Source of the DNA: Candidatus Dormiibacterota bacterium
GTDB taxonomy: Bacteria; Chloroflexota; Dormibacteria; Dormibacterales; Dormibacteraceae
NCBI GenBank assembly: GCA_035934385.1
Contig: DASYXY010000030.1
Span: 374-64,373 of the forward strand
DNA: 64,000 bases
Direction of reading: 5' to 3'
Shown here: one piece after another, positions 1 to 64,000 of the stretch
How the letters are laid out: every line of letters begins with the position of its first letter
How positions within the stretch are numbered: position 1 is the first letter of the stretch
Translations under genes and position numbers: made by a program
Notes under the pieces: model-generated
Told to the model about the DNA's origin: nothing
Seen by the model: the letters and a program-made list of their open reading frames with translations, nothing else
Database searches by the model: none

Positions 1-141
1 CCCTACATCGTGGTGATCGGACCCAAGGACATAGAGGCCGGCGTCATCTCGGTTCGCAACCGCGCGGATGAGCGGACGCAGGAAACGGTCGAGGCGTTCA
101 TCGAACGCGTGACGAAGGAGATCGCCGACCGCCGCCGCTGA
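1..141 (+). CDS. thrS: threonyl-tRNA synthetase, C-terminal fragment (5' end outside window)
   Basis: Frame 1 reads PYIVVIGPKDIEAGVISVRNRADERTQ...IADRRR to TGA at 139-141. This is the tail of a class II aaRS anticodon-binding domain. It lies upstream of infC-rpmI-rplT, as in the conserved thrS-infC cluster. Confidence 0.7.
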   Translation, partial: PYIVVIGPKDIEAGVISVRNRADERTQETVEAFIERVTKEIADRRR

Positions 142-144
142 CCG

Positions 145-1314
145 CTAGAGGCCGCCCGGGATGACGCCGCCGCAAGCGCCCTGGGCGCTGACCGGCGCGA
201 TGTTGCCCGTGGTCACGTCGCCGATTCTTGGCTGCTGCTGGGCGTCTCCGCCAGCGAGCACGTGAGAGTTGTCGACCCAGCCGCAGGCAACCATGTCGAG
301 AGCCTGCTTGGCGCCGGCGAGGGTGGTGGCGTTGTTGACTACCAGCGCGACCCTTGTGCCGTCAGGCGACAGGTAAGCCGGCGTCGGTCCCTGGATCGCG
401 AACGTCTGCACGGTTGCCCCGGTCCAGCTCAGGACGTGGACCTGACTGAACGCGCTGTTTTCGCAAAGGGCGCCCGCTGGCGTCGCCGAGCCGACGGGGA
501 TGCACGCCGTTCCCCCCAGCGTGAACTTGCGTCCAGCGGTCGTCGGGTCCACCACGTGAAGCTCCTGCGGACCGCAGCATGTCGGTCCGCCGCCCTGCGT
601 GCAGGAAGGCACCTTGGCCACCACGAGGTTGTCGCTCCCATGCCAGCCGATCGGCCACAACGTGTATGCGCCGGTCTCTGAAAACAGCTTGACGTGGTTG
701 GTGCCGCCGTTCAGGTCTTCGACGTACAGGACGGTCGTGGCGCCGCCGGTGCTGTAGGTGTTCTCGACCACGGCGATTCGCGAATCGTCGGGGCTGACAC
801 TGAACATGCTTCGAATCAAATCGCTGGTAGGCACGTGAGTGGCGATGCCTGTGACACCGTTGGGCGACAGAAAGTTGACGTTGCCCTGCTGGTCGAGGAA
901 GTACAGACGCGTGTTGCTCGTGCTCACGGGCAACGGCAGCACCGCGGCTGCTGAGCCGCCGCACGTGACCGGCGTCGGGCTGCTCGGTGTCGCGCTTGCC
1001 ACCACCTTGCCGGTGTTGTCGACGAGGCTGACGGCATAGGTGCCGGTGCCGCTGAGAGCAACCAGCACGCCGTAAAAAGCAATGGGCAACGCAGGCGCCG
1101 AGGGCGAACTGGCGGGCGAAGCGCTCTCTGACGAAGTCGGCGAAGCGGCGGGGCTCGAAGACGCCACCGGCGTTTGCCTCGCGGCCGTGCTGGACGAACC
1201 ACAGGCCGCTACGAGAAGGATGGCTACAGCGTAGGCGACGACCTTCAAGAGACCGCCGGGTATTTTGATCCCTCCCGGGTCTGTTCGCCAGGTGGCCTCT
1301 GCACCTGCCGTCAC
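145..1314 (-). CDS. putative lipoprotein with Ser/Pro-rich linker and beta-propeller-like (TolB/PD40-like) body
   Basis: 389-aa ORF. The N-terminal hydrophobic segment ends in the lipobox-like LVAACGSS, followed by a low-complexity S/P/A linker and then a beta-rich Gly/Thr/Val sequence. No specific family recognised. Confidence 0.55.
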   Translation of the reverse strand: MTAGAEATWRTDPGGIKIPGGLLKVVAYAVAILLVAACGSSSTAARQTPVASSSPAASPTSSESASPASSPSAPALPIAFYGVLVALSGTGTYAVSLVDNTGKVVASATPSSPTPVTCGGSAAAVLPLPVSTSNTRLYFLDQQGNVNFLSPNGVTGIATHVPTSDLIRSMFSVSPDDSRIAVVENTYSTGGATTVLYVEDLNGGTNHVKLFSETGAYTLWPIGWHGSDNLVVAKVPSCTQGGGPTCCGPQELHVVDPTTAGRKFTLGGTACIPVGSATPAGALCENSAFSQVHVLSWTGATVQTFAIQGPTPAYLSPDGTRVALVVNNATTLAGAKQALDMVACGWVDNSHVLAGGDAQQQPRIGDVTTGNIAPVSAQGACGGVIPGGL

Positions 1315-1391
1315 TTTTCCGGTACCATCCTCGGGCTGAAGCAGGGCACGACCCTCACCCCCAGGCGCCAGCCGAAGGGGTACAGAAAGTG

Positions 1392-1426
1392 CGGACGGCT
1401 TCCAGCTGTCCGTTTTGTTTTATTTG
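1392..1426 (+). terminator. intrinsic-terminator-like hairpin plus U-tract in the infC operon leader (possible attenuator)
   Basis: CGGACGGC / ttcca / GCTGTCCG stem (one G-U pair) is followed directly by GTTTTGTTTTATTTG. It lies 72 nt upstream of the infC start, on the infC strand. Confidence 0.5.
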
Positions 1427-1497
1427 TAGCGATTGGAGGAATAGCAGAACCCTGAATTTGACCGAGGTAGCGTCCCATACCGTTTAAGGAGCTAAGG

Positions 1498-2031
1498 ATC
1501 AACGATCAGATCCGCAGCTCCGAGGTGCGGCTGATCGATGACCAGAACAACCAGCTTGGCGTGCTTTCTCTGGACGCCGCGCTGCGCATCGCCAACGAGA
1601 AGGGATTGGACCTCGTCGAGGTGGCGCCGCAAGCGAACCCGCCGGTCTGCCGCCTGATGGACTACGGACGATTCAAGTTCGAGACCGTCAAGCGAGAGAA
1701 GGACCAGCGACGCAAGCAGAACGTCATCAAGCTCAAGGAGATGAAGCTGCGGCCGAAGGTGGCCGAGCACGATTTCCAGACCAAGTTCAAAGGGCTCAGG
1801 CAGTTCCTCGAAGCAGGCGAGAAGGTAAAGGTGACGATTATGTTCAGGGGCCGCGAGATGGTGCATCAGGACATCGGCCGCAAGATCCTCGAGAGGGTCG
1901 CCGATGACGCGCGCTCATTTGCGGTGATCGAGCGGCAGCCGCTGCTCGAGGGCAAGAACCTGTTCATGATCCTCGCGCCGAGCCGGCAGGGCGCGGTCGC
2001 TGTGCCGAAGGAGTCAGCCACCAGTGCCTAA
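1498..2031 (+). CDS. infC: translation initiation factor IF-3, probable non-canonical ATC start
   Basis: The ORF-track product (from GTG 1525) begins inside the conserved IF-3 N-terminus. The in-frame upstream sequence reads INDQIRSSEVRLIDDQNNQLGV..., which matches the IF-3 N-terminus. The frame opens after TAG 1468-1470. ATC 1498 lies 6 nt after AAGGAG (1486-1491). There is no ATG/GTG/TTG in between. Confidence 0.9.
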   Translation: MNDQIRSSEVRLIDDQNNQLGVLSLDAALRIANEKGLDLVEVAPQANPPVCRLMDYGRFKFETVKREKDQRRKQNVIKLKEMKLRPKVAEHDFQTKFKGLRQFLEAGEKVKVTIMFRGREMVHQDIGRKILERVADDARSFAVIERQPLLEGKNLFMILAPSRQGAVAVPKESATSA

Positions 2032-2218
2032 GCTGAAGACCCGCAAGGGAATCGCCAAGCGGGTGCGCGTCACGCGCAACGGCAAGATCGTGCGCCGCAA
2101 CTCCTGGATGAGCCACCGGCTGCACCAGAAGTCGAAGACGCACAAGCGCAAGGACCACACGGAGCAGAAGGTCGCGAAGGGCGACCGCAAGGCCGTGAAG
2201 CGGGCGCTGGGGGTCTAA
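2024..2218 (+). CDS. rpmI: 50S ribosomal protein L35
   Basis: [25 protein letters not shown]... is a typical L35. It sits between infC and rplT. Confidence 0.95.
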
Positions 2219-2225
2219 GTCCGAG

Positions 2226-2579
2226 ATGGCACGAGTCAAGCGCGGCGTACCGGCGCACCGCCGCCACAAGGGGATCCTCGACCGGGCCAAGGGCTTCCGG
2301 CTTTCCAAGAAGCTGCTCTTCCGACCTGCCAACGAGGCGGTGCTGCACGCGCTTGCCTATGCGTTCCGCGATCGCCGCCGGCGCAAGCGCGAGATGCGAC
2401 AGCTGTGGATCGCTCGGATCAATGCCGCCTCGAGGCAGTCGGGGCTGCCCTACAACAAGCTGATGCACGGCCTTCGCCAGGCCGGAGTGGAGATCGACCG
2501 CAAGATGCTGGCTGACCTGGCCGTGCGCGACAGCGGTTCCTTTGCCCGGCTGGTGGAGGTTGCCAAGAACAACCTCTAG
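2226..2579 (+). CDS. rplT: 50S ribosomal protein L20
   Basis: [25 protein letters not shown]... is a typical L20. Confidence 0.95.
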
Positions 2580-3315
2580 TCAGCCGCTAATCAGCAGCCC
2601 GGACAACGAGGTCGTCCGCCGGTTGCGGCGCCTCGCGTCCCGGCGCGAGCCAGGTCTCGCCCTCCTGGAAGGTCCGCGCGTGCTCAGGGAGGCGAAAGCG
2701 GCGGGGCTGGAGTTCGAGCTGATCGCGGTCCGTGAAGGCGGCAAGCTCCCATTTCATTCCGAGTCGCGGGTCACGCTCACAGCGGCGGCCTATCGTGCCG
2801 CCACCCAGACGGTCACGCCACAGGGCGTGATGGCCGTCGCCCACGTGCACGAAGCGTCCGCGGCTGAAGCGGTTACGGCTGCGCGCAGCGCGAGCTGGCC
2901 TCTGGTCGTGCTCGACCGCGTGCAGGACCCTGGCAACGTGGGCGCGATCTGCCGCACCGCCGCAGCCGCGGGAGCGCCGGCGCTTGCGGTGCTGAGCGGC
3001 ACGGCTGATCCTTTCGGCGCCAAGGCCGTGCGCGCGTCGGCCGGCAACGTGTTCAGGCTGGTGGTCGCGCGGGCGGCCTGGTCCGACCTCGTCGATCTCG
3101 TCGGCTACGGCGCCGCGTCGAGCGGCGGGGCGACGCTCGCGGCCGCACCCGTGGAAAATGCGGCCATGATCGTGTTCGGCAGCGAGGCGCACGGTCTGTC
3201 GCGGGGTGACCTGAAGCTGGTCACGATTCCGGTGGGTCGTGGCGTCGAATCACTGAACGTTGCGGCCGCGGCCGCGGTGATCCTGTTCGAGATCGCGCGC
3301 AGGAAGGCCGCATGA
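2542..3315 (+). CDS. TrmH/SpoU-family RNA 2'-O-methyltransferase (start uncertain)
   Basis: It has an N-terminal [15 protein letters not shown] substrate-binding-type segment and a C-terminal SPOUT motif ([10 protein letters not shown]...[22 protein letters not shown]). TTG 2542 overlaps rplT by 38 nt. Confidence 0.8.
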
Positions 3316-4343
3316 GCGAAGCGACCAGGCTTCGCGACACCGCGCTGGCGGCGATTGCGCAGGCGCGCGATGGGGCCGAGCTGGAAGCGATCGAGGTCGA
3401 GTACCTCGGCCGCCGCGACGGAAAGATCTCCCGTCAGCTGCTGTCAGGGATCGCTCAGCTCGATCCCTCACAGCGGGCTACGCTTGGGCAGGAGGCCAAC
3501 GAGGCCAAGAGGGCGGTTGAGGCCGCGCTCGCGGCTCGGCGGGCTGAGCACGAGGCGGCGCGGCTCGCGGACATCGGTGAGACCGAGGAGATCGACATCA
3601 CGTTCCCCGCGCCCGAGCTCAAGCGCGGCCATGCGCACGTCGTGAGCCAGGTGCGCAGGGAGCTCGAGGTGATCTTTGCGCGCATCGGCTACACGGTCGA
3701 GGAAGGGCCGGAGATCGAAAGCGACTGGTACAACTTCGAAGCTCTCAACCTGCCCAAGGGCCACGCGTCACGCGATGTGCAGGAGACGTTCTTCCTCGAC
3801 GCCGACGAAGAGATCGTGCTGCGAACCCACACGTCACCTGTGCAGATCCGGGCGATGCAGCGCATCGGCACGCCGCCGATCTACATCATCGCGCCCGGCC
3901 GTGTGTACAGACGCGACAACTTGGACGCCACTCATCTTCCTTACTTCATGCAGCTGGAAGGCCTTGCCGTCGACGAGGGACTGACGGTCGGTGACCTGAA
4001 GGGCACGCTGATGTACATGGTCCAGTCGCTGTTCGGTCGCGAGCGCAAGGTGCGCATGCGTCCACATCACTTCGGGTACACCGAACCGAGCTATGAGTTC
4101 GACACGATGTGCGGTCGCTGCATGGGGAAGGGATGCCGCAGCTGCGGCGGCCAGGGCTGGCTCGAAACGGGCGGATGCGGAATGGTCCACCCGCAGGTGC
4201 TGCGCAACGGGGGCATCGACCCCGATCGCTACTCCGGCTACGCGTGGGGCTTCGGCATCGAGCGCATGGCGCTATTGAAGTACGACATCGAGGACCTCCG
4301 CCTGTTCTATGAAAACGACTTGCGTTTCAACAGGCAGTTTTAG
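3312..4343 (+). CDS. pheS: phenylalanyl-tRNA synthetase alpha subunit
   Basis: Class II motifs are present (FRRDNLDATHLPYFMQLEG, GFGIERMALLKY). ATGA overlap with the upstream gene. Confidence 0.95.
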   Translation: MSEATRLRDTALAAIAQARDGAELEAIEVEYLGRRDGKISRQLLSGIAQLDPSQRATLGQEANEAKRAVEAALAARRAEHEAARLADIGETEEIDITFPAPELKRGHAHVVSQVRRELEVIFARIGYTVEEGPEIESDWYNFEALNLPKGHASRDVQETFFLDADEEIVLRTHTSPVQIRAMQRIGTPPIYIIAPGRVYRRDNLDATHLPYFMQLEGLAVDEGLTVGDLKGTLMYMVQSLFGRERKVRMRPHHFGYTEPSYEFDTMCGRCMGKGCRSCGGQGWLETGGCGMVHPQVLRNGGIDPDRYSGYAWGFGIERMALLKYDIEDLRLFYENDLRFNRQF

Positions 4344-6719
4344 ATGCGCATCTCCTACGAGTGGCTGGGCGAATACGTCGACACTAAGGGGCTGAGTCCC
4401 GTGGAGGCAGCCGACTTCCTGACGATGTCCGGCACCAAGATCGAGTCGGTCCAGGTCATCGATCTGTCAGCGATCATCGTTGGCCGCGTGCTCGAGCAGA
4501 AGGACCACCCGAGCTCGAACAAGCCGCTCTGGATCCACCAGGTCGAGGTCGGCGGGGGCAAGGTGATCCAGATCATCGCCGGCGCTCCGAACGCTGTGGC
4601 CGGAACGCTCGTGCCCGTAGCGCTTCCAGGCACGCGGGTGCCGAGCGGCACTCTCGTCCGCGACGCCAAGATCGCGGGCCAGGCGGGCCAGGGCATGCTG
4701 TGCTCCGCGGACGAGCTCCTGCTGGGCGAGGAGCGCGAGCCCAGGATCATGCTGCTCGACCGCGGCGAGCCAGGAGAATCGCTGGCCAAGTACATCCCGC
4801 CCGACGCGATCCTCGAGGCCGAGATCACACCCAACCGGCCCGACTGTCTCGGCCACATCGGCGTAGCCCGCGAGCTTGGTGCGGCGGCCGGCCGCGAGTT
4901 CAAAGCGAACTTCATGCCGCCGTACATCGAGGGCGTGCAGCCGCCGGCGAGCGAGCTCATCGACATCGCCATCGAAGTCCCTGACCTGTGCAGTCGTTTC
5001 GTCGCGGTTCCAGTGACCGGGTTGAAGGTCGGGCCGAGCCCCGACTGGGTTCAGCGCCGCCTGCGCGCCGCCGGCGTGCGACCTATCAGCAATGTCGTCG
5101 ACGCCACCGCCTACGTGATGCTCGAACACGCCAAGCCGACGCACGTGTTCGACGCCGCAAAGCTGGCGGGCAAGCAGCTTCATGTACGCGAAGCGCGTGA
5201 CGGCGAATCCCTGCTGTGCCTCGATGGGCAGACGCGAAAGGTCGGCCCCGGCATGCTCGTGGTCGCCGACGCCAAGGGTCCGGTTGCCATCGGAGGGATC
5301 ATCGGCGGCGAGGAGAGCGGCGTCTCCGAAAGCACCACCGACGTGGTCATCGAGTCGGCCGGATGGAACGGCGTCAACATTCGCGCCACCTCGCGGGCCC
5401 TCGGCCTGCGCACCGAGGCCTCACTCCGCCACGAGAAGGGCCTTGCACCGGAGATGGCGATGGCGGCCGCCCGCCGCGCCGCGGCGCTGGTGCGCGATTG
5501 GGCCGGCGGGAAGGTGCACGCAGACTGGGTCGACGTCTACCCGCGGCCGCAGGAGCCGGTTCGCATCCAGCTCGAACCGCAGAAGATCGACGGTCTGCTG
5601 GGCGTCCGGGTTCCACCCGACGAATCGCAGCGCATCCTTCGCGACCTCGACTTCCAGGTTCGCGACGACGATGGGACGTGGGATGTGCTGCCCCCGGTGT
5701 TCCGTGTCGACGTGGAACTCCCGGAGGACGTCGTCGAGGAGGTGGGGCGCATCTACGGCATCACCCGCATCCCGGCCACGCTGCCTGGCTCACGGCACAC
5801 CAGTTGGAACATCGCGCCGGCCGAGGACAACCACTGGATGCTGCGCGAGGTGCTACTTGGTGCGGGCTTCGACGAGGTGGTCACGCCGGCGCTCGTCTCG
5901 CACCGGTCCCTGCAGCGGCTTGGCCTCGCGGAAGGTGCGCGGACGCTGTTCAACCCGATGAGCGACGAGATGGACTCGATGAGGACCTCGCTGCTCCCTT
6001 CCTTGCTCTCAGTGGCTCGTTACAACCAGAACAGGATTTCGGAACGGGTTGACGTGTTCGAGCTCGCGCGGGTTTATCGCGGCAGCCGTGCGGACGGGCT
6101 TGCCGACGAACAGATCCACCTGACAGCTCTCGCGCGGGTCGACTCTGCCGCGGATGCAGGGAGACGTGGGTTTCTGCGTTTGAAGTCGGCGATGGACCGC
6201 TTGGCGCAGGACCTCGTCGCCGGCACCGTGCGTTACCTGCGCGAGGCGCCGCACCTGTATCACCCGGGCCGGACGGCGTCGATCGTGGTTGGCGGCAAGG
6301 CGATCGGTGTCGTAGGCGAGCTTCATCCGTCAACGCTGGCCGTGTTCGACCTGGACGGCCGCGCGGTGGCGCTCGACGTCGATGTCGAGGCGCTGATCGC
6401 AGCACGCGGCGACCGCAAGGCCACCGAGCTGCCCCGCTTCCCCGCGATCCAGCGCGACATCGCGGTCGTGGTCGACATGAGCGTTACTGCCGGCGAGCTG
6501 CACCGCGCAATCAAAGAGTCAGCCGGCAACTCGCTGGAGAGCGTGCGCGCGTTCGACGAATACCGCGGCGACCAGGCCGGCGAGGGCCGCAAGAGCATCG
6601 CGTTCACCTTGACTTTCCGGAGCCCCGAGCGCACCCTGACGGACGCCGAAGTGGAGAGGGTGATGTCTGACGTCCGGAAACGGCTGGAGAAAAAGCACGG
6701 GGCCAGGTTCCGTTCATGA
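4344..6719 (+). CDS. pheT: phenylalanyl-tRNA synthetase beta subunit
   Basis: 791 aa. Starts MRISYEWLGEYVD, with B3/4, B5 and FDX-ACB-type C-terminal segments. It follows pheS directly. Confidence 0.95.
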   Translation: MRISYEWLGEYVDTKGLSPVEAADFLTMSGTKIESVQVIDLSAIIVGRVLEQKDHPSSNKPLWIHQVEVGGGKVIQIIAGAPNAVAGTLVPVALPGTRVPSGTLVRDAKIAGQAGQGMLCSADELLLGEEREPRIMLLDRGEPGESLAKYIPPDAILEAEITPNRPDCLGHIGVARELGAAAGREFKANFMPPYIEGVQPPASELIDIAIEVPDLCSRFVAVPVTGLKVGPSPDWVQRRLRAAGVRPISNVVDATAYVMLEHAKPTHVFDAAKLAGKQLHVREARDGESLLCLDGQTRKVGPGMLVVADAKGPVAIGGIIGGEESGVSESTTDVVIESAGWNGVNIRATSRALGLRTEASLRHEKGLAPEMAMAAARRAAALVRDWAGGKVHADWVDVYPRPQEPVRIQLEPQKIDGLLGVRVPPDESQRILRDLDFQVRDDDGTWDVLPPVFRVDVELPEDVVEEVGRIYGITRIPATLPGSRHTSWNIAPAEDNHWMLREVLLGAGFDEVVTPALVSHRSLQRLGLAEGARTLFNPMSDEMDSMRTSLLPSLLSVARYNQNRISERVDVFELARVYRGSRADGLADEQIHLTALARVDSAADAGRRGFLRLKSAMDRLAQDLVAGTVRYLREAPHLYHPGRTASIVVGGKAIGVVGELHPSTLAVFDLDGRAVALDVDVEALIAARGDRKATELPRFPAIQRDIAVVVDMSVTAGELHRAIKESAGNSLESVRAFDEYRGDQAGEGRKSIAFTLTFRSPERTLTDAEVERVMSDVRKRLEKKHGARFRS

Positions 6720-7267
6720 CCTGGGTCGACATCCTGCCGCTGGCCTTGATCGTCATCTACGGCGTCCTCGGCCTCTTCACCGGCGTGCTTCGGCGGGTCA
6801 TCGGGTTGATTGCCGTCTACATCGGCTGCATCGCCGCGACAGGCATGGGGCTGCAGGCCGCAAACATCATCCAGCAGGCGTCCACCACGGAGCTGCCTGA
6901 CGCGCGCATCTACGGGTTCTTCGGTCTGCTGCTCGTCGTCCTGCTGGCGGTCGACGGCGCCGCGCAGCTGGCACATCGCCAGATCCAGATCGAGGCGATC
7001 GTCTGGAACCGCGTCTCAGGCGTGCTGGTCGGCATCCTCACAGCGGTGCTGCTGTCGGTGGTCGTCACCTATGAGCTGCAGGCGGCGGGGCACCCCAGCG
7101 GCGGCGGTCAGCTCGCAGGCACCCAGGCGCAGATCCGAGCCGCCGTCGACGGATCAAAGATCGCCGTCCCGCTCGTCAACTCGCTGGGCCGGCCGATAAT
7201 CGCGGTGTTCCAGCCCGCGCTCCCGTTCGACCCGCACCAGTACTTCAGCCGCGGGATAGTAAGCTAG
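6716..7267 (+). CDS. CvpA-family membrane protein
   Basis: 183 aa, four hydrophobic spans, N-terminus MTWVDILPLALIVIYGVLGLFTGVLRR is typical of the CvpA family. ATGA overlap with pheT. Confidence 0.6.
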   Translation: MTWVDILPLALIVIYGVLGLFTGVLRRVIGLIAVYIGCIAATGMGLQAANIIQQASTTELPDARIYGFFGLLLVVLLAVDGAAQLAHRQIQIEAIVWNRVSGVLVGILTAVLLSVVVTYELQAAGHPSGGGQLAGTQAQIRAAVDGSKIAVPLVNSLGRPIIAVFQPALPFDPHQYFSRGIVS

Positions 7268-7308
7268 CGCCCGCTCTGTCTTTCTTCGAAGACCTGCGCG
7301 AGCGCGCG

Positions 7309-8430
7309 GTGGAGATCCACGTCGAGGACCATCTGCGTGCGCGGCTCGAGCGCGGCGACCACCTGCGCGTCAAGCTCGGGCTCGACCCGACGGCGCCCGA
7401 CATCCATGTCGGACACCTTGTGGTCCTGGACATCCTGCGCGCGTTCCAGGATCACGGGCATACGGTGGTCCTCATCGTCGGCGACTTCACCGCGATGATC
7501 GGCGACCCGAGCGGGCGCTCGGAGACGCGGCCGATCCTCACACGCGAACAGGTCGACGCGAACGCGAAGACCTATTTCGATCAGATCTTCCTGGTGCTCG
7601 ACCGCGACAAGACGGAGGTCCACGGCAATGCCGAGTGGCTCGGGGAGCTGAGCTCCGCCGACGTGCTGCGCCTGCTCGGCAAGGCGACGCTGCAACAGGT
7701 GCTGCAGCGAGAGGATTTCGCCCAGCGCTTGAAGGAAGGCGCGGCCATCGGCGCGCACGAGATCCTCTATCCGTTCAACCAGGCATACGACTCAGTGGCC
7801 GTCCGGGCCGACGTCGAGATCGGCGGCACCGATCAGCTCTTCAACCTGCTGTTCGGCCGCGAGATCCAGAAGGCCTACGGACAGGAGCCGCAGGACATCG
7901 CGGTCTTTCCGCTTCTCGAAGGGCTCGACGGCGAGCAGAAGATGTCGAAGTCGCTCGGGAACTACATCGGCGTGAGCGAAGCGCCGGAGCAGATCTATGG
8001 CAAGACGATGTCCATCCCGGACCGCCTTCTGGAGAAGTACGTGAGGCTGACGTCAGGACTTCAGCATCCCGAGATGAACGCGATGCTCGGGCTGAAGCCT
8101 CGAGATGCCAAGGCGGCGCTGGCTCGCCGTCTCGTGCAGAGGCTGCACGGGGAGGCAGCCGCCGCACACGCCGAACAGGACTTCGAGACAAAGTTCCGGC
8201 GCCGCGAGGTGCCGGAGGATGTGGCCGAACGCAGCGTCGCGGACCTCGAGGACCTGCCAGGCGCTCTGGTGGAAGCGGGGCTGGCGCGCAGCCGAGGCGA
8301 TGCACGGCGTCTCATCGACCAGGGCGGCGTTCGCGTGAACGGAGAGAAGATCGGGCTCGACTGGAAGCTGCGCGACGGCGATGTCGTCCAGGCAGGTAAG
8401 AGAAACTTCGTTCGAATCCGGAAGCGATAG
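7309..8430 (+). CDS. tyrS: tyrosyl-tRNA synthetase (true start may lie a few codons upstream)
   Basis: HVGH (HIGH) and KMSKS motifs plus a C-terminal S4-like domain. The in-frame upstream residues LSFFEDLRERAVEI still resemble the TyrRS N-terminus, but the only start-like codon there is CTG 7276. Confidence 0.9.
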   Translation: MEIHVEDHLRARLERGDHLRVKLGLDPTAPDIHVGHLVVLDILRAFQDHGHTVVLIVGDFTAMIGDPSGRSETRPILTREQVDANAKTYFDQIFLVLDRDKTEVHGNAEWLGELSSADVLRLLGKATLQQVLQREDFAQRLKEGAAIGAHEILYPFNQAYDSVAVRADVEIGGTDQLFNLLFGREIQKAYGQEPQDIAVFPLLEGLDGEQKMSKSLGNYIGVSEAPEQIYGKTMSIPDRLLEKYVRLTSGLQHPEMNAMLGLKPRDAKAALARRLVQRLHGEAAAAHAEQDFETKFRRREVPEDVAERSVADLEDLPGALVEAGLARSRGDARRLIDQGGVRVNGEKIGLDWKLRDGDVVQAGKRNFVRIRKR

Positions 8431-8436
8431 AATCGA

Positions 8437-8450
8437 CGAAAGTATGTTCG
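8437..8450 (+). promoter_or_regulatory. candidate LexA (Cheo-type) box upstream of yebC-ruvCAB, one mismatch
   Basis: CGAAAGTATGTTCG compared with CGAAC-N4-GTTCG. It lies 3 nt downstream of TAGAAT (8428-8433) and 17 nt upstream of the yebC GTG. Confidence 0.4.
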
Positions 8451-8466
8451 GAGGCTGCTCTTAGTC

Positions 8467-9225
8467 GTGTCCGGCCATTCGAAATGGGCCGGCATCAAGC
8501 ACAAGAAGGCTGTCGTCGACGCCAAGCGGGGGCAGGCGTTCACGCGCGCAAGCCGTGAGATCACGATCGCGGCGAAGGAGGGCGGCGGCAACCCCGACGG
8601 CAACTTCCGGCTGAGGCTTGCGATCCAGAAGGCGCGCGAGATCAACATGCCGACGGACCGCATCCAGGGCGCGATCAAGCGAGGCACTGGTGAGCTGGCG
8701 GGCGAGAAGCTCGAGGAGATCCGCTACGAGGGCTACGGCCCGGCAGGCGTGGCGATCATGGTCGACGCACTTTCCGACAACCGCAACCGCACGTCGGCGT
8801 CAATCCGCCACCGCTTCTCGAAGGGCGGCGGCAACCTCGCGGAATCGAACGCAGTCGGGTGGATGTTCGAGCGCAAAGGCGCGATCTCGGCTTCGGCCGG
8901 CAAGCAGGACCCGGAGGATGTCGGGCTTGCGGCCATCGAAGCCGGCGCAGACGACGTCCAGGTCGAGGGCAAGTCTGTGGACATCACCACGTCGCCGAAC
9001 TCATTTGAGAGGGTGAAGGCGGCGCTCGAGGCGATGGCCGGCGTGACGATTGACAACGCCGAGGTCACGATGCAGCCCAAACAGACTGTCGCCGTCGACG
9101 AGGTCAAGGCGGCCGCGGTGCTGCGTTTGATGGAATCACTGGAGGAGGACGACGACGTCCAGCAGGTCTACGCGAATTTCGACATCCCAGCCGACGTCCT
9201 TGAAAGAGTCTCAGCACAGGTATGA
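8467..9225 (+). CDS. yebC: YebC/PmpR-family DNA-binding regulator
   Basis: MSGHSKWAGIKHKKAVVDAKRGQAFTR... is the canonical YebC N-terminus. Confidence 0.9.
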   Translation: MSGHSKWAGIKHKKAVVDAKRGQAFTRASREITIAAKEGGGNPDGNFRLRLAIQKAREINMPTDRIQGAIKRGTGELAGEKLEEIRYEGYGPAGVAIMVDALSDNRNRTSASIRHRFSKGGGNLAESNAVGWMFERKGAISASAGKQDPEDVGLAAIEAGADDVQVEGKSVDITTSPNSFERVKAALEAMAGVTIDNAEVTMQPKQTVAVDEVKAAAVLRLMESLEEDDDVQQVYANFDIPADVLERVSAQV

Positions 9226-9373
9226 ATGCAAAGAGTTGATGGGTCGCAAGTAGGCCGGATTCACTCCGGCCGTCTCCTAGCGTGCACTTCGTACGAACCA
9301 CCTCGCGTGGCGGGGCGAAACCCGGGATGGGGCCCCGCGGGGAAGGGCCGCAGCCCTTACCCGCGCTGTTCTA

Positions 9374-9865
9374 ATGCCATCTGACGGGCTGATCGTCGGC
9401 ATCGACCCAGGGCTCGCCGGCACCGGCTTCGCCCTGCTCGCCGAGCCCAACCGCGTGGTGGCCTGCGGCACTGTCTCGACCATCCCCGGCCGCGAGGGCC
9501 CCCGCCTCGTCGCCATCGCGAATCATCTCAGGGCCCTGATCACCGAACACCATCCCTCGGAGGCGTCACTCGAAGAGTTGTTCATGGGTCGCAACGCCAC
9601 GAGCGCGATCGGTGTCGCGCAGGCCCGCGGCGCGATCCTGGCCGTGCTCGAGGAGTGCCACGTTCCGGTGTTCGAGTACAAACCTTCGCAGGTGAAGATC
9701 GTGCTCACCGGCTACGGCAAGGCCGACAAGTCGCAGATCCAGCGCATGCTCGCGGCGCAGGTGCAACTGCCGGCGGGGAAGTTGGACGAGCACGCGCGCG
9801 ATGCGATCGCCATCGCGGTCTGTCATGCAAGAAGCCGGAAGTTCAACGGTGCGCGCGCGCATTGA
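9374..9865 (+). CDS. ruvC: Holliday junction resolvase RuvC
   Basis: IVGIDPGLAGTGFALL..., EELF, and DAIAIAVCHA catalytic-acid motifs. Confidence 0.9.
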   Translation: MPSDGLIVGIDPGLAGTGFALLAEPNRVVACGTVSTIPGREGPRLVAIANHLRALITEHHPSEASLEELFMGRNATSAIGVAQARGAILAVLEECHVPVFEYKPSQVKIVLTGYGKADKSQIQRMLAAQVQLPAGKLDEHARDAIAIAVCHARSRKFNGARAH

Positions 9866-10464
9866 TCGCGCACCTCAGCGGTAAGGTGAGGCGCACGGCT
9901 CCCGACTATGTCGTGCTCGACGTGGGTGGAGTGGGCTACCTGGTCAGCATCGCGGCCGGCACGCGCCAGCAGGTGCCCGCGCCAGGCGGAGCGCTCGAGC
10001 TTCACATCCATACCCACGTGCGCGAGGACCAGCTTTCTCTCTACGGGTTCAGCTCGGCCGAAGAGCTCGAGCTGTTCGAGATGCTGATCGGGGTCGACGG
10101 CGTCGGCCCCAAGGTCGGACTCAACATCCTGAGCGCGGCGAGCATCGAGGTGCTGAAGCGCGCGATCATTGCCGAGGACCCAACGCCGATTCGCCGCGCA
10201 ACCGGAGTGGGTCAGCGCACGGCGGCCAAGGTGATCATCGAGCTGAAGCCGAAGCTCGACGCGGACGAGGCGCTCGCGGTTGTGCCGCGCGCCGTCGCCG
10301 CGTCAGGTGATGGCGTGGTGCCCAAATCGGTCGAGGCGGCGTTGCGCAACCTCGGCTTCTCCCCTCAGGAGGCGCGACTCGGCCTGGAAGCAGTTGACTG
10401 GAAGTCGTCTCCGACCAGCGAAGACGCGCTGGCCACTGCGCTGAAGGCGCTGGGCAAGAAGTAG
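9862..10464 (+). CDS. ruvA: Holliday junction helicase subunit RuvA
   Basis: TTG 9862 (TTGA overlap with the ruvC stop) gives LIAHLSGKVRR...YVVLDVGGVGY, the canonical RuvA N-terminus. The longer ORF-track version (9655) overlaps ruvC. Confidence 0.9.
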   Translation: MIAHLSGKVRRTAPDYVVLDVGGVGYLVSIAAGTRQQVPAPGGALELHIHTHVREDQLSLYGFSSAEELELFEMLIGVDGVGPKVGLNILSAASIEVLKRAIIAEDPTPIRRATGVGQRTAAKVIIELKPKLDADEALAVVPRAVAASGDGVVPKSVEAALRNLGFSPQEARLGLEAVDWKSSPTSEDALATALKALGKK

Positions 10465-11481
10465 ATGAGCACCGAGGATCGCGTCGTGGACGCGCGGGTT
10501 GACGACGAACAGTACGACCTGACGCTGCGCCCGCGCACTCTGTCCGAGTATGTCGGGCAGGCGCAGGTGCGCGAGAACCTCGGCATCCTTCTCGAGGCCG
10601 CGCGGCGCAGAGGCGAGCCCGTGGAGCACGTGCTCCTCTGCGGTCCGCCAGGTCTCGGCAAGACGACGCTCGCCCACATCATCGCCAACGAGCTCGGTGT
10701 CGCCATCAAGGTCAGCTCTGGCCCGGCCATCGACCACCAGGGCGCGCTGGGGTCGATCCTGCTGAACCTCTCGACTCGCGACGTGTTCTTCATCGACGAA
10801 ATACATCGCCTCAACAGCGTGGTCGAGGAATCGCTCTATCCCGCGCTGGAGGACTTTCGCTTCGACGCCGTGCTGGGCAAGGGTGTGGGGGCGAGCGCGG
10901 CAACCCTGCCTCTGCCGCATTTCACGTGCGTCGGCGCCACCACGCGCCAGGGCCTGCTCAGCGGGCCGCTGCGCGATCGCTTCGGCGCCGTGTACCGGCT
11001 CGACTTCTATTCGAAGGCCGAGCTGGAAAGCATCGTGCGGCGGTCGGCGCGCATCCTCGATATCGAGATCCACGAGGAGGCGGTTTCAGAGATCGCCCGG
11101 CGCGCGCGCGGCACACCCCGAATCGCCAACCGCTTGCTGAGACGTGTGCGGGACTACGCGCAGGTGCGTGGCGACGGACGCGCCACGGTCGAGGCGACCC
11201 GCGCCGGCCTCGCGATGCTCGACATCGACGAGATCGGCCTCGAGCCACTCGACCGCAGGCTGCTGGAGACGCTTATCAAGAAGTTCAAAGGCGGTCCAGT
11301 GGGCCTGGACACCATCGCGACCTCGCTGTCGGAGGAGCCCGAGACGATCGAGGACGTACATGAGCCGTACCTGATCCAGATCGGGTTCATGGCTCGCACC
11401 GCGCGCGGGCGGGTGGCCACCGACCTGGCCTATGAGCACCTCGGGGAGCAGCCCCCGCAGACCCAGGCGCGCCTACTCTAA
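10465..11481 (+). CDS. ruvB: Holliday junction helicase RuvB
   Basis: Walker [36 protein letters not shown]. Confidence 0.95.
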
Positions 11482-11486
11482 GAGGC

Positions 11487-11693
11487 ATGGCCGAAGCCGG
11501 CCGGATCCTCCTGATATTCGGCGTGCTCATCTGTCTGATCGGCGGAGGCTTGATGCTGTTTGGCCGGTTCCACCTCCCGGGTGACATCACCATCCGGAGC
11601 GGCAACGCGACCGTCTACATCCCGATCGCGACGAGCATCGTCCTCTCGGTAATCCTGACCGTGGTCCTCAACCTGCTGTTCCGGCAGCGGTAA
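11487..11693 (+). CDS. DUF2905-family small membrane protein
   Basis: 68 aa, two TM segments and the LPGDI motif typical of this family. Confidence 0.7.
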   Translation: MAEAGRILLIFGVLICLIGGGLMLFGRFHLPGDITIRSGNATVYIPIATSIVLSVILTVVLNLLFRQR

Positions 11694-11720
11694 CTCGGCT
11701 TTGCATAGACTTCACAGGCC

Positions 11721-13214
11721 GTGCAGTTAGTCCTCAGCTGGCCGATTCGGCTGTTGATCGTCGGATTGCTCCTGTTTTCGGTGGGCGTCGACGGCGCCGG
11801 CTACATATACCGGCTCGTCAACCACTACCCGCTGACGGGCAATGTCCCGAACCTGCCGCCGAACTACTTCGGCTGGCCGCTCTACATCCACCAGGGCCTC
11901 GACCTGGCCGGCGGGACCCACATCGACTACCAGCTGACCAACTTTCCGCCCGGTCAGAGCCGCGCGGACGTCCAGCAGCGCACGGTCGACGTGATCAACA
12001 AGCGCGTGAACGCGCTCGGCGTGAGCGAGCCCGAGATTCGCGGGGCAGGATCGCAGAACGACCGCATCACCGTGGACCTCGCCGGCGTGACAGCCGATCA
12101 GGCGCAGCGCGCGATCGGACGGATCACGAAGCTCGTCTACGCGATATGGGTGCCCGACGACAAGGTGACAAACGGTCCGGAACCTGGCTACAAGCCGCAG
12201 CTCGCCGGGTTGACGGGAGACGACATCCAGAGCGCCACTGCGGCGCTCGATCAGAACGGCGTGTCGTGGGTCGTCAACCTGACGTTCACGTCGCATGGCG
12301 GCGACGTCTTCTCGAAGCTGACCCAGGACAACGTCAACGCTTGTCCCGGCGATCCAGCGACCAGCCAAACGGCCAACTGCGCCCAGCGTCACCTGGCGAT
12401 CTGGCTCGATCTCACCCAGAACGACATCAACAACTGGGAGAACGCCGACTACGTGGGGACCGTCTCGCGGCCATGGGACGCGCCGCAGAACGCGAGCGAC
12501 CCCACGCCGAAGTTCCTCACCGACCCAATCACGATTGAGCAGATCACCGGTGGCCAGGCAGTGATCAGCGGCTCGTTCACGCAGGCCACCGCCAACGACC
12601 TGGCGACCGGAATCAACTCCGGATCGCTGCCGGTGACACTCGTCGTCCTGGATGTCACCCAGGTCGGGTCGACGCTCGGCGCCCAGTCGGTGAAGCTGAG
12701 CCTCGCGGCCGGCCTGCTCGGCCTCGCGATCGTGGTGATCTTCATGCTCGTCTACTACCGGCTGCCCGGCTTCCTTGCGAGCCTTGCCTTGCTCTTTTAC
12801 GCGGGCGCAGTCTTCGCCGTGTTCAAAGCCTTACCGGTCACGCTGACCCTGGCAGGCATCACTGGCTTCATCCTGTCTGTGGGCATGGCGGTCGACGCCA
12901 ACGTCCTGATCTTCGAACGCTTCAAAGAAGAAGTGAGGGCCGGCCGCACCATACCTGCCGCGGTCGACGCGGCGGTCCGGCGCGCATGGCCCGCCATCCG
13001 TGACTCGAACACGTCGACTCTTATCACGTGCGTGATCCTCGGCTTTGTCGGACCTGCGCCGGTGAAGGGTTTCGCAATCGTCCTCGGCATTGGTGTCATC
13101 GCGAGCCTGATCTCTTCGATCATCGTGACCCACAACCTGCTGGCGATCGTTCTGGCCTCGACCAGCTTCCGCCGGCCTGCGCTACTGGGAGTCGACCGTG
13201 CTCGATCCAGCTGA
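11721..13214 (+). CDS. secD: protein translocase subunit SecD
   Basis: N-terminal TM, large periplasmic domain, C-terminal 5-TM block (GFILSVGMAVDANVLIFERFKEE). Confidence 0.9.
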   Translation: MQLVLSWPIRLLIVGLLLFSVGVDGAGYIYRLVNHYPLTGNVPNLPPNYFGWPLYIHQGLDLAGGTHIDYQLTNFPPGQSRADVQQRTVDVINKRVNALGVSEPEIRGAGSQNDRITVDLAGVTADQAQRAIGRITKLVYAIWVPDDKVTNGPEPGYKPQLAGLTGDDIQSATAALDQNGVSWVVNLTFTSHGGDVFSKLTQDNVNACPGDPATSQTANCAQRHLAIWLDLTQNDINNWENADYVGTVSRPWDAPQNASDPTPKFLTDPITIEQITGGQAVISGSFTQATANDLATGINSGSLPVTLVVLDVTQVGSTLGAQSVKLSLAAGLLGLAIVVIFMLVYYRLPGFLASLALLFYAGAVFAVFKALPVTLTLAGITGFILSVGMAVDANVLIFERFKEEVRAGRTIPAAVDAAVRRAWPAIRDSNTSTLITCVILGFVGPAPVKGFAIVLGIGVIASLISSIIVTHNLLAIVLASTSFRRPALLGVDRARSS

Positions 13215-14253
13215 GGAGAGGGACGCGCCGAGCACCGATGAAGCCGAAGCGGACGAGGATGAAGACCTCGTAGCTGAAGAGGCCGTCGAAGAACTCGAGG
13301 AAGAGCAAGAGCAGCCGGCTCCGGTGAAAGCCACGGAGCCACCCAGGGTCCGTCGCCTCGACATCGTCGGGCGCCGCAACTGGTTCTTCCTGCTCTCCCT
13401 GCTGATCATCATCCCGGGCATCGTCTCGATGAGCACCCGGCACTTTCTGCTGGGCATCGACTTCGCAGGTGGCACCGAGTTCACGGTCAGCTTCTCCAGC
13501 AACACGACAGTCACGGAGGTTGAGAACGCTGTTTCCGGCTTGAACATCGACGGGACCGTCATCGCGACAGGTTCCGGCGGGTACATCATCCGCACCCCGC
13601 CGCTCTCACCAGCAGCTCAGAAGAACGTCGAGGACGGGCTCCAGCGATCGCTGGGCACGATGCAGCTGCAGCAGGTGCTCGAGGTGGGGGGCACGATCGC
13701 GCGGGAGACCATTGAGTTCGCCCTCCTGGCGGTGGTGCTCGCTTCGCTGGCGATCCTGTTGCTGTTGGCGATCCGATTCCGGAATGTGCCTGGTGGATGG
13801 CGCGCAGGATTCCAGTTCGGCGGATCGGCTCTAGCCGCGTTGCTGCACGACGTGTTCTTGCTGACCGGACTTTTCTCGATCATGGGCGCGGTGTTGCAGC
13901 TGCGCATCGGACAGATAGACAGCCTGTTCGTCACGGCCGTCCTCACGGTGGTCGGCTTCTCGGTGCATGACACCATCGTCGTCTTCGACCGGATTCGCGA
14001 GAACCTGCGCGTGAGCCAGAGGCTGTCGTTCGAGCAGGTCGTGAACCTCAGCATCATGCAGACGGCAGCGCGATCGATCATCACGAGCTTCACCGTCGTG
14101 CTCGTCCTGGCGGCGATCCTGATCGCCGGCGGGTCGACGCTGAAGGGTTTCGCCCTCGCCCTCCTCATCGGCATCGTGTCCGGCACCTACAGCTCGATCT
14201 TCAATGCCGCGCCGCTGCTGGTCGTCTGGAGGCGACTGCAGCCTGTTCGATAG
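13198..14253 (+). CDS. secF: protein translocase subunit SecF (alternative start GTG 13324)
   Basis: LDIVGRRNWFFLLSLL..., HDTIVVFDRIREN. The first ~42 codons from GTG 13198 encode an unusually acidic tail. Confidence 0.9.
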   Translation: MLDPAEERDAPSTDEAEADEDEDLVAEEAVEELEEEQEQPAPVKATEPPRVRRLDIVGRRNWFFLLSLLIIIPGIVSMSTRHFLLGIDFAGGTEFTVSFSSNTTVTEVENAVSGLNIDGTVIATGSGGYIIRTPPLSPAAQKNVEDGLQRSLGTMQLQQVLEVGGTIARETIEFALLAVVLASLAILLLLAIRFRNVPGGWRAGFQFGGSALAALLHDVFLLTGLFSIMGAVLQLRIGQIDSLFVTAVLTVVGFSVHDTIVVFDRIRENLRVSQRLSFEQVVNLSIMQTAARSIITSFTVVLVLAAILIAGGSTLKGFALALLIGIVSGTYSSIFNAAPLLVVWRRLQPVR

Positions 14254-14267
14254 AGCTGAAAAGTTGT

Positions 14268-14290
14268 GTGGCCCGGGTTTCCCGGGCCAC
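14268..14290 (+). terminator. terminator-like perfect hairpin after secF (no U-tract)
   Basis: GTGGCCCGGG / ttt / CCCGGGCCAC, 14 nt after the secF stop. A second hairpin, ACAAGGGGG/tctgc/CCCCCTTGT, lies at 14341-14363. Confidence 0.4.
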
Positions 14291-14401
14291 CTCCCGCAAA
14301 CACCGCAAGCCATACCGGGTCGGTGGACGGGGGGTTCACCACAAGGGGGTCTGCCCCCCTTGTGCAACTTGTAAGGTAGAAGCAGGAAGCTGCTTACAAA
14401 A

Positions 14402-14872
14402 ATGCCGACCTGGCCAATAACGTCGATCAGAGCGCTGCTCGAGCCCACGCTCGAACACATGGGCTACGAGCTATACGCGCTGGAGCAATCGGGCCAGTCG
14501 GGGCGCACGCTGCGCGTGTCGATAGACAGGGTCGAGCCGATCACGATCGACGACTGCGAGCGCGTGAGCCGCGTCATCGGACCTCTGCTCGACAACTCCT
14601 CGCTGGTCCCTGGACCGTACGACCTCGAGGTCTCCTCGCCCGGCGCCGAGCGGCCCCTGCGTGGAAAAGAGGACTACCAGCGTTTCAATGGCAAGCGAGT
14701 GAATGTGCGCTATCGGTCCGGGCAGACGGAAACAGTCGTGGAAGGCCAGCTCGTCGCCGTCGACGGCGCCGGCATCGCGGTTCAGTCGCAGGGTCAGCGC
14801 GGGCGCGCGCCAGTGATCGTTCACATCGGATGGGATGACGTTGCCTCGGGCAGGCTCGCGGTCAGTCTCTGA
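14402..14872 (+). CDS. rimP: ribosome maturation factor RimP
   Basis: LLEPTLEHMGYELYALE...LEVSSPGAERPL motif. It lies upstream of nusA. Confidence 0.9.
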   Translation: MPTWPITSIRALLEPTLEHMGYELYALEQSGQSGRTLRVSIDRVEPITIDDCERVSRVIGPLLDNSSLVPGPYDLEVSSPGAERPLRGKEDYQRFNGKRVNVRYRSGQTETVVEGQLVAVDGAGIAVQSQGQRGRAPVIVHIGWDDVASGRLAVSL

Positions 14873-15875
14873 ACCGTCCACCGGCAGCCTCGCGGACGCG
14901 CTGAACGCGCTCTGCGCAGAGCTGGGCATTCCATTGCCCGAGATGCTTCGCACCGTTGAGGACGCGCTGGCCGCCGCCTACATCAGGGCTTTCAGCCCGC
15001 CTGGATTCGTGACCGTGAAGCTCGACACGGCCACCGGCGCGCTGAATGTAACCAGCCGCGTCCGCGATGCGAGCGGCAACGAGACCGTGGTCGCCCTGCC
15101 CTCTGAGGAGTTCAAACGCATGGCCGCTCAAACCGCCAAGCACGCGGTCCTGCGCCACATCCACGACCTCGAGCGCGACAAGGTCCTGCGCGAAGTTTCT
15201 GAGCATCGGGGTGAATTGGCCACGGGCGTGATCGATCGCATCGAAGGCGGGACTGTCTACATCGACCTGGGCCGCGCCGAGGGCGTTATGCCCACCGAGG
15301 AGCAGATCCCGGGCGAGCAGCTGCATCCCGGACGGCCCGTGCTGGTCGTGATCCTCGACCCCCAGCGCAATCACCGGCAGGCGCAGGTGCGCGTGTCGCG
15401 CGCAGCGCGTTCGTTCGTTCATCGCCTGCTGGAGGCGGAGGTCCCAGAGATCAAGGCGGGCACCGTGGAGATTCGCGCGCTGGCGCGTGAGCCCGGCTTG
15501 CGCAGCAAGATCGCCGTTTACTCCAACGAGCCGGGGCTGGACCCTGTTGGGGCCTGCGTCGGACCGAAGGGCGTGCGCCACCGTGCGATCCTCAGCGAGC
15601 TGGCGAGCGAGCACGTCGACATCGTTCCCTGGTTCGAGGACCCCGAGGCGTTCGTGGCCGCTGCGCTCGGGCCGGCCAAGGTCGAGTCGGTTTCGATCGA
15701 CCGTTCGACGCGAACGGCCACGGTCATGGTGCCGCGCACGCAGCTCTCGCTGGCGATCGGCCGGGATGGGCAGAACGCCCGGCTGGCAGCCAAGCTCACC
15801 GGCTTCCGGATCGACATCAAGCCCAGCGACTCAGACCCACTGGTCGATGCCGAAGCGGCGACACCAGCCGGTTAG
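14835..15875 (+). CDS. nusA: transcription termination/antitermination factor NusA
   Basis: N-terminal domain (EDALAAAYIRAF), S1 and two KH domains (GACVGPKGVRHRAI, LAIGRDGQNARLAAKLTG). Confidence 0.9.
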   Translation: MTLPRAGSRSVSEPSTGSLADALNALCAELGIPLPEMLRTVEDALAAAYIRAFSPPGFVTVKLDTATGALNVTSRVRDASGNETVVALPSEEFKRMAAQTAKHAVLRHIHDLERDKVLREVSEHRGELATGVIDRIEGGTVYIDLGRAEGVMPTEEQIPGEQLHPGRPVLVVILDPQRNHRQAQVRVSRAARSFVHRLLEAEVPEIKAGTVEIRALAREPGLRSKIAVYSNEPGLDPVGACVGPKGVRHRAILSELASEHVDIVPWFEDPEAFVAAALGPAKVESVSIDRSTRTATVMVPRTQLSLAIGRDGQNARLAAKLTGFRIDIKPSDSDPLVDAEAATPAG

Positions 15876-16098
15876 GACCTGCATCGCCTGCAGGCAGGAG
15901 GCCGGCAAGGGCGAGCTGGTCCGGCTCGTGCGCGTGGCGGACGGGTCGGCGGCGGTCGACCGGACCGGACATTTGCCGGGCAGGGGCGCCTATTTGCACC
16001 ACAATCAGGAGTGCGTCGAAACCGCGCGCAAGCGCCGCCAGCTGGAGAGGTCGCTGGGCGCCGCGGTGCCGCAGGAGCTCTGGGCCGAACTCGGCTGA
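15847..16098 (+). CDS. ylxR: YlxR/RnpM (DUF448) RNA-binding protein
   Basis: ATG 15847 gives MPKRRHQPVRTCIACRQEAGKGELVRLV...GRGAYLHHNQEC. The longer ORF-track form overlaps nusA. Confidence 0.85.
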   Translation: MPKRRHQPVRTCIACRQEAGKGELVRLVRVADGSAAVDRTGHLPGRGAYLHHNQECVETARKRRQLERSLGAAVPQELWAELG

Positions 16099-16140
16099 GA
16101 TTGGTCCCCGGCGGCGTTGGGGATAATTAGAGGTTCCTAG

Positions 16141-18123
16141 ATGAAAGCTCACGAACTCGCACGCGAACTCGGCATCAGCCAGAAGGAGCTGGTGAACTTC
16201 CTCCAGCAGAGGCGGCTGACCCGCAACGCAGCGGCGCCGCTGGCTCCGGGGGCGATCGAGGCCGCCCGCTCGGCTTTCAAGCCGACGTCGGTGGCGGTCA
16301 AGATCGAGCCCAACGGTGACCGCAGGGTAGTTCTGCCGCCGACCCTGACCGTCAAGGACCTCGCCGACAAGCTGTCCGTGAGCCCGGTCGAGGTCATCAA
16401 GAAGCTGATGGCCTCCAAGATCCTGGCGACCATCAACCAGGTCATCGACTACGCCACGGCCGAGATCGTTGCAGACGAGTTCGGTTACACCGTCGATCCC
16501 GTGGCCAGCGAGGACGTGATCGCCGTCGAGTCAGCCGAGGGCGAGGGCGACGTCGTCACCACCTCGCGCGAAGAGCTGTTCTCCCTTGCCAACGAGGACC
16601 CCAGCAAGCTCGTCGCCAGGCCGCCGATCGTCACCGTGATGGGCCACGTCGACCACGGCAAGACTTCGATTCTCGACTCCATCCGGAAGACACGCGTGGC
16701 GGCGGGCGAGGCCGGTGGCATCACCCAGCGCATCGGCGCCTACCGAATCGAGACCGCGGACGGGCACCCCGTCGTGTTCATCGACACGCCGGGCCATGAG
16801 GCGTTCACAGCGATGCGGGCCCGCGGCGCGCAGGTCACCGACCTGGTGGTGCTCGTGGTCGCCGCTGACGACGGCGTCATGCCGCAGACGGTGGAGGCGA
16901 TCCAGCACGCGCGGGCCGCGAGGGTGCCGATCATCGTCGCCATCAACAAGATCGACAAGGACAACGCCAATGTCGACCGCGTGCATCAGGAGCTCGCTGC
17001 GCAAGGAATCGTCACGCGCCACTACGGCGGTGAGTACGAATGCGTGCACCTCAGCGCCCGCACTGGCCAGGGCGTCGAGGACCTGCTGACCACCATCGTC
17101 CTGGCCTCCGACATTCTCGAGCTGAAGGCGAATCCCGACCGCAATGCGATCGGCACGATCGTCGACGCGCACCTCGAGCGAGGTCGAGGCCCGGTGGCCA
17201 CCGTGCTCGTGCAGGCGGGCACGCTCAAGGTCGGCGACGACTTCGTGTGCGGCCACATCTACGGGCGCGTGCGCGCCCTGTCGGACGACCGGGGACGAAG
17301 CGTCGACCAGGCGCCGCCGGCCACGCCGGTGGTCGTGTCCGGCATGAGCGAGGTGCCGCAGGCCGGCGACATCTTCCAGGTGGTCGGCTCCGAGAAGGCC
17401 GCGCGTCAGATCGCGCTCACCAAGCTCATGGAACGCCGCTCGCAGGAAGCTGCGCGCGACGTCGCGCCTCGCATCACGCTCGAAGAGCTCGCCCGCCGCG
17501 CCAAGGAAGGCGAGGTCAAGGAGCTCAGCCTCGTCGTCAAGGCCGACGCCCAGGGGACGCTCGAGGCGCTCCTTGCCGCGCTGCAAAAGATCGAAGACCC
17601 GGTGGTGGCGATCAAGGTCGTCGGGCAGGGCGTGGGTCAGGTCAGCGACTCGGACCTGCTGCTCGCCGGCGTCTCGAACGCGATCATCGTCTGCTTCAAC
17701 CTCAAGGCCACGCCCGCGTCGCAGGCGGCGGCGGAGAAGGCGAAGGTCGAGGTCCGCTATTACGACGTCATCTACAAGCTGACCGAGGACGTCGAGCGGG
17801 CCGCGAAGGGCCTCCGCGAGCCAACCTACCGGCAGATCCGCGAGGGCAGGGTCGAGGTGATCACGCCGATCAAGATCCCACGCCTCGGGATCATCGCCGG
17901 CAGCCGCGTTCTCGAGGGCAAGGTCAGCCGAGGCGGCTGGGTAAAGCTGTTCCGCGCGAAGGAGCTCCTTCACGAGGGCAGGATCAGCTCGCTCAAGCAC
18001 TTCAAAGAAGATGTCCGCGAGATGCCGGCGGGGCAGGAGTGCGGCATCGGGCTCGAAGGCTTCGAGGCCTTCACGGCGGGGGACACGATGGAGACTTATC
18101 GCCTCGAGCGCGAAGAAATCTAG
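16141..18123 (+). CDS. infB: translation initiation factor IF-2
   Basis: IF2-N ([13 protein letters not shown]), G domain ([21 protein letters not shown]). Confidence 0.95.
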
Positions 18124-18151
18124 TCTCGTATTGACGCTATCGGAGGCTGCG

Positions 18152-18580
18152 ATGACCAGCTACCGCACCGACCAGGTCGGCGAGCAGGTGCGTGAGGAGA
18201 TCATGTCGATCATCAGGCGCGACCTGAAGGATCCTCGCATCGGCTTCGTCAGCATCACCGCGGTCCGCATGTCGCCGGACCTTCGGCAGGCGCGCGTCCG
18301 CGTCAGCGTGCTTGGTGATCCGGACCAGAAGAAGGCGTCGCTGCAGGGTTTGATCTCGGCCAAGGGCCTCATCCGTCACGAGCTGGGGCGGCGGCTCGAG
18401 AACCTGAAGTTCTCGCCAGAGCTGCGATTCGAGCTGGACCCGTCGATCGAGTACAGCGCCCACATCAACGAGCTGCTCAAGGCAGTCCTACCCGCGACTG
18501 AGGGTTCGGATCCGGGGTCCCCACGAAATCTCGGCGGAGCCTCCGATTTCGTGGGGGACTCTGAGGGGGAGCAGACATAG
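18152..18580 (+). CDS. rbfA: ribosome-binding factor A
   Basis: ATG 18152 follows GGAGG (18143-18147). RTDQVGEQVREEIMSIIRRDLKDPRIGFVSIT is typical RbfA. Confidence 0.9.
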   Translation: MTSYRTDQVGEQVREEIMSIIRRDLKDPRIGFVSITAVRMSPDLRQARVRVSVLGDPDQKKASLQGLISAKGLIRHELGRRLENLKFSPELRFELDPSIEYSAHINELLKAVLPATEGSDPGSPRNLGGASDFVGDSEGEQT

Positions 18581-19581
18581 CCACCGCCCAGAGCGAGACC
18601 GGCGGTCTCTACGACCAGATCAAGGAGCTCATCGACTCCAACGACGAGATCCTGATCTTCGGCCACAAGGACGCCGACGGCGACACGCTGGGCTGCAGCC
18701 TCGCTTTCGCGGAGGCGCTGCGCACCGCGGGCAAGCACGTATGGGTGCTCATCCCGCACCCGCTCCCCGACATGTACTCGTTCCTACCGGGATTCGACGA
18801 CATCCACGAGGGCCCGCCGAGCGGTGTCGAGCCGCAGCTCGTTTTCTTCTTCGACTCCGGGAACCTGGAGCGCTCCGGCTCCACCGTAAAGCACATCGCC
18901 TCGAAGGCGACCATCGTCAACATCGACCATCACCCGTCGAACTCGCGCTTCGGCGACGTCAACGTCATCGATCCCGACGCTTCGGCGGTCGGGCAGATGG
19001 TGATGGACATGCTCGACCACTACGGCTACCGGATCACTCCGACGATCGCGACCAACCTCTACGTCGCGCTCCTCACCGACACCGGCGGCTTCCGTCACGA
19101 GAACACAACGGTGCGCGCGCTCGAGGACGCGGCGCGGCTCGCTAGCCTCGGTGCCGACCCCGGCCACATCGCGACCATGGTCTACAAGATGCGGCCCGAG
19201 ACGACCCTCAAGCTGAGCGGCATGGCCCTCGCCACGATGCGAGTCGAGATGCACGGCCGGCTGGCATGGGCCAAGGTGACGCGGCGCATGCTGCGCGAGG
19301 CGAACGCGGTCATGGCTGAGTCCGAAGGCATCATCGACACGCTCAACTCGATCGCCGGCCTGGAGCTCGCGATTCTATTCAAAGAGGTGCAGAGCGACCT
19401 GACAAAGATCAGCGTGCGCAGTCGCGGCGCGGTCGACGCCGCGGCGATGTGCGCGCTGTTTGGAGGCGGAGGACACATCCGCGCCGCGGGCGCCGAGATC
19501 GACAAGTCCATGGACGAAACGGTGAAGGTCGTTCTGGCCACGGCCAAGGAGGCGATCCTTGCCGCCTCAGTCAAGGCCTGA
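18577..19581 (+). CDS. nrnA: DHH/DHHA1 phosphoesterase (NrnA-like oligoribonuclease/pAp phosphatase), non-canonical start
   Basis: DHH motif I (ILIFGHKDADGDTLGCS) lies upstream of the first canonical start (GTG 18745). The frame opens at 18565. ATA 18577 overlaps the rbfA stop as ATAG. DHH, GGGH motifs lie downstream. Confidence 0.8.
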   Translation: MATAQSETGGLYDQIKELIDSNDEILIFGHKDADGDTLGCSLAFAEALRTAGKHVWVLIPHPLPDMYSFLPGFDDIHEGPPSGVEPQLVFFFDSGNLERSGSTVKHIASKATIVNIDHHPSNSRFGDVNVIDPDASAVGQMVMDMLDHYGYRITPTIATNLYVALLTDTGGFRHENTTVRALEDAARLASLGADPGHIATMVYKMRPETTLKLSGMALATMRVEMHGRLAWAKVTRRMLREANAVMAESEGIIDTLNSIAGLELAILFKEVQSDLTKISVRSRGAVDAAAMCALFGGGGHIRAAGAEIDKSMDETVKVVLATAKEAILAASVKA

Positions 19582-20467
19582 ACGCTTCGCCTCGGGGGTC
19601 CTCAACGTCGACAAGGCCGCCGGTGAGACTTCCTTTTCGGTGGTGCGGCACCTTCGCCGGCTGACAGGCGCCCACCGTGTCGGTCATGCCGGCACCCTCG
19701 ATCCGCTCGCCACGGGCGTGCTCCCGATCCTCTTCGAGTCGGCCACGCGTCTTGCCGATTTCGCGCTGCAGCTGCCGAAGACATACGTCGCCGACATCCA
19801 TTTCGGCTTCACCACCGCGACCGACGACGCCGAGAGTGAGCGTCGGGCCGTGGGTGACGCAAGCATGCTCTCGGAAGTCGACGTCGAGAAAGGCCTGTCC
19901 GCGTTTTGCGGACGCATCATGCAGGAGCCGCCCGCCTTCTCGGCCGTGAAGGTCGAGGGCCGGCGCGCGTACAAGCTTGCTCGGCGAGGCGAGGAGCCGA
20001 AACCGAAGGCGCGCGAGGTCGAAGTGTATGAGGCGAACCTGCTGGCCTTCACGCCAGGGTCGGAGCCGGTGGCTCGCGTCCAGATCCGCTGCGGAAGCGG
20101 TACCTATCTCCGGTCAATCGCCCGTGACCTGGGCCGCATGCTCGGAGTGGGAGGCTATCTCGGTCGCCTGGTACGCACTGCGTACGGTCCGCTCGAGATC
20201 TCAGCGTCCGTGAGGCTCGACGCCCTCGGCGGCGCGGAGGATGTGCGCGATCGACTCTTGCCGGCCGAGGTCATACTGCCCGAGATGCAGCCGGTGCGGT
20301 TGAACGTCGAGCAGGAGGCGATGGTTCGACAGGGCCGCGCGGTGCGCGTGCTGCCCGAACCCGGCCCGGGCCGCCTGCGCGCCCACGATGCAGGCGGACG
20401 GCTGATCGCTCTCGGCCACACCGATCCGTTGCGGCGCACCTTCGTGCCGGAAAAGGTGTTGTCCTGA
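19559..20467 (+). CDS. truB: tRNA pseudouridine-55 synthase TruB
   Basis: GVLNVDKAAGETSFSVV...GHAGTLDPLATGVLPI catalytic Asp motif. Confidence 0.9.
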   Translation: MPPQSRPERFASGVLNVDKAAGETSFSVVRHLRRLTGAHRVGHAGTLDPLATGVLPILFESATRLADFALQLPKTYVADIHFGFTTATDDAESERRAVGDASMLSEVDVEKGLSAFCGRIMQEPPAFSAVKVEGRRAYKLARRGEEPKPKAREVEVYEANLLAFTPGSEPVARVQIRCGSGTYLRSIARDLGRMLGVGGYLGRLVRTAYGPLEISASVRLDALGGAEDVRDRLLPAEVILPEMQPVRLNVEQEAMVRQGRAVRVLPEPGPGRLRAHDAGGRLIALGHTDPLRRTFVPEKVLS

Positions 20468-21369
20468 AGACACATCTCGGGCTGCCGGTCAGCCACATCG
20501 GTCCGGTCACGATCACAGTCGGCAGCTTCGACGGCGTGCACCTCGGACACGCCGATGTCATCCGCCGCCTGGTCGCCGCCGCTGTGGACTCTGCCGCCGC
20601 TCCCGCGCTCGTCACGTTCGAGCCGCATCCGCGCTGCGTGCTCGACCCCGCGAACTGTCCCCAGTCGATCACCACGCTGCAGGAGAAGCTGGCGCTCCTC
20701 GAGGCAGCCGGCATCGAGCATGCGATTGTTCTGCGATTCGACCGTGCGCTTGCGAGCCTGAGCCCTCAGGAGTTCGTCGACATGCTCGGCTCGCGCATGG
20801 AGATCAAGCGTTGGGTGATCGGCTTCGACTTCGCTTTTGGCAATCAGCGCAAGGGCAACGCGGGATGGCTGCGGGAGCACGGTCATGACGTGGACGTCGT
20901 TCCGCCTTTCGCGTTCGAAGAAAAGGCTCTGCACAGCTCTGATATCAGGCGTCTCATCAACACGGGCGATGTGCATGAAGCCAACCGGTTGCTCGGCCGT
21001 GAGTACGCGATGGCCGGACCCGTCGAGGCCGGCGATCGCGTAGGACGGCGCCTCGGCTTTCCGACCGCCAACATCGCTGTCGAGCCGAACAAGCTGATCC
21101 CGGCCCTGGGTGCCTACGCGGGCCGGGCGGTCACGGATGGAAAGGAATTCGTCGCCGCGCTCTCGGTAGGGTACCGGCCGACCTTTGGCGGGACGCAGCT
21201 CCGAGTTGAGGCCTTCCTTCTCGATTTCGAAGGCGACCTCTATCAGCGCCGCCTCGAGCTGCGTTTTATCCACTACTTGCACCCGGACATCAGGTTCGAC
21301 AGCCCCTCGGAGCTGGTGGTGCAGCTCAAGCGCGACGTGGCCGAAACCCGTCGGATCGTTCGTCAGTGA
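20464..21369 (+). CDS. ribF: bifunctional riboflavin kinase / FMN adenylyltransferase, non-canonical CTG start
   Basis: The nucleotidyltransferase motif GSFDGVHLGH is cut by the first canonical start (GTG 20536 is the V of that motif). The in-frame upstream sequence reads KTHLGLPVSHIGPVTITVGSFDG. CTG 20464 overlaps the truB stop as CTGA. Confidence 0.9.
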   Translation: MKTHLGLPVSHIGPVTITVGSFDGVHLGHADVIRRLVAAAVDSAAAPALVTFEPHPRCVLDPANCPQSITTLQEKLALLEAAGIEHAIVLRFDRALASLSPQEFVDMLGSRMEIKRWVIGFDFAFGNQRKGNAGWLREHGHDVDVVPPFAFEEKALHSSDIRRLINTGDVHEANRLLGREYAMAGPVEAGDRVGRRLGFPTANIAVEPNKLIPALGAYAGRAVTDGKEFVAALSVGYRPTFGGTQLRVEAFLLDFEGDLYQRRLELRFIHYLHPDIRFDSPSELVVQLKRDVAETRRIVRQ

Positions 21370-22496
21370 CGGCGGTCGCCGTCATCGGCGGCGGCATCGC
21401 CGGTTACTGCGCAGCGCTTGGGGCTCGACGTGAGGGGGCGGACGTGACGGTGATAGCGAAGGCGCCGGGCGCAACCGCCCTGTACGCGGGCGCGATGGAG
21501 GTCGTGGACGACCTCGAAGCATTGCTCAAGAGCGAACCGCATCATCCGTTCAGCCGCCTGGGCATGGACCTTGTGCGGTTGAGCACGGAGCTCGACACGG
21601 CAGTGCCTGCGCTTCTGCTCGCGCTCGAAAAAGACGGCTTGAAGATCGAAGGTGGCTGGCGCTCGCGAGAGGCCTACGCCGACATCCACGGCCTCGCTCG
21701 TCCCGCCAACCTCGTTCCAGCCACGGTCGCCGGTGGTGAGCTGAAGGGCCTTGTGGGCCGGCGCGTCACCGTGGTCGGCGTGCGCGAGGTGGGGGACTAC
21801 GACGCGGCCTCGACCGCCGAGGCCATGAAGGAGCTGCACCACGTGGAAGCGGTTCCGGAAGAGGTCTCGATTGCCGATCTGCCTGCAGGCGCGGCGCTCA
21901 CCGACCTGTACGGCCGGCGCGCGCCCGCGGTCACCAACGCGCGGGCGCTGGTCGCCTATCCGCCTGGTTTCACGAACCTGCCCGACGGCGGTTTCGAGCT
22001 TCTCGCCTCGCCGCCGTCGCCTCACGGCTGGCGCCTGCAGCAGGCGATCGGACTGGGCTCTGTGCGCGCCGAAGTCACCGACCTCCAGGTCGAGGGGGCG
22101 CGGGTCGTTGCGGCGAAGGCAGGTGAAAGAGCATTTCGCGCCGAAGCGTTCGTGCTCGCGACGGGCCACTACATCGGGGGCGGCCTGCGCAAGGACGGAG
22201 CCACGTCGGAGCCCCTGCTCGACCTCGGCGTCTTCCACGATGGCCGAGCTGTCGCGACACTCGGCGGGCGCCTCGAGCACATCGACTATCTGGAACCCGC
22301 CCAGGAGTTTAGGTCGGGGCTGGCCACCGACGACCGACTGCGGCCGCTGGACGAGGGTGGACGGGCGCCGTTCGAGAACCTCTTCGCCGCGGGATCGGTG
22401 CTGGGTGGCTACGACTACGCAGGTCCGTGCGGCTTCGGCGTGCCGATCCTGACGGGCTGGCTGGCCGGGCGGTTCGCCGCGCGTCACGCGCGCTAA
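21366..22496 (+). CDS. FAD-binding protein, GlpB-like (anaerobic glycerol-3-phosphate dehydrogenase subunit B family)
   Basis: N-terminal dinucleotide fold VAVIGGGIAGYCAALGARREGADVTVI, ~376 aa with GlpB-like layout. GTGA overlap with the ribF stop. Confidence 0.6.
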   Translation: MTAVAVIGGGIAGYCAALGARREGADVTVIAKAPGATALYAGAMEVVDDLEALLKSEPHHPFSRLGMDLVRLSTELDTAVPALLLALEKDGLKIEGGWRSREAYADIHGLARPANLVPATVAGGELKGLVGRRVTVVGVREVGDYDAASTAEAMKELHHVEAVPEEVSIADLPAGAALTDLYGRRAPAVTNARALVAYPPGFTNLPDGGFELLASPPSPHGWRLQQAIGLGSVRAEVTDLQVEGARVVAAKAGERAFRAEAFVLATGHYIGGGLRKDGATSEPLLDLGVFHDGRAVATLGGRLEHIDYLEPAQEFRSGLATDDRLRPLDEGGRAPFENLFAAGSVLGGYDYAGPCGFGVPILTGWLAGRFAARHAR

Positions 22497-22502
22497 AGCC
22501 CG

Positions 22503-23864
22503 ATGAGGCCCGAGCTCGAAAAGATCGTGGGCGCCGCCGCCGTCGATGAGCGACCCGTGCGCGACCTGTGGCCCGCCGCGACGATGGCCGAACGCGCCGG
22601 CCAGGCGCCCGACCGCATCGTTGTGGTGCGACCGTCGGGTCGCGAGCAGCTCGCCGCCGTCCTGCGCTGGGCCACCGCCAATGCCGTGATCGTCACCCCG
22701 CTCGGGGGCGGCAGCGGCGTTTGCGGCGCGCTGGCGCCGAAGCGCGGCGAGCTGGTGCTCGACATGGCAGGATTCGATCGCATCTTCGAAATCGATGAGG
22801 TGAACCTCACATGCCGGGTCGAGGCCGGCGTCAACGGACTGGCCCTGGAGAAGAAGCTCAACGAGAAAGGCCTGACGCTCGGCCACTACCCGAGCTCGCT
22901 GCCCGGCACGACGATCGGAGGCCTGGTGTCGACCCGGTCGTCGGGCCAGGAGTCAAGCCGCTACGGGAGCATCGAGGACATGGTCCTCGGCCTCGCGGTC
23001 GTGCTTCCGGACGGCACGTTTGCGGCGCCGCGACCGGGCCCGCGGTCGGCGGTCGGCCCCGCGTTGCACGAGCTGTGGCTCGGCGCGGAAGGAGCCCTCG
23101 GGGTCGTGCTCGGCGCGGTGCTCCGCGTCCATCGGCTGCCTGCGTCGGTCGTCGGCCGCGGGTACACGTTCGGCCGGTTGAGTGACGGCCTCGACGCCAT
23201 GCGGCGGGTGATGCAGTCAGGCATCCGGCCGCTCGTGATGCGGCTGTACGACCACGAGGACGCGGTGTTCAGCCGCTTCGAGGTCAGCGGCGACCAGTGC
23301 GTGCTCGTGATCGCGACCGCGGGTGAGGAAGAGATCGCTAGGGCCGAGGCTAGCGTCGTCAAGCGATTGACGGCAGGTGCTCAAGACCTGGGCGAAGAGC
23401 CGTGGCTTCGGTGGCAGGCGAACCGCTTCGGCCTGTCGGCCGAATGGCTGAAGGGAATCCTGAAACCGGCGGGTTCGTACGTGGACACGATCGAGCTGGC
23501 GGCGCCCTGGACTGTGCTGCCTAAGCTGCACGAGCGTGTGAAAACCGCAATAGCGGTCGGGGGACTGGCGTTATGCCATTTCAGCCACGCTTATGAGCAA
23601 GGCTGCTGCGCCTACTTCTCATTTGCAGGCGCAGCGGAGAGAGAGGAAGAGGCGCGCGCGGATTACAACCGCGCGTGGGAGGGAGCGATGAGCGCTGCGC
23701 TCGAGCTGGGGGCGACCATCAGCCATCACCACGGCACGGGCCAGGCGCGGGCGCGCTGGGTGGCCGACGAGATGGGCGGTTGGATGCGCGTCTGGCGCTC
23801 CGTCCGCGAAAGCCTCGACCCGGCGGGCATCATGAACCCGAACGCGATGGGAGGGAGGCGGTAA
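22503..23864 (+). CDS. FAD-linked oxidase (PCMH-type FAD domain; GlcD / alkyl-DHAP-synthase-like)
   Basis: VTPLGGGSGVCG FAD-binding motif, followed by a C-terminal FAD-oxidase_C-type domain ending HHHGTGQARARW...LDPAGIMNP. Confidence 0.8.
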   Translation: MRPELEKIVGAAAVDERPVRDLWPAATMAERAGQAPDRIVVVRPSGREQLAAVLRWATANAVIVTPLGGGSGVCGALAPKRGELVLDMAGFDRIFEIDEVNLTCRVEAGVNGLALEKKLNEKGLTLGHYPSSLPGTTIGGLVSTRSSGQESSRYGSIEDMVLGLAVVLPDGTFAAPRPGPRSAVGPALHELWLGAEGALGVVLGAVLRVHRLPASVVGRGYTFGRLSDGLDAMRRVMQSGIRPLVMRLYDHEDAVFSRFEVSGDQCVLVIATAGEEEIARAEASVVKRLTAGAQDLGEEPWLRWQANRFGLSAEWLKGILKPAGSYVDTIELAAPWTVLPKLHERVKTAIAVGGLALCHFSHAYEQGCCAYFSFAGAAEREEEARADYNRAWEGAMSAALELGATISHHHGTGQARARWVADEMGGWMRVWRSVRESLDPAGIMNPNAMGGRR

Positions 23865-23870
23865 GAAGAG

Positions 23871-24812
23871 ATGGCAGGCGAACCGATCCTGTTCATCGTC
23901 AACCCGGCGTCGGGCGGTGGCAAGACCGCGCGTGATTGGGCCGCGATCGAGGCGTGGCTGCCCTCGACCGGCCTTAGCTTCGAGACCGCGCTCACGACGC
24001 GGCCTCTCGAGGCGATGCAGATCGCAGAACGGGCTGTGCGCCAGTCGCGACCGGTCGTCGTCGCAGTTGGGGGCGACGGCACGCTCAACGAGGTGGTCAA
24101 CGGCTTCTTCCACAACGGCGCGCCGATCCCCACCACTTCGCGTATGGCGATGGTGCCGCTTGGCACCGGCGGCGACTTCCGCCGCACGCTGCGCATCTCG
24201 CTCGACCCGCGCAAAGCGATCGAGGTTCTCAAGTCAGGGCTGCCACGCCGGCTCGATGTCGGCTGCGTCACGTACCAGGGCAACGACGGAAACACTCAGG
24301 TGCGCCACTTCATCAACATCGCCGACGCGGGGTGGGGCGGCGAGGTGGTGCGCCGGGTGAACGCCGGCAAGAAGCGAAGCGGCGGGCTGACGTTCACGTT
24401 GACCGCCTTGATGCAACTGATGGCGTGGAAGAACAAGCCGATGCACGTGATCATCGACGGCCAGGCGTTCGACGTTGTCGCGCAGCAGGTGGTGGTCGCC
24501 AACTGCCAGTACTTCGGAGGCGGGATGCGCATGGCGCCGAACGCCTCACCCACCGATGGGGTGTTCGATGTGATCGTCATCGGGGACGCGGGCAAGATCG
24601 AGTCGCTGCGCGGCCTGAGCCAGATACGCGAAGGCAAGCACTTCGACGATCACAACCCGAAGATCACGATCATGTACGGCAAGCGAATCGAGGTCACCTC
24701 GTCCAAGCAGGTGCGCATCGACATCGACGGTGAGGATCCAGGGATGCTGCCGGCGCTGTTCGAGATTCAGCCGGGCTCGATCGAATTCCTGACTCCGCGC
24801 GCGGTAGCCTGA
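23871..24812 (+). CDS. diacylglycerol-kinase-family lipid kinase (YegS/DagK-like)
   Basis: ILFIVNPASGGGK...VVAVGGDGTLNEVVNG...PLGTGGDF motifs. Confidence 0.85.
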   Translation: MAGEPILFIVNPASGGGKTARDWAAIEAWLPSTGLSFETALTTRPLEAMQIAERAVRQSRPVVVAVGGDGTLNEVVNGFFHNGAPIPTTSRMAMVPLGTGGDFRRTLRISLDPRKAIEVLKSGLPRRLDVGCVTYQGNDGNTQVRHFINIADAGWGGEVVRRVNAGKKRSGGLTFTLTALMQLMAWKNKPMHVIIDGQAFDVVAQQVVVANCQYFGGGMRMAPNASPTDGVFDVIVIGDAGKIESLRGLSQIREGKHFDDHNPKITIMYGKRIEVTSSKQVRIDIDGEDPGMLPALFEIQPGSIEFLTPRAVA

Positions 24813-24819
24813 TCTCGTT

Positions 24820-26289
24820 TTGACGCGCGGCGTGATTGCCAGTCCGCACCGGCTGGCGAGCGAGGCGGGCGCCCAGGTCCTGCGCGACGGCGGGAACGCG
24901 ATCGACGCGGCCATCGCCGCCGACGCGGTGCTGTGCGTCGTCTATCCGCAAATGACGTCGGTCGCCGGCGACCTGATGGCGATCGTCTGGCCCGCCGGCG
25001 GGACGGCGCCCACTGGATTGGTCGGCGCCGGTCGCTCTGGAGAGCTAGCGACCATCGACGCCGTGAGGCAGCGGGGCCACGAGGCGATGCCGGAACGCGG
25101 CGCCCTCACGGTCACGGTGCCCGGGACGGTCGAAGCTTGGGGCCGCCTCATCGAGCGTTTCGGCACGCTCGGGTGGAGCGCCGTGCTGGAGCCGGCTGTG
25201 GCCCTCGCGCAGAACGGATTCACGATCACTCGCCATCTCTCTGACGCGCTGAAAAGCGCCGCGGGGTTGCTGGCCCGCGAGCCGGCGGCGCACGCCCTGT
25301 ATCCGCCCATGGACGCGGGCATGATCCTGCGCAACCCGGACCTGGCGTCGGTGCTGAATGACATCTCCCGCCATGGCTTCAACGGCTTCTACCGGGGCGA
25401 GATCGCAGCCGCGATCGTCTCCGCAGTCTCCAGGCGCGACGGGTTCCTCACCGCCCATGACATGGCCGGCCACCGGTCCGAGTGGCTCGAGACCGTCACG
25501 GTGCCGTATCGCGACGTCGTCGTCCACGAGCTGCCGCCGCCCACGCAGGGACTGATCGCTCTGAGCCTGTTGAAGGCGCTACACGAAAAGACCAGGGCCG
25601 AGCTGCAGCCGGGCCCGAAGTTCGTCGAGATGTTCAGGTCGGCGCGCGACACCGCGTACAGCATCCGCGACCGCATCACCGACCCGGACTTCGCGCCCGT
25701 CGCCGGTTTCGCCACCGCTGAGGTTCCCGACGGCGGCGACACGATCTACATGTGCGCGGCCGACGAGCACGGCAACCTCATCTCGCTCATCCAGAGCGTG
25801 GCCTTCGACTTCGGCTCGGGCATCGTCGCCGAGGGGACGGGCATGCTGCTGCAGAACCGCGGTTGCTACTTCAGCCTCGACCCCCAGCACGCCAACCGCC
25901 TGGAGCCGAAGAAGCGCACCCGGCACACGCTCATCCCTGCGCTGGCCACGCGAGAAGGGCGGCCATGGCTTCTCTACGGCTCGATGGGCGGCGACGGCCA
26001 GCCCCAGCTGCAGACCCAGGTCCTGGTCAACATCGTGGACCACGGCCTCGATCCCGCGGAAGCGGTGGCACGACCGCGTATCCGCATCACCCCGGACGGC
26101 GCCCGGGTGACGGTCGAGGCCAGCTATCCGTCGGCGGGCGAGATTGCGCGAAGCGACCCCGCGGTCCAGCTGCTGCCGGCCGGCCACCACTCGGTGGGAC
26201 ACGCGCACGCGATTGTCATCGACGGTCCAGGCAACTGGCGCGCTGGCTTCGATCCACGCTCGGACGGAAGCGTCGAAACAGTCGCCTGA
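24820..26289 (+). CDS. gamma-glutamyltransferase-family protein
   Basis: 489 aa. GDTIYMCAADEHGNLISLIQSVAFDFGSG, LQNRG, and GSMGGDGQPQ are typical of the GGT/Ntn-hydrolase family. No signal peptide seen. Confidence 0.8.
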   Translation: MTRGVIASPHRLASEAGAQVLRDGGNAIDAAIAADAVLCVVYPQMTSVAGDLMAIVWPAGGTAPTGLVGAGRSGELATIDAVRQRGHEAMPERGALTVTVPGTVEAWGRLIERFGTLGWSAVLEPAVALAQNGFTITRHLSDALKSAAGLLAREPAAHALYPPMDAGMILRNPDLASVLNDISRHGFNGFYRGEIAAAIVSAVSRRDGFLTAHDMAGHRSEWLETVTVPYRDVVVHELPPPTQGLIALSLLKALHEKTRAELQPGPKFVEMFRSARDTAYSIRDRITDPDFAPVAGFATAEVPDGGDTIYMCAADEHGNLISLIQSVAFDFGSGIVAEGTGMLLQNRGCYFSLDPQHANRLEPKKRTRHTLIPALATREGRPWLLYGSMGGDGQPQLQTQVLVNIVDHGLDPAEAVARPRIRITPDGARVTVEASYPSAGEIARSDPAVQLLPAGHHSVGHAHAIVIDGPGNWRAGFDPRSDGSVETVA

Positions 26290-26316
26290 ACTCGCCACGT
26301 ATAATTGCCGCTCGGT

Positions 26317-26586
26317 TTGGCAGAAGAGACGGAAGTCAAGGGCAAGATGATCGCCGAGTACAGGCGGTCTGAGAAGGACACCGGTTCCCCCGAGGTCCAG
26401 ATCGCGCTATCCAACGCGCGCATCAGGGAGCTCACCGAGCACCTGAAGACTCACGCCAAGGACCACCACTCTCGCCGCGGCCTCCTGCTCCTGGTTGGCA
26501 AGCAACGGCGTCTGCTGAACTACCTGAGGGACATCGACGTGGAGCGCTATCGCGCTCTCGTCGGCAAGCTCGGGATCAGGAGATAA
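26317..26586 (+). CDS. rpsO: 30S ribosomal protein S15 (alternative start TTG 26305)
   Basis: [37 protein letters not shown]...LGIRR. TTG 26317 gives the canonical 89-aa length. Confidence 0.9.
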
Positions 26587-26615
26587 GAAGAAGCCCCCCA
26601 GGGCAAATAAATAGA

Positions 26616-26740
26616 GGGAGGACTCCACGCTGGCGCGGGGTCAGCTCCTTATCCACTCCCATCGAGCTCGCAAGGTTCGACGGCAGCGGCTAGGAATCTG
26701 ACCTCATCGCACCTCGCGGAAGTCCTCCCACACATGGAGG
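26616..26740 (+). promoter_or_regulatory. structured pnp leader: long-range stem plus possible SD/anti-SD switch
   Basis: GGGAGGACTCC (26616-26626) pairs with GGAAGTCCTCCC (26718-26729). The CCTCC of the 3' arm (26724-26728) can instead pair with the pnp SD GGAGG (26736-26740). Confidence 0.4.
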
Positions 26741-26747
26741 TATTCGC

Positions 26748-28985
26748 GTGTCGATAACAACAAAGAATGTCGAGGTCGCCGGTCGGCGGCTGTCGATCGA
26801 GACCGGCCGGGTGGCCGAACAGGCGAACGGAGCCGTGATCGTTCGCCAGGGCGACTCCGTCGTCCTGAGCACGGTGGTGATGTCGAAGGAGCCTCGGGAA
26901 GGCATCGACTTCTTCCCGCTCACGTGCGATTACGAGGAGAAGCTGTACGCAGCCGGCAAGATCCCCGGCGCGTTCATGCGCCGCGAGGGGAGGCCAAGCG
27001 AGACCGCGATCCTCGCCTCGCGGCTGACCGATCGGCCGCTGCGGCCACTGTTTCCCGATGGCTTTCGCCTCGACATCCAGGTCGTTTCAACCGTGCTTTC
27101 GGTTGACCAGGAGAACGACCCCACCATCCTGTCGATCAACGGAGCCTCGACGGCGATCGTCATCTCGGACGTGCCGTGGTCCGGGCCGGTAGGCGCTGTC
27201 CGCATGGGCCTGCTCGACGGTCACGTGGTGGTGAACCCGCCCATGTCCCGGATGGCCGAATCAGAGCTCGATCTGGTGGTTGCCGGCACGGCGGACGCCA
27301 TCCTGATGGTCGAGGCAGGCGCCAAGGGTGTCAGCGAGCAGACCGTGCTCGAAGCGCTCGAGATGGCGCACGAGGCGATCAAGCAGATCTGCGCCGCCCA
27401 GCTCGAGCTGCGCGAGCAGGTCGGCAAGCCGAAGCGAGACTACGCGCCCAACGAGTATCCAGAGCATGCGGTCGAGGTGGTCAACGAGTACCTCGCCCTC
27501 CGCCTGGACGCAGCGGCGTTCGGTCCCGACAAGGCGGCCCGTGAGGCCAGCACCGATCAGCTGCGGAAGCAGATGATGGCCGACCTTGGCGCGCGATTCC
27601 CGGACTACGCCGACATCCTGGGCAAGCTCTTCGACAAGAAGCTCAAGGACCGCGTCCGCGAGCGCATCGTCGAGGAAGGCGTGCGCATGGATGGCCGCGG
27701 CCTGAAGGACGTGCGTCAAATCACCGTCGAGGTTGGCGTCTTGCCGCGCACGCATGGCTCTGGCCTGTTCACGCGGGGGCAGACCCAGGCGCTGACGATC
27801 GCCACGCTCGGCTCGATGTCCGACCAGCAGAAGCTCGATGGCCTGACCCTGGCCGACGAGTTCAAGCGCTACATGCACCACTACAACTTCCCGCCGTTCT
27901 CCGTAGGCGAGGCGCGACCTCTGCGCGGCCCAGGCCGCCGGGAGATCGGGCATGGCGCCTTGGCTGAGCGCGCGCTGCTGCCTGTCATCCCGCCTGTGGA
28001 GGAGTGGCCCTACACCATGAGGCTCGTGTCCGAGATCCTCAGCTCAAACGGTTCCACGTCGATGGCGTCCGTGTGCGGATCGACCCTCGCGCTGATGGAC
28101 GCGGGCGTGCCCATCAAGTCGCCTGTCGCCGGGATCGCGATGGGCCTGGTCACGCGTGGGGGCAAGCATGCGGTGCTCACTGACATCCAGGGTGTCGAAG
28201 ACAACCTGGGCGACATGGACTTCAAGGTCGCTGGCACTCGCGACGGCATCACAGCCCTACAGATGGACATCAAGATCAAAGGCCTGACGCACGAGATCCT
28301 CGCGCAGGCCCTCGATCAAGCACGCGAGGCGAGGCTCTTTGTGCTCGACAAGATGCTGGCGGTGCTTCCGCGGCCGCGCACCGAGATGAGCGCTTACGCA
28401 CCGCGCATCACGACCATCATGATCAACCCCGACAAGATCCGCGACGTCATCGGCCCCGGAGGCAAGATGATCCGCAAGATCACCGAGGAGACCGGTGCGC
28501 AGATCGATGTTGAGGACGACGGCCGCGTGTTCATCGCCGCCGTCGACCAGGTGGCGGGACAGCGCGCGATCGACTGGATCAAAGGCCTGACCGATGAGGT
28601 CGAGGTCGGCAAGATCTACCAGGGCAAGGTCGTGCGCATCATGGCCTTCGGTGCATTCGTCGAGGTGCTGCCCGGCCAGGACGGACTCGTGCACATCTCC
28701 AAGCTCACCGACCACCGCGTCGAACGCGTGGAAGAGGTCTGCAACGTCGGCGACGAGATCGTGGTGAAGGCGGTCGAGATCGACAGCCAGGGCAGGCTGA
28801 ACCTCAGCCGCCAGGCCGCGATCGAAGAGCTCACCGCGCAGGGCCTGCCGATCAACGAAAAGATCAACCCCGAGGTCATGGCCGCAGCGCTGGCTTTGCC
28901 GCCGGCCCCGCGGGAACGCAGCTTCGGCGGACGCGACCGGGGCGGTCGCAACGGTGGCGGCCGGAGCCGAGGTAGGCGAGACTAG
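26748..28985 (+). CDS. pnp: polynucleotide phosphorylase
   Basis: Two RNase PH domains, KH and S1. Glycine/arginine-rich tail. Confidence 0.95.
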   Translation: MSITTKNVEVAGRRLSIETGRVAEQANGAVIVRQGDSVVLSTVVMSKEPREGIDFFPLTCDYEEKLYAAGKIPGAFMRREGRPSETAILASRLTDRPLRPLFPDGFRLDIQVVSTVLSVDQENDPTILSINGASTAIVISDVPWSGPVGAVRMGLLDGHVVVNPPMSRMAESELDLVVAGTADAILMVEAGAKGVSEQTVLEALEMAHEAIKQICAAQLELREQVGKPKRDYAPNEYPEHAVEVVNEYLALRLDAAAFGPDKAAREASTDQLRKQMMADLGARFPDYADILGKLFDKKLKDRVRERIVEEGVRMDGRGLKDVRQITVEVGVLPRTHGSGLFTRGQTQALTIATLGSMSDQQKLDGLTLADEFKRYMHHYNFPPFSVGEARPLRGPGRREIGHGALAERALLPVIPPVEEWPYTMRLVSEILSSNGSTSMASVCGSTLALMDAGVPIKSPVAGIAMGLVTRGGKHAVLTDIQGVEDNLGDMDFKVAGTRDGITALQMDIKIKGLTHEILAQALDQAREARLFVLDKMLAVLPRPRTEMSAYAPRITTIMINPDKIRDVIGPGGKMIRKITEETGAQIDVEDDGRVFIAAVDQVAGQRAIDWIKGLTDEVEVGKIYQGKVVRIMAFGAFVEVLPGQDGLVHISKLTDHRVERVEEVCNVGDEIVVKAVEIDSQGRLNLSRQAAIEELTAQGLPINEKINPEVMAAALALPPAPRERSFGGRDRGGRNGGGRSRGRRD

Positions 28986-28992
28986 ACAGCAA

Positions 28993-29742
28993 ATGGGCGG
29001 GCAGATCCGGGTCGCGGTGGCAGGACACCGCGGCCGGGTCGGCTCGGTGCTCGTCCCGGTCCTGCAAGACGAGCCCGGCATCGAGTACGTCGGCGGGATA
29101 GGGCGCGGCGACAACCTCGCCGACTTCCTCAAGGAAAGGCGGCCTCGGGTGCTCGTGGACTTCACGAAGCCCGCTGAGGCTTTGCACATCGCCCTGGCGG
29201 CTGTCGCGGCCGGAGCCTCGCCGGTCGTAGGCACCACCGGCATCCCGGCCGAGGGGGTCGACAAGCTCGAGACCGCGTGCAAAGACAAAGGCCTGGGCGG
29301 GATCGTGGCGCCCAACTTCGCGATCGGCGCCGTGCTGATGATGCACCTCGCCGAGATCGCGGCGCCTCACTTCGAGGCGGTCGAGATCATCGAGATGCAT
29401 CACGCGGGAAAGCTCGACGCGCCATCGGGCACCGCGCTCTCCACCGCCCGGCGGCTGGCGTCGAAGCGCGGTGAGAAACCGTTCGCGCACCGCAAACCCG
29501 AAAAGGAAACGCTCGCCGGCACACGAGGCGGGGAGGAGGGCAACGTCGCTGTGCACAGCGTGCGTCTGCCCGGCTTCGTCGCCGACCAGGAGGTCATCTT
29601 CGGCCTCCCCGGCCAGACCATGACCATCGCCCACAGGACTACGAGTCGCGAGGCTTATGCACCCGGAGTGCTGCTGGCGATTCGCCGCGTGGTTGAATCA
29701 CGACGCTTCTATCGAGGCCTGGACCAGCTGCTGGGGCTTTAA
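28993..29742 (+). CDS. dapB: 4-hydroxy-tetrahydrodipicolinate reductase
   Basis: ATG 28993 gives MGGQIRVAVAGHRGRVG.... EIIEMHHAGKLDAPSGTA motif. Confidence 0.9.
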   Translation: MGGQIRVAVAGHRGRVGSVLVPVLQDEPGIEYVGGIGRGDNLADFLKERRPRVLVDFTKPAEALHIALAAVAAGASPVVGTTGIPAEGVDKLETACKDKGLGGIVAPNFAIGAVLMMHLAEIAAPHFEAVEIIEMHHAGKLDAPSGTALSTARRLASKRGEKPFAHRKPEKETLAGTRGGEEGNVAVHSVRLPGFVADQEVIFGLPGQTMTIAHRTTSREAYAPGVLLAIRRVVESRRFYRGLDQLLGL

Positions 29743-29772
29743 CTAAGCGCCAGTTCGAACTAAACTGAGCGA

Positions 29773-30819
29773 GTGCCCACCCCCAAGCGATTAAACGTGG
29801 CCGTCGTCGGGGCGACGGGGATGACCGGCCAGGAAACGCTGAAGGTCCTGGCCGAGCGCAACTTCCCCGCTGAGAAAGTGGTCGCGCTTGCGTCGGAGAG
29901 ATCCGCGGGCCTGACAGTGCCCTTCAACGGGTCGCAGCTGCAGATTCAAGCGATCTCCGAGGACGCGTTCAGCGGCATCGACATCGCGCTGTTCGCGGCG
30001 AGCGCTGACATCGCGCTGATGTACGCGCCGATCGCGGCCGAGAAAGGGGCACTAGTGATCGACCTCAGCTCCGCCTGGCGCATGCGCGACAACGTCCCGC
30101 TTGTCGTGCCCGAGGTCAACGCTCAGGACCTGCGCCAGCACGAGGGTATCGTCGCCAATCCAAACTGCTGCGCCATACCGCTCACCGTGGTGCTCAAGCC
30201 GTTGCATGAGAAGGCTGGAGTCGAGCGTGTGCTCGTGTCGACTTATCAGGCCGCGTCGGGTGCAGGCCGGGCGCTCGTCGACGAGCTCGAGGAGCAGACA
30301 AAGGCAATCGCCGCCGGCACCGAGCCGCCCGTCAACGCGTATCCCCACCAGCTCGCCTACAACGTGGTGCCGGGAGGATGGCGGCCGGAAGCAGACGGCT
30401 ACAACGAAGAAGAGGTCAAGATCGTCAACGAGACGCGCAAGATCTTGCACCTGCCCGACCTGCGCATCGCCGCGACGTGCGTCCGCGTGCCGGTGCCAGT
30501 CGGCCACGCTGAATCCGTCTTCGTGGAGACTCGCGACCCGATCAGCCCGGACGAGTTCCGAACGCTCATGGGCGCGGCGCCCGGAGTGATGGTCGAGGAC
30601 GACCCGGACGCAAAGATCTATCCGACCCCGCTGCATGTCGCCGGTACCGACGAGGTCTACGTCGGCCGCATCCGCAGGGACCCTTCGGTCGCGCGTGGCC
30701 TCGCGATGTGGCTGGTGTCGGACAACATCCGCAAGGGAGCGGCCCTGAACGCCGTGCAGGTGGCTGAGCAAGCGTTGGAGATGGGAGTTCTGCGGCCGGC
30801 GGGTCGCGCCGCGAATTGA
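29773..30819 (+). CDS. asd: aspartate-semialdehyde dehydrogenase
   Basis: VAVVGATGMTGQE, active-site NPNCCAIP. Confidence 0.9.
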   Translation: MPTPKRLNVAVVGATGMTGQETLKVLAERNFPAEKVVALASERSAGLTVPFNGSQLQIQAISEDAFSGIDIALFAASADIALMYAPIAAEKGALVIDLSSAWRMRDNVPLVVPEVNAQDLRQHEGIVANPNCCAIPLTVVLKPLHEKAGVERVLVSTYQAASGAGRALVDELEEQTKAIAAGTEPPVNAYPHQLAYNVVPGGWRPEADGYNEEEVKIVNETRKILHLPDLRIAATCVRVPVPVGHAESVFVETRDPISPDEFRTLMGAAPGVMVEDDPDAKIYPTPLHVAGTDEVYVGRIRRDPSVARGLAMWLVSDNIRKGAALNAVQVAEQALEMGVLRPAGRAAN

Positions 30820-30837
30820 CGAAGGAGGCTTAGGGCC

Positions 30838-31746
30838 ATGGCCAGAGAGTTGGGTCGCCTGCTGACCGCGATGATCACCCCGTTCAAGGCCGACGGCTCG
30901 ATCGACTTCGGCGCTGCAGAGAGGCTTGCCAACATGCTGGTCGCCGACGGATCGGATGGCGTGGTCGTCTCGGGCACCACCGGCGAATCGCCGACGCTGT
31001 CAGACGATGAGAAGGTGGAGCTCGTCGGGGTGGTCAAGAAAGCGATTCCCGACAACGACGTCGTCGCCGGCACCGGTAGCAACGACACGCACCACTCGAT
31101 CAAGCTTTCCGAACGCGCGATGAAGGCGGGCGCGGATGCGCTGCTCGCGGTCGTGCCCTACTACAACAAGCCGCCGCAGGACGGCATGTACCACCACTTC
31201 AAGGCGATCGCCGAGGTGGGGCCGACCATCATGTACAACATCCAGGGCCGCACCGCGATCAACATGACCGCGGCGACCACCCTCCGCTGCGCCGCGCTGC
31301 CGGGCATCGTCGGCGTCAAGGAGGCGAGCGGCGACCTCGACCAGATGGGCCTTGTGTGCGCGGGCAAGCCGAAGAGCTTTCGCGTGTGGAGCGGTGACGA
31401 CAGCTTCACCCTGCCGCTCATGGCCGTCGGCGGCTACGGGGTGATCTGCGTCACCTCGCACCTGGCGGGCAAATCGATGAAGCGCTTGATCGAGGCGCAC
31501 ATCGCGGGCGATAACGAGACCGCGCGGCGCATCCACCTGGGTCTGCTGCCGGTGATCAAGGCGCTCATGACGACCGCCGCCAACCCGGTGCCTGTGAAGT
31601 CGGCGCTCCAGGCCATGGGCTTCCCGGCCGGGCCGTTCCGCCTCCCGTTGGTGCCGCTCACCGACGAGCAGCTGCAGTCGGTCATGAAAGTCGTTCGTGA
31701 GGCCAGCGACCTCATCACGTTCAAGGCCGGAGTCAAAGTCGCTTAA
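30838..31746 (+). CDS. dapA: 4-hydroxy-tetrahydrodipicolinate synthase
   Basis: VVSGTTGESPTLS, YNKPPQ, GVKEASGD motifs. Confidence 0.9.
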   Translation: MARELGRLLTAMITPFKADGSIDFGAAERLANMLVADGSDGVVVSGTTGESPTLSDDEKVELVGVVKKAIPDNDVVAGTGSNDTHHSIKLSERAMKAGADALLAVVPYYNKPPQDGMYHHFKAIAEVGPTIMYNIQGRTAINMTAATTLRCAALPGIVGVKEASGDLDQMGLVCAGKPKSFRVWSGDDSFTLPLMAVGGYGVICVTSHLAGKSMKRLIEAHIAGDNETARRIHLGLLPVIKALMTTAANPVPVKSALQAMGFPAGPFRLPLVPLTDEQLQSVMKVVREASDLITFKAGVKVA

Positions 31747-32368
31747 CGCCTTCGCCGAGCTCCAGGTTCTTCACGCCGAGGTGCGGGGCTGCACCAGGTG
31801 CAGCCTGCATGCCACGCGCACGCAGGCGGTACCGGGAGTCGGCCCGTGTCCCGCCGACGTGATGATCGTGGGTGAAGCACCTGGCTTCAACGAGGACCGC
31901 CAGGGCGAACCGTTCGTCGGCCCTGCAGGCAAGCTTCTCGACACGCTGCTCGGCCGCATCGGCCTGAGCCGGGCGGACGTCTACATCACGAACGTCCTCA
32001 AGTGCCGGCCGCCGCAGAACCGCGACCCCATGCCCAACGAGGCCGAGGCGTGCGAGCCCTACCTGCAGCGACAGCTCCAGCTGATCAAGCCGAAGGTGGT
32101 TTTGGTGCTTGGGCGGCACGCACTCGAGCGCCTGCTTCCTGGGCAGGGGTCGATCTCACGCATCCACGGCAGCCTCGTGCTGCGCGGTGACATCGCGTAC
32201 GTGCCGCTGTACCACCCGGCGGCGGCGCTGCACAACGGATCGCTCGTCGCCGACCTCGAGCGTGACTTCGACAGCGTGCGCAAGTACCTCGACCGATTCC
32301 TCGCCCCGCCTCCGCCACCGGAACCAGAGCCTGAGAGGCAGGAAGCCGAGCAGCTACGTCTGTTGTGA
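31697..32368 (+). CDS. family 4 uracil-DNA glycosylase (start uncertain; ATG 31697 overlaps dapA by 50 nt)
   Basis: CTRCSL, GEAPGFNEDRQGEPFVGPAGKLL, and LYHPAAAL motifs. Confidence 0.8.
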   Translation: MRPATSSRSRPESKSLNAFAELQVLHAEVRGCTRCSLHATRTQAVPGVGPCPADVMIVGEAPGFNEDRQGEPFVGPAGKLLDTLLGRIGLSRADVYITNVLKCRPPQNRDPMPNEAEACEPYLQRQLQLIKPKVVLVLGRHALERLLPGQGSISRIHGSLVLRGDIAYVPLYHPAAALHNGSLVADLERDFDSVRKYLDRFLAPPPPPEPEPERQEAEQLRLL

Positions 32369-32420
32369 TCACCCCACGAACTCCGAGCCTGCGGCTGCGA
32401 GTTCACGGGGACCCCGTGAA

Positions 32421-34076
32421 ATGACCCAAGGGCGACTCCGCTACCTGCCGCTTGGCGGCCTCGGCGAGGTCGGCATCAACATGTGGGCCCTCGAGTGGGA
32501 GGACAAGGTCCTCGTGGTCGACTCGGGCCTGATGTTCCCCCAGGACGACATGCTCGGCATCGACCTGGTGCTGCCGGACATCTCCTACCTGCTGGAGAAG
32601 GATCGAGACGTCGTCGGGATCGTCCTGACGCACGGGCACGAGGACCACATCGGCGGCCTGCCCTACGCGCTCAAACTCCTGAACGTCCCGGTCTACGGGA
32701 CGCGGCTCACACTCGGGCTGCTGAAGCCCAAGCTGCGCGAGCACCACATCCTGCGCGAGGCCGACCTACGCGAGATTCGAATCGGCGACGCCGTCCAGCT
32801 CGGCCCGTTCCGGGTGGAGGCGGTCGCGGTGTGCCACTCGATTCCTGACGCAGTCGGGCTTTCGATCGAGACCCGGGTAGGCCGTGTCGTCTACACGAGC
32901 GACTTCAAGCTGGACCCAGCGCCGCCGGACGGTCTCCCCACCGACATGGCGCGGTTCAAGCGTCTCGGCGACGATGGCGTGCTGCTCCTGCTCAGCGACT
33001 CCACCAACGCGGAGCGCGAGGGCCACTCCGGCTCGGAGCGGGACCTCCACGCGCCGTTCGAGCGCATCTTCGGCGAGGCGCCAGGCCGGATCGTGGTCGC
33101 CAATTTCGCTTCCAACATCCACCGCATCCAGCACCTGGTGCGCATGGCGATTCAGTTCGATCGGCGGGTCGCGGTGGTCGGTCGCAGCCTGCAGCAGAAC
33201 TTCAAGACCTCTCGGGAGCTTGGGTTCCTCGACGTGCCAGAGGGTCTGACGGTGCCGCTGGAGGAGGCGGATCGGATTCCGCCATCGAAGCTGCTGCTGC
33301 TGACAGCCGGTAGCCAGGGCGAGCCGATGTCCGCGCTGACCCGTTTCGCGGCCCAGCGCCACCCGCTCGTGAACGTGCGCAAAGGCGACTGGGTCGTGAT
33401 CTCCGCGCGGCCCATCCCGGGCAACGAGCGGATGGTCCTCCAGACGGTGAACAACCTGTACCGGCACGGCGCCCGGGTTTTCTACTCCGAGGTCGGCAAC
33501 GTTCACGTCACCGGACACGCGCAGCGGGCGGAGCTGCGCGAGATGCTCGACGCGGTGCGGCCGCGCTACTTCATCCCTGTCCACGGCGAGTACAGGCAGC
33601 TGCTGCAACACGCCGAGCTGGCGAAGGAAATGGGCGTCCCCGACGACCGCGTTGTCGTAGTCGAGGACGGCGAATCCGTCGAGCTCGACGCGCAGTCGAT
33701 CCAGCGGGGCGAGAAGATCAGCACCGGTCTCGTGTTCGTCGACGGTCTGGGCGTGGGGGACGTGGAGCAGGTCGTGCTGCGCGACCGCCGGCACCTGGCC
33801 GAGGACGGGATCCTCGTCGTTACGCTGGCGCTCGACCGCGACACGGGATCGCTGCGGGCAGGACCAGATCTCCTGTCACGCGGCGTCATCGAACCCGAGC
33901 TGTCCACGAAACTGATGGCCGACGCTCGCAAAGCGGCTGTGGATGTCATCCGGCGCCTTGCGGAGTCACGCGACCTGAACATCCTGCAAGAGGCGATCCA
34001 CGACGCCGTTTCCAAGACTGTGTGGCGACAGACCCGCCGCCGCCCGATGGTCATCCCCGTCGTGACCGAGATATGA
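32421..34076 (+). CDS. rnj: ribonuclease J
   Basis: ATG 32421 gives MTQGRLRYLPLGGLGEVGINMW.... Metallo-beta-lactamase HGHEDHIGG, beta-CASP and C-terminal domain. The ORF-track N-terminal extension overlaps udg. Confidence 0.9.
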   Translation: MTQGRLRYLPLGGLGEVGINMWALEWEDKVLVVDSGLMFPQDDMLGIDLVLPDISYLLEKDRDVVGIVLTHGHEDHIGGLPYALKLLNVPVYGTRLTLGLLKPKLREHHILREADLREIRIGDAVQLGPFRVEAVAVCHSIPDAVGLSIETRVGRVVYTSDFKLDPAPPDGLPTDMARFKRLGDDGVLLLLSDSTNAEREGHSGSERDLHAPFERIFGEAPGRIVVANFASNIHRIQHLVRMAIQFDRRVAVVGRSLQQNFKTSRELGFLDVPEGLTVPLEEADRIPPSKLLLLTAGSQGEPMSALTRFAAQRHPLVNVRKGDWVVISARPIPGNERMVLQTVNNLYRHGARVFYSEVGNVHVTGHAQRAELREMLDAVRPRYFIPVHGEYRQLLQHAELAKEMGVPDDRVVVVEDGESVELDAQSIQRGEKISTGLVFVDGLGVGDVEQVVLRDRRHLAEDGILVVTLALDRDTGSLRAGPDLLSRGVIEPELSTKLMADARKAAVDVIRRLAESRDLNILQEAIHDAVSKTVWRQTRRRPMVIPVVTEI

Positions 34077-34378
34077 AGCTTCCGCCGCTCGCGCTGGTCG
34101 CCCCGAGCCTTTGCCCGCGGTGCGACCAGCCGGCGATGGTCCTGGACCGGCTCGAAGACCAGCGCTGCGCGCACTGCGGGCTGCAGCTGCACCGGTGCGG
34201 CAGCTGCCACGGCGTGGCCGGCCCGTTCGACCGCTTCTGTGGCTTCTGCGGCCACGAGCTGGTGCGTGGAGAGGAGCGGGCGCCCTACTGGCGGCTCTGG
34301 ATGCTGGCCGGCCTGGTTCCTCTGCTGGCCGGGCTGGTCTACGGCGTCGTCTGGGCCGCCTCCCACCCGATCAAGTAG
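34073..34378 (+). CDS. double zinc-ribbon protein with C-terminal TM anchor, coupled to rnj
   Basis: ATG 34073 overlaps the rnj stop (ATGA). Contains CPRC...CAHC and CGSC...CGFC pairs followed by WMLAGLVPLLAGLVYGVVW. Confidence 0.55.
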   Translation: MKLPPLALVAPSLCPRCDQPAMVLDRLEDQRCAHCGLQLHRCGSCHGVAGPFDRFCGFCGHELVRGEERAPYWRLWMLAGLVPLLAGLVYGVVWAASHPIK

Positions 34379-34389
34379 GGGAGGGGACG

Positions 34390-34686
34390 TTAGCCTCCGG
34401 CGATCGCTCCCAGGATCAGGTAGGGCTCCTTCCCGGCCGCGACCTCACCAGGCAGTGGTTCGTCGATCGGATCGTCCGAATGATCTTCCTCGCACGCGAA
34501 GAACCTGAGCATCGGCCGCCGCTTCTTGGTCTTCGGGTCGCGGATCGTCCCCAGCAGCGCCGGGTAGCGCGCTTCCAGCGCGTCCAGCACCGAGCGCTGC
34601 GTGACGTCACCTTCGACTTCGAGCTCAAGCGAGCGGCCGGTGCCTGCCAGCAATTGCAGGTTCTTCGGCAGCACGACCTGGATCAC
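34390..34686 (-). CDS. MoaD/ThiS-family ubiquitin-like beta-grasp protein with free C-terminal Gly-Gly
   Basis: GTG 34686 overlaps the upstream stop (GTGA). 98 aa. [13 protein letters not shown]...[17 protein letters not shown]...[12 protein letters not shown]-stop. Confidence 0.75.
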
Positions 34687-35801
34687 GGCAGCGTCTGCAC
34701 CTCGACCGACATGACGAGCGGAAGGTCGCACACGATCGCGCTCCAGCTGTTGCCGTCATCGTTCGACGCGTACACCTGGCCGCCGCTGGTGCCGAAGTAA
34801 ATGCCGCACGGGTCGAGCCTGTCGACCGCCATCGCGTCGCGAAGCACGTTCACGTAGCAGTCCTTCTGCGGCAAGCCCTTGGTCAGAGCCTCCCAGTCGT
34901 CGTCGCCTCCCTTTCGGTTGCGGTAAACGCGCAGCTTGCCGTCCATGACGTAGTGGTGCGAGTCGCTCGTGATCGGCAGCACGTAGACGGTGTCTGGGTC
35001 GTTGGCGTTGGTGTCGACGACGAAACCGAAGTCCGTGGGCAGGTTGCCGCTGATCTCGCGCCAGTTGTCGCCTTTGTCGTCGCTCCGCATCACGTCCCAG
35101 TGCTTCTGCATGTAGAGCGTGTCCGGCTTCGAAGGATGCATGGTGATGTGATGCACGCAGTGGCCGAACTCGGCGTCGGGGTCGGGGATGTGGTTCGAGC
35201 GCAAACCGTGGTTGATCGGCTTCCAGCTCGTGCCGCCGTCGTCGGTCCTGAAGGCGCCCGCGGCGGAGATGGCGATGACGATCTTGTTCGAGTCCTTCGG
35301 GTCTTCGATGATGGTGTGCAGGCACAGCCCGCCGGCGCCAGGATTCCACTCCGGAGCCGTGCGATGCGTACGGAGTGCCGGCAGCTCGGCCCACGTCTGG
35401 CCGGCATCGGTCGACTTGAAGATGGAGGCGTCCTCGACCCCGGCGTAGACGGTATCCGGGTCTTTCAGCGAGGGCTCCACGTGCCACACGCGCTTGAACT
35501 CATAGGGATGGGGAGAGTTGTCGTACCACTTGTGGGGACCGACGTTGCCGGCGTATTCGAACTGGTTGCCGACGGTCTCCCACGTCTTGCCACCGTCGTT
35601 CGAGCGGTGCATCACCTGGCCGAACCAGCTGCTTGACTGCGACGCGTACAGGCGATCGGGGTCGGCCGGCGAGCCCTTCATGTGGAAGATCTCCCAGCCC
35701 GGAAACAGCGGGCCTTCGACGTCCCAGCTTTTCCGGGTTCCGTCCGAGTTGAGGATGAACGCGCCCTTACGGGTGCCGACCAGGACTCGCACTTTGCTCA
35801 C
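34683..35801 (-). CDS. BNR/Asp-box repeat beta-propeller protein (sialidase-fold, function unknown)
   Basis: Asp-boxes [43 protein letters not shown] 35801 lies 9 nt after GGAGG (TTG 35807 is the alternative start). No signal peptide. Confidence 0.8.
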
Positions 35802-35871
35802 GAGCAACTACCTCCACATTGACGACCGGTCGTTGGCCAACACGATAAATGACTCCCGGGGCGGGCGAAAC

Positions 35872-36168
35872 TCATCGGTTCAAGCGTTTTCCGCATTCCA
35901 CGCAAAAGCTGTGGCGGCCCAGATTGTGGTGACCGCAAAACGTGCAGACGAGGCGGCGTGGAGGATCGGCCTGCAGCCACCGTTCGTGCTCGCGGCGGTA
36001 CCAGATTCCGTCCTCGGGTCCCAGCATCCAGCGATGGCCTTCGCCGTCGAGCACTGCGAGATCGCGCACCGCGAGCCTGAAAGCTCGCGCCTGCAAACCG
36101 CCCGCGCGCCTCTCCGCGACCAGCGCTCGATATCTCGCCTCGGCTTCGGCGAATGGATCGACCGCCAC
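35872..36168 (-). CDS. small protein with C-terminal zinc ribbon (hypothetical)
   Basis: 98 aa from GTG 36168, with coding-like GC3. Ends CTFCGHHNLGRHSFCVECGKRL. No SD. Same strand as the propeller gene, 64 bp upstream of it. Confidence 0.45.
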   Translation of the reverse strand: MAVDPFAEAEARYRALVAERRAGGLQARAFRLAVRDLAVLDGEGHRWMLGPEDGIWYRREHERWLQADPPRRLVCTFCGHHNLGRHSFCVECGKRLNR

Positions 36169-36255
36169 CGAGAAAGTATCGCCCGCAGCGCGATGCCGAG
36201 GGCGGCACGCAGGCGGGGTGTAGAATCCATCGGAACCGGGCCCCGGTAACGCAGC

Positions 36256-38532
36256 ATGCCTCGCACCACTGCACGCAGCTCACGTTCCTCCTCGCACGGC
36301 GCGCGGCGCTCATCCTCCGCGCGAAGTCGCTCGACGCGTTCGCAACGCCGGGTGCAGGCACGGCTTACGCAACGACAGGTGCGCGAGATCGGCGGCGTGC
36401 TGCTGCTCCTCGTCGGCCTGCTTGGAGTGCTGGCGGCCGCGAGCAGCCAGGGTTCGATCCTGACCGGCATTCGCGAATGGCTCCTGGGTAGCTTCGGGCG
36501 CGCGTGGTTCGTTCCCGTCGCCGTCGCCATCGGCACCGGCGCGTACCTGCTGTGGCCAAAGGCCCCGAGGCCACGGCCGCTCGACGTGGTCAGCGGCCTG
36601 GTCGCCGTGTTTTCGCTCGTCGGGCTGTTCGGCATGGCGGGAGCGCACGGCGGCGGACTTGGTGCGGGTATCGACCAGGCGCTCATCGAGGTTGTGGGCA
36701 CTTGGGGAGCGTGGGCGCTGCTGGTCGCGGGCCTCGTCATCGGGCTCATCGTCACGATCCACTTCAGTCCCGGCGCCGTCATCCAATCGCTGCTCGACGC
36801 CGCAAAGGCCGCCCTCGCCGAGCGCGACCGCCTCGACCGCCTGGTCCACCTGCCAGAGCAGCCGAAGGCGTCACCGATGAAAGCGGTGAACGGCGCATCG
36901 CTCGCGGTAGGGCCCGCGTATCCGCCTGTTCCGTCGGCGCCGCATCCGTGGGAGCTGGAGAGCGACCCCGAGCCCCAGCCCAGGAGGGAGCCGGCGCGAG
37001 AGGAGCGGATGGAAAAGAAAGAGCCCGACGAGGCCGAGCCGAAGCCCGCGCTGCGCGTCGTTGCGGAGCCTGAGGATGACCTGCCCCAGATCGAATGGAA
37101 GCTGCCGCCGATCGCGCTGCTAGACACCGTCACTGCGCGCCGCGAGCGAATGAAGGACGAGATCAAGCGCAACGCGGTGGTGATCGAGCAGACGCTTGAA
37201 ACCTTCGGCGTGCCTGCGAAGGTCGTCGGAGTCAACCCTGGTCCTGCGGTCACGCAGTACGAGGTGCAGCCAGGCGCTGGCGTGCAGGTGAAGAGGATCA
37301 CCGCGCTTCAGAACGACCTGTCGCTGGCGCTGGCCGCCGCGCCACTGCGCATCGAAGCCCCGATTCCGGGCAAGTCTGCGGTGGGCATCGAGGTGCCGAA
37401 CAAGGCGGCGAGCCTGGTGACCATCCGCGAGGTCCTCGAGACCGCGGCGTTCCGCGAAGGCACGCACTCGCTCGCACTCGCGATGGGCAACGACGTGTCC
37501 GGCGCGTCGATCGTGGGCGACCTCACACGCATGCCGCACCTGCTCATCGCCGGCGCGACGGGGCAGGGCAAGAGCGTGTGCATCAACGCCCTCATCACAA
37601 GCCTTCTGTTTCAGACGACGCCCGATCACATGCGGCTACTGCTCATCGACCCGAAGCGCGTCGAGATGACGAGCTTCCACGGCCTGCCTCACCTCGCGCT
37701 GCCCGTGCTCGTCGAGTCCCATCAGGCCGCGGCGGCCCTCCGCTGGGCGGTGGCCGAGATGGACCGGCGCTACAAGCTGTTTTCCGCCGAGGGCGTCCGC
37801 AACATCGCCGCTTACAACGAGAAGGCGACGCTGCGGTCCGCGCGTCGGCTGCCGTACGTCGTGGTCGTCATCGACGAGCTCGCGGACCTGATGATGGTCG
37901 CAGCTGGCGAAATCGAAGAGCTCATATGCCGCATCGCGCAGCTGGCGCGGGCTGTGGGCATCCACCTCATCATCGCCACGCAGCGCCCGTCGACGGACAT
38001 CATCACCGGCCTAATCAAGGCCAACATCCCGTCCCGCATCGCGTTCGCGGTCGGGTCCCAGGTCGACAGCCGCGTCATCCTCGACGCGGGAGGGGCCGAG
38101 AAGTTGCTTGGACGCGGCGACATGTTGTACCAGCCGGTCGATGCCGGCAAGCCGACGCGCATCCAGGGCGCATTCGTCAGCGACGCCGAGGTCGAGTCGG
38201 TCGTGAGCTTCTGGAAGTCGCAAGGTGCACCGCGCTACATGGAGGAGATCCTCGAGGAAGGCGCCGGCTCGGAGTGGGAGGGAAGCGAGAGATCCGAACG
38301 CAAGCTGGACCCGTTGTTTGCGCGTGCAGCGCGCGCAGTTGCAGCTGAAGGCGCGGCGTCGGTGTCTTTGGTCCAACGGAAGTTCAACGTCGGCTACTCG
38401 CGCGCGGGCCGCATAGTCGACCAACTCGCTGAGCATCGCGTGATCGGCGGATACCAGGGCTCGAAATCGCGCGAGGTGAATATGAATCTGCCCGATGTCG
38501 ATGAGCTGCTGGAGCGACTCGGCCTCGAATAA
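36256..38532 (+). CDS. ftsK: DNA translocase FtsK/SpoIIIE
   Basis: N-terminal TM block, Pro/Glu linker, motor domain (GATGQGKSV Walker A, VVVIDELADL), C-terminal gamma winged helix. Confidence 0.9.
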   Translation: MPRTTARSSRSSSHGARRSSSARSRSTRSQRRVQARLTQRQVREIGGVLLLLVGLLGVLAAASSQGSILTGIREWLLGSFGRAWFVPVAVAIGTGAYLLWPKAPRPRPLDVVSGLVAVFSLVGLFGMAGAHGGGLGAGIDQALIEVVGTWGAWALLVAGLVIGLIVTIHFSPGAVIQSLLDAAKAALAERDRLDRLVHLPEQPKASPMKAVNGASLAVGPAYPPVPSAPHPWELESDPEPQPRREPAREERMEKKEPDEAEPKPALRVVAEPEDDLPQIEWKLPPIALLDTVTARRERMKDEIKRNAVVIEQTLETFGVPAKVVGVNPGPAVTQYEVQPGAGVQVKRITALQNDLSLALAAAPLRIEAPIPGKSAVGIEVPNKAASLVTIREVLETAAFREGTHSLALAMGNDVSGASIVGDLTRMPHLLIAGATGQGKSVCINALITSLLFQTTPDHMRLLLIDPKRVEMTSFHGLPHLALPVLVESHQAAAALRWAVAEMDRRYKLFSAEGVRNIAAYNEKATLRSARRLPYVVVVIDELADLMMVAAGEIEELICRIAQLARAVGIHLIIATQRPSTDIITGLIKANIPSRIAFAVGSQVDSRVILDAGGAEKLLGRGDMLYQPVDAGKPTRIQGAFVSDAEVESVVSFWKSQGAPRYMEEILEEGAGSEWEGSERSERKLDPLFARAARAVAAEGAASVSLVQRKFNVGYSRAGRIVDQLAEHRVIGGYQGSKSREVNMNLPDVDELLERLGLE

Positions 38533-38550
38533 GCGATTACGCTCAGTTCG

Positions 38551-39612
38551 GTGAACCTGCCGAACGCGCTGACCGTCAGCAGGTTGGTCGCGATCCCGCC
38601 GCTGATGTACCTCCTGCTCGCGCGGTTTGATTATCACGACCAGGTCGCGGCTGCGGTCTTCGTGGTGTTCTCACTCACTGACACCATGGACGGCCAGATC
38701 GCGCGCCGGCGGGGCACCGTGAGCGACCTGGGGAAGTTCCTCGACCCGTTGGCGGACAAACTCTTTGTCCTCTCGGTGCTGATCGTCCTCGTCCAGGAAC
38801 GCCTGATCGCAGCGTGGGTGGTGGTCGTGATCTTCTCGCGAGAGCTGCTGATCACGCTGCTGCGCACCGCCGCCGCCGGTCGAGGCACTGTGATCGCGGC
38901 CGCGCCGCTGGGCAAGACGAAGACGGTGACGCAGGTCGCCGCGGTGACGCTGCTAATCCTGCAGCGGCCTTATCCGTGGCTCGCACTGCCGGCGACGCTT
39001 GCGGTCGCGTTCGCGGTGCTGTTCACGATCTCGAGCGGTCTCGACTACATGTGGCGGTGGCGTCATGTGCTGGTGGCCGGCGACCCGCCGCCCGCCGGTT
39101 CTTCGGTTGAGCCGGCGGCACGCGAGCTGGGTGGAGTGCTCGAGGAGACTGGCCTCACGCTGGCGCTGGCGGAGTCCTGCACCGGCGGGCTGCTGGCAGC
39201 CCTCATCACCGATGTTCCAGGCAGCTCCGGCTATTTCCTTGGTGGCGTGGTGGCTTATTCGAACTCCGCCAAGGAGAAGCTGCTGGGGGTCGCCGGCAAG
39301 CTCCTCGACGAGCACGGAGCCGTTAGCGCCGAGGTCGCCGAAGCGATGGCAAGTGGCGCGCGGGCCCGCTTCGGGACGGCGCTGGCCGCGGGCGTCACGG
39401 GCATCGCAGGCCCCGACGCGGACGGCACCGACAAGCCTGTGGGCCTGACCTACGTCGCGGTGGCCTCGCCTTCGCGAACGTCCAGCCGCGAGTTCACGTT
39501 TCACGGCGATCGGTGGGCCAACCGGCGCCAGGCGGCCCTGGAGGCGCTCGGAATGCTTGTCGAGGCGGCACGCTCGGTCGCCGCGACGCAAGGCGCGGTA
39601 AAGACTGCTTGA
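38551..39612 (+). CDS. pgsA: fusion protein: CDP-diacylglycerol--glycerol-3-phosphate 3-phosphatidyltransferase (PgsA) + CinA C-terminal (PncC-type NMN amidohydrolase) domain
   Basis: Residues ~1-185 carry the CDP-alcohol phosphatidyltransferase motif DTMDGQIARRRGTVSDLGKFLDPLADK and TM spans. Residues ~195-353 read LALAESCTGGLLAALITDVPGSS...VAYSNSAKEKLLGV...GVTGIAGP, the CinA_C/PncC signature. Single uninterrupted ORF. Confidence 0.8.
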   Translation: MNLPNALTVSRLVAIPPLMYLLLARFDYHDQVAAAVFVVFSLTDTMDGQIARRRGTVSDLGKFLDPLADKLFVLSVLIVLVQERLIAAWVVVVIFSRELLITLLRTAAAGRGTVIAAAPLGKTKTVTQVAAVTLLILQRPYPWLALPATLAVAFAVLFTISSGLDYMWRWRHVLVAGDPPPAGSSVEPAARELGGVLEETGLTLALAESCTGGLLAALITDVPGSSGYFLGGVVAYSNSAKEKLLGVAGKLLDEHGAVSAEVAEAMASGARARFGTALAAGVTGIAGPDADGTDKPVGLTYVAVASPSRTSSREFTFHGDRWANRRQAALEALGMLVEAARSVAATQGAVKTA

Positions 39613-39637
39613 CCTCCGAACACCTGTTCGATACTAT
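39609..39637 (+). promoter_or_regulatory. recA promoter with embedded LexA box
   Basis: TTGACC - 17 nt - TACTAT. The spacer contains a perfect CGAACACCTGTTCG (39617-39630). AGGAGG lies 8 nt before TTG 39726. Confidence 0.75.
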
Positions 39638-39725
39638 GTGCGGACGGCCGGGTCCTGTAAAGAAGAGATTGCGTTCCGCCCTTCGACATAGAACACTCGC
39701 CGCAACGACGTAGGAGGCATCTGGA

Positions 39726-40769
39726 TTGGAAAAGGAAAAGGCACTCGACACCGCGCTCGCGCAGATCACGAAGAGCTACGGCAAGGGCGCGATCATGAAG
39801 CTCGGCGAACAGGCGGCGCAGCGGGAGATCACGGTCATCCCGACCGGCGCCCTGCTGCTCGACCTGGCGCTGGGAGTGGGGGGCATTCCGCGCGGCCGGG
39901 TCACGGAGCTGTACGGACCCGAGTCGGCCGGCAAGACCACGCTCGCTCTTCACGTCATCGCCGAGGCGCAGAAGCAGGGCGGCGTGGCGGCTTTCATCGA
40001 CGCCGAGCACGCGCTCGACCCCCTCTATGCATCGCGCATCGGAGTGAAGATCGATGACCTGCTCATCAGCCAGCCCGATACAGGGGAGCAGGCGCTCGAG
40101 ATCGTCGAGGTGCTGGTGCGCTCGAATGCCGTCGACGTGATCGTCATCGACTCGGTCGCGGCTCTCGTGCCGAAAGCCGAGATCGAAGGTGAGATGGGCG
40201 ACGCGCACGTCGGGCTCCAGGCGCGGCTCATGTCCCAGGCGCTGCGCAAGCTGACCGCCGCGATCTCGAAATCCAACTGTTCGGTGGTCTTCCTCAACCA
40301 GCTGCGGGAGAAGGTCGGGATCATGTTCGGCAACCCCGAGACGCAGCCGGGAGGTCGAGCGCTGAAGTTCTACTCCTCGGTTCGCCTCGACATCCGCAAG
40401 GTCGAGGTGATCAAGAACGGGCTCGACTCGGTGGGCGCACGGGTCAAGGTGAAGGTGGTCAAGAACAAGGTCGCTCCGCCGTTCCGAGCCGCCGAGTTCG
40501 ACATCCTGTTCAACGAAGGCATCTCGCGCGAGGGCTCGCTCATCGACGCGGCTCTCGAGTACGGGATCTTCGACAAGAGCGGAACGTGGATGTCCTACGG
40601 CGACCAGCGCCTCGGGCAGGGGCGAGAGAACGTCCGCAACTACCTGCGCGAGAACCCGACGCTTGCCGCTGAGATCGAGGCCAAGGTCCGCGAGACCGCG
40701 GCCGGAGGTCCGGCTCCGGCCAAGGTCGTCTCGATGAAGGTTGCATCCGGTGGCGGGGAGGAGTTCTAG
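39726..40769 (+). CDS. recA: recombinase RecA
   Basis: GPESAGKTT Walker [11 protein letters not shown], canonical RecA throughout. Confidence 0.95.
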
Positions 40770-41259
40770 CCGGAGAGGCCCCCGCCGGCCGTCCGGTTCG
40801 GCAGTCGAGACTGGCCTCAGGCTCCTGGCGCGTCGCGCGCACTCACGAGCTGAGCTGCGCCTGAAGCTGGCGCGCCGGGGGTACCAGGAGGACGAGGTCG
40901 GCTCCGCCATGGCGCGTCTCACCGAGATGGGCTACCTCGACGACGGGGCGTTCGCGCGAGGCCTGGTGCGGCGCAGGAGCGCCACGCGGGGCTCGCTGGC
41001 GGTTTCCGCTGAGCTTGCTGCCAAGGGGATCGATCGGCACCGGGCGGCCGAAGCGCTGGCCGAGCTGGATTCCGACAGCCAGCTGGCTTCGGCCGTCGTG
41101 CTCGCCGAACGCCTGTGCCCGCGAGACGTGGAGATCGGATATCGCGGGATGCTCGCCCAGGTGGGCGTGAAGCTCCTGAGGCGTGGGTTTCCAGCCGGAA
41201 TCGTCAGGGCCGCATGCCGGGCTGTGCTGGCGGAGCGGCACGGCCTCCCCGAAGCGTAG
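40741..41259 (+). CDS. recX: regulatory protein RecX (start uncertain)
   Basis: Three-helix repeats ([19 protein letters not shown]..., [17 protein letters not shown]). It follows recA. Confidence 0.8.
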
Positions 41260-41609
41260 GCTCCGGCGCGGACCGAGCAGCGCCGCATCTGGGCGGCTCA
41301 GAGCTGCCGATGCCTGTGTTAGGGGCCCCGGCCGGCGTCGCTGCCCCCGCGTCCAAGACGCGGGGACCCCGATCGATGCGCTCCTCCTTGGGCCACCCCT
41401 GCCTTGGCCTCGGCAGCCTGACCGGCGCAAACGCGCCTGCCGCCCCCCGCGGCACCGTCGGCCGCCGCCGGAGCCTAAAATTTGACTCCACGCGAGGCGC
41501 TGGGGCGCCTCCAGTCATAGAGCCAACCCACCTCCTGACACGGTTCCAGACCGGGTCCCTGGAGAGCGGTTCCGCACTTTGACAAGCGAATACATGAGGT
41601 GCATGTCAC

Positions 41610-43139
41610 ATGCCTGCTTACGTCTTCGTACCGGCACTGGTGGCGGCCCTCCTGGTTGGCATCGGCGCCGCCTATCTGTACGTGCAGAGGCGCGCCGGGA
41701 ACGGCGCCAGCGCCGTCGAAGCCAGAGCTCAGCAGGTCCTTGCCGAGTCCGAGACTCAGGCCAAGGAGAAGCTGCTGGAGGCCAAGGAGGACGCGGTCAA
41801 GATCCGCACCGCCGCCGAACAGGAAGCCCGGGAATACCGGGCACAGTCGCAGCAGATCGAAAAGCGCCTGCTCCAGAAAGAGGAGAACCTCGACCGCAAG
41901 GGCGAGGACCTCAACCGTCGCGAGCGCGAGTTCGGCGACAAGGAGAAGGGGTTGGAGGAGCTGAAGGCTCAGCTCGAAGATCACAAGCGCCAGCAGCAGC
42001 TCGAGCTCGAGCGGGTCGCCACGATGACCCGCCAGGAAGCTCAGGGCGTGCTGATGGCCCAGGTCGAGCAGGACCTGCGCAACGAAGTAGCGCGCAAGGT
42101 CCGGGAGTCAGAGCTGGCCGCTCGCGACGACAGCGAGCGCCGTGCGCGAGAGATCGTCACCGAGTCGATCCAGCGGATCGCCGCCGACCAGACCGCCGAG
42201 GTCTCGGTCTCGGTGCTGCCGCTCCCGACCGACGAGCTGAAGGGCCGGATCATCGGCAAAGAAGGCCGCAACATCCGAGCGCTCCAGCAAGCGACTGGCA
42301 TCGACCTGATCGTGGATGACACGCCTGAAGCGGTGATCATCAGCGGCTTCGACCCTGTCCGCCGAGAAGTGGCCAGAGTCGCGCTGAACAAGCTCATCGT
42401 CGACGGCCGCATCCATCCGGCACGTATCGAAGAGATCGTGGCCAAGTCCCGTCAGGAGGTCCTGCAAAGGGTCAAGGAAGAGGGCGAAGCCGCGGTGCTC
42501 GAGGTCGGCCTGCAGGGCCTTCACCCGGAGGTCGTCCGCCATCTTGGAATCCTGCGATTCCGCACCAGCTACGGGCAGCAGGTGCTCAACCATTCCAAAG
42601 AGGTCGCTTACCTCGCAGCCATGATGGCTTCGGAGATAGGCGCCGACGTTCGCATCGCCAAGTTGTCAGGACTGCTGCACGACATCGGCAAGGCCATCGA
42701 CCACGAGGTCGAGGGTTCGCATGCGGTGATCGGCGCAGACCTGCTCCAGAGGCACGGGGTGCCCGCCCCCGTCGTGCATGCGGTGCGAGCCCATCACTAC
42801 GACGAGGAGCCCCAGACACAGGAGGCGCTGCTGCTGATCGCGGCAGACGCCATCTCGGCGGCCCGCCCGGGTGCCCGCCGAGAATCGCTAGAGGCTTACG
42901 TCAAGCGGCTGGAGAAGCTGGAGGAGATCGCGAACTCGTTCCAGGGAGTCCAGCAGTCGTACGCGATCCAGGCGGGCCGCGAGGTCCGAATTCTGGTCAA
43001 ACCGGAACAGATCGACGACGCGGCGGCCCAGCTCATGGCTCGGGACATCGCCAAGCGAATTGAGTCAGAGCTCAGCTTTCCTGGTCAGATCCGGGTCACC
43101 GTGGTCCGGGAGACCAGGGCCGTCGAATACGCGAAGTAA
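41610..43139 (+). CDS. rny: ribonuclease Y
   Basis: N-terminal TM, coiled coil, KH ([15 protein letters not shown]), HD domain ([12 protein letters not shown]). Confidence 0.9.
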
Positions 43140-43146
43140 TTCCCAA

Positions 43147-43179
43147 GGGAGCCTCCCACGGAGGCTCCCTTTTCTTTTT
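43147..43179 (+). terminator. strong Rho-independent terminator between rny and ymdB
   Basis: GGGAGCCTCC / cac / GGAGGCTCCC (10-bp perfect stem) followed by TTTTCTTTTT. It ends 17 nt before the ymdB GTG. Confidence 0.8.
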
Positions 43180-43196
43180 CCCCGACAATCTGGTTC

Positions 43197-43988
43197 GTGA
43201 GCTCGGACCAATTCCGGATCCTGTTCGTCGCCGACGTGGTCGGCCACCCCGGCCGGGAGGCCCTCAAGGCCCTCCTGCCCGGGCTGAAGAGAGAGTTCGA
43301 GCCCAACCTCACGGTGGTCAACGGCGAGAACGCCGCCGCCGGTTTTGGGCTGACCGCCAAGCTCGTCCAGGAGATCAGGGCATCCGGCGCCGACGTCATC
43401 ACCACCGGCAACCATGTCTTCGCCCAGAAGGAGTTCGTCACCGAGCTGCCGGAGCTGGAACGCGTCACCCGGCCGGCCAACTATCCGCCAGGCGCTCCGG
43501 GGAAGGGCTGGTGCACGGTCGCGGCTGCCGGCCACGACGTGCTCGTCATGAACCTGATGGGCCGGATCTTCGTCGAGACCATCGACGACCCGTTTCGCGC
43601 CGCTGACGCCATCCTCGCCGAGCACCCCGACCACCGGATCGTGCTGTGTGACATGCACGCCGAGGCCACGTCCGAAAAAACTGCAATGGGGTGGTACCTG
43701 GATGGCAGGGCCAGCGTGGTCGTCGGCACGCACACACACATCCCCACAGCTGATGCCAGGATCCTTCCGGGCGGCACCGCTTACGTCACCGACGTCGGCA
43801 TGGTCGGGCCCCGCGACGGCTGCATCGGCATGGACAAGGACGTGGTTCTCAAGCGCTTCCTGACGGGCGTGCCGAACCGGTTTGTGGTGGCCTCCGGGCC
43901 GGTGACTTTCAACTCGGTACTGGTTACCATTAGTGCCTCCAGCGGTCGGGCCACATCGATCCAGCGAGTCGACAGAGAACACTCTTAG
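43197..43988 (+). CDS. ymdB: YmdB-family metallophosphoesterase (2',3'-cyclic-nucleotide phosphodiesterase-like)
   Basis: ILFVADVVGHPGR...VNGENAAAGFG...TTGNH motifs. Downstream of rny, as in Bacillus. Confidence 0.85.
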   Translation: MSSDQFRILFVADVVGHPGREALKALLPGLKREFEPNLTVVNGENAAAGFGLTAKLVQEIRASGADVITTGNHVFAQKEFVTELPELERVTRPANYPPGAPGKGWCTVAAAGHDVLVMNLMGRIFVETIDDPFRAADAILAEHPDHRIVLCDMHAEATSEKTAMGWYLDGRASVVVGTHTHIPTADARILPGGTAYVTDVGMVGPRDGCIGMDKDVVLKRFLTGVPNRFVVASGPVTFNSVLVTISASSGRATSIQRVDREHS

Positions 43989-44001
43989 AGGGGATCCAGC
44001 A

Positions 44002-44286
44002 ATGTCAGCGGAAGGGCGCGCTCCGGTGGAGGTGCTGAAGGTGTCAGCCACCTCCAAGCCGGTTGCCGTGGCCGGCGCCATCGCTGGGGTGATCCGCAGC
44101 AAGGGCAGGGTCGAGGTCCAGGCCATCGGCGCAGGCGCGATCAACCAGGCGGTCAAGGCGATCGCCATCTCCCGCGGCTACGTCGCTCCTGGCGGCCTCG
44201 ACCTGGTGTGCATCCCCGCCTTCATCGACATCTCGATCGACGGAGAGGAGCGCACCGGAATCCGTCTACTGGTGGAGAGCCGATAA
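44002..44286 (+). CDS. spoVS: SpoVS-family protein
   Basis: ATG 44002 gives MSAEGRAPVEVLKVSATSKPVAVAGAIAGVIR...QAIGAGAINQAVKAIAI. Confidence 0.9.
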   Translation: MSAEGRAPVEVLKVSATSKPVAVAGAIAGVIRSKGRVEVQAIGAGAINQAVKAIAISRGYVAPGGLDLVCIPAFIDISIDGEERTGIRLLVESR

Positions 44287-45551
44287 TCCGAGCGAGGTCG
44301 TTCCACATCTGGACCATCGGGTGCCAGATGAACACCGCGGACTCCGAAAGCATCGCGCGGAAGCTGCTCGCAGCGGGCTACGTCGAGGACTCGCTGGAGC
44401 GCGCCGACATCGCGATCCTCAACACCTGCGTGGTGCGGCAGGCGTCAGAGGAGCGCGTCTATTCCAAGCTCCACGAGCTGAGGCAGTGGAAGACGCCCGA
44501 GCGAACGATCGCAGTCACCGGGTGCATCGTGGGCAAGGAAGGTGAGCATCTGCGGAAGCGATTCCCGCTGATCGACGCCGTTGTTCCCATTGGCGGGTAC
44601 GACGGCTTCATCGCTGGCCTGCAGTCGCGCTATGACTGGTCGCTGGGCGAGTCTCTGCCTTCGGCCGGCCGGACAGGCGTGAGCCACTTTGTCAGGATCA
44701 TCCAGGGCTGCGACCACAACTGCACGTTCTGCATCGTTCCGAAGGTTCGCGGCCGCGAGCGGCACGTACCGATGGCCGCGGTGCTGGCCGAAAGCAGCCA
44801 GGCCATTGTCGACGGCGCACGAGAGATCGTCCTGCTCGGTCAGAACGTCGACGACTACCGTGACCCCGACGGCCGCGGCGGGATGGCGGCGCTCGTGCGT
44901 GAGGTGGAGCGGCTGCCGGGTCTGAAGCGCCTTCGCTTCATGACGTCGCACCCGCAGGATCTCGAGGCTGAGCTGCTGGAGGTCATGGCAGCGAGCAACG
45001 TCGTGTGCCGCGAGTTGCAGTTGCCCGTCCAGTCAGGCGACGACCTGATCCTCCGCCGCATGGCGCGCGGTTACCAGACGCGCCACTACCACGCGATCAT
45101 CGAGCGCGCTCGCGCGTTGATGCCTGACATCGGGCTCGCGACCGACGTGATCGTCGGCTTTCCGGGTGAAACCGAAGCCGCCTTTCAGAACACACGGAGA
45201 TTGCTCGAGGACATCGAGTTCGACGTCGTGCACCTCGCGATGTATTCGCCGCGACCGGGCACGTACGCCGCGACGAAGATGCCCGACGACGTGCCCGATG
45301 CCGAGAAGCTGCGAAGGCTCAACGACCTGCTAGCGCTGCAGCGCGAGATCGCCGCGCGCAAGACCGCACGCTGGGTCGGGCGCGAGGTCGAAGTCCTTGT
45401 CGAAGGACGCGACGAGCTGGGCCGGGCGTACGGACGCATCCGGCAGGGCAAGCGCGCCGTCGTGCTCGGCAACGCCGAACCTGGAACCCTGGTCGACATC
45501 CGCGTGATCCAGGCGACGGCGGGTCAGCTGATGGGTGCTCGAGCGGCGTGA
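44283..45551 (+). CDS. miaB: tRNA-i6A37 methylthiotransferase MiaB (start either ATA/ATC 44283/44286 or ATG 44208)
   Basis: FHIWTIGCQMNTADSE, radical-SAM CDHNCTFC, TRAM domain. ATG 44208 would overlap spoVS by 79 nt. ATA 44283 overlaps the spoVS stop as ATAA and gives a typical-length N-terminus. Confidence 0.9.
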   Translation: MIRARSFHIWTIGCQMNTADSESIARKLLAAGYVEDSLERADIAILNTCVVRQASEERVYSKLHELRQWKTPERTIAVTGCIVGKEGEHLRKRFPLIDAVVPIGGYDGFIAGLQSRYDWSLGESLPSAGRTGVSHFVRIIQGCDHNCTFCIVPKVRGRERHVPMAAVLAESSQAIVDGAREIVLLGQNVDDYRDPDGRGGMAALVREVERLPGLKRLRFMTSHPQDLEAELLEVMAASNVVCRELQLPVQSGDDLILRRMARGYQTRHYHAIIERARALMPDIGLATDVIVGFPGETEAAFQNTRRLLEDIEFDVVHLAMYSPRPGTYAATKMPDDVPDAEKLRRLNDLLALQREIAARKTARWVGREVEVLVEGRDELGRAYGRIRQGKRAVVLGNAEPGTLVDIRVIQATAGQLMGARAA

Positions 45552-48028
45552 CTCCCGAGGCTCCGCTGACCCCGGTCATGAGGCAGTACCGGGAAGCGAA
45601 GCGTCAGCACCCCGACGGGATACTGCTGTTCAGGCTCGGCGACTTCTACGAGATCTTCTTCGAGGACGCGGTCACGGCGGCGCCGATCATGGGCGTGACG
45701 CTCACCTCGCGTCCGCTTGGCAAGTCCGGGCGCGCGCCGATGTGTGGCGTGCCGCACCACGCGTGGCAGGGTTATGTCGGCAAGCTCCTGCGGGCGGGTC
45801 ACAAGGTTGTGATCTGCGACCAGCTCGAGGCGCCATCCGGCAAGGCGGTCGTGAAACGCGACATCACGCGCGTGCTGACGCCGGGCACCGTGGTCGAGGA
45901 CGCGTACCTGGAGCCCGTACGCGCCAACTACCTGGTGGCGGCGTGGACGCGCGGCGGTCAGGCCGGCCTCGCCGCGTGCGATGTGTCGACGGGCGAGCTG
46001 TTGCTTTGCCAGATGCCGGAGGAGCGGCTCACCTCCGAGCTCCAGCGCTTGGCGCCTTCGGAGCTGCTGACCCCACCCGAAATCGAGGAGTACCGATTCG
46101 ATCCGGACCGCGGCAAGCAGCGCCTGAAGGACCTCCTGGGGATCGCTTACCCGGCTTCAGTCGGCGCAGCCGAAGCGCCGCTGGCGATTGGCGCTGCTGG
46201 GGTCGTGCTCGAATACCTCAAATCCAACCAGGCCCGCGTCGGGCCCGAGCTCCTGACGGTCCGCACTTATTCGCCCGACGCGACGATGCCGCTGGACGCG
46301 GCCACTGTTCGCAACCTGGAGCTGCCGGCGCTGATCAACCTTGTCGATCACTCCGCGACGGCGATCGGCGCCCGACGCCTGCGCGAATGGATCGGTGCAC
46401 CGCTGCGTGATGCCGAGTCGATCGAGCTTCGCCTGGCCGCGGTCGCCGAGCTCGTCGCCAGCCCAGCGTCGCGCGAAGCCATCCACCATGCGATGAAAGG
46501 CGTTGGCGACCTGCAGCGTCTCATCGCGCGCGCCGCGCACGGGCGCGCCGGCGCGCGAGAGCTCGTTGCGCTGAGACGCTCACTGGAAGCGCTGCCTGGT
46601 GTCCAGAGCTCGGTTGCGGGCTGCGAGTCGCTCGTGCTGCGCGAGCACGCGGACGAGATCGGCCCGGCACCAGAACTTGCGAGCGTCCTCCAGGCAGCTT
46701 TGGTGGAAGACGCGCCCACGTCACGAGACGGCGGTGCAATCAAGCCGGGCTTTGACCCGGAGCTGGACGGCGTGCGTGACGCGTCACGGGCCGCACGCGA
46801 ATGGATCGCGTCACTGGAAGCGGCCGAGCGTGCCCGCACCGGCATTCGGACTCTGAAGGTCGGCTTCAACAAAGTCTTCGGCTACTACATCGAGGTCAGC
46901 CACGCCAACACCGCCGCCATACCTGACAACTACACCCGGAAGCAGACCCTTTCGACCGCGGAGCGTTACGTGACCGCCGAGCTCCGGGAGAAGGAAGCGG
47001 TCGTGCTCAGCGCTCGGGAGAAAATGAATGCTCGGGAGCTCGAGATCCTGCGCGAGCTGGGCGAGCGGGTCGCCGCGCTGGGCCCACAGCTGCGCGCGAC
47101 AGCAATGGCGGTCGGGGCGATCGATGCGCTCGTAAGCCTCGCAACCGCCGCGGAGAAGCTCGGCTGGCGGCGCCCAGAGGTGAACGCGGGCACCAGGCTC
47201 GTCATCAGAGCAGGCCGCCACCCGCTGGTCGAGCAGGCACTGCCCGCAGGGGTGTTCGTGGCCAACGATCTGGAGCTAGACCCCGACTCAGAGCAGATCG
47301 TCATCCTCACCGGACCGAACATGGCCGGGAAGTCAACCTACCTGCGCCAGTCGGCGCTGATCGTCCTGCTTGCGCAGTGCGGCAGCTTCGTGCCCGCCGA
47401 GCGCGCGATGGTCGGGCTGGCCGATCGAATCTTCACCCGGGTCGGCGCTCATGACGACATCACCTCTGGGATGTCTACGTTCATGGTCGAGATGACCGAG
47501 ACCGCTTACATCCTCAACCACGCAACGAAGTCTTCACTCGTGATCCTCGACGAGGTGGGGAGGGGGACGTCGACTTATGACGGCGTCTCCATCGCTCAAG
47601 CCGTGGTCGAGCACCTGCACGAATCGCCACGCCTCGGTTGTCGCACGCTTTTCGCAACCCACTATCACGAACTCACGGCCCTCGCTGATCGCCTGCCACG
47701 TGTACGCAACGAGCGTGTGGAGGTGCTGGAAGAGGGCGAAGCCGTGCGCTTCCTGCACCGCGTGGTACCGGGCGGCGCCGACCGGTCCTACGGAATACAC
47801 GTAGCGGCGCTCGCGGGTCTTCCGGCGGCGGTCATCGCCCGTGCCCGCGACGTCCTGACCGAGCTGGAGCGCCAGCGCCCGCTCGAGCCCGCGGAGCTGC
47901 AGCTGGGCCTGCCCATGGAGATGGCGCCGGATCCTCTCCGCAAGGAGCTCGAGGAGCTCGAACCTGATTCGCTGAGCCCCCTGGAGGCGCTGCAGAAGCT
48001 CTATGAGCTGCGCGCGAAGCTGCACTGA
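45548..48028 (+). CDS. mutS: DNA mismatch repair protein MutS
   Basis: TPVMRQYREAK..., GPNMAGKSTYLRQ, DEVGRGTSTYDG. GTGA overlap with miaB. Confidence 0.95.
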   Translation: MTPEAPLTPVMRQYREAKRQHPDGILLFRLGDFYEIFFEDAVTAAPIMGVTLTSRPLGKSGRAPMCGVPHHAWQGYVGKLLRAGHKVVICDQLEAPSGKAVVKRDITRVLTPGTVVEDAYLEPVRANYLVAAWTRGGQAGLAACDVSTGELLLCQMPEERLTSELQRLAPSELLTPPEIEEYRFDPDRGKQRLKDLLGIAYPASVGAAEAPLAIGAAGVVLEYLKSNQARVGPELLTVRTYSPDATMPLDAATVRNLELPALINLVDHSATAIGARRLREWIGAPLRDAESIELRLAAVAELVASPASREAIHHAMKGVGDLQRLIARAAHGRAGARELVALRRSLEALPGVQSSVAGCESLVLREHADEIGPAPELASVLQAALVEDAPTSRDGGAIKPGFDPELDGVRDASRAAREWIASLEAAERARTGIRTLKVGFNKVFGYYIEVSHANTAAIPDNYTRKQTLSTAERYVTAELREKEAVVLSAREKMNARELEILRELGERVAALGPQLRATAMAVGAIDALVSLATAAEKLGWRRPEVNAGTRLVIRAGRHPLVEQALPAGVFVANDLELDPDSEQIVILTGPNMAGKSTYLRQSALIVLLAQCGSFVPAERAMVGLADRIFTRVGAHDDITSGMSTFMVEMTETAYILNHATKSSLVILDEVGRGTSTYDGVSIAQAVVEHLHESPRLGCRTLFATHYHELTALADRLPRVRNERVEVLEEGEAVRFLHRVVPGGADRSYGIHVAALAGLPAAVIARARDVLTELERQRPLEPAELQLGLPMEMAPDPLRKELEELEPDSLSPLEALQKLYELRAKLH

Positions 48029-49689
48029 TGAGCCGAATCCAGCAGCTGCCGCAGGAGGTCGCGGACGCGATCGCCGCCGGTGAGGTGATCGAGCGACCGG
48101 CATCTGTGGTGAAAGAGCTGATCGAGAACGCCCTGGACGCGGATGCACTCCGCATCACGGTCGACGTGCGCGGTGCGGGGCGGACATCGATCCGCGTCAA
48201 CGACGACGGTTCCGGCATCGCGGCGCCCGAGCTCGAGCTCGCCTTCCTTCGTCACGCGACCAGCAAGGTCGCCACGCTGCCCGACCTGGCCGCGATCACC
48301 ACGCTCGGGTTTCGAGGCGAGGCGCTCGCGAGCATCGCCGCGGTCGCCGACGTCGAATGCGCGAGCGGCGGCTCGCGCATCCACATTCGCGCCGGTGAGG
48401 TGATTGAGAAAGGCGCGGGACCCCTGCTGCCCGGCGTCAACATCGAGGTCAGAGACCTGTTCGCCAACGTTCCCGCCCGGCTGAAGTTCCTGAAGTCCGA
48501 CGCGACCGAGGTCGCGGCGATCAGGGACACGGTGTCGTCATACGCGCTGCTTCACCCGCATGTGAAGTTCCAGCTCACGATCGACGGCCGGTCGGCGCTC
48601 AGCACATCAGGAGATGGAGACAGGCGTCGCGCGTCAGCCGCGGTGCACGGCGGCGCGGTGGCGGCGGAGATGCTCGAGATCGTCGGTCTGCCGCTGATCA
48701 AGGGCATCGTCTCGCAGCCGCGCGTGAGTCGCGGCAGCCGGGATTGGATTGTCCTGGCGGTGAATGCGCGCCCCATCGCGTCGCGGACGCTCCTGTACGC
48801 GCTCGAGGAGTGCTACCAGGGACGCCTCGAGCGAGGCCGCCACCCAGTGGCGGTGCTCGACATCGGCATCGACCCCGAGTTGGTTGACGTCAACGTGCAC
48901 CCGGCCAAGCGCGAGGTCCGGTTTCGAGACGAGAACGCGGTGTTCGCCGCGGTCCAGCGAGCTGTGCGCGCCGCGCTGGGTGGCAGCGAGCCGTTCTTCT
49001 ACCGCCCCCCGGCGGCGGCGGCGGCGATGATGAGTACGTTCAGCGTTGGCGGCGGTCAGACACCCGCTGCGCTCTCCGGCGTGGCCGTGCAGGACGTGGT
49101 GACGCGCGAGGCTCCCACCGAGGCGCCGCTGCGACCGCTGGGCCAGATCGGCGAGGGCTACATCGTGGCCGAAGGCGCGCAAGGGCTCGTGCTCGTGGAT
49201 CAGCACGCTGCTCATGAGCGCATCCTCTACAACCGGCTGGTCGCGCGACTGCGTGATGGAAGAGGCATGACGCAGCCGCTCCTCATGCCCGCCGCGATCG
49301 ACGTCGAGCCGGCCTTGATGGCGGCCGCGGCGGACCACGCCAGCGAGCTGGCGGCGCTTGGCCTGGAGCTGGAAGAGTTCGGGCCGCGCAGTCTGCGCAT
49401 CACGTCGATTCCCACCGAGATGCCGGTGAGCCGCGCCACCAAGGCCGTGCAGGAGACGCTGGGGGCGCTCGCGGAGAATCGCTCCGACAACGCCATCCAG
49501 CAAGCTGCAGCCGAGCTCGCGTGCCACTCCGCAGTCCGGTTCGGTGACGTCCTGGACATGGCCGAGCAGCGCCGCCTTCTTACCGATCTGGAGCAGGCCG
49601 AGGATTCGATCACGTGTCCGCACGGTCGGCCCACGCGCTTGCTGGTGGACTGGCAGGAGCTGAAGCGGCACTTCCGGCGGAACTACTGA
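48028..49689 (+). CDS. mutL: DNA mismatch repair protein MutL
   Basis: IAAGEVIERPASVVKELIENALDA, GFRGEAL. The C-terminal domain has a CPHGRP motif. Confidence 0.9.
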   Translation: MSRIQQLPQEVADAIAAGEVIERPASVVKELIENALDADALRITVDVRGAGRTSIRVNDDGSGIAAPELELAFLRHATSKVATLPDLAAITTLGFRGEALASIAAVADVECASGGSRIHIRAGEVIEKGAGPLLPGVNIEVRDLFANVPARLKFLKSDATEVAAIRDTVSSYALLHPHVKFQLTIDGRSALSTSGDGDRRRASAAVHGGAVAAEMLEIVGLPLIKGIVSQPRVSRGSRDWIVLAVNARPIASRTLLYALEECYQGRLERGRHPVAVLDIGIDPELVDVNVHPAKREVRFRDENAVFAAVQRAVRAALGGSEPFFYRPPAAAAAMMSTFSVGGGQTPAALSGVAVQDVVTREAPTEAPLRPLGQIGEGYIVAEGAQGLVLVDQHAAHERILYNRLVARLRDGRGMTQPLLMPAAIDVEPALMAAAADHASELAALGLELEEFGPRSLRITSIPTEMPVSRATKAVQETLGALAENRSDNAIQQAAAELACHSAVRFGDVLDMAEQRRLLTDLEQAEDSITCPHGRPTRLLVDWQELKRHFRRNY

Positions 49690-50579
49690 CAGGTCGACCC
49701 GTCGTCGTCGTCGTCGGGCCGACGGGCATCGGCAAGACGTCCGTCGCGTTCCAGCTGGCCCTACGTCTCAACGGCGAGGTGGTGGTGGCCGACTCACGCC
49801 AGGTGTACGAAATGCTGGACATCGCGACCAACAAGCCTTCACCCGATCAGCGACGGCAGGTCCACTACCACATGATCGACTTCGTCGATCCGAAGCTCAC
49901 GTTCAACGCAGCGCAGTATGTGGAGGGTGCGCGCGCCGCCATTGACAACATCATGGGTCGGGGCAGAACGCCGATCGTCGAAGGCGGCACGATGCTGTAT
50001 GTCGACGCGCTGACCGAAGGCTTCAGCCTGGCCGGCGTGCCGCCGAACCCCGATCTGCGGAAGGAGCTCGAGCTGCTCGATGCAGCCGCGATGCGTGACC
50101 GCCTGCTCGCCCTCGATCCCGATCCTGGGGTCGACCTCCAGAACCCTGTTCGCATGATCCGCGCGATCGAGTTACTGGAAGCGGTTGGTCCGCCATTGAG
50201 GCAGCTGCGCCGGCGCAAGGCACCTCCGTGGCCCGTTGTGCGAATCGGGTTGACAACCGGGCTCGACGTCATCGACCGGCGACTCGCTGAGCGCAGCCGG
50301 TCGCAGGTCGAGCGAGGGCTCATCGCCGAGACCACTGCAGCACTCAAAGCCGGCGTTCCTGAAAGCGCGGCCGTGATGACGGGTATCGGCTATGCAGAGG
50401 CGCTTGCCCATATCCGCGGTGAGGTCAGCATGGAAGACCTGCCGCAGGTGATGGCGGCGTCGAATCGCCGATACGCGCGCAGGCAGTTGCGATGGTGGCG
50501 GCGGGACCAACGCATCAGGTGGTTCGAGATCGAGCCCGACCCGGTGCCCGCTATCCTCAGCTACGTTGAGAACAACTAA
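49686..50579 (+). CDS. miaA: tRNA dimethylallyltransferase MiaA (start CTG 49686 or GTG 49614)
   Basis: P-loop VVVVVGPTGIGKTS, DSRQVY. CTG 49686 overlaps the mutL stop as CTGA and gives a typical short N-terminus. GTG 49614 would overlap mutL by 76 nt. Confidence 0.9.
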   Translation: MTGRPVVVVVGPTGIGKTSVAFQLALRLNGEVVVADSRQVYEMLDIATNKPSPDQRRQVHYHMIDFVDPKLTFNAAQYVEGARAAIDNIMGRGRTPIVEGGTMLYVDALTEGFSLAGVPPNPDLRKELELLDAAAMRDRLLALDPDPGVDLQNPVRMIRAIELLEAVGPPLRQLRRRKAPPWPVVRIGLTTGLDVIDRRLAERSRSQVERGLIAETTAALKAGVPESAAVMTGIGYAEALAHIRGEVSMEDLPQVMAASNRRYARRQLRWWRRDQRIRWFEIEPDPVPAILSYVENN

Positions 50580-51741
50580 GGCCGCGGGCGCCAAGCGACT
50601 AGGGCTGATACCGCCATATCTCTTCGCCGAGATCGACCGTAAGGTCCAGGAAAAGAGGCGAGCCGGGATCGACGTCATCTCGCTCGGCATCGGCGATCCC
50701 GACCTGCCCACGCCGAGGCGGATCGTCAGCGTCCTGCAGGAGGCCGCGGCCGACCCCGACAACCATCGCTATGCGTCGTACTTCGGCCTGGCCGAACTGC
50801 GCGGCGCGATCGCCAACTGGTACCGCGATCGTTTCAGTGTCGGCCTCGACCCACACACAGAGGTGCTGCCGACGCTCGGCTCCAAGGACGGCATCAGTCA
50901 CGTTCCGCTGGCGCTGGTCGATCCGGGTGACGTCGTGCTGGCGCCGGACCCTGGCTACACCGTGTACGTCACGGGCGCGCTCATGGCCGGGGCCGAGCCG
51001 TACACGATGCCGCTGACGCACGAGAACGATTGGCTGCCTGACCTGGACGCGATCCCAGCAGACGTTGCGCAGCGAGCGCGACTGATGTGGCTCAACTACC
51101 CGAACAACCCCACCGCGGCGGTCGCCGGCAAGGAGTTCCTGACCCGAGCTGTGGATTTCTGTCGCGAGCACGGGATCGTTCTGTGCCACGACGCGCCGTA
51201 CTCCGAGATCGCATTCGACGGCTATCGACCGCTGAGCCTGTTCGAGATTCCAGGCGCGAAAGACATCGGCCTCGAGTTTCATTCGCTCTCCAAGACCTTC
51301 AACATGACCGGCTGGAGACTTGGTTGGGTTTGCGGACGCGCCGACCTGGTTGCCTTGATCGGACAGCTGAAGACCAACATCGACTCCGGGATCTTCCAGG
51401 CCGTGCAGTGGGCCGGCATCGAAGCCCTGAACGGTGGGGAGGAGGAGACGCGGGCCGCGTGCGAGGTCTACGCGCGCCGTCACCGCCTGGTGGCCGACAC
51501 GCTCAACACTCTGGGCTGGAACATCACGCCCCCGCGCGCGACCTTCTATGTATGGGCGCCAGTCCCGCGCGGATATGACTCGATCGGATTCGCATCGCAC
51601 GTGCTGGATGAGGTGGGCGTCAACATCACACCCGGTGTTGGCTTTGGATCGCACGGCGAAGGCTACTTCCGCCTGTCGGTCACTGCCGCGGATTCACGCC
51701 TTGCCGAGGCGATGAAACGGATGGAGAAGCTTCGTCTCTGA
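50566..51741 (+). CDS. dapL: class I/II aminotransferase, LL-diaminopimelate aminotransferase-like
   Basis: PPYLFAEIDRK..., NYPNNPT, and SLSKTFNMTGWRLGW (PLP lysine) are typical of the DapL-type subgroup. Confidence 0.75.
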   Translation: MRTTKAAGAKRLGLIPPYLFAEIDRKVQEKRRAGIDVISLGIGDPDLPTPRRIVSVLQEAAADPDNHRYASYFGLAELRGAIANWYRDRFSVGLDPHTEVLPTLGSKDGISHVPLALVDPGDVVLAPDPGYTVYVTGALMAGAEPYTMPLTHENDWLPDLDAIPADVAQRARLMWLNYPNNPTAAVAGKEFLTRAVDFCREHGIVLCHDAPYSEIAFDGYRPLSLFEIPGAKDIGLEFHSLSKTFNMTGWRLGWVCGRADLVALIGQLKTNIDSGIFQAVQWAGIEALNGGEEETRAACEVYARRHRLVADTLNTLGWNITPPRATFYVWAPVPRGYDSIGFASHVLDEVGVNITPGVGFGSHGEGYFRLSVTAADSRLAEAMKRMEKLRL

Positions 51742-53087
51742 TCGCCACTAGAAAACCTCGCGAGAGGGCGTACCTGGTCGGGATCGTGCTCCCGGGCGCC
51801 ACGGAAGACGTGGTGCGGGAGCAGATGTCAGAGCTCGCGGAGCTCGCGCGCACGGCCGGCGCCGAGGTCGTTGGCACTGACCTCCAGCGCCGCTCCGAGA
51901 TCGAGCCGTCGCATTTCATCGGCGCTGGAAAGGTCGACACGCTGCGCGAGATGGTGCTCGAGGGCGCATTCGACATGCTCGTGTGCAACGAGGATCTGAG
52001 CCCACGACAGCAGCGCAACCTCGAGGGTTCGCTTAAGGTCCGCGTGTTCGATCGCACCGAGGTCATCCTCGAGATCTTCGCCCTGCATGCGCGGACGCAC
52101 GAGGGTCGTCTCCAGGTCGAGGCGGCGCGACTGCATCACCTGCTGCCCCGCCTGATCGGCGCCTACTCATACGACCGCCAGGTCGGCGGCATGCGTGGTG
52201 GTGTGGGCGCGCGTGGTGGCCCAGGAGAGCAGCAGATCGAGACCGAGCGCCGGCGCATCCGCAAGCGGATCCGTGACCTGGATCGCGAGATCGAGCAGGT
52301 GCGTGGCCAGCGCCAGCAGCAGCGCACGGGCCGGCGACGCGCGGAGCTGCAGACCGCAGCGATCGTCGGCTACACCAATGCCGGCAAGTCGACGCTTCTC
52401 AACGCACTTACCGGCGCACGCGTGCGCGCGGAGCACAAGCTCTTTGCCACCCTCGACCCGACCACTCGCCGGCTCGACCTGCCCACCGGCCGGCAGGTGC
52501 TGTTGACCGACACCGTCGGTTTCATCCAGAAGCTGCCCACCGACCTCGTCGCGGCATTCCGAGCCACGCTCGAAGAGGTCACCCAGGCCGACATCGTCAT
52601 CCAGGTGCTCGACGCGAGCTCGCCCGCGGTGAAGGACCAGGCCGCGACCGTGGAGAAGGAGCTGGCCGAGCTGGGCGCCGAGGGCAAGCCGAGAGTGGTG
52701 GCGCTGAACAAGGTCGACCTGCTCGGTCCGGCGCAGCGACGCCGAGTGGTCGCGGCGGTGGCCGAGCGCTACCCGGCGGTGGTTGCGATCTCCGCCATCA
52801 ATCGTGGTGGCTTCGCGCCGCTGCTGGCGGCGATCGACGGGGCGAGCCGTGGCGAGACCGTCAGTCTCGAGCTCCTCGTGCCGTACGGCAGCGAGAGCGT
52901 GCTGGCTTCACTCCGCCGGATCGGCGGGGTGGAAAAGACCGAGTACGACGACCGGGGCACCCGCGCCTGGGGCTGGGCCCCCCGCCACGCCGCCGCCCGC
53001 TTTGAGCCCTACAGGAGCCCTACAAGCGTCTCCGCTGGGGTCAGCGGAACATCCGGATCACGCCGCGGACGACGCCGACAAGGCTGA
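51738..53087 (+). CDS. hflX: GTPase HflX, non-canonical CTG start
   Basis: The conserved N-terminus ERAYLVGIV lies upstream of the first canonical start (GTG 51786). CTG 51738 overlaps the dapL stop as CTGA. G domain GYTNAGKSTLLNALTG, DTVGF, NKVD. Confidence 0.9.
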   Translation: MIATRKPRERAYLVGIVLPGATEDVVREQMSELAELARTAGAEVVGTDLQRRSEIEPSHFIGAGKVDTLREMVLEGAFDMLVCNEDLSPRQQRNLEGSLKVRVFDRTEVILEIFALHARTHEGRLQVEAARLHHLLPRLIGAYSYDRQVGGMRGGVGARGGPGEQQIETERRRIRKRIRDLDREIEQVRGQRQQQRTGRRRAELQTAAIVGYTNAGKSTLLNALTGARVRAEHKLFATLDPTTRRLDLPTGRQVLLTDTVGFIQKLPTDLVAAFRATLEEVTQADIVIQVLDASSPAVKDQAATVEKELAELGAEGKPRVVALNKVDLLGPAQRRRVVAAVAERYPAVVAISAINRGGFAPLLAAIDGASRGETVSLELLVPYGSESVLASLRRIGGVEKTEYDDRGTRAWGWAPRHAAARFEPYRSPTSVSAGVSGTSGSRRGRRRQG

Positions 53088-53667
53088 CATTGCTGGTGAC
53101 GATCGGCTCGTAGGCCGGGTTCTCGGCGATGAGCTTGACGTGGCCGTTGCCTCGCTCGAAGCGCTTGACCGTGGCGTCGTTGTCGACCAAGGCGACGACG
53201 ATCGTCCCGTTGGTCGCCTCCTGCTGCGGCTTCACGAGCACCAGGTCGCCGTCGAGGATGCCGGCGTTGATCATGCTGTCGCCCCGCACCCGCAGGAGGA
53301 AGAACCCGTCCTGGGCCAGTTCGGCCGAGAGGAGGACATGGTCCTCGATGTTCTGCTCGGCGAGGATAGGGGCGCCGGCGGCGACGTGGCCGACGATGGG
53401 CACCGAGACCGCGTTGCGGCGCTGCTTGTCGACGCCCTCGTCCTGCACGAGCTGAACCGTGCGCGACTTGCTGGGGTCACGCCTGATCAGGCCGCGGCGT
53501 TCGAGCTGGTTCAGGTGGTTGTGGACGGTGGAGCTGGAGCTCAAGCCCACCGCCTCGCCGATCTCACGCACGCTCGGGGGGTAGTTGCGAACCTTGTTCT
53601 GGTAGCGGATGTACTCGAGGATCCTGGCCTGCCGGTCGGTTAGTTGATCGGTCAATTTGGATGTCAT
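53041..53667 (-). CDS. lexA: LexA repressor
   Basis: ATG 53667 gives MTSKLTDQLTDRQARILEYI...PPSVREIGEAVGL. Contains the cleavage site VAAG and the S24 peptidase motifs GDSM and K(RFE). Confidence 0.9.
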   Translation of the reverse strand: MTSKLTDQLTDRQARILEYIRYQNKVRNYPPSVREIGEAVGLSSSSTVHNHLNQLERRGLIRRDPSKSRTVQLVQDEGVDKQRRNAVSVPIVGHVAAGAPILAEQNIEDHVLLSAELAQDGFFLLRVRGDSMINAGILDGDLVLVKPQQEATNGTIVVALVDNDATVKRFERGNGHVKLIAENPAYEPIVTSNVSLVGVVRGVIRMFR

Positions 53668-53707
53668 CTCCGTGTGGTTTTGAAGTTCCGGGAGGTCAAC
53701 CGGGGCC

Positions 53708-53747
53708 ATGCTAGCACGCCGGCCACCGGAGTGCAAACCTTTGTTCG
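53708..53747 (-). promoter_or_regulatory. lexA promoter with overlapping near-consensus LexA box
   Basis: Minus strand: TTGCAC (53736-53731) - 17 nt - TAGCAT (53713-53708). CGAACAAAGGTTTG (53747-53734, one mismatch) overlaps the -35. Confidence 0.55.
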
Positions 53748-53752
53748 ATGTC

Positions 53753-53797
53753 TTGACAACCGAACGCCCGTTCGCTATGGTACCGAACGCATGTACG
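53753..53797 (+). promoter_or_regulatory. SOS-controlled promoter of the LysM gene: two LexA boxes
   Basis: TTGACA (53753-53758) - 17 nt - TATGGT (53776-53781). A perfect CGAACGCCCGTTCG (53761-53774) fills the spacer. A second box, CGAACGCATGTACG (53784-53797), covers the ATG. Only 9 nt separate the -10 from the ATG. Confidence 0.7.
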
Positions 53798-54111
53798 CCG
53801 CCGGACTTGCCACCCGACCCCTGCGCTCCGCTCACCGCGGTGGCGGCCGCGTGCACGGGCTCGGGCGCTGGGTGCTGGTGACGGGCGCGCTGCTAGGAGC
53901 GAGCCTGGCGCTGGCGCGGGTGGCTGCCGGCGATACGGCGCCCGTGCAACGGGTGGTGGTGCAGCCTGGCGACACTCTGTGGTCGATCGCGGCTGCCCGC
54001 TACCCGGCTGACGACCCACGCGAGCGGGTGGACGCCATCGAGAGGCTGAACGGGCTGGCAAGCCCGACGATCGTGGTGGGGGAGACTCTGCTTCTGCCGC
54101 CCGGCACCTGA
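53791..54111 (+). CDS. membrane-anchored LysM-domain protein (ChiZ-like position, divergent from lexA)
   Basis: ATG 53791. TM segment WVLVTGALLGASLALA, then LysM VVVQPGDTLWSIAAARY...IERLNGL...IVVGETLLLP. Confidence 0.8.
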   Translation: MYAAGLATRPLRSAHRGGGRVHGLGRWVLVTGALLGASLALARVAAGDTAPVQRVVVQPGDTLWSIAAARYPADDPRERVDAIERLNGLASPTIVVGETLLLPPGT

Positions 54112-54132
54112 CCCCTCGTTAGGATCGGCGCC

Positions 54133-54381
54133 ATGGTTGATGTCGTCCTGGTCACGCGTAAGGGTTGTCACCTCTGCGACGACGCCCTCCGCCTCCTCCG
54201 CGAGCTTGGCGTCGAGCCTCACCTCGCCGACGTTGATGCCGACCACGCGCTGTTCCAGCGCTACGACTGGCGCGTCCCCGTGGTGCTGGTTGATGGCGTG
54301 CCAGCGGCCGAGGGACTGATCACCCGCGCCCAGCTGCTGGCGGTCTTTGGCCGGTCGGGAGGGGGTCCGAACGCCGCCTGA
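54133..54381 (+). CDS. glutaredoxin-like protein (DUF836/YruB type)
   Basis: 82 aa, VVLVTRKGCHLCDDA (CxxC) ... VPVVLVDG. Confidence 0.75.
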   Translation: MVDVVLVTRKGCHLCDDALRLLRELGVEPHLADVDADHALFQRYDWRVPVVLVDGVPAAEGLITRAQLLAVFGRSGGGPNAA

Positions 54382-54445
54382 CCCCACAGGCAATGCTTTC
54401 GATAATGACTGCTAAAGAAAGCCTGAGTTCGAGCGGGGATCCGTT

Positions 54446-54503
54446 CGTTTGTATACAAACGAGTTGAACAGTGGCCTCTGAATTGCGCCTTTGTATACAA
54501 ACG
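54446..54503. repeat. two copies of an AT-rich palindrome 42 bp apart
   Basis: CGTTTGTATACAAACG (54446-54461, perfect 16-bp palindrome) and TTTGTATACAAACG (54490-54503). They lie in the convergent gap between the glutaredoxin-like gene and the 121-aa SOS gene, in the most AT-rich patch of the window. Confidence 0.9.
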
Positions 54504-54530
54504 CCGAGATTCGCATCGAGCGGGCTCCGG

Positions 54531-54896
54531 TCAGGCCGAGCGCTCCAGGACCGGCTGGGCGTCAAGTCCCCGCAGGAACACCTCGAGCGGCAGCGCCGCC
54601 GATTCGAAGTCGGCTCGCAGCAGCTCGAGGTCGGCGCCAGCCTGGTTCAGGCCGGCGATGGCCAGCTCGGCCGTGCGCAGCGCCTGGTCGACGTAGCCCA
54701 CCAGAGCCTCCTCAGGCCGCCCGGCGGCCGCCTCGCCGTCCCAGGCTTCCCGGACGCCCTCGGCCAGGCTCTGGAGCCTGGAGACGCCGCTGATGGCCAG
54801 CGAGCGCTCGGACGGTTCCGCCAGCAGGCGGTCGACGACCTCCGCAAACGTGCGGAGCAGCCGCCGCAAACGGACCTGGGTCGCCAGCGTACGCAT
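54531..54896 (-). CDS. hypothetical all-helical 121-aa protein, LexA-controlled
   Basis: Strong GC3 on the minus strand, Ala/Leu/Glu/Arg-rich. No family recognised. SOS promoter directly upstream. Confidence 0.6.
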   Translation of the reverse strand: MRTLATQVRLRRLLRTFAEVVDRLLAEPSERSLAISGVSRLQSLAEGVREAWDGEAAAGRPEEALVGYVDQALRTAELAIAGLNQAGADLELLRADFESAALPLEVFLRGLDAQPVLERSA

Positions 54897-54907
54897 GTTC
54901 GAGATGT

Positions 54908-54936
54908 ATTGTAGCCGAACGGGTGTTCGCAGGCAA
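54908..54936 (-). promoter_or_regulatory. SOS promoter of the 121-aa gene (leaderless-type)
   Basis: Minus strand: TTGCCT - 17 nt - TACAAT. The spacer holds a perfect CGAACACCCGTTCG (54929-54916). 11 nt separate the -10 from ATG 54896. Confidence 0.7.
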
Positions 54937-54985
54937 GAGGCGCCGGGTTACGTTAACTGCCCTCTTCCCCGCCGCTCGGAGCCGG

Positions 54986-55567
54986 CTATGGAGCGAAGAT
55001 GCGGCACAGGCTCCCCGCCAGCGTGTCCGCGTCCGCGCCGGGATGGGTCAGGAAGTACGACACCGCTTCGTTGACCGCGCCGACCACCGCCCGGCCGAAG
55101 ATGACCGGGTCCTTGTCGGCGTAGAAAGAGTCGTGTGAGGTCGCATGCCGGACCTCTTCCGCCACCGCCGCCGCGAACCGGCCCTGGACCTCGTGGCGCA
55201 CCTCATCGACCGCCGCGCTCAAACCGACCGATTCGACGATCAGCAGCCTCGCGACGGTCGGGCGCTCGAAGCAGCCCACGACGAAGCGGGTGATGCCGAG
55301 GCGCAGCCGCTCGTGGTGGTCGTGTCCGGTCGCCGCAGCGGCCAGCACATCGCGGATCAGCTCGCCGCCTTCGGCGAGCAGGACCTCGCGGAAGCAGTGC
55401 TCCTTGGACGTGAAGTGCTCGTAGAAAGCCGACTTAGACATGCGCGCCCGCGCTACTACCGCGCCGACTGCCGTCTCCTCGTAACCGCGCTCTGCGAAGA
55501 GCTCAAGCGCGGCGTCCAACAGCCGGCGGCGCCGGTGGTCGAGCCGCGCGGCGCCGGCTGCTCGCAT
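54986..55567 (-). CDS. TetR/AcrR-family transcriptional regulator
   Basis: ATG 55567 gives MRAAGAARLDHRRRRLLDAALELFAERGYEETAVGAVVARARMSKSAFYEHF (HTH). It starts 5 nt after the acyl-CoA dehydrogenase stop. Confidence 0.85.
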   Translation of the reverse strand: MRAAGAARLDHRRRRLLDAALELFAERGYEETAVGAVVARARMSKSAFYEHFTSKEHCFREVLLAEGGELIRDVLAAAATGHDHHERLRLGITRFVVGCFERPTVARLLIVESVGLSAAVDEVRHEVQGRFAAAVAEEVRHATSHDSFYADKDPVIFGRAVVGAVNEAVSYFLTHPGADADTLAGSLCRIFAP

Positions 55568-55572
55568 CCGGA

Positions 55573-56766
55573 CTAGTCCCGCGCCAGCGCGCGGGAAATC
55601 ACCAGGCGCTGGATCTCCGAGGTGCCCTCGAAAAGGGTGTAGATCTTGGCGTCGCGGTGCCATTTCTCCACGGGGAAGTCGCGGATGTAGCCGTAGCCGC
55701 CGCAGATCTGGATCGCCTGCTCGGTGACCTTGACCGCCACCTCGCCGGCCTTCAGCTTGGCCATCGATCCTTCCGCCTTCTTGAACTCGCCGCCGCTGCG
55801 GCCCTCCCAGAGCGCGCGCCAGATGAGCGCGCGAGTGGCCTCGATCTCGGTCGCCATGTCGGCGAGCATGAAGGCGATCGCCTGGTTCTCGATGAGCGCC
55901 CGACCAAACTGTTTGCGCTCCTTCGCGTAATGGAGCGCGAACTCGAAGGCGGCGCGGGCGATGCCGAGGGCCTGCGCACCTACGATGGGGCGTGACAGCT
56001 CGAAAGTCTTCAAAGCCACCGACGACCGCTGGTGTGAGCCCTCGCGCGCGCGTGCCAGCTTGGCCTCGAGCTTCTCGACGCCGCCGAGCACGTTCTCGAG
56101 TGGGATCGTGCAGTCCTCCAGGAGCACCTCGGCGGTGTGGGAGGCGCGGATGCCCATCTTCTTTTCCTTCTTGCCCTGGCGGATGCCCTTGGTCCCAGGC
56201 GGCACCACGAAGCTCGCCTGGCCGCGCGTGCCGAGCTCTGGCTCGACCGCGGCGACCACGACATGGACGTCCGCGATTCCTCCGTTGGTGATGAAGATCT
56301 TCTGACCGTTGATCACCCAGTCGCCGTTCTTGCGCACGGCGCGGGTCTTCATCGACGACACATCCGAACCCGCGTCGGGCTCGGTCACGCAGAAGGCGCC
56401 GAGCGCCGGCTTGTCAACGGTGCCGTAACAGGCCGGGATCCACGTCGCGATCTGCTCCGGCGTGCCCTGCGAGAAGATCGCCGCGATTGGCAGCCCCGTG
56501 CCCTGGATCGCAAGCGCGATGCCGGCACAGCCCCACGTGAGCTCTTCAGACACCAGCGCCGGCATGATGCCGGTCGAGTCGGCGTACGTCTGCTGGAGGA
56601 AATCCACGCCGTACAGCCCGACCTCGGCCGCCTTCTTGACCACCGGCCAGGGGAACTCCTCGGTCTCGTCGTAATGGGCCGCCACCGGGCGGATCTCCTT
56701 CTCCGCGAAGGCGTGGACCCAATCCCGGATCTCACGCTGCTCGTCCGTCAGCTCGAAAGAAACCAT
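55573..56766 (-). CDS. acyl-CoA dehydrogenase
   Basis: ATG 56766 gives MVSFELTDEQREIRDW.... Contains CVTEPDAGSD and ends GGYGYIRDFPVEKWHRDAKIYTLFEGTSEIQR. Confidence 0.9.
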   Translation of the reverse strand: MVSFELTDEQREIRDWVHAFAEKEIRPVAAHYDETEEFPWPVVKKAAEVGLYGVDFLQQTYADSTGIMPALVSEELTWGCAGIALAIQGTGLPIAAIFSQGTPEQIATWIPACYGTVDKPALGAFCVTEPDAGSDVSSMKTRAVRKNGDWVINGQKIFITNGGIADVHVVVAAVEPELGTRGQASFVVPPGTKGIRQGKKEKKMGIRASHTAEVLLEDCTIPLENVLGGVEKLEAKLARAREGSHQRSSVALKTFELSRPIVGAQALGIARAAFEFALHYAKERKQFGRALIENQAIAFMLADMATEIEATRALIWRALWEGRSGGEFKKAEGSMAKLKAGEVAVKVTEQAIQICGGYGYIRDFPVEKWHRDAKIYTLFEGTSEIQRLVISRALARD

Positions 56767-56801
56767 GCCTTTTCGCGCTCCTCGTTGCTGGTTCCACGTT
56801 T

Positions 56802-56817
56802 GGTACCCGCGGGTACC
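56802..56817. promoter_or_regulatory. 16-bp perfect palindrome upstream of the acyl-CoA dehydrogenase-TetR operon (candidate operator)
   Basis: GGTACCCGCGGGTACC, 36 nt upstream of ATG 56766. Confidence 0.35.
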
Positions 56818-56866
56818 GTTTCTGCACGGGGACGTTACGCCGCGCTGCGTCATCGTGTCAATGCGT

Positions 56867-57268
56867 TTACGAGGAAGGCGTGGGCGGCTCGGGTTCGCGG
56901 GTCGACAGCGCCCGCTGCAGGAGCAGGAGCGCGGCGCCGATGTAGAAGGCTCCGAACACGCGGGCCAGGAGCCCGCTCTCGAGGTGCACAGCGAGCAGCG
57001 CACCGCTGACGGCGCCCACCACGCCCGCCCCGCCAAGCCACCAGGCGGCGGTGACGTCGGCGTTGCCCTGGCGCAGGTGCGTGATCCCACCGACCAGGGC
57101 AGTGGGCACGATGGCCGCAAGCGACGTGCCCTGGGCGACCGTCTGGACCAGGCGAAAGCCGATGGTCAGGATCGGCACGAAGACCAGGCCGCCGCCGACG
57201 CCGATGGCGCCGCTCAGCAGGCCTGCGGCCAAGCCCCCGATTACGGCCGCCACATCGTGGAGCGTCAA
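56867..57268 (-). CDS. TauE/SafE-family anion exporter, C-terminal half (separate ORF)
   Basis: TTG 57268 overlaps the stop of the N-half ORF (TTGA). LTLHDVAAVIGGLAAGLLSGAIGVGGGLVFVPIL... is the second repeat of the TauE fold. Confidence 0.65.
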   Translation of the reverse strand: MTLHDVAAVIGGLAAGLLSGAIGVGGGLVFVPILTIGFRLVQTVAQGTSLAAIVPTALVGGITHLRQGNADVTAAWWLGGAGVVGAVSGALLAVHLESGLLARVFGAFYIGAALLLLQRALSTREPEPPTPSS

Positions 57269-57633
57269 GGGAGCAGCACCTGCTTGATCCCAACGAGCGC
57301 CATCAGGACTGCCACTCCGATGCGAAGCGGCCGCTCGGGAATGCTCTTCAGCGCCCGTGCGCCGATGTAGGCGCCGACCATGCTGCCGATGACGAGGAAC
57401 AGCGCCACCCGCAGGTCCATCTGCGGCGCGCCCGCGCGAAAGTAGTAGATGGGAAACGCGGCGACGGCGATGGGGATGATCGCCACAAGGGAGGTGGCAT
57501 TCGCCTGCCTCTGGCTGAGCCCGGCCCAAAGCACCAGCAGCGGGATCATCACAAACCCGCCGCCGACGCCGAACAACCCGCCCAGAAACCCGCCGAGAAA
57601 CCCGATCGCCGAGAACCGGGCCGGCCGGCCTAT
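57265..57633 (-). CDS. TauE/SafE-family anion exporter, N-terminal half (separate ORF), probable ATA start
   Basis: The first TM and the G-x-GGG motif (FSAIGFLGGFLGGLFGVGGGFVMIPLL) extend upstream of TTG 57576. ATA 57633 overlaps the stop of the upstream small ORF as ATAG. Confidence 0.6.
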   Translation of the reverse strand: MGRPARFSAIGFLGGFLGGLFGVGGGFVMIPLLVLWAGLSQRQANATSLVAIIPIAVAAFPIYYFRAGAPQMDLRVALFLVIGSMVGAYIGARALKSIPERPLRIGVAVLMALVGIKQVLLP

Positions 57634-57791
57634 TCCCCGGACCTGGGTGGTGTGGGCGTAGGCGGCTGCGGCTGGTTCGTCACCACCGAGTGATGGCGGA
57701 ACTGCACGTCCGCCGCGGCGGCGCCGCCCGGCTGCTTGGCCTTCTTCTTTTTCTTAACTTCGCGGCCTTGCTTGTTTCGGCCTTTTGCCAT
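57630..57791 (-). CDS. hypothetical Lys-rich 53-aa protein
   Basis: ATG 57791 gives MAKGRNKQGREVKKKKKAKQPGG...PQPPTPTPP. It has an A-rich Lys run in a high-GC genome. It overlaps the 3' end of the LOR/SDH gene by 38 nt. Confidence 0.35.
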   Translation of the reverse strand: MAKGRNKQGREVKKKKKAKQPGGAAAADVQFRHHSVVTNQPQPPTPTPPRSGE

Positions 57792-59022
57792 GGGCCTCAG
57801 TTTCAAGGACAAGGGCCAGTTCGCGCAAGAAGGATTCGACGTCCGTAACCAGGCCGATCGACTGCCAGGTGCCCCGATCGGCCAGCTTGGTCACCACCGC
57901 GGGGTTGATGTCGACGCAGACGGTCCTGACGCCCGCCGGCAGCATGTTGCCCGTGGCGATCGAATGCAGCATCGTCGAGAGCATCAGCGCCATCCGCACG
58001 CCGCCGAGGCTGGCGCGCATTCGTTGCTGGGCGGCGACCATGTCCGTGATCACGTCGGGCAGCGGCCCGTCGTCGCGTATCGACCCGGCCAGCACCATGT
58101 CGACCCCGTGCTCGATGGCCGATTTCATGATGCCGCTGCGCAGCTGGCCGCTCTCGACCATCTGCCTCAGGCCGCCGGCCGCACGCACCCGATTGATGGC
58201 CCGCATGTGATGCTCGTGCCCGTGCTCGCTCGGCGCACCGCTCTCGATGTTGATGCCGAGCGCCGTGCCGAACAGCGCCGCTTCGACATCGTGCACCGCG
58301 AGCGCATTGCCCGCGAAGAGGACCTGAACGTAACCGAGCTCGATCAGCTGCGAGAGGTACCGGCTGGCGCCTGTATGCACGACCGCCGGCCCCGCGACGA
58401 CCGCGATCCGGCCGCCGTGGTCGCGGATGCTCTTCATCTCCGCGGCGATCGCCCCGATGAGCACCTTCTTCGGCTTTTCGGCCGAGACCTCGCTCGCCAT
58501 GAAGCTGAAGATCTCGGTCTTGCGTGAGCGCTCCAGCGGGGTCACGCGCACACCTTCGTATCCGACGACGACCTCGGTCCCGACGGTTGCGCCCTGGAAA
58601 ACGATGCAGCGCGCGCGTCTCATCCGGCGGTCGACCGCGATAGCCGCGTCCATCTCGATGTTCTCGACTGTTATCCACGATCCATCGAGAAACACCTCCG
58701 TGGGCAGGTTGCTCGTCGAGTAGAAGCCTTCCGGGAAGACACCCTCTTTGATCACGCGCTCGAAACGAACCGGCCGCTCGGACTCGGAGGCAGCACCGAG
58801 CGCGCGCGCGCCCTTCACGATCCTGTCGAGCTGCTCGGAGGTGGACGCGACAACCTCCATGCGGCAGTAGGACGTGTCGGTCTTGTGCTGGCCGACGCGG
58901 AGCTCTTCGACTGTGAAGTTCCCGCCGAGGTCCATGACCAGGTCCATCACCTGCGGAAGGATCATCGAGTCGATGATGTGACCCGTCAGCACCAGCTTCG
59001 CCTTGTGCCGAGCTTCCGTCAC
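57754..59022 (-). CDS. LOR/SDH-domain protein (TIGR00300-like; archaeal-type ornithine cyclodeaminase-like)
   Basis: GTG 59022 gives TEARHKAKLVLTGHIIDSMILPQVMDLVMDLGG...VVAGPAVVHTGA...LFAGNALAVHD, recalled as the TIGR00300 pattern. Confidence 0.65.
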   Translation of the reverse strand: MTEARHKAKLVLTGHIIDSMILPQVMDLVMDLGGNFTVEELRVGQHKTDTSYCRMEVVASTSEQLDRIVKGARALGAASESERPVRFERVIKEGVFPEGFYSTSNLPTEVFLDGSWITVENIEMDAAIAVDRRMRRARCIVFQGATVGTEVVVGYEGVRVTPLERSRKTEIFSFMASEVSAEKPKKVLIGAIAAEMKSIRDHGGRIAVVAGPAVVHTGASRYLSQLIELGYVQVLFAGNALAVHDVEAALFGTALGINIESGAPSEHGHEHHMRAINRVRAAGGLRQMVESGQLRSGIMKSAIEHGVDMVLAGSIRDDGPLPDVITDMVAAQQRMRASLGGVRMALMLSTMLHSIATGNMLPAGVRTVCVDINPAVVTKLADRGTWQSIGLVTDVESFLRELALVLETEAHGKRPKQARPRS

Positions 59023-59023
59023 A

Positions 59024-60046
59024 TCAAGCTTCCCAGCGGACGGTGATCCGACCTTTGACTCCAGGCAGGGGCATGGCCTCGGACTCCGCCTCGACCGCTT
59101 CTCGCGCCGCTCGAGACAGGCGTTTCCACGCTTGGACCGTGACGGTCGCGGCTGCGCGGCGCCACGTCCCCACAATCTCCCCCCCAACGAGCAATGCCCC
59201 CGGCCAGACGCGCGAGGGCCACAGGGCCGCCCTGTGGGCGGCGTCTGGGATCAGCAGCTCGCGATCCTGCCCCTGGAGAAGAAAGTAGGCATCGCCGCTG
59301 GGCAGCAGTCGGGCGGGCGCGGCGAGTGCGGCTGGGGCATGGATCTCCGGCTCGTCAGCCGCGAGGATCCACGCGTCACCGATCGGTGTCCGCACGGCAG
59401 TCAGCGACTTGCGAAGCTCATCGAACACCGCCAGGGCCGAACGTGGGTTGATGCCGGCCCAACGAGCAAACGACCCGGCTGTGGTGGGTCCGTACACGTG
59501 CAGGTAGCGGCGCGCCAGCTCGAGGCGGGCTGCCCTGGGGTCTACTTCGGGGGCCGCCACCAACCGGAGCGTGGGCTGGCGGGCGCCATCCCACCGGATG
59601 ACGATCGTGCCGGTGGGGGCGGCGAATTTGAGGCTGTTGGGCTTCACCCCGACCCCGCGCGCCGCCTCACGCTCGGTCATCGGAGCGCCGTTGAGGACCT
59701 CGCGCAGGCGGCCGGCGACACTTTCCGCCCACCGCCGACCCGGCGCGTCATCCGGCATCCGCCCCAGCGTGAACACGGCGAGGTCGCGGCGCGGCACGAC
59801 AAAGACGCTGTACCGCGGCCCCCAGATCTGGACGAGCGAGGAATCTGTCCAGGTGTCCGGCCTGGTTCCCCGCACGCGGGCGTTGATCGACAGCGCTGCC
59901 GCACGGGGCATGCTGTCCTGGAGTCCCGCCCAGGCCGCGCGCCGCAGAGATCCCGGTCCCGGAGCAAGCCTCTCGTCGAGCGCCCCGACGCGGCGGCGAA
60001 AAGCCAGGACCTGCGACCGCGTGACCTTGAGCCGCGTATCGGTCAT
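59024..60046 (-). CDS. winged-helix DNA-binding protein, AlkZ/YcaQ-like (DUF1006)
   Basis: ATG 60046 (ATGA overlap with the pyrF stop). LKVTRSQVLAFRRR...AGLQDSMPRAAALSINARV...ELARRYLHVYGPTT...GDAYFLL are typical of this family. Confidence 0.7.
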   Translation of the reverse strand: MTDTRLKVTRSQVLAFRRRVGALDERLAPGPGSLRRAAWAGLQDSMPRAAALSINARVRGTRPDTWTDSSLVQIWGPRYSVFVVPRRDLAVFTLGRMPDDAPGRRWAESVAGRLREVLNGAPMTEREAARGVGVKPNSLKFAAPTGTIVIRWDGARQPTLRLVAAPEVDPRAARLELARRYLHVYGPTTAGSFARWAGINPRSALAVFDELRKSLTAVRTPIGDAWILAADEPEIHAPAALAAPARLLPSGDAYFLLQGQDRELLIPDAAHRAALWPSRVWPGALLVGGEIVGTWRRAAATVTVQAWKRLSRAAREAVEAESEAMPLPGVKGRITVRWEA

Positions 60047-60849
60047 GTAAGCCTGCCGATGACGGCGTTGATCTCCGCGCGTATGCCCGCGGCGGCGCGT
60101 GAAGGGTTGCGGTCGAAGAGGATCGCCCGACTCACCGAAATCAGACAAGAGGCAGGGTCACCGTTCCATGCGGCTCTGACCGACGCCTGAACGTCGCCAC
60201 CCTGCACGCCAACGCCGGGGACCAGGAACGGGAGCCCCGAGATCTTGCGCACGTCAGCGACAGCGGAGGGTGCAGTTGCTCCGACGACAAGGCCGATGTT
60301 GCCGTGCCCATTGGCACGCTCTGCCATGTCCGCGACGCGAAGGAACAGCGGCGCTCCGCCCGCGTCGAGGTGCTGCAGATCCTCCGCGCCCGGGTTGGAG
60401 CTGCGACACACGACGTACACCCCGCGGTCCTCGTAACGCGTGAACTCGTCAAGCGAGTCGGTGCCGAAGTATGGGCTGACGGTCGCCGCGTCCATGGCAA
60501 GCGTCTTGAAGACCGCATACGCATACGCCTTCATCGTGTTGCCCATGTCGCCACGCTTGGCGTCGAGCAGGAACGGCGTCTGGGCGAACTCCGCGTGCAG
60601 CTCCATGAGCGCCTTCCAGCCGTCAGGCCCGTACTGCTCCCAGAACGCGCTGTTCGGCTTGAAGCAGCATGCGAGCTCTTCTGTCTGGCGAGCGACCTCA
60701 CGGCAGTGGCGCAGCGCCCCCGCGGCAGCGCCGTCGATGCGCTCGGGGTCCGGATCCAGGCCGACGCACAGCATCGTTCCCCGCTCTTTGGAGAGCGCGC
60801 GCAAACGTTCGAAGAAGGCCAAGGCAGAACCAATGGTAGTTCGGGCCAA
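60043..60849 (-). CDS. pyrF: orotidine-5'-phosphate decarboxylase, type 2
   Basis: LCVGLDPDP, FLLDAKRGDMGNT, LVPGVGVQGG. Confidence 0.9.
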   Translation of the reverse strand: MARTTIGSALAFFERLRALSKERGTMLCVGLDPDPERIDGAAAGALRHCREVARQTEELACCFKPNSAFWEQYGPDGWKALMELHAEFAQTPFLLDAKRGDMGNTMKAYAYAVFKTLAMDAATVSPYFGTDSLDEFTRYEDRGVYVVCRSSNPGAEDLQHLDAGGAPLFLRVADMAERANGHGNIGLVVGATAPSAVADVRKISGLPFLVPGVGVQGGDVQASVRAAWNGDPASCLISVSRAILFDRNPSRAAAGIRAEINAVIGRLT

Positions 60850-60867
60850 ACCTCAGAATTGAGTTCG

Positions 60868-62613
60868 ATGGAGCGCGTGCTGCGGGTCGCCCTGGCCCAG
60901 GTCAACCCCATCGTGGGCGACCTCGAGGGCAACGCGCGACTCATAACCAACCGCATCGCGGAGGCACGCGACAAGGGCGCCGATGTGGTGTGCTTCCCCG
61001 AGCTGGTGCTCACCGGCTATCCGCCTGAGGACCTCGTCCTCAAGCCGAGCTTTGTGCGCGACAACCTGAAGCAGCTGGAGGCGGTGGTCGCCGCCACCGC
61101 GGGAATCTCGGCGGTGGTCGGCTTCGTCGACGACGACGGCGAGATCTACAACGCCGCGGCCTTCATCCACGACCGCGAGCTCAAAGCTGTCTACCACAAG
61201 GTTTTCCTTCCCAACTACGGCGTCTTCGACGAGGAGCGCTACTTCGCGGTAGGGCACCGCTGTCCGATCTTCGAGCTTGAGGGCATTCGGATCTCGGTCA
61301 GCATCTGCGAAGACTGCTGGTACCCGGCGGGCCCCATGGCCTGGCAGGCGGACCATGGCGCCGAGGTGCTCATCAACATCAATGGCTCCCCGTACCACGC
61401 AGGCAAGCGCGTCGAGCGGGAGAGGATGGTCGCCGAGCGTGCCGCCGACTACGGCGCTTTCGTCGCCTACGTCAACACTGTGGGTGGGCAGGACGAGCTC
61501 GTGTTCGACGGCAACAGCGTGGTGTTCGGTCCTCGCGGCGAGATGCTCGCCCACGCCTCGTCCTTCACCGACGAGCTGCTGCTCTGCGACATCAACGCCG
61601 GCGCAGTGCCTTTCCACCGGCCGCTCGAGAAGATCCGGCACGAGGCCGAGGGTGCGGCGCGGCTGGAGCTGGAGGTGACCGATATCCTCCTGCAGGGGGC
61701 CAGACCGGCAAAGCGCGCCACGATCGCGCCACGCATGGCGACGCCGCTCGAAGGCGCGGCCGAGATCTACACCGCCGTGGTGCTGGGCACCCACGACTAC
61801 GTCCACAAGCAGAACTTCAAGAAAGTGCTCATCGGCATGTCCGGCGGCGTGGACTCGGCCCTGACGGCGGCCGTCGCCGCCGACGCGCTCGGGCCCGAGA
61901 ACGTCATCGGCGTGCGCATGCCGTCGCGCCACACATCGGCCGAGAGCCTCGAAGACGCGGGCGCGGTCGCGGAGGCGCTTGGCATCCAGCTGCTGGACTT
62001 TCCGATCGAGCCCGCCCATCACGGGTTCGAAGAGATCGTCGCCGGCGCGTTCAAGGGCACCAAAGCCGGGATCGCGGAGGAGAACATCCAGCCGCGAATC
62101 CGCATGACGATCCTCCACGCGCTTTCCAACAAGCTGGGCTACATCGTGCTCAGCACCGGCAACAAGTCCGAGCTCGCGACGGGGTACGGCACGCTGTACG
62201 GCGACATCGCCGGCGGCTACGCAGTGCTGAAGGACCTGACCAAGACGACTGTCTACGACCTGTGCCGCTATCGCAACTCCCTCGGCCAGGTGATCCCGGA
62301 ACGGGTGATCACCAAGCCGCCATCCGCGGAGCTCAAGCCTGGCCAGCGCGACACCGACAGCCTGCCCCCGTACGAAAAGCTCGACCCGATCCTGCAGGGC
62401 TACGTGGAGCAGGACCTGAGCCCCGAGGAGCTCGTGGCGGCCGGACACGACCCGGCCACCGTGGCGGGCGTGATCGAGCTTGTCGACCGCAGCGAGTACA
62501 AGCGCCGCCAGGCGCCACCAGGCGTCAAGATCACGCCCCGCGCGTTCGGCCGCGATCGCCGGATGCCCATCGTCAATCGCTACAGCCCGAACGGAGCGCG
62601 GTCCACCAGCTAG
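60868..62613 (+). CDS. nadE: glutamine-dependent NAD+ synthetase
   Basis: ATG 60868 gives MERVLRVALAQVNPIVGDLEGN (CN-hydrolase domain, catalytic EDCW region). C-terminal synthetase domain GMSGGVDSAL. The ORF-track N-terminal extension is antisense to pyrF. Confidence 0.9.
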   Translation: MERVLRVALAQVNPIVGDLEGNARLITNRIAEARDKGADVVCFPELVLTGYPPEDLVLKPSFVRDNLKQLEAVVAATAGISAVVGFVDDDGEIYNAAAFIHDRELKAVYHKVFLPNYGVFDEERYFAVGHRCPIFELEGIRISVSICEDCWYPAGPMAWQADHGAEVLININGSPYHAGKRVERERMVAERAADYGAFVAYVNTVGGQDELVFDGNSVVFGPRGEMLAHASSFTDELLLCDINAGAVPFHRPLEKIRHEAEGAARLELEVTDILLQGARPAKRATIAPRMATPLEGAAEIYTAVVLGTHDYVHKQNFKKVLIGMSGGVDSALTAAVAADALGPENVIGVRMPSRHTSAESLEDAGAVAEALGIQLLDFPIEPAHHGFEEIVAGAFKGTKAGIAEENIQPRIRMTILHALSNKLGYIVLSTGNKSELATGYGTLYGDIAGGYAVLKDLTKTTVYDLCRYRNSLGQVIPERVITKPPSAELKPGQRDTDSLPPYEKLDPILQGYVEQDLSPEELVAAGHDPATVAGVIELVDRSEYKRRQAPPGVKITPRAFGRDRRMPIVNRYSPNGARSTS

Positions 62614-62615
62614 GC

Positions 62616-63662
62616 ATGGAGCTGCGCCGATTCGTGCCGCTGGCTCCGCTGCCGGGCGCGGTGCTCACGGCGGTGATTTACGGGCTCGACCCCACGTACG
62701 AGAGCGGCGGCTACCCCGTGCATCAATGGTCGACCCTTGGAGTGATCGCGGGGTGGTGCCTTCTGCTGGCGGGCCTTACGGTCGTCGCTCCGAGCCTGGT
62801 GGGTCGATGGATGGCCGTCATCGCTGCGATCGCGTGGGTGGCCGGACCGTCCAACCCAGGTGCCGGCGAAATAGTGCTGTATGCCATCGGCTTCCTACTC
62901 AGCGCGCTGCTCCTCCTGGTGAGCTCCGCGACCTTTGTCGTGCTCCGCTACGGGGCGAGGGGCCGCATCGCGGCGGCGATCGCTCTAGGAGCGCTTGGGG
63001 TAGCCGCGCTGGTGAGCTTCGGCTTCCCGCAAAGCCCCTTCGTCGACAACCCGGCCGGGCAGGTCTGGGCCGCGCTTCTGCTGGCGCCGGCCTTCGTCGC
63101 GGGCGGTGCGCTATGGCTCTGGCTGGATCGACCGTCCACGGCGGCCCTAGCCCGCGCGGGCCAGCCCGCCTCGTTCGCCCGCCGATTTCTTGCGGGTTTT
63201 GTGAGCTGGGTCATCTTTGGGTTTGGGACGTCCACGCTCGCCGGTGCGGGCGCGCAGGCCGGCCCAGCGGTCGGCTCAGTGATGAGCGTGGCGTCCTATC
63301 CCGTGGGCGTCGTTCTGCTGCAGATCATGCCAACTGCGCTTTGGGGCAGGACGCTCGGCCAGCTCGCCGCTGGTCTTCGTGTCGTGAGGGTGGACACCGG
63401 CTTGGCGCCAGGATGGCTGCGCTCGATCGTGAGGTTCACGTTGTTCCAGTCCGTGCCGCTTGTGGGCTTCATCTATTTCATGGCATGGGGAGTCAGCGTC
63501 AGGCTCGGGATTGGAGCCGGGGTCCCTGGCCGGCTGCTATGGGACCGCGCGTCAGGCACTGCGGTCGTCAGGGTCCCCGCGACGACCCCTGCCGTACAGC
63601 CGATCCCACCGCCGGCGCTGCCGAAGCCGGACCCTGACGTCGTCTGGCCGTCATACGACTAG
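62616..63662 (+). CDS. polytopic membrane protein with C-terminal RDD domain
   Basis: ATG 62616. Multiple TM spans, then an RDD-type segment (ARRFLAGFVSWVIF...GRTLGQLAAGLRVV...LWDRASGTAVV). Confidence 0.65.
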   Translation: MELRRFVPLAPLPGAVLTAVIYGLDPTYESGGYPVHQWSTLGVIAGWCLLLAGLTVVAPSLVGRWMAVIAAIAWVAGPSNPGAGEIVLYAIGFLLSALLLLVSSATFVVLRYGARGRIAAAIALGALGVAALVSFGFPQSPFVDNPAGQVWAALLLAPAFVAGGALWLWLDRPSTAALARAGQPASFARRFLAGFVSWVIFGFGTSTLAGAGAQAGPAVGSVMSVASYPVGVVLLQIMPTALWGRTLGQLAAGLRVVRVDTGLAPGWLRSIVRFTLFQSVPLVGFIYFMAWGVSVRLGIGAGVPGRLLWDRASGTAVVRVPATTPAVQPIPPPALPKPDPDVVWPSYD

Positions 63663-63720
63663 GCACCTTCCGGAGCCGGATCGACATAATCAAGTTCGAT
63701 GGCTCGTATAGATGGGGGCG

Positions 63721-64000
63721 ATGGCAGGGTCCTTTGACGTAGTCGTGATCGGCGGCGGCCCGGGCGGATACGTCGCCGCGCTTCGGGCCGCGCAGCTCGG
63801 CGCGTCCACGGCGATCGTCGAGAAGGACCGGATGGGCGGCACGTGCCTGGTCCGAGGATGCATCCCGACCAAGGCGCTGCTCCAGTCGACCGAGCTCTAC
63901 TCGCTGGCCAAGGCGGGTGAGCCGTTCGGCCTCGTCGCCGACAACATCGGCTTCGACTGGCCCACCGCCCAGAAGCGCAAGACCCAGGTCGTCGATCAGC
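63721..64000 (+). CDS. lpdA: dihydrolipoyl dehydrogenase, N-terminal fragment (3' end outside window)
   Basis: [27 protein letters not shown]...[16 protein letters not shown] (redox-active disulfide). Confidence 0.85.

Follow-up and report, generated by a model that had tools for sequence, protein, structure and literature searches.

Three genes in a 64,000-nt stretch of a Candidatus Dormiibacterota genome (hereafter the window, meaning the whole of the analysed DNA), namely nrnA, miaB and the first half of a TauE/SafE gene, are likely, judging from related genomes, to be translated from genuine ATA start codons that overlap the stop codon of the preceding gene. The earlier note on this DNA had described these overlaps (ATAG, ATAA and ATAG, respectively) at coordinates that are correct, and its reading of ATA as the real start is supported by a codon that is conserved across genera while the last codon of the upstream gene varies. 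At the ATA junctions we observed sequence conservation, a pattern of codon replacement, SD motifs and an onset of coding constraint. Ortholog comparison favours ATA starts at all three loci and additionally at argH, with GTG, ATG or CTG as replacements; it is this conservation and replacement across relatives, at the three loci and argH, that upholds the note's view that the recurrence is no coincidence. The comparison further shows members of the Dormibacteraceae using CTG over TGA and ATA over TAA or TAG interchangeably, at what appear to be weak junctions.

Genomes, gene calls and junction samples

The source genome, that of an uncultured soil bacterium, is a metagenome-assembled draft of 2.9 Mb in 93 contigs (66.8% GC, 95%-complete). 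Genes were called with a home-made caller based on codon log-likelihood, giving 2914 genes at 93% coding density. A filter for coding ORFs that used GC3 alone was dropped, as it returned about 6300 'genes' and let antisense shadow frames pass, and so was a model-free count of triplets following GGAGG or GGAG, which was dominated by the periodicity of GGAGG within genes. Comparisons at nrnA drew on 30 relatives from the same class and on 80 species-level Dormibacterota genomes; SD motifs were compared in 75 genomes and entropy in 53 with identical spacing. Junctions between spoVS and miaB were retrieved by a pattern search over 159 genomes of the family, which yielded 99 junctions; GTGGAG was fixed in the pattern. 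Genomes of the family are related and not independent samples.

By our own gene calls ATA is a rare codon here, at 1.26 per 1000 sense codons. Codons ending in A make up 6% of sense codons in the source genome, and among CGN arginine codons CGA accounts for 10% and CGG for 26%. Use of SD sequences is weak genome-wide: 14% of ATG codons near gene starts have an SD match of at least 5 nt, and at starts within ATGA and GTGA junctions a match of at least 4 nt is found in only ~40% of cases. When the SD fraction was computed for each codon type in the source genome, ATA codons near gene starts showed no SD enrichment, a comparison for which SD sequences are too little used in this genome. Of the genes at ATAR junctions (ATAA or ATAG), nrnA offers the best case for an SD motif, and for some of the others the case is weaker.

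The rbfA/nrnA junction

The features of this junction are as follows.

18152..18580, plus strand: rbfA coding sequence (Pfam RBFA, 1.9e-33), whose TAG stop at 18578-18580 shares two bases with the ATA of nrnA
18563..18571, plus strand: SD-like purine tract GAGGGGGAG in the rbfA tail, with GGAG at 18568-18571, 5 nt before the ATA
18577..18579, plus strand: ATA, proposed start codon of nrnA (ATAG overlap), from junction comparison and coding periodicity
18577..19581, plus strand: nrnA (DHH/DHHA1 nanoRNase / pAp phosphatase), 334 codons plus stop (Pfam DHH and DHHA1)

The rbfA frame ends in ACA TAG, and across the same bases the nrnA frame reads GAC ATA GCC. The earlier note had stated that the nrnA frame opens at 18565 and lacks a canonical start before the GTG at 18745, and both statements hold: a TGA at 18562-18564 closes the frame four codons before ATA, and no ATG, GTG or TTG occurs ahead of that GTG, which is codon 57 and lies 56 codons downstream of ATA. 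The note had also placed the DHH motif upstream of the first canonical start, and the Pfam DHH match does begin at residue 25, so that a protein started at GTG 18745 would lose DHH motif I. Started at ATA, NrnA has the predicted N-terminus (f)M/M-ATAQSETGGLYDQIK.

Across 80 species-level Dormibacterota genomes the junction was ATAG in 74 (the ATA codon itself in 74-75), and in 65 of those 74 the open frame upstream of the DHH motif contained no ATG, GTG or TTG. The last sense codon of rbfA in the ATAG genomes took 11 forms, every one of them ending in A: TCA (22), CCA (17), CAA (9), AAA (8), CGA (7) and ACA (4), followed by TTA and CTA (two each) and by GCA, ATA and AGA. Codons ending in A form only 6% of sense codons, and at 17 codons of nrnA that end in A in the source genome this base was kept on average in 20% of the other genomes; the A at the junction is therefore not demanded by the RbfA protein. 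Upstream, GGAG at positions -12 to -9 was found in 68-74 of 75 genomes, while the flanking positions of the RbfA tail varied.

Coding constraint in the nrnA frame set in at the same place. Over the 11 codons following ATA, entropy at codon positions 1, 2 and 3 was 0.76, 0.84 and 1.34 in the 53 genomes of identical spacing, and before ATA it was flat at 1.44, 1.42 and 1.48. The first three codons after ATA encoded a conserved Ala-Thr-Ala with synonymous variation in the same 53 genomes. This onset, together with the synonymous variation, indicates that translation of the nrnA frame begins at ATA. The ATC at 18613, which had been named as the next option, was set aside, since periodicity and Ala-Thr-Ala both start directly after ATA.

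ATA GCC ACC, preceded each time by a GGAGG-like motif, was carried by 13 of the 30 class-level relatives, all 13 belonging to the family of the source genome; in four of the 13 the frame opened four codons before ATA, and none of those four codons was near-cognate. More distant members of the family had GTG GCC ACC (L013) or ATG (L016, L017, L022) at the homologous codon, and L019 and L020 had ATC at the homologous place after GGAGG. In other families of the class nrnA started with ATG.

The spoVS/miaB junction

The second locus comprises four features.

44002..44286, plus strand: spoVS coding sequence (Pfam SpoVS, 1e-37), whose TAA stop at 44284-44286 overlaps the ATA of miaB
44274..44277, plus strand: GGAG within the last codons of spoVS, 5 nt before the ATA of miaB
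44283..44285, plus strand: ATA, proposed start codon of miaB (ATAA overlap), from junction comparison
44283..45551, plus strand: miaB (tRNA methylthiotransferase), 422 codons plus stop (Pfam UPF0004, Radical_SAM and TRAM)

Here spoVS ends in CGA TAA and the miaB frame reads CCG ATA ATC. The canonical codon at 44208, given as ATG in the earlier note, is in fact GTG, and the overlap of 79 nt with spoVS that a start there would create was calculated correctly. From ATA the protein, for which a textbook MiaB N-terminus had been claimed, matches UPF0004 from residue 7; the next canonical start is codon 16, and initiation there would lose the first cluster cysteine.

In a first sample of relatives, the source genus and one other genome had CCG ATA A and six other genera had CCG CTG A; two genomes with the CTG junction (L043 and L047) lacked a canonical start anywhere in the open miaB frame. 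The 99 junctions found by pattern comprised CGC TGA (CTGA) in 70, CGA TAA (ATAA) in 18, CGG TAA (GTAA) in nine and CGC TAA (CTAA) in two. ATGA, GTGA and TTGA did not occur among the 99, though the pattern permitted all three. ATAA was present in five genera, four of which also contained CTGA, indicating that the two forms have interconverted several times. Synonymous sites within the same 30 nt (where all four glycine codons, six arginine codons and several leucine codons are represented) were saturated, yet A preceded TAA in 62% of cases, against a CGA share of 10% among arginine codons, and C preceded TGA in 70 of 70. Of the two CTAA genomes, one had a GTG start of its own further downstream; in the other no such start was seen. 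From genus to genus the second codon of miaB varied (ATC, ACC, ACG, ACA, AGT or AAA) while the junction codon remained ATA, CTG or GTA; ACG, which follows the junction codon in two genera, is a possible alternative start. Taken together, the pattern suggests stabilising selection for a weak start and not mere tolerance of one, and, because the genomes are related, it amounts to a strong indication and not to a formal test.

Because GTGGAG formed part of the search pattern, all 99 of these junctions carry GGAG by construction. In relatives whose junctions were instead located by protein similarity, the SD site of miaB read GGA GAG or GGA GGT, with one CGA GAG.

The TauE half-gene junction

The third junction lies on the minus strand.

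57630..57791, minus strand: 53-codon Lys-rich ORF, whose TAG stop at 57632-57630 overlaps the ATA of the TauE half-gene
57631..57633, minus strand: ATA, proposed start codon of the first TauE half-gene (ATAG overlap), from junction comparison
57265..57633, minus strand: first TauE/SafE half-gene, 122 codons plus stop (Pfam TauE, 8.1e-28, from residue 4)

Read on that strand, the Lys-rich ORF ends in GAA TAG and the TauE frame runs GGA ATA GGC. The first transmembrane helix extends upstream of the TTG at 57576, as had been noted earlier, for this TTG is codon 20 and falls inside the first transmembrane motif, which a start there would lose. The Lys-rich ORF has no Pfam match, and it is intact and begins with ATG in seven genomes of several genera. 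ATAG or ATAA was found at the TauE junction in 11 relatives (L061-65, L067, L071, L072 and L076-78), and was kept with either upstream partner, the Lys-rich ORF or, where that is absent, an ArgZ-like gene; one relative had CTGA (L068) and another GTGA (L066). Upstream of ATA the source genome offers just a G-rich tract abutting the codon, and GGAG is present in L077 and L078.

ATA junctions across the source genome

The 2914 called genes of the source genome formed 694 stop/start junctions of 4 nt: ATGA 185, GTGA 184, CTGA 140, TTGA 50, CTAG 37, GTAG 36, ATAG 19, GTAA 15, CTAA 13, TTAG 9, ATAA 3 and TTAA 3. A canonical start within -15 to +8 codons was missing at 10 of 22 ATAR junctions, compared with 17 of 113 other NTAR junctions (Fisher p = 0.0027), so that, counting junctions only, about ten genes had an ATA junction start and no canonical alternative. 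ATAR junctions with such an alternative were about as common as the background share of A ahead of TAR would give (11% against 10-14%). Compared with all stops, junctions had an excess of both A and G in the position before TAR (chi-square p = 0.005). The genome-wide excess of ATAR overlaps that the earlier note looked to is thus present, but modest (p ~0.003, with a home-made gene caller); the comparison with relatives carries far more weight than these figures from one genome.

Several further products of ATAR junctions have domains that begin ahead of the next canonical start, at residue 7 against 27 in a HAD hydrolase, 29 against 60 in a PLD-like protein, 9 against 15 in ArgH and 14 against 20 in XdhC. 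At argH, ten relatives from several genera shared ATAG, and one relative each had CTGA and GTGA. Many other NTAR junctions without a canonical alternative had CTG or ATC a few codons away, for example at fmt and tyrS. A search extended to eight codons beyond the point where coding was estimated to begin met no canonical start in 183 of the 2914 genes, a rough upper bound; among these ATA was weakly enriched (odds ratio 1.9, p = 0.03) and CTG more strongly.

GTA in place of ATA

A further codon, GTA, took the place of ATA at some of these junctions. It was found at three of 80 nrnA junctions, in one of which (L147) ATC follows, at nine of 99 miaB junctions, six of which run straight into miaB with an ACG second codon as the sole other candidate, and at one TauE junction; several of the GTA junctions at nrnA and miaB had no better codon nearby. 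At a gene for a PLP threonine-dehydratase-like protein (G000:C80:78739), GTA occupied the junction in every one of the five genomes from the genus and also in a second genus, and the same codon was GTG in G020 and ATA in G019. Replacement of ATA by GTA implies that the junction has no strict need for one particular first base. GUA is absent from the standard bacterial list of start codons. It joins the G-U wobble seen with GUG to the mismatch that AUA has at its third position, and may therefore initiate even more weakly. On the comparative sequence data, GTA over TAA or TAG is probably a third type of weak junction, besides CTG over TGA and ATA over TAA or TAG.

A parallel is the recJ gene of E. 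coli, in which a laboratory mutation reportedly leads to initiation at GUA, suppressed by mutations in IF3 (Haggerty and Lovett 1997, as cited in PMC2268962). As proposed for the GTA junctions described here, the recJ start is doubly deviant and works weakly, and it does so without an SD, apparently coupled to an upstream ORF. Unlike that mutation, the GTA of the Dormibacteraceae is natural and sometimes genus-wide.

Initiator tRNA and IF3

The source genome encodes a single tRNA of initiator type, with a C1xA72 mismatch, three G-C pairs in the anticodon stem and the anticodon CAU. In this genome, which is 95%-complete, ARAGORN identified two further CAU tRNAs and none whose anticodon is UAU. 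An anticodon stem-loop of initiator type was present in 129 of 159 family genomes and read CAT in each; there was one extra TAC and no TAT. An unusual initiator tRNA was thereby ruled out, that of the source genome being canonical.

The gene for IF3 also lies in the window.

1498..2031, plus strand: infC (IF3; TIGR00168, 218.9 bits), starting at ATC 1498 after AAGGAG-N6

Its ATC start had been reported before and is seen at 1498. The accompanying idea that discrimination residues of this factor might be altered found no support: in an alignment with 8jsg_A, R99, R131 and E134 were identical to E. coli and Y75 was F, and alignment to solved IF3 structures showed the same Y75 to F change in the Geobacillus factor. 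We take these four residues (E. coli numbering) to be fidelity positions. Neither the initiator tRNA nor the IF3 residues gave any sign of relaxed start-codon discrimination, and retention of a non-canonical start by infC suggests that discrimination is intact.

Alternative readings of the junctions

Re-initiation could be largely indifferent to the codon, with an SD-held ribosome restarting on any NUA or NUG that lies over a stop and ATA simply being the commonest tolerated state. The GTA junctions of nrnA, miaB and the PLP gene, often with no alternative start, would fit such a mechanism, and so would the IF3-sensitive activity that the GUA start of E. coli recJ reportedly keeps. The near-absence of CTA and TTA from junctions, with CTAA at two of 99 for miaB, nevertheless argues against complete indifference, as does the bias at miaB towards A before TAA and C before TGA; each of CUG, AUA and GUA is readable as AUG or GUG at the price of a single additional mismatch. 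Moreover, E. coli re-initiation requires formylated initiator tRNA with its three G-C pairs and is inhibited by excess IF3 (PMC2268962). We consider indifference to the codon unlikely. It is rather improbable, too, that translation starts at a nearby non-canonical codon (ATC 18613, ATC 44286 or the ACG second codon of miaB) and that ATA is kept for an unrelated reason. Such codons do exist a few codons from ATA, ATC is used by infC and follows GGAGG at nrnA in L019 and L020, and in L147 it comes after GTA. Against this, the Ala-Thr-Ala that follows ATA in nrnA is conserved with synonymous variation and is therefore translated, four relatives open the frame four codons ahead of ATA with nothing near-cognate among them, the second codon of miaB differs between genera where the junction codon does not, and the invariant third-position A of the eleven last codons of rbfA has no other apparent explanation.

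That the junctions are artefacts or sites of recoding, arising from sequencing or assembly errors, pseudogenes or a programmed frameshift that fuses the two proteins, is very improbable even for a metagenome-assembled draft in 93 contigs, given that the same junction recurs in dozens of independently assembled genomes and that purifying selection acts on the downstream genes, which are intact. The last upstream codon varies, so there is no slippery site and programmed frameshifting was rejected; relatives with a spacer and their own ATG or GTG indicate that the proteins are separate. We would give least credence of all to a dedicated initiator-type tRNA with an anticodon matching ATA, an idea that meets neither a UAU tRNA in the source genome nor any initiator-type species there besides CAU, the CAT loop also being the form read in most of the family. 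A-to-I editing, which would turn AUA into AUI, was likewise discarded: TadA needs a tRNA-like UACG loop and the site has none.

A model for coupled initiation at ATA

We favour ATA itself as the start codon at these junctions, and a plausible sequence of events can be outlined. A ribosome finishing rbfA, spoVS or the Lys-rich ORF would terminate with its decoding centre on ATA, the SD would keep the 30S subunit in place at the junction, and the ordinary CAU initiator tRNA would pair with AUA despite the A-C mismatch at the third position. With initiator fMet-tRNA on AUA, the protein would begin with (f)Met. As AUA is a poor start, output of the downstream enzyme would stand in a low, constant ratio to that of the upstream protein. 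This ratio would be sensitive to IF3 levels, and translation of the downstream gene would be coupled to that of the upstream gene. From its distribution among relatives, the ATA/stop overlap looks like a maintained setting for low, coupled expression, and not an error.

Initiation at AUA has been documented in Staphylococcus aureus, where extended SDs direct AUA starts at infC and ccpN and citZ likewise starts at AUA; retapamulin ribosome profiling located these sites, and luciferase reporters served to test them (PMC13009471). These starts work in vivo at ~10% of AUG, and at up to 30% for ccpN in rich medium (PMC13009471); in E. coli an AUA start reaches 1-2% of AUG (bioRxiv 10.1101/063800). 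The S. aureus sites resemble the Dormibacterota sites in being conserved, weak AUA starts with a strong or extended SD. They differ from them in that the passages describing the S. aureus sites do not put them in stop/start overlaps, whereas those of the Dormibacterota sit in 4-nt TAG/TAA overlaps, belong to many housekeeping genes family-wide and are known by comparison only.

The non-canonical start of infC, for its part, is autoregulatory, being AUU in E. coli and AUA in S. aureus. The junctions of the Dormibacteraceae are like such autoregulatory infC starts in having an AUH codon whose use would depend on IF3 discrimination, and infC of the source genome itself begins with ATC; they are unlike them in that the genes concerned have no part in translation initiation, and nothing implies a feedback loop. 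The coupling literature consulted takes the third base of the start to be G, so that only TGA forms the -4 overlap (PMC10666635). Relative to termination-reinitiation coupling at ATGA and GTGA (PMC6728339, PMC10666635), stops of the TAG and TAA kind would take part here via ATA and probably GTA.

Implications for annotation and for the Dormibacteraceae

ATA is listed among the start codons of NCBI table 11, and PGAP already calls the ATA start: NCBI records of relatives contain NrnA proteins of 333-334 aa that begin MAT... Other pipelines give truncations of 324 to 278 aa. The public lengths of NrnA are 334, 324, 317, 309, 287, 280 and 278 aa, the shortest of which lack the catalytic DHH motif. 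Gene callers that admit only ATG, GTG and TTG truncate these proteins and so distort the annotation of a whole uncultured phylum.

Separately, both AUA starts and -4 coupling have been described before; a literature search found no paper linking Dormibacterota and start codons. What is new is that the two are combined, in ATAG and ATAA, that housekeeping genes keep this combination throughout the family, that strong starts seem to be excluded, and that GUA is probably used. More speculatively, and with somewhat less than even confidence, we propose that in the Dormibacteraceae CUG, AUA and GUA may form a graded set at 4-nt overlaps that is held by stabilising selection, with AUG and GUG barred at particular junctions and CUA and UUA barred; the junction codon would then be an evolvable dial for the ratio of neighbouring proteins, and would bring genes ending in TAG or TAA into -4 coupling, from which such genes are usually taken to be barred. 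The junctions of rbfA with nrnA and of spoVS with miaB provide defined places at which to ask whether re-initiating ribosomes are less strict than those initiating de novo. On the reading favoured here, the overlap accepted for -4 coupling would widen from TGA to TAG and TAA, and the family would offer a natural, lineage-wide case in which selection keeps near-cognate starts at overlapping genes.

Other apparent non-canonical starts and stop codon usage

Apparent non-canonical starts were also found at three genes in the genome holding the window (G000):
Window 1498-2031, plus strand: infC, with an ATC start preceded by AAGGAG-N6
Window 7264-7280, plus strand: tyrS, with an apparent CTG start near a CTAG or TTAG junction
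Contig C60 of G000, near 3003, minus strand: fmt, with an apparent CTG start near a CTAG or TTAG junction

The ATC start of infC after AAGGAG-N6 is the customary non-canonical autoregulatory arrangement of this gene. At tyrS and fmt, the CTG sits a few codons 3' of the junction and no canonical start lies ahead of the conserved N-termini; CTG appears to be the start codon of both, and the N-terminus of fmt would be (M)KLVFAGT. Stop codons across the 2914 called genes of G000 were TGA (48%), TAG (38%) and TAA (14%), a TAG share that is unusually high among bacteria.

Public annotation of NrnA

Deposited lengths of the NrnA orthologue (proteins P0001-P0120) were 334, 333, 324, 317, 309, 297, 287, 280 and 278 aa, varying with annotation pipeline in public protein databases, and the shortest forms lacked a Pfam DHH match.

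The spoVS-miaB spacer, a small ORF and the TauE half-genes

In some relatives, the spoVS-miaB spacer carries a G/C-rich insert of ~45-60 nt (homologous loci L204, L209, L211, L226, L233 and L239) with an inverted repeat, approximately CCCTCTCCC ... GGGGAGAGGG, followed in L211 and L226 by a separate GTG start. The insert might be a mobile element or one able to form a hairpin.

Further along the window lie:
57630-57791, minus strand: Lys-rich ORF of 53 codons (MAKGRNKQGREVKKKKKAKQ...VQFRHHSVVT...), between an ArgZ-like gene and a TauE half-gene
56870-57633, minus strand: two TauE half-genes with Pfam TauE matches

The Lys-rich ORF is kept and intact in seven genomes from several genera and is probably a genuine small protein; a Pfam search with it returned no match. 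The first TauE half-gene matched model positions 126-236 (C-terminal half) and the second positions 2-114 (N-terminal half); either their order is reversed relative to the Pfam model, or they are two repeats too similar to distinguish.

GTA at a threonine-dehydratase-like gene

One further junction involves GTA:
Contig C80 of G000, 78739, plus strand: PLP threonine-dehydratase-like gene (loci L244-L248, L252, L249 and L257)

Here all five genomes of the genus, and also a relative, G008, carry GTA in overlap with an upstream TAG or TAA, and none of them has a canonical start close by. The homologous codon is GTG in G020 and ATA in G019. GUA may be used as a start codon in this lineage.

Follow-up and report, generated by a model that had tools for sequence, protein, structure and literature searches.

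Predicted CTG and ATA initiation codons at stop/start junctions of a Candidatus Dormibacterota genome

Stop/start junctions in the window

The window, that is, the whole stretch of DNA analysed here, comprises 64 kb of a Candidatus Dormibacterota genome with ~66% GC. Non-canonical starts are assigned to ~7 of its roughly 58 genes, i.e. roughly one in eight (Table 1). The tetranucleotide CTGA is found at 20464-20467 (truB/ribF), 49686-49689 (mutL/miaA) and 51738-51741 (dapL/hflX), and at ribF, miaA, hflX, nrnA, miaB and tyrS the upstream stop and the putative start lie on the same strand and either overlap or are a few nucleotides apart, a geometry that is kept in the relatives. For five genes, ribF, nrnA, hflX, miaA and infC, there is no canonical start compatible with the conserved N-terminus or the catalytic motifs. 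An initial annotation had proposed CTG starts for ribF, miaA, hflX and, as a weaker case, tyrS, and the coordinates it gave for the four starts were all verified in the sequence. Its gene list held for the CTG cases and was incomplete, the ATA starts of nrnA, miaB and infC having been overlooked. The tRNA and Rfam scans of the window returned no matches, and neither a variant initiator tRNA nor a riboswitch was seen.

Table 1. Coordinates of the genes, junctions and repeat discussed in the text
Feature	Coordinates	Strand	Start codon or remark
infC (IF3)	1477..2031	+	ATA 1477; GAGGT ~9 nt upstream; without upstream gene overlap
pheS ATGA overlap with upstream stop	3312..3315	+	Canonical comparison; ATG/GTG in 6/6 relatives
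cvpA ATGA overlap with pheT stop	6716..6719	+	Canonical comparison; ATG/GTG/TTG in relatives
tyrS (tyrosine-tRNA ligase)	7276..8430	+	Probable start CTG 7276, 8-9 nt past cvpA TAG 7265-7267
ruvA TTGA overlap with ruvC stop	9862..9865	+	Canonical comparison; TTG in 6/6
REP-like palindromic repeat CCCCACGAAATC-N14-GATTTCGTGGGG	18517..18558		Within 3' tail of rbfA ORF
nrnA-like DHH phosphoesterase	18577..19581	+	Predicted start ATA 18577-18579 on rbfA TAG 18578-18580 (ATAG)
ribF (bifunctional riboflavin kinase/FAD synthetase)	20464..21369	+	Predicted start CTG 20464-20466 on truB TGA 20465-20467 (CTGA)
GlpB-like gene GTGA overlap with ribF stop	21366..21369	+	Canonical; GTG/ATG/TTG in 12/12
miaB (methylthiotransferase)	44283..45551	+	Probable start ATA 44283-44285 on spoVS TAA 44284-44286 (ATAA)
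mutS GTGA overlap with miaB stop	45548..45551	+	Canonical comparison
miaA (tRNA dimethylallyltransferase)	49686..50579	+	Predicted start CTG 49686-49688 on mutL TGA 49687-49689 (CTGA)
hflX (GTPase HflX)	51738..53087	+	Predicted start CTG 51738-51740 on dapL TGA 51739-51741 (CTGA)

The relatives used for comparison, designated below by their locus numbers, were at least seven close loci from a metagenome scan with RibF and ~12 Dormibacterota loci from a genome scan with DapL, the rest coming from individual protein look-ups. The ribF spacings of L171 and L172 and the miaB spacing of L008 were read by hand; automated detection of the upstream stop had mis-assigned some spacings in high-GC sequence, these among them.

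CTG starts of ribF, miaA and hflX

The ribF frame is devoid of ATG, GTG and TTG from the in-frame stop at 20125 to GTG 20536, and this first canonical codon encodes the V within the nucleotidyltransferase motif GSFDGVHLGH of RibF. The residues between the CTG and that codon include THLGLPVSHIGPVTITVGSFDGVHLGHADVIR. Counting from the CTG, position 2 of TIGR00083 corresponds to RibF residue 17, and the NCBIfam and Pfam models start at residues 11-17. CTG occupies the same codon in 12 of the 14 Dormibacterota relatives, the remaining two having TTG (L171) and GTG (L172), and in relative L086 an in-frame stop lies at -30. The ratio pN/pS is 0.37 for codons 2-11, 0.38 for the downstream coding sequence and 7.9 for the upstream sequence read in the same frame. 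The lengths called for RibF in close relatives are scattered (277, 285-291, 297, 299, 301, 314 and 397 aa). The commonest N-terminus among the database calls (301 aa, MKVHLGLP...) coincides with the position of the CTG in the window; such 301-aa calls are numerous and are initiated by M, V or L, and many others are either cut down to 277 aa or run longer, having an L where the CTG stands.

At miaA the initial annotation had pointed to GTG 49614, with a 76-nt overlap with mutL, as the sole canonical alternative; it is indeed the one canonical codon upstream, and the overlap was confirmed. The next canonical codon downstream, GTG 49779, lies past the P-loop GPTGIGKT, and position 1 of TIGR00174 corresponds to MiaA residue 6. 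The junction is CTGA in 9 of 13 sequences and TTGA in L009 and L010, with TTG in L006 and GTG in L007. Over the 24 codons from GTG 49614 to the CTG, pN/pS is 0.096 in the mutL frame and 10.5 in the miaA frame, and because of the latter value GTG 49614 was ruled out as the miaA start. In the relatives the corresponding position, -72, is occupied by GTG, ATG or CTG, resembling the wobble base of a Thr-Cys pair of mutL.

The third CTGA is located at the predicted start of the gene of HflX, a ribosome-splitting GTPase. Its first canonical start, GTG 51786, is the V codon of the conserved ERAYLVGIV, the residues between the CTG and this codon including AYLVGIVLPGATEDVVR, and position 2 of TIGR03156 corresponds to HflX residue 11. 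Of 13 sequences, 8 have the CTG on the stop, and the same codon is ATG in L005, L006 and L007. Here pN/pS is 0.34 for codons 2-16, 0.40 for the downstream coding sequence and 1.19 upstream. In Dehalococcoidia, hflX begins with ATA, accompanied by a strong GGAGG, at -4, 0, +27, +43, +64 or +88 nt from the dapL stop, which suggests that the non-AUG start of hflX predates the split of Dormibacterota and Dehalococcoidia.

The three CTG starts claimed by the initial annotation are thus borne out by the comparison: relatives carry a canonical codon at the same position, the alternatives are unconserved and selection begins at the CTG. CTG 20464 (ribF), 49686 (miaA) and 51738 (hflX) are strongly supported as true initiation codons.

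Predicted ATA starts of nrnA, miaB and infC, and the CTG of tyrS

The nrnA ATA is preceded by the Shine-Dalgarno motif GGGGGAG (18565-18571), and its frame is closed by a stop at 18562. No canonical codon is met before GTG 18745, which is beyond the DHH motif FGHKDADGD, and the NrnA N-terminus ATAQSETGGLYDQIK lies between the ATA and this codon; in some records NrnA is reduced to a DHHA1-only fragment. All 11 sequences share the ATA together with its ATAG overlap and a motif of the GGAGG type, and codons 2-14 show a pN/pS of 0.49. The palindromic repeat located in the rbfA tail preserves the frame, and rbfA is still terminated by the TAG on which the nrnA ATA lies. A related copy of the element is found at 32371-32412, and the same kind of element occupies spacers in relatives whose downstream gene has a canonical start.

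In miaB, position 2 of TIGR00089 falls six residues past the ATA, and the upstream ORF is SpoVS. An alternative upstream GTG is present in the window at 44208. The junction is ATAA in L003, CTGA in L007 and L009 and GTGA in L008, and there are loci in which no near-cognate, ATG-like codon is available: the overlap carries GTA at miaB of L006 and ACA/ACG at hflX of L070.

In infC an in-frame stop is located at 1468, 9 nt upstream of the ATA. Position 3 of TIGR00168 is the K at 1486, three codons past the ATA, and the first canonical codon, GTG 1525, falls inside the model. The ATA is identical in L162-L165, and it is ATA in all five sequences. Orthologues of hflX, miaA, ribF and miaB include some with a canonical codon at the homologous position; this is never so for nrnA (ATA in 11/11) and infC (ATA in 5/5). 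Since their orthologues offer no canonical replacement, the assignment of these two genes draws on the in-frame stop and the Shine-Dalgarno motif. From these comparisons ATA 18577 (nrnA) and ATA 1477 (infC) are predicted to be initiation codons too, and ATA 44283 (miaB) is a probable one.

The first canonical start of tyrS, GTG 7309, would entail the loss of SFFEDLRERA, conserved in 120 relatives. The relatives start at a TTG or GTG located 6 nt, or two codons, before the position equivalent to the CTG; the junction of the window is 6 nt shorter than theirs and is without their start codon. CTG 7276, the weaker case of the initial annotation, is the probable start of tyrS and is found in this window only.

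Canonical overlaps and expectation by chance

The canonical 4-nt overlaps that had been listed at pheS, cvpA, mutS and the GlpB-like gene are all present in the sequence; further ones are located at ruvA (TTG 9862) and at ATG 34073, and there are two on the minus strand. In 12 control genes, covering ~95 orthologous starts, the aligned start is always ATG, GTG or TTG. A codon-usage onset scan had also proposed dapB and secF as non-canonical, and both were rejected, the relatives indicating ATG 28993 (dapB) and GTG 13198 (secF). The alignments show that the choice of a non-canonical start, as predicted here, is gene-specific and maintained in evolution.

A CTG lying on a TGA is unremarkable by itself, since every NTG placed before a TGA in the appropriate register counts as near-cognate, and third positions in the window most often carry C. 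Judged from the comparative data, the recurrence of CTG on TGA exceeds chance. An automated screen examined junctions in the register of a 4-nt overlap and counted those devoid of a canonical codon between -60 and +45 nt. These made up 21 of 109 junctions in Dormibacterota, 6 of 185 in other phyla and 1 of 48 among further loci whose GC content was 60% or more, a rough contrast that is biased upward because the Dormibacterota loci were retrieved through these very genes.

Mode of initiation and position of the start

The initial annotation had attributed the overlaps to termination-reinitiation coupling that tolerates a near-cognate codon. Except for infC, the non-canonical starts of Dormibacterota are either at -4 or at most 14 nt from the upstream stop; in ribF of L167, for instance, the CTG is at +13 nt, with GGAG. 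In five loci the two genes are separated by a spacer of ~30-180 nt, mostly made of a palindromic repeat element, and there the start is canonical: hflX of L005-L007 (ATG, ~52-55 nt), miaA of L007 (GTG), ribF of L171 (TTG, 52 nt) and ribF of L166, which has a 178-nt spacer and an in-frame ATG at -39. Counted as independent events, these loci come to no more than some three or four. Near-cognate initiation by coupling to upstream termination is consistent with both the proximity to stops and the pairing of spacers with canonical codons.

The same starts could be real and yet be used by ordinary de novo binding of the 30S subunit through a Shine-Dalgarno sequence, the overlap being an incidental outcome of operon compaction. 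Most of the non-canonical starts are preceded by Shine-Dalgarno-like motifs, with GGAG/GGAGG-like sequences 5-11 nt upstream of nrnA, miaB, ribF and hflX; the infC ATA has such a motif only, with no upstream gene, and the hflX ATA of Dehalococcoidia is accompanied by GGAGG at spacings of up to +88 nt. De novo binding would not readily account for miaA and tyrS, where no convincing motif is found, nor for the confinement of near-cognate starts of Dormibacterota, infC apart, to the vicinity of stops, with canonical codons in the long-spacer loci, and we regard it as rather unlikely to be the general explanation. The coupling proposed by the initial annotation is retained for its agreement with stop proximity and with the spacer loci, and not as an exclusive route, given the Shine-Dalgarno motifs, infC and the Dehalococcoidia hflX. 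Because the infC ATA has no upstream gene and the Dehalococcoidia hflX ATA may be as far as 88 nt away, near-cognate initiation in this group would not strictly depend on an overlap.

A displacement of the start to a near-cognate codon just downstream, ATC 20497 (ribF), ATC 51741 (hflX) or ATC 1498 (infC), is quite improbable. Two NCBI ribF calls (P0062 and P0110, 291 and 290 aa) do begin at the I of IGPV, that is, at ATC +33; the hflX CTG is always followed directly by an ATC; and one NCBI IF3 call of 177 aa fits ATC +21. The ten ribF codons from the CTG to ATC +33 are, however, as constrained as the rest of the gene, with many synonymous changes, and position +33 is GTG in L168 and non-start-like in L166 and L167. 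The hflX ATG of relatives aligns with the CTG codon and not with the ATC, ATC 51741 keeping a small probability of being the codon in use, and the alignment to the IF3 model extends to the K upstream of ATC 1498.

Far less credible still is the use of canonical codons, either downstream (GTG 20536, 51786 and 7309, giving truncated proteins) or upstream (GTG 49614 for miaA and 44208 for miaB). Gene callers restricted to ATG, GTG and TTG yield exactly these models, e.g. P0001 of 277 aa, and tyrS would lose its first helix only. Against them, GTG 20536 splits the nucleotidyltransferase motif and GTG 51786 drops the conserved ERAYLVG; the first canonical codon is not conserved, being found at +75 in hflX of L001 and L002 and only at +93, past the motif, in ribF of L081; the miaA extension shows the substitution pattern described above; and miaB has no upstream canonical codon in L003, L006 and L009.

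A sequencing or assembly error that changed ATG, GTG or TTG to CTG might be considered, as the window resembles metagenome-assembled sequence, and it is plausible only for tyrS 7276, where the junction differs from that of all relatives by a 6-nt indel; with CTG or ATA recurring at these sites in numerous assemblies made independently by different projects (L001-L012, L081-L087, L161-L172), we hold it to be extremely improbable. Equally hard to credit is programmed -1 frameshifting giving TruB-RibF, MutL-MiaA and DapL-HflX fusions with no need for a start codon: the downstream frame is indeed -1 relative to the upstream one at every CTGA, but no common slippery sequence precedes the three stops (GTTGTCCTGA, GGAACTACTGA and TTCGTCTCTGA), and intergenic spacers in relatives, together with the in-frame TAA that immediately precedes the hflX ATG of L006, indicate that the downstream genes are translated independently.

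Relation to known non-canonical starts

In E. coli, infC is autoregulated through its AUU, AUA or AUC start codon. The window infC, with its ATA and Shine-Dalgarno motif, fits this classical case, which suggests that here, too, near-cognate codons would be discriminated against by IF3; ribF, miaA, miaB, hflX and nrnA, unlike infC, are outside the known IF3 targets. Relative to what we take to be the E. coli IF3 sequence, the window IF3 keeps R99, R131, R133 and E134 and has Y75F. On this comparison its fidelity residues are largely kept, with no clear sign of relaxed discrimination.

ATA has been described as the infC start in Deinococcus-Thermus (PMC2830850), and CTG and ATA are both known as weak initiators (PMC2830850; bioRxiv 10.1101/063800, with 1-2% of the AUG level in E. 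coli). Other reported non-canonical starts are the CTG of RepA of an E. coli plasmid and, in Deinococcus, the CTG of rpsL and of a folK-like gene and the ATC of dnaA (Baudet et al. 2010, PMC2830850). Like those of the window, the Deinococcus starts are CTG or ATH initiators of conserved housekeeping genes, kept among relatives and recognised from a conserved N-terminus located upstream of any ATG, GTG or TTG. The two sets differ in that the window would hold at least 6 or 7 such genes in 64 kb, mostly exactly on the upstream stop, and in that the Deinococcus cases are backed by N-terminal proteomics and those of the window by comparative evidence.

No coupling motif is more common than the NTGA 4-nt overlap (PMC12548453, PMC10666635). 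Termination-reinitiation coupling at such overlaps has been described (Huber et al. 2019, PMC6728339; PMC10666635; reviewed in PMC12548453), as have the requirements of re-initiation (PMC2268962); a eukaryotic oocyte system in which reinitiation takes place at non-canonical codons (PMC4648390) is not relevant here. The window shares with these systems a stop and a start with two bases in common, same-strand operon-like arrays and a conserved geometry. In the published surveys N is A, G or T, and non-canonical codons come up only as something that might explain a few rare, odd overlaps, whereas in the window N is also C, and ATA lies on TAG or TAA; both arrangements recur and are conserved, the coupling being predicted. 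The literature search found no paper linking Dormibacterota with start codons. Neither near-cognate starts nor 4-nt overlaps are new in themselves; their density and conservation here appear to be undescribed.

A proposed model for coupled near-cognate initiation

Taking these data into account, we consider it likely that the near-cognate starts are genuine, weak, mostly stop-overlapping and conserved, and that they would provide low expression coupled to the upstream gene. In the model, the ribosome that has just terminated would already be positioned at the start, often held by the Shine-Dalgarno-like motif that the upstream gene carries in its final codons, and the initiator fMet-tRNA would read CTG or ATA as weak near-cognates. 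The geometry of the 4-nt overlap would set the codon, since with a TGA stop CTG is the sole non-canonical NTG and with TAA or TAG the sole near-cognate is ATA. The outcome would be a low expression tied to the translation of the upstream gene and probably also to the level of IF3, which would suit low-abundance enzymes located behind more abundant partners. In E. coli, CUG, AUA, AUC and AUU form a weak class with about 0.02-3% of the AUG level (Hecht et al., bioRxiv 10.1101/063800), which fits the low-expression role proposed here, although these values correspond to de novo initiation on E. coli reporters and not to stop-start overlaps or to this phylum.

A more speculative extension, to which we give little probability, is that the genes with near-cognate starts (hflX, nrnA, ribF, miaA, miaB, a yegS-like kinase and infC) make up a translational regulon that follows IF3 and upstream ribosome traffic, with the identity of the start codon perhaps relaxed further at the overlaps. 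Such a regulon would be a global control fitting very slow growth or dormancy, kept in Dormibacterota and, at least for hflX, in Chloroflexota relatives.

If the starts predicted from sequence comparison are right, weak CTG or ATA initiation atop a stop codon can be stable, specific to particular genes and maintained by selection, and the genes of the window would be natural test cases for the relaxation of start-codon stringency during ribosome re-initiation. Gene callers that accept only ATG, GTG and TTG would mis-annotate these genes phylum-wide, and mis-called starts would corrupt pangenomes, protein families and reconstructions of metabolism for a soil lineage that is both abundant and uncultured. 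Some of the starts are already called in the NCBI annotation itself, which uses CTG for ribF in L170, ATA for nrnA in L161 and ATA for the yegS-like gene in L167 and L170.

CTG starts at TGA overlaps

The genes ribF, hflX and miaA had been proposed in the initial annotation to start at a CTG overlapping the upstream TGA, and tyrS had been added as a weaker case. The positions are exact, and for the first three the claim is borne out by alignment of orthologous N-termini, in which the same codon is CTG or a canonical start (ATG, GTG or TTG). Family models agree with the identities of these three genes, and their matches extend upstream of the first canonical codons. All start assignments are comparative; the DNA of relatives came from a genome scan with a DapL query (L001-L012), a metagenome scan with a RibF query (L081-L087, at least seven loci) and look-ups of individual homologues (L161-L172). 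The window has a GC content of about 66%, and its nearest RibF and TyrS homologues are soil-metagenome records labelled Candidatus Dormibacterota/Dormibacteraeota or "Chloroflexi bacterium".

Starts in the window, with sequence context and state in relatives (L-numbers, loci of relatives)
Gene	Start	Upstream junction	Family model or motif	Relatives
infC	ATA 1477	in-frame stop 9 nt upstream	GAGGT about 9 nt before the ATA	identical start sequence in L162-L165
tyrS	CTG 7276 (probable, weaker case)	8-9 nt after cvpA TAG	SFFEDLRERA	TTG or GTG two codons upstream
nrnA	ATA 18577	overlaps rbfA TAG (ATAG)	GGGGGAG 5 nt upstream	ATA, overlap and GGAGG-type motif in 11/11 sequences
ribF	CTG 20464-20466	overlaps truB TGA 20465-20467	TIGR00083 position 2 at residue 17 from CTG	CTG 12/14 (window, L081-L086, L166-L170); TTG L171; GTG L172
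yegS-like kinase	ATG 23871			ATAG overlap in L087, L167, L168, L170, L172
miaB	ATA 44283 (most likely)	overlaps spoVS TAA (ATAA)		ATAA L003; CTGA L007, L009; GTGA L008
miaA	CTG 49686	overlaps mutL TGA	TIGR00174 position 1 at residue 6 from CTG	CTGA in 9 sequences (window, L001-L005, L008, L011, L012); TTGA L009, L010; TTG after TAG L006; GTG after spacer L007
hflX	CTG 51738	overlaps dapL TGA	TIGR03156 position 2 at residue 11 from CTG	overlapping CTG in window, L001-L004, L008, L010, and 18 nt further upstream in L009; ATG L005-L007

The ribF frame is open from a stop at 20125 and contains no ATG, GTG or TTG until GTG 20536, the V of the GSFDGVHLGH motif; in L081 the first canonical codon lies at +93, past the motif, and in L086 the frame is closed by a stop at -30. 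Called RibF lengths among 120 close relatives (277, 285-291, 297, 299, 301, 304, 314 and 397 aa) show the scatter that is the signature of a start missed by annotation. The commonest form, of 301 aa (MKVHLGLP...), has its first residue at the counterpart of the window's CTG, and extended forms carry L there. Protein record P0101 is printed as MKVH while its DNA, L170, has CTG at that codon; therefore the NCBI pipeline had already called the ribF CTG as a start. In CTG-bearing genomes pN/pS is 0.37 over the ten codons after CTG (pS 0.56) and 0.38 over the following 50, against 7.9 over the ten in-frame codons that precede the CTG, a change that places the predicted beginning of ribF translation at CTG 20464. 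Other NCBI calls use far-upstream ATGs or, in P0062 and P0110, ATC +33, the next near-cognate after the CTG; the ATC is ruled out, since the codons before it are under selection.

For miaA, the upstream GTG 49614 lies 72 nt before the CTG, so that a start there would give a 76-nt overlap with mutL, and the next downstream canonical codon falls past the P-loop. This GTG arises from the conserved Thr-Cys (ACN TGY) of mutL and is GTG, ATG or CTG in relatives; such wobble-like variation, together with a pN/pS over the 24 intervening codons of 10.5 when read as miaA and 0.096 when read as mutL, led to its rejection. Most of these genomes encode Tyr (TAC or TAT) as the last MutL residue, and therefore only C or T can precede the TGA.

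The earliest canonical codon in hflX is GTG 51786, encoding the V of ERAYLVGIV; canonical alternatives are not conserved, the first one lying at +75 in L001 and L002. Codons 2-16 have a pN/pS of 0.34, the downstream coding sequence 0.40 and the upstream stretch 1.19. The ATC directly after the CTG in every hflX sequence may be an alternative initiator; the ATG of L005-L007 sits at the CTG position and not at the ATC, and in L006 it is directly preceded by TAA.

The tyrS case is weaker. No near-cognate other than CTG 7276 retains the conserved N-terminus, the first canonical codon being GTG 7309. Almost all of 120 TyrS relatives have 386 aa and begin (M/L/V)TQSFF from the TTG or GTG, and a few of 383-384 aa begin at the homologous L-S-F-F. 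The cvpA/tyrS junction of the window is 6 nt shorter than theirs and lacks that TTG. Since the CTG state is seen in the window alone, an assembly error is possible there. In L162-L165 a CTG in frame with tyrS overlaps the cvpA TGA (CTGA); it precedes the TTG or GTG start of the annotation by 12 nt, a site also given as about 18 nt upstream of that start, and tyrS may have two alternative initiation sites in these loci.

ATA starts and control genes

A codon-usage onset scan and family models exposed three further cases, infC, nrnA and miaB. The infC ATA is the classical IF3 case. In nrnA the first canonical codon, GTG 18745, falls past the DHH motif. In total, about 7 of some 58 window genes have CTG or ATA starts.

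Twelve control genes (pheS, cvpA, ruvA, ruvB, secF, rpmI, nusA, GlpB-like, glcD-like, ggt, mutS and mutL) were compared over about 95 orthologues, and every aligned start is ATG, GTG or TTG. The canonical 4-nt overlaps cited earlier were found at pheS 3312, cvpA 6716, GlpB-like 21366 and mutS 45548; in control-gene overlaps the first base is A, G or T and never C, the commonest third-position base. Controls that are always canonical, set against recurrent CTG or ATA in the other genes, indicate gene-specific selection on start-codon identity. In an automated screen, junctions in the 4-nt-overlap register without a canonical start numbered 21/109 at Dormibacterota loci against 6/185 in other phyla, a comparison biased because the loci were obtained through the CTG/ATA-start genes themselves.

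In Dehalococcoidia, hflX 3' of dapL starts with ATA in eight loci (L022, L027, L034, L035, L036, L038, L046, L058), with a strong GGAGG 5-8 nt upstream; a CTG in L053 corresponds to an ATG in the related L057. Thus the non-AUG start of hflX would be older than the split of this lineage from Dormibacterota, and appears to be kept as a means of setting expression.

Two loci depart from these states and have no near-cognate at the expected start. L006 miaB (around 3620) has GTA overlapping TAA (GTAA), with otherwise ACG and a late ATC only, and L070 hflX (around 11240) has ACA ACG where its relative L022 has ATA. Either still weaker codons are in use or these are assembly errors.

Initiation at near-cognate codons

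Comparative evidence argues that the CTG and ATA codons are real, weak initiation codons. CTG occurs at TGA overlaps because it is the only non-canonical NTG there, and ATA at TAA or TAG because it is the only near-cognate there. They would probably be read by the initiator tRNA, most likely aided by ribosomes from the upstream gene and by embedded Shine-Dalgarno (SD) motifs.

Overlap with the upstream stop is not strictly required for near-cognate use: SD-like motifs precede most CTG/ATA starts, infC starts at ATA without an upstream gene, and the Dehalococcoidia hflX ATA with its GGAGG lies at -4, 0, +27, +43, +64 or +88 nt from the dapL stop. Evidence for a role of nearness to a terminating ribosome is that Dormibacterota non-canonical starts other than infC all lie at -4 or at most 14 nt from the upstream stop, and that long spacers accompany canonical starts in hflX (L005-L007), miaA (L007) and ribF (L171, and L166, whose 314-aa "MGAEDP" forms start from an in-frame ATG at -39), an association of about 3-4 independent events. 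Sequencing error is rejected for the CTG and ATA starts, tyrS apart, as they recur in many independent assemblies. Frameshift fusion is rejected, there being no slippery site and relatives having spacers and in-frame stops.

A REP-like palindrome, CCCCACGAA(A/C)TC - loop - GA(T/G)TTC(G/A)(T/C)GGGG, occurs in the window at 18517-18558 and at 32371-32412. The first copy sits within the rbfA ORF, in its 3' tail, and leaves the frame and the nrnA ATAG overlap intact, which also speaks for a role of nearness to the upstream stop; the second is intergenic, before an RNase J-like gene (ATG 32421). Elements of this kind make up the spacers in L005-L007 (dapL/hflX, about 52-55 nt), L007 (mutL/miaA) and L171 (truB/ribF), each followed by a gene with a canonical start.

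CTG and ATH are known but uncommon as bacterial starts (RepA, Deinococcus rpsL, dnaA, infC; PMC2830850), and near-cognate initiation in E. coli reaches about 0.02-3% of AUG (bioRxiv 10.1101/063800). Among coupling motifs the NTGA 4-nt overlap is the most frequent (PMC12548453, PMC10666635, PMC6728339), and in E. coli re-initiation depends on a formylated initiator tRNA (PMC2268962). In the cited coupling literature CTGA and ATAR overlaps nowhere appear as a recurring class, and a literature search found nothing linking Dormibacterota to start-codon usage. The components are known; the combination, density and phylum-level conservation of CTG/ATA overlap starts appear undescribed. Public annotation is inconsistent: in some assemblies the NCBI records take ATA as the start of nrnA and of the yegS-like gene, and CTG as that of ribF (near-cognate calls at L161 15862, L167 13680, L170 10001 and 13425), and other pipelines truncate or extend the genes. 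JGI and ENA calls shorten them; NrnA, for instance, is cut to a DHHA1-only product of 280 aa.

Other features of the window

For dapB (28954-29742), the first canonical codon, GTG 28954, overlapping pnp, is rejected, as relatives point to the conserved ATG 28993; for rpsO (26305-26586) they point to TTG 26317 instead of TTG 26305. The ORF of NadE (glutamine-dependent NAD+ synthase, 60304-62613) has some 190 extra N-terminal residues (60304-60870) without a Pfam match, the NCBIfam model starting around 60871; the true start may be different, or an unrecognised upstream gene may lie in the same frame. The gene order mutS-mutL-miaA-dapL-hflX (45548-53087) resembles the mutL-miaA-hfq-hflX superoperon of E. 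coli, with dapL in the place of hfq. The cluster rny-ymdB-spoVS-miaB, which precedes mutS, is typical of Firmicutes and Chloroflexota.

Follow-up and report, generated by a model that had tools for sequence, protein, structure and literature searches.

A translationally coupled gene pair encoding a Gly-Gly-ended beta-grasp carrier and a seven-bladed Asp-box propeller, conserved across bacterial phyla

Within a 64,000-nucleotide stretch of DNA from a Candidatus Dormiibacterota bacterium (termed here the window), the gene for a small ubiquitin-like protein with a free C-terminal Gly-Gly overlaps the gene for an Asp-box beta-propeller. The two genes stay side by side across bacterial phyla, both proteins model as known folds, relatives of the pair are at times fused in frame, and an E1 gene occasionally adjoins them. 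The pair probably constitutes a sulfur-transfer or tagging pathway that has not been described previously. The specific arrangement proposed here, to which we give about an even chance of being right, is a translationally coupled, self-contained two-gene operon in which a propeller of the 3B7F family serves as the dedicated partner of the Gly-Gly carrier, and in which the carrier, once activated by an E1, delivers its tail to the propeller's pocket. The features of the locus are as follows.

34390-34686, minus strand: beta-grasp gene, 98 aa, MoaD/ThiS/CysO/SAMP1-like, with a free C-terminal Gly-Gly; GTG start at 34686
34683-34686, minus strand: GTGA shared by the stop codon of the propeller gene and the start codon of the beta-grasp gene, read from the sequence; translational coupling
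34683-35801, minus strand: Asp-box propeller gene, seven-bladed, cytoplasmic; 372 aa from the GTG at 35801, stop TGA at 34685-34683
35811-35815, minus strand: Shine-Dalgarno GGAGG, 9 nt 5' of the propeller GTG start
35872-36168, minus strand: zinc-ribbon gene, 98 aa, ribbon C-terminal; lineage-specific, outside the conserved module

A conserved unit of two genes

Three ORFs run head to tail on the minus strand between 34390 and 36168, exactly where a first-pass annotation of the sequence had placed them, and the GTGA overlap that it reported at 34686-34683 can be read directly. The small ORF ends in ...LGAIAGG and is followed by TAA. For the propeller the ORF list offers an alternative TTG start at 35807 (374 aa); the true start is likely the GTG at 35801 (372 aa), because GGAGG precedes it by 9 nt and because homologues are 371 aa long and begin with MSxVRVLVGT. 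AGGAG-like sites occur at the corresponding position in orthologous loci.

The small gene lies directly 3' of the propeller gene in 78 of 80 orthologous loci, which span at least 13 phyla, with a 4-nt ATGA or GTGA overlap in 61 of the 78, and it ends in Gly-Gly in 67 of its 74 complete copies. (These loci were retrieved with a 10-sequence alignment, an alignment of 41 sequences having no usable conserved stretch.) Hence both the co-occurrence of the two genes, for which a neighbourhood survey had been suggested as a check, and their proposed coupling are borne out, the latter with the overlap kept across phyla and with other gene orders and fusions in sister subfamilies. Propeller orthologues from at least 13 phyla are 69-91% identical, and, averaged pairwise across phyla, propellers share 79% and carriers 65% identity; by this measure the pair appears to be conserved in the manner of core housekeeping proteins. 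With at least 598 matches among species-representative genomes the pair is widespread, and it occurs in hundreds of bacterial species, mostly from soil but including Pseudomonas aeruginosa.

Within a sister subfamily (40-57% identity), the propeller is accompanied by a ThiS-family partner that lies downstream in 38 loci, lies upstream in 18, is fused in frame in about eight (with the layout ...SGG-linker-propeller) and is missing from 14; this partner matches Pfam PF02597 (E 1.6e-10) and likewise ends in GG. In four members that are about 30% identical (from P. aeruginosa, R. solanacearum, Burkholderia and C. metallidurans) a MoaD/ThiS gene ending in ...QALSGG lies upstream, and a Nonomuraea propeller at 39% identity has one downstream. 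The P. aeruginosa pair consists of the MoaD/ThiS protein WP_023090681.1 and the propeller WP_003123007.1, presumably PA1355 and PA1356. A tblastn search of plasmids with the window's small protein gave no match; the notion drawn from this, that distant paralogues have no partner, proved wrong, as they carry another, canonical MoaD/ThiS gene. Some propeller relatives, on a Streptomyces plasmid and in Fuscovulum, keep the Cys/His pocket discussed below but lack any beta-grasp gene at a distance of up to 6 kb, which implies that the propeller may also act without a carrier.

The first-pass annotation had grouped the zinc-ribbon ORF with the pair, that is, as a three-gene unit, and had pointed to a palindrome ahead of the propeller gene. 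The three ORFs are indeed co-oriented with short gaps, and the 98-aa neighbour does end in a zinc ribbon (CTFCGHH...CVECGK), its Pfam zinc-ribbon matches falling below the cut-off (E ~1e-3). It is, moreover, a real gene, since 18 synonymous but only five non-synonymous codon changes separate it from its counterpart in a close relative (locus L163; protein 94%, DNA 88% identical). Yet tblastn found no homologue in any of the 80 orthologous loci, other Dormibacterota included, and the gene is thus a lineage-specific neighbour seen in a near relative only. Similarly, the palindrome ACGACCGGTCGT is present at 35822-35833, but it is one of 56 perfect 12-bp palindromes in the window, which is chance level, and it is not kept in L163, whose upstream DNA is 88% identical; it was therefore rejected as an operator. 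A conserved unit of three genes is already refuted, the conserved unit being the propeller and carrier genes, and a three-gene unit under control of the palindrome is hardly credible. In short, the ORFs, Asp-boxes, Gly-Gly end and overlap noted at first are real, whereas the zinc ribbon and the palindrome lie outside the unit.

All-against-all clustering of ORFs from 80 + 80 loci revealed no other conserved neighbour of the pair beyond loose recurrence; genes for ECF sigma factors, YciI, HxlR, VOC and ArsR proteins recur in this loose manner, and DinB_2 is also seen. A search for a shared promoter motif, based on k-mers in the DNA ahead of 78 orthologues, yielded Shine-Dalgarno-like sites only (one recurring 8-mer belonged to the end of the coding sequence of a gene lying upstream). 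Scans for sigma-70 promoters and terminators found nothing, and no Rfam model, those for Moco, TPP and SAM riboswitches included, had a match in window positions 33500-37000 or in 11 orthologous loci; neither riboswitches nor pathway genes, then, point to a product.

Folds of the carrier and the propeller

The AlphaFold2 (AF2) model of the carrier (pLDDT 88.4, pTM 0.79) has SAMP1, CysO and MoaD as its best Foldseek matches (probability 1.00, TM 0.72-0.74). SAMP1 ranks first (3po0, E 1e-5), Urm1 is also among the matches, and the CysO-type chains 3dwg_C and 4n6e_B, from complexes with CysM and BexX, give TM 0.73-0.74. On its predicted structure, the carrier is a beta-grasp protein of the MoaD/ThiS/SAMP kind, which agrees with what had been proposed at first from its length and its ...LGAIAGG terminus. 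Curated sequence models recognize it poorly: Pfam gives no match at E <= 1; among NCBIfam models SAMP1 alone responds, scoring 14 bits where 60 are required (E 0.055), and no ThiS or MoaD model is reached; and a sequence search of the PDB finds SAMP1 weakly, at E 0.3. An identical (100%) 98-aa protein in a Candidatus Dormibacteraeota metagenome-assembled genome bears the NCBI name 'MoaD/ThiS family protein'. When the family of window-type carriers is aligned with the ThiS-family partners of the sister propellers using hhalign, the probability is 98.9% (E 2e-17); because those partners themselves match PF02597 (41.8 bits against a cut-off of 22.5), the carrier is tied to this Pfam family indirectly. 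Of the family's hallmarks, it has the beta-grasp fold of about 65-100 residues and the free C-terminal Gly-Gly, the tail GA[IM]AGG being nearly invariant among orthologues, but not a score above the curated cut-off. None of the known acceptors (MoaE, ThiG, CysM, TtuA or BexX) is encoded in the operon, where the propeller is the sole conserved neighbour, and the window as a whole has none of their domains.

The propeller is similar to PDB entry 3B7F over nearly its full length (E 1.1e-67, residues 6-369, about 33% identity), and its AF2 model (pLDDT 84, pTM 0.86, about 27 strands) superimposes on that structure with a Foldseek TM of 0.84. It contains exactly the five Asp-boxes listed in the first-pass annotation, and Pfam's Sortilin-Vps10 and BNR models exceed their cut-offs. 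Thus, of the profile searches suggested at the outset, the one with the BNR model exceeded its cut-off, and those with ThiS/MoaD and zinc-ribbon models did not. The structure 3B7F has seven blades and five Asp-boxes, and its entry in PMC2716378 reads 'function not known'; in its full-length similarity, its seven blades and its five Asp-boxes the propeller conforms to a cytoplasmic propeller of the 3B7F type.

Might the propeller simply be a self-sufficient glycoside hydrolase, next to which the small gene is incidental? Its fold is that of an Asp-box propeller, its nearest structures after 3B7F are GH74 xyloglucanases, and the NCBI pipeline names it 'exo-alpha-sialidase' or 'glycosyl hydrolase, BNR repeat'. 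GH33 sialidases, however, are six-bladed propellers, and the features expected of them (six blades, the (F/Y)RIP motif, an Arg triad, a Tyr/Glu nucleophile and a BNR_2 match) are not those of this protein: a search for R[IVL]P found no such motif, the family has a single invariant Arg only, and BNR_2 scores 15.6 bits, below its cut-off of 31.4. GH74 enzymes require two tandem seven-bladed propellers, which form the catalytic cleft, whereas here there is one 372-aa propeller; the target-normalised TM to the xyloglucanases is only 0.31-0.34. No signal peptide is found, and the adjacency in 78 of 80 loci, together with the sister subfamilies and their three arrangements, fusions among them, argues against an incidental neighbour. 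A hydrolase of this kind is accordingly very improbable, and 'exo-alpha-sialidase' appears, from these sequence features, to be a mislabel; the size, cytoplasmic character and Asp-boxes noted at first hold, but the sialidase reading does not. (Literature on COG4447 was set aside as a source: it concerns another protein, a periplasmic BNR protein found with DUF1302, DUF1329 and RND genes.)

Five residues are conserved throughout the propeller family, H164, H219, Q234, H236 and R323 (374-aa numbering), to which the window's subfamily adds C217, D329 and Y337; C217 is invariant there and flanked by His. The five are kept in 3B7F, where the equivalent of C217 is Asp, and neither C217 nor Y337 is conserved in 3B7F or in the proteobacterial subfamily. 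Conserved residues outside the Asp-boxes lie in loop 2-3 and where inner strands begin at their N-terminal ends, that is, on the face that holds the active site in Asp-box glycosidases (PMC2716378). A link between Cys217 and having a partner was considered and rejected, as the partner-less Streptomyces and Fuscovulum plasmid paralogues keep this residue and the partnered Ralstonia and Pseudomonas propellers lack it.

Activation of the carrier and its possible roles

A Pfam scan of the window's roughly 56 ORFs found no ThiF/MoeB, MoaE, ThiG, PALP/CysM or JAB domain, in agreement with the first-pass statement that no E1, MoaE, ThiG, CysM or JAMM gene is present in the 64 kb. In four of 166 loci, though, a ThiF-type E1 gene stands immediately beside the pair, with a rhodanese domain in two: in locus L124 the order is propeller, carrier and ThiF+rhodanese, with a 4-nt overlap, and in L053 a divergent ThiF+rhodanese gene adjoins the pair. 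(The ThiF probe sequence was validated only by its matches, which Pfam confirmed as ThiF.) About 0.17 such adjacencies would be expected by chance, assuming two E1 genes per 4000-gene genome (Poisson P ~3e-5). Because neither the window nor the other 162 loci have a gene for an E1, rhodanese, desulfurase or JAMM protein close to the pair, activation by an E1 is something that we infer rather than see. Sulfur carriers nonetheless commonly use an E1 that is encoded elsewhere, such as MoeZ for the CysO and BexX carriers or TtuC in Thermus. The earlier conclusion that no established carrier context applies was thus too strong.

From this perspective, the pair might operate as follows. A housekeeping E1 of the ThiF/MoeB/MoeZ type, mostly encoded elsewhere, would adenylate the C-terminal glycine of the carrier; the same E1, often equipped with a rhodanese domain, would convert this glycine into a thiocarboxylate; the carrier would then bind the 'top' face of the propeller; its Gly-Gly tail would enter the pocket formed by H164, H219, Q234, H236 and R323 (plus C217, D329 and Y337 in the window's subfamily), a docking proposed from topology rules rather than from coordinates; and the sulfur or activated C-terminus would be handed to a substrate or metal centre at the pocket. 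In other words, the propeller may play for its carrier the role that MoaE, ThiG, CysM or BexX plays for others.

Alternatively, the carrier could be a ubiquitin-like modifier of the SAMP/Urm1/TtuB type that is activated by an E1 and conjugated to proteins, with the propeller as its main target or as a recognising adaptor. Consistent with this are the structural matches to SAMP1 and Urm1, the in-frame fusions (beta-grasp, GG, propeller), which resemble ubiquitin-fusion precursors, the stress-type character of recurrent neighbours (HxlR, VOC, ECF sigma with YciI, and DinB_2), and a Ser/Thr-kinase-propeller fusion protein (P0252), which suggests that the propeller can be a recognition domain. In one version, resembling Urm1-Ahp1, the thiocarboxylate would persulfidate or protect the invariant, His-flanked Cys217 under oxidative or electrophile stress; the proteobacterial subfamily, however, has a partner but no Cys217. 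Neither E2, ligase nor JAMM/deubiquitinase genes are conserved near the pair (a JAMM motif search over the loci gave three weak matches, none adjacent to it), and the two linked E1s with rhodanese are of the sulfur-transfer type. Moreover, PADLOC, run on all proteins, matched no defence system, including the known ones that contain a ubiquitin-like protein, and the pair lacks what marks Bil-type systems, namely a ubiquitin-like gene clustered with conserved E1, E2 and JAB/DUB neighbours and a match to a defence model. Such a modifier is therefore rather unlikely.

A third role, also quite unlikely, is that of a structural or regulatory subunit or chaperone of the propeller, like TmoB of toluene monooxygenase, with no chemistry at the C-terminus. 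The translational coupling and the fusions do imply a 1:1 complex, an E1 is missing from nearly all neighbourhoods, and the window-type carrier has diverged past recognition by Pfam's ThiS model. What such a role leaves unaccounted for is the Gly-Gly end, free in 67 of 74 orthologues within a nearly invariant tail and shared by the sister partners, and the ThiF gene beside the pair in four loci, once translationally coupled.

Related systems and significance

A close analogy to the proposed carrier-acceptor operon is MoaD-MoaE, where the gene for a Gly-Gly beta-grasp carrier likewise adjoins, overlaps or is fused with that of its acceptor (as in MoaX of M. tuberculosis, a MoaD-MoaE fusion) and where the E1 (MoeB or MoeZ) is usually encoded elsewhere. 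The carrier model matches the MoaD fold, and the sister partners match Pfam ThiS. The acceptor there, however, has the MoaE fold rather than that of a seven-bladed Asp-box propeller, neither genes for the molybdenum cofactor nor a Moco riboswitch are found near the pair, and the window's carrier fails the ThiS and MoaD models. CysO-CysM of M. tuberculosis and the BexX system of the Amycolatopsis 2-thiosugar pathway, which are among the carrier's best structural matches, bring sulfur to an enzyme of neither molybdenum-cofactor nor thiamin synthesis by way of a shared MoeZ-type E1 with rhodanese, the type that adjoins the pair in L124 and L053. Their acceptors differ from a beta-propeller, CysM being a PLP synthase and BexX a TIM barrel like ThiG, and the pair has no linked JAMM (Mec+) gene. 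With SAMP1, Urm1 and TtuB the carrier shares the free Gly-Gly end, SAMP1 being both its top Foldseek match and its sole weak sequence match; unlike them, it is bacterial and has a fixed propeller partner, it scores far below the family cut-off, and it has no linked machinery for conjugation or deconjugation.

On the propeller side, 3B7F (Reut_B4987 of Cupriavidus/Ralstonia eutropha JMP134, a structural-genomics target) belongs to the same family. Sortilin, whose Vps10 domain also gives the Pfam match, and Ycf48 are structural neighbours that were solved with bound peptides (a progranulin peptide and a D1 peptide, respectively). These peptides are C-terminal tails, and so set a precedent for a propeller that grips the C-terminal tail of a protein. 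Sortilin, however, is an extracytoplasmic protein of 10 blades, and Ycf48 is a factor for the assembly of photosystem II; a beta-grasp partner and the His/Gln/Arg pocket are absent from both.

Searches of the literature and of family databases found the pair described in neither a paper nor a curated family, which upholds the earlier remark that no described pathway joins a BNR propeller to a ubiquitin-like carrier. Overall, the beta-grasp identity, the coupling and this lack of precedent survive from the first interpretation, in contrast to the parts concerning the zinc ribbon, the palindrome, the sialidase and the carrier context. Carrier systems serve molybdopterin, thiamin, cysteine and thiosugar synthesis, tRNA thiolation, SAMPylation and urmylation; to our knowledge, each characterised carrier of the MoaD/ThiS type has opened up its own sulfur chemistry or its own tagging system, and we know of no earlier link between such carriers and the propeller fold class. 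Here, then, a carrier has as its fixed partner a protein whose fold class is not known for its type. It is possible, though doubtful, that the propeller represents a hitherto unrecognised class of enzymes that depend on a thiocarboxylate, or else a sulfur-receiving metallo-centre, defining an undescribed pathway of sulfur insertion or persulfidation; if so, the pathway would yield a sulfur-containing metabolite, cofactor or protein modification and would be common to hundreds of mostly soil bacteria of at least 13 phyla, as well as to P. aeruginosa, Ralstonia and Cupriavidus. Because the module occurs in genetically tractable organisms, its function is directly testable, and one family member, 3B7F, has had a crystal structure since 2007 with no function assigned. 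According to one paper, PA1356 of P. aeruginosa promotes colonisation and adhesion, a statement that apparently rests on the sialidase name.

Gene layout in the window

The window has a G+C content of 66.8%, and within it the pair, together with a Zn-ribbon ORF, forms an island of three minus-strand ORFs between the plus-strand genes for RNase J (end 34076) and FtsK (start ~36256), amid plus-strand housekeeping genes (asd, dapA, uracil-DNA glycosylase and rnj; then ftsK, pgsA-cinA, recA, recX and rny). The first-pass annotation had described three ORFs, a CxxC tail, five Asp-boxes, a GG end, a GTGA overlap and a palindrome, all of which were found in place:

35872-36168, minus strand: Zn-ribbon ORF, 98 aa, with a CxxC...CxxC tail read in the sequence
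35822-35833: 12-bp palindrome, read directly from the sequence
34683-35801, minus strand: propeller ORF, start GTG 35801, 372 aa, five canonical Asp-boxes
34686-34683, minus strand: GTGA stop/start overlap of propeller and beta-grasp, read directly from the sequence
34390-34686, minus strand: beta-grasp ORF, 98 aa, end ...LGAIAGG-TAA

The propeller start is most likely the GTG at 35801, since a GGAGG lies 9 nt 5' of it and homologues of 371 aa begin MSxVRVLVGT; propeller residues are numbered here from an alternative TTG start at 35807 (374 aa). The Zn-ribbon ORF had been counted as a member of a coupled unit, from which it drops out, as no homologue occurs in any of the 80 loci of the orthologous group (those resembling the window pair). 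Comparison with L163, a close relative with an upstream region 88% identical in DNA, indicates that it is a real gene and a lineage-specific neighbour of the pair, because the two ORFs (35872-36168 (-) in the window, 4522-4815 in L163) are 94% identical in protein and differ by 18 synonymous and 5 non-synonymous codon changes. Although under purifying selection, the ORF lacks a gene call on the related 150-kb contig, and so looks like a missed small gene confined to this lineage. The window contains 56 such palindromes; the one earlier noted in the gap ahead of the propeller gene is not kept in L163. That Zn-ribbon, propeller and beta-grasp form a three-gene unit with a palindromic operator is hardly credible.

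The statement that no partner enzyme is encoded in the 64 kb was right, as no ThiF/MoeB, MoaE, ThiG, CysM-type or JAB domain emerged from Pfam scans of ~56 ORFs spanning the window. A 118-aa ORF at 34022-34378 (+) combines a double zinc-ribbon (CPRC...CAHC...CGSC...CGFC; Pfam DZR E 3e-4, below cut-off) with a hydrophobic segment at its C-terminus. It overlaps the RNase J 3' end and is convergent with the beta-grasp gene, with 11 nt between the stop codons. A 424-aa ORF at 145-1419 (-), whose sole Pfam match is a weak one to an LpqB beta-propeller domain (Gmad1, E 1.5e-4), is a putative second propeller protein, unrelated to that of the pair. A family-4-type uracil-DNA glycosylase gene (31697-32368 (+)) lies 2 kb from the pair and another (L081 7188-7865) adjoins a propeller paralogue that has no partner and is encoded on a Streptomyces plasmid; this is probably coincidence.

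Conservation of the pair across phyla

Relatives were sought in one genome per GTDB species, yielding at least 598 propeller relatives; orthologue statistics refer to the best 80 of these loci (propeller 67-74% identical to the window protein), and neighbourhood statistics to the 80 top-scoring loci from each scan rather than to a random sample. Going by their record titles, the best 80 come from Dormibacterota, Eremiobacterota, Acidobacteriota, Gemmatimonadota, Chloroflexota, Actinomycetota, Planctomycetota, Verrucomicrobiota, Methylomirabilota, Rokubacteria, Hydrogenedentota, Rhodothermales and Alphaproteobacteria. Among them a small-protein homologue lies directly 3' of the propeller in 78 (one exception being a contig end), and a 4-nt ATGA/GTGA overlap is kept in 61 of these 78, so that the coupling proposed for the window, overlap included, extends across phyla. 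The terminal GG is exact in 67 of 74 complete small genes (a few have 1-4 extra residues), and across phyla the propeller averages 79% pairwise identity (minimum 69%) and the small protein 65%; RFFAC..D and GA.AGG are nearly invariant. The possibility that the propeller is a stand-alone glycosidase, and the small gene an incidental neighbour, is given very little credence.

In three loci the beta-grasp ORF is unusual: it continues beyond GG into a 485-aa AAA+ ATPase (L022 7113-8870) or a YjbR-like domain (L049 1200-1886), or only a lone stop codon right after GG separates it from an in-frame propeller (L084 ~4270). Sequencing error, read-through, or a recent fusion or fission could account for them.

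The propeller/beta-grasp association predates the orthologous group. P0290, a propeller homologue with 41% identity, is a natural fusion in which a linker joins a ThiS-family domain with the end ...PAVSGG (Pfam PF02597, E 1.6e-10) to the propeller that follows. Of the 80 metagenomic loci of this sister subfamily, 38 have a GG-terminated beta-grasp gene 3' of the propeller, 18 have it as a separate 5' gene and ~8 have it fused in frame, while 14 have no beta-grasp match; hhalign (probability 98.9%, E 2e-17) shows homology between the two beta-grasp families. In model proteobacteria, at ~30% identity, "exo-alpha-sialidase" genes of R. solanacearum (L168 3690-5152), Burkholderia, C. metallidurans CH34 (L170) and P. 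aeruginosa (L171 3699-5095), a set that includes L169, each have on their 5' side a gene annotated, or recognisable, as a "MoaD/ThiS family protein" with the end ...QALSGG, and a Nonomuraea propeller (39% identity) has a MoaD/ThiS gene downstream. No beta-grasp gene occurs within 6 kb of two plasmid-borne propeller paralogues (Streptomyces, Fuscovulum).

In P. aeruginosa the gene next after the propeller is YbaK, whose product is PA1357 in one paper; by consecutive numbering the pair is presumably PA1355/PA1356. One paper gives PA1356 a role in colonisation and adhesion, apparently from the gene name alone.

The two proteins and a putative conserved pocket

An NCBI entry from Candidatus Dormibacterota, "MoaD/ThiS family protein", matches the small protein with 100% identity, and the window comes from a MAG of that phylum. 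It has no Pfam match, and its only sequence matches are weak ones to SAMP1; its AF2 model (25-sequence alignment) is a confident beta-grasp (pLDDT 88), closest in the PDB to SAMP1, CysO (alone and in complexes with CysM and BexX), MoaD and Urm1 (TM 0.72-0.74). Its assignment as a MoaD/ThiS/ubiquitin-like beta-grasp thus stands as to fold, not as to profile search. No model specific to either of the two proteins exists in Pfam or in NCBIfam (June 2026 release).

Among solved structures the propeller matches just one, 3B7F (Reut_B4987), nearly full length (E 1.1e-67); the AF2 model (pLDDT 84, pTM 0.86) superposes on it with TM 0.84, and is next closest to GH74 xyloglucanases, DAIP, Ycf48 and sortilin. 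A survey of Asp-boxes (PMC2716378) counts seven blades and five Asp-boxes in 3B7F and gives its function as "not known". Of the earlier label "BNR/sialidase-fold propeller", the five Asp-boxes and the propeller fold hold; sialidase identity was rejected, there being seven blades versus six, no (F/Y)RIP motif, one invariant Arg only and a Pfam BNR_2 score under cut-off. No signal peptide is seen in the translated N-terminus, where a beta-strand segment begins from the very start.

Outside the Asp-boxes, H148, H164, S181, C217, H219, Q234, H236, R323, D329, Y337 and T340 are conserved, and H164, H219, Q234, H236 and R323 are kept even in 3B7F and the proteobacterial subfamily. AF2 secondary structure places these residues in loop 2-3 or at the N-termini of inner strands; that face, opposite the Asp-boxes, is defined as the top face and is the site of glycosidase-propeller active sites (PMC2716378). 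Three His with Gln/Arg would suit a metal site or a carboxylate/thiocarboxylate-binding site. The structural neighbours sortilin and Ycf48 were solved with bound peptides, which are C-terminal tails.

Some homologues depart from this architecture. P0129, P0155 and P0221 (424-457 aa) have an internal 50-85-residue duplicate of a blade segment, which may be an assembly artefact or a genuine blade duplication; P0304 (539 aa) has a long N-terminal extension. P0252 (704 aa) has a Ser/Thr protein kinase domain N-terminal to the propeller, with no obvious transmembrane segment between, a fusion that hints that the propeller can serve as a sensor or recognition domain.

E1 linkage and a candidate carrier mechanism

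All-against-all clustering of flanking ORFs in the two sets of 80 loci revealed no fixed third partner. Of 166 loci searched with a ThiF probe, validated by Pfam on its matches, 4 have an E1 gene immediately adjoining the pair, versus ~0.17 expected by chance (Poisson P ~3e-5, assuming ~2 E1 genes per 4000-gene genome). In L124 a ThiF+Rhodanese gene follows propeller and beta-grasp, with an ATGA overlap. In L053, a locus of the orthologous group, the ThiF+Rhodanese gene is divergent and lies 130 bp upstream, and in L086 and L113 a ThiF gene beside the pair is likewise divergent. Rhodanese-fused E1s are the sulfur-transfer type serving CysO and MoaD in actinobacteria, which favours, by analogy, thiocarboxylate formation rather than pure protein tagging. 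Both this linkage and the conserved free GG speak against a purely structural beta-grasp subunit lacking C-terminal chemistry, which seems quite improbable.

The leading reading, with chances judged about even, is that the pair acts like the MoaD-MoaE, CysO-CysM or BexX systems. An E1 encoded elsewhere would activate the GG end of the carrier, which would dock on the propeller; its C-terminus would reach the putative top-face pocket, where a sulfur or acyl group, presumably after thiocarboxylation, would be handed over. The MoaD-MoaE fusion MoaX, which needs cleavage after GG, is paralleled here by the in-frame beta-grasp-propeller fusions. No account of the propeller/beta-grasp pair was found in the literature, and the two systematic surveys of prokaryotic beta-grasp/Ubl systems mention no sialidase, BNR or propeller partner, in agreement with the earlier remark that no described pathway joins the two; the COG4447 literature was set aside as concerning a different, periplasmic protein. 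The pair would be a carrier system of the MoaD/ThiS type whose partner belongs to a class without precedent.

A SAMP- or Urm1-like modifier with the propeller as target or receptor, including Urm1-Ahp1-style persulfidation of Cys217, is considered unlikely; some colour is lent to it by the kinase-propeller fusion and by recurrent HxlR, VOC, ECF-sigma/YciI and DinB_2 neighbours. Four gene kinds recur directly beside the pair in ~10-13 of 80 loci of several phyla (L018, L029, L036, L056, L012, L042, L062, L030, L013, L051) and in P. aeruginosa (L171): ECF sigma factors with a C-terminal (SnoaL_2-like) extension, YciI/DGPF-family and VOC/glyoxalase-family proteins, and HxlR-type regulators. They may link the pair to a stress regulon; in L029 and L018 a same-strand YciI gene ends 14-28 nt 5' of the pair.
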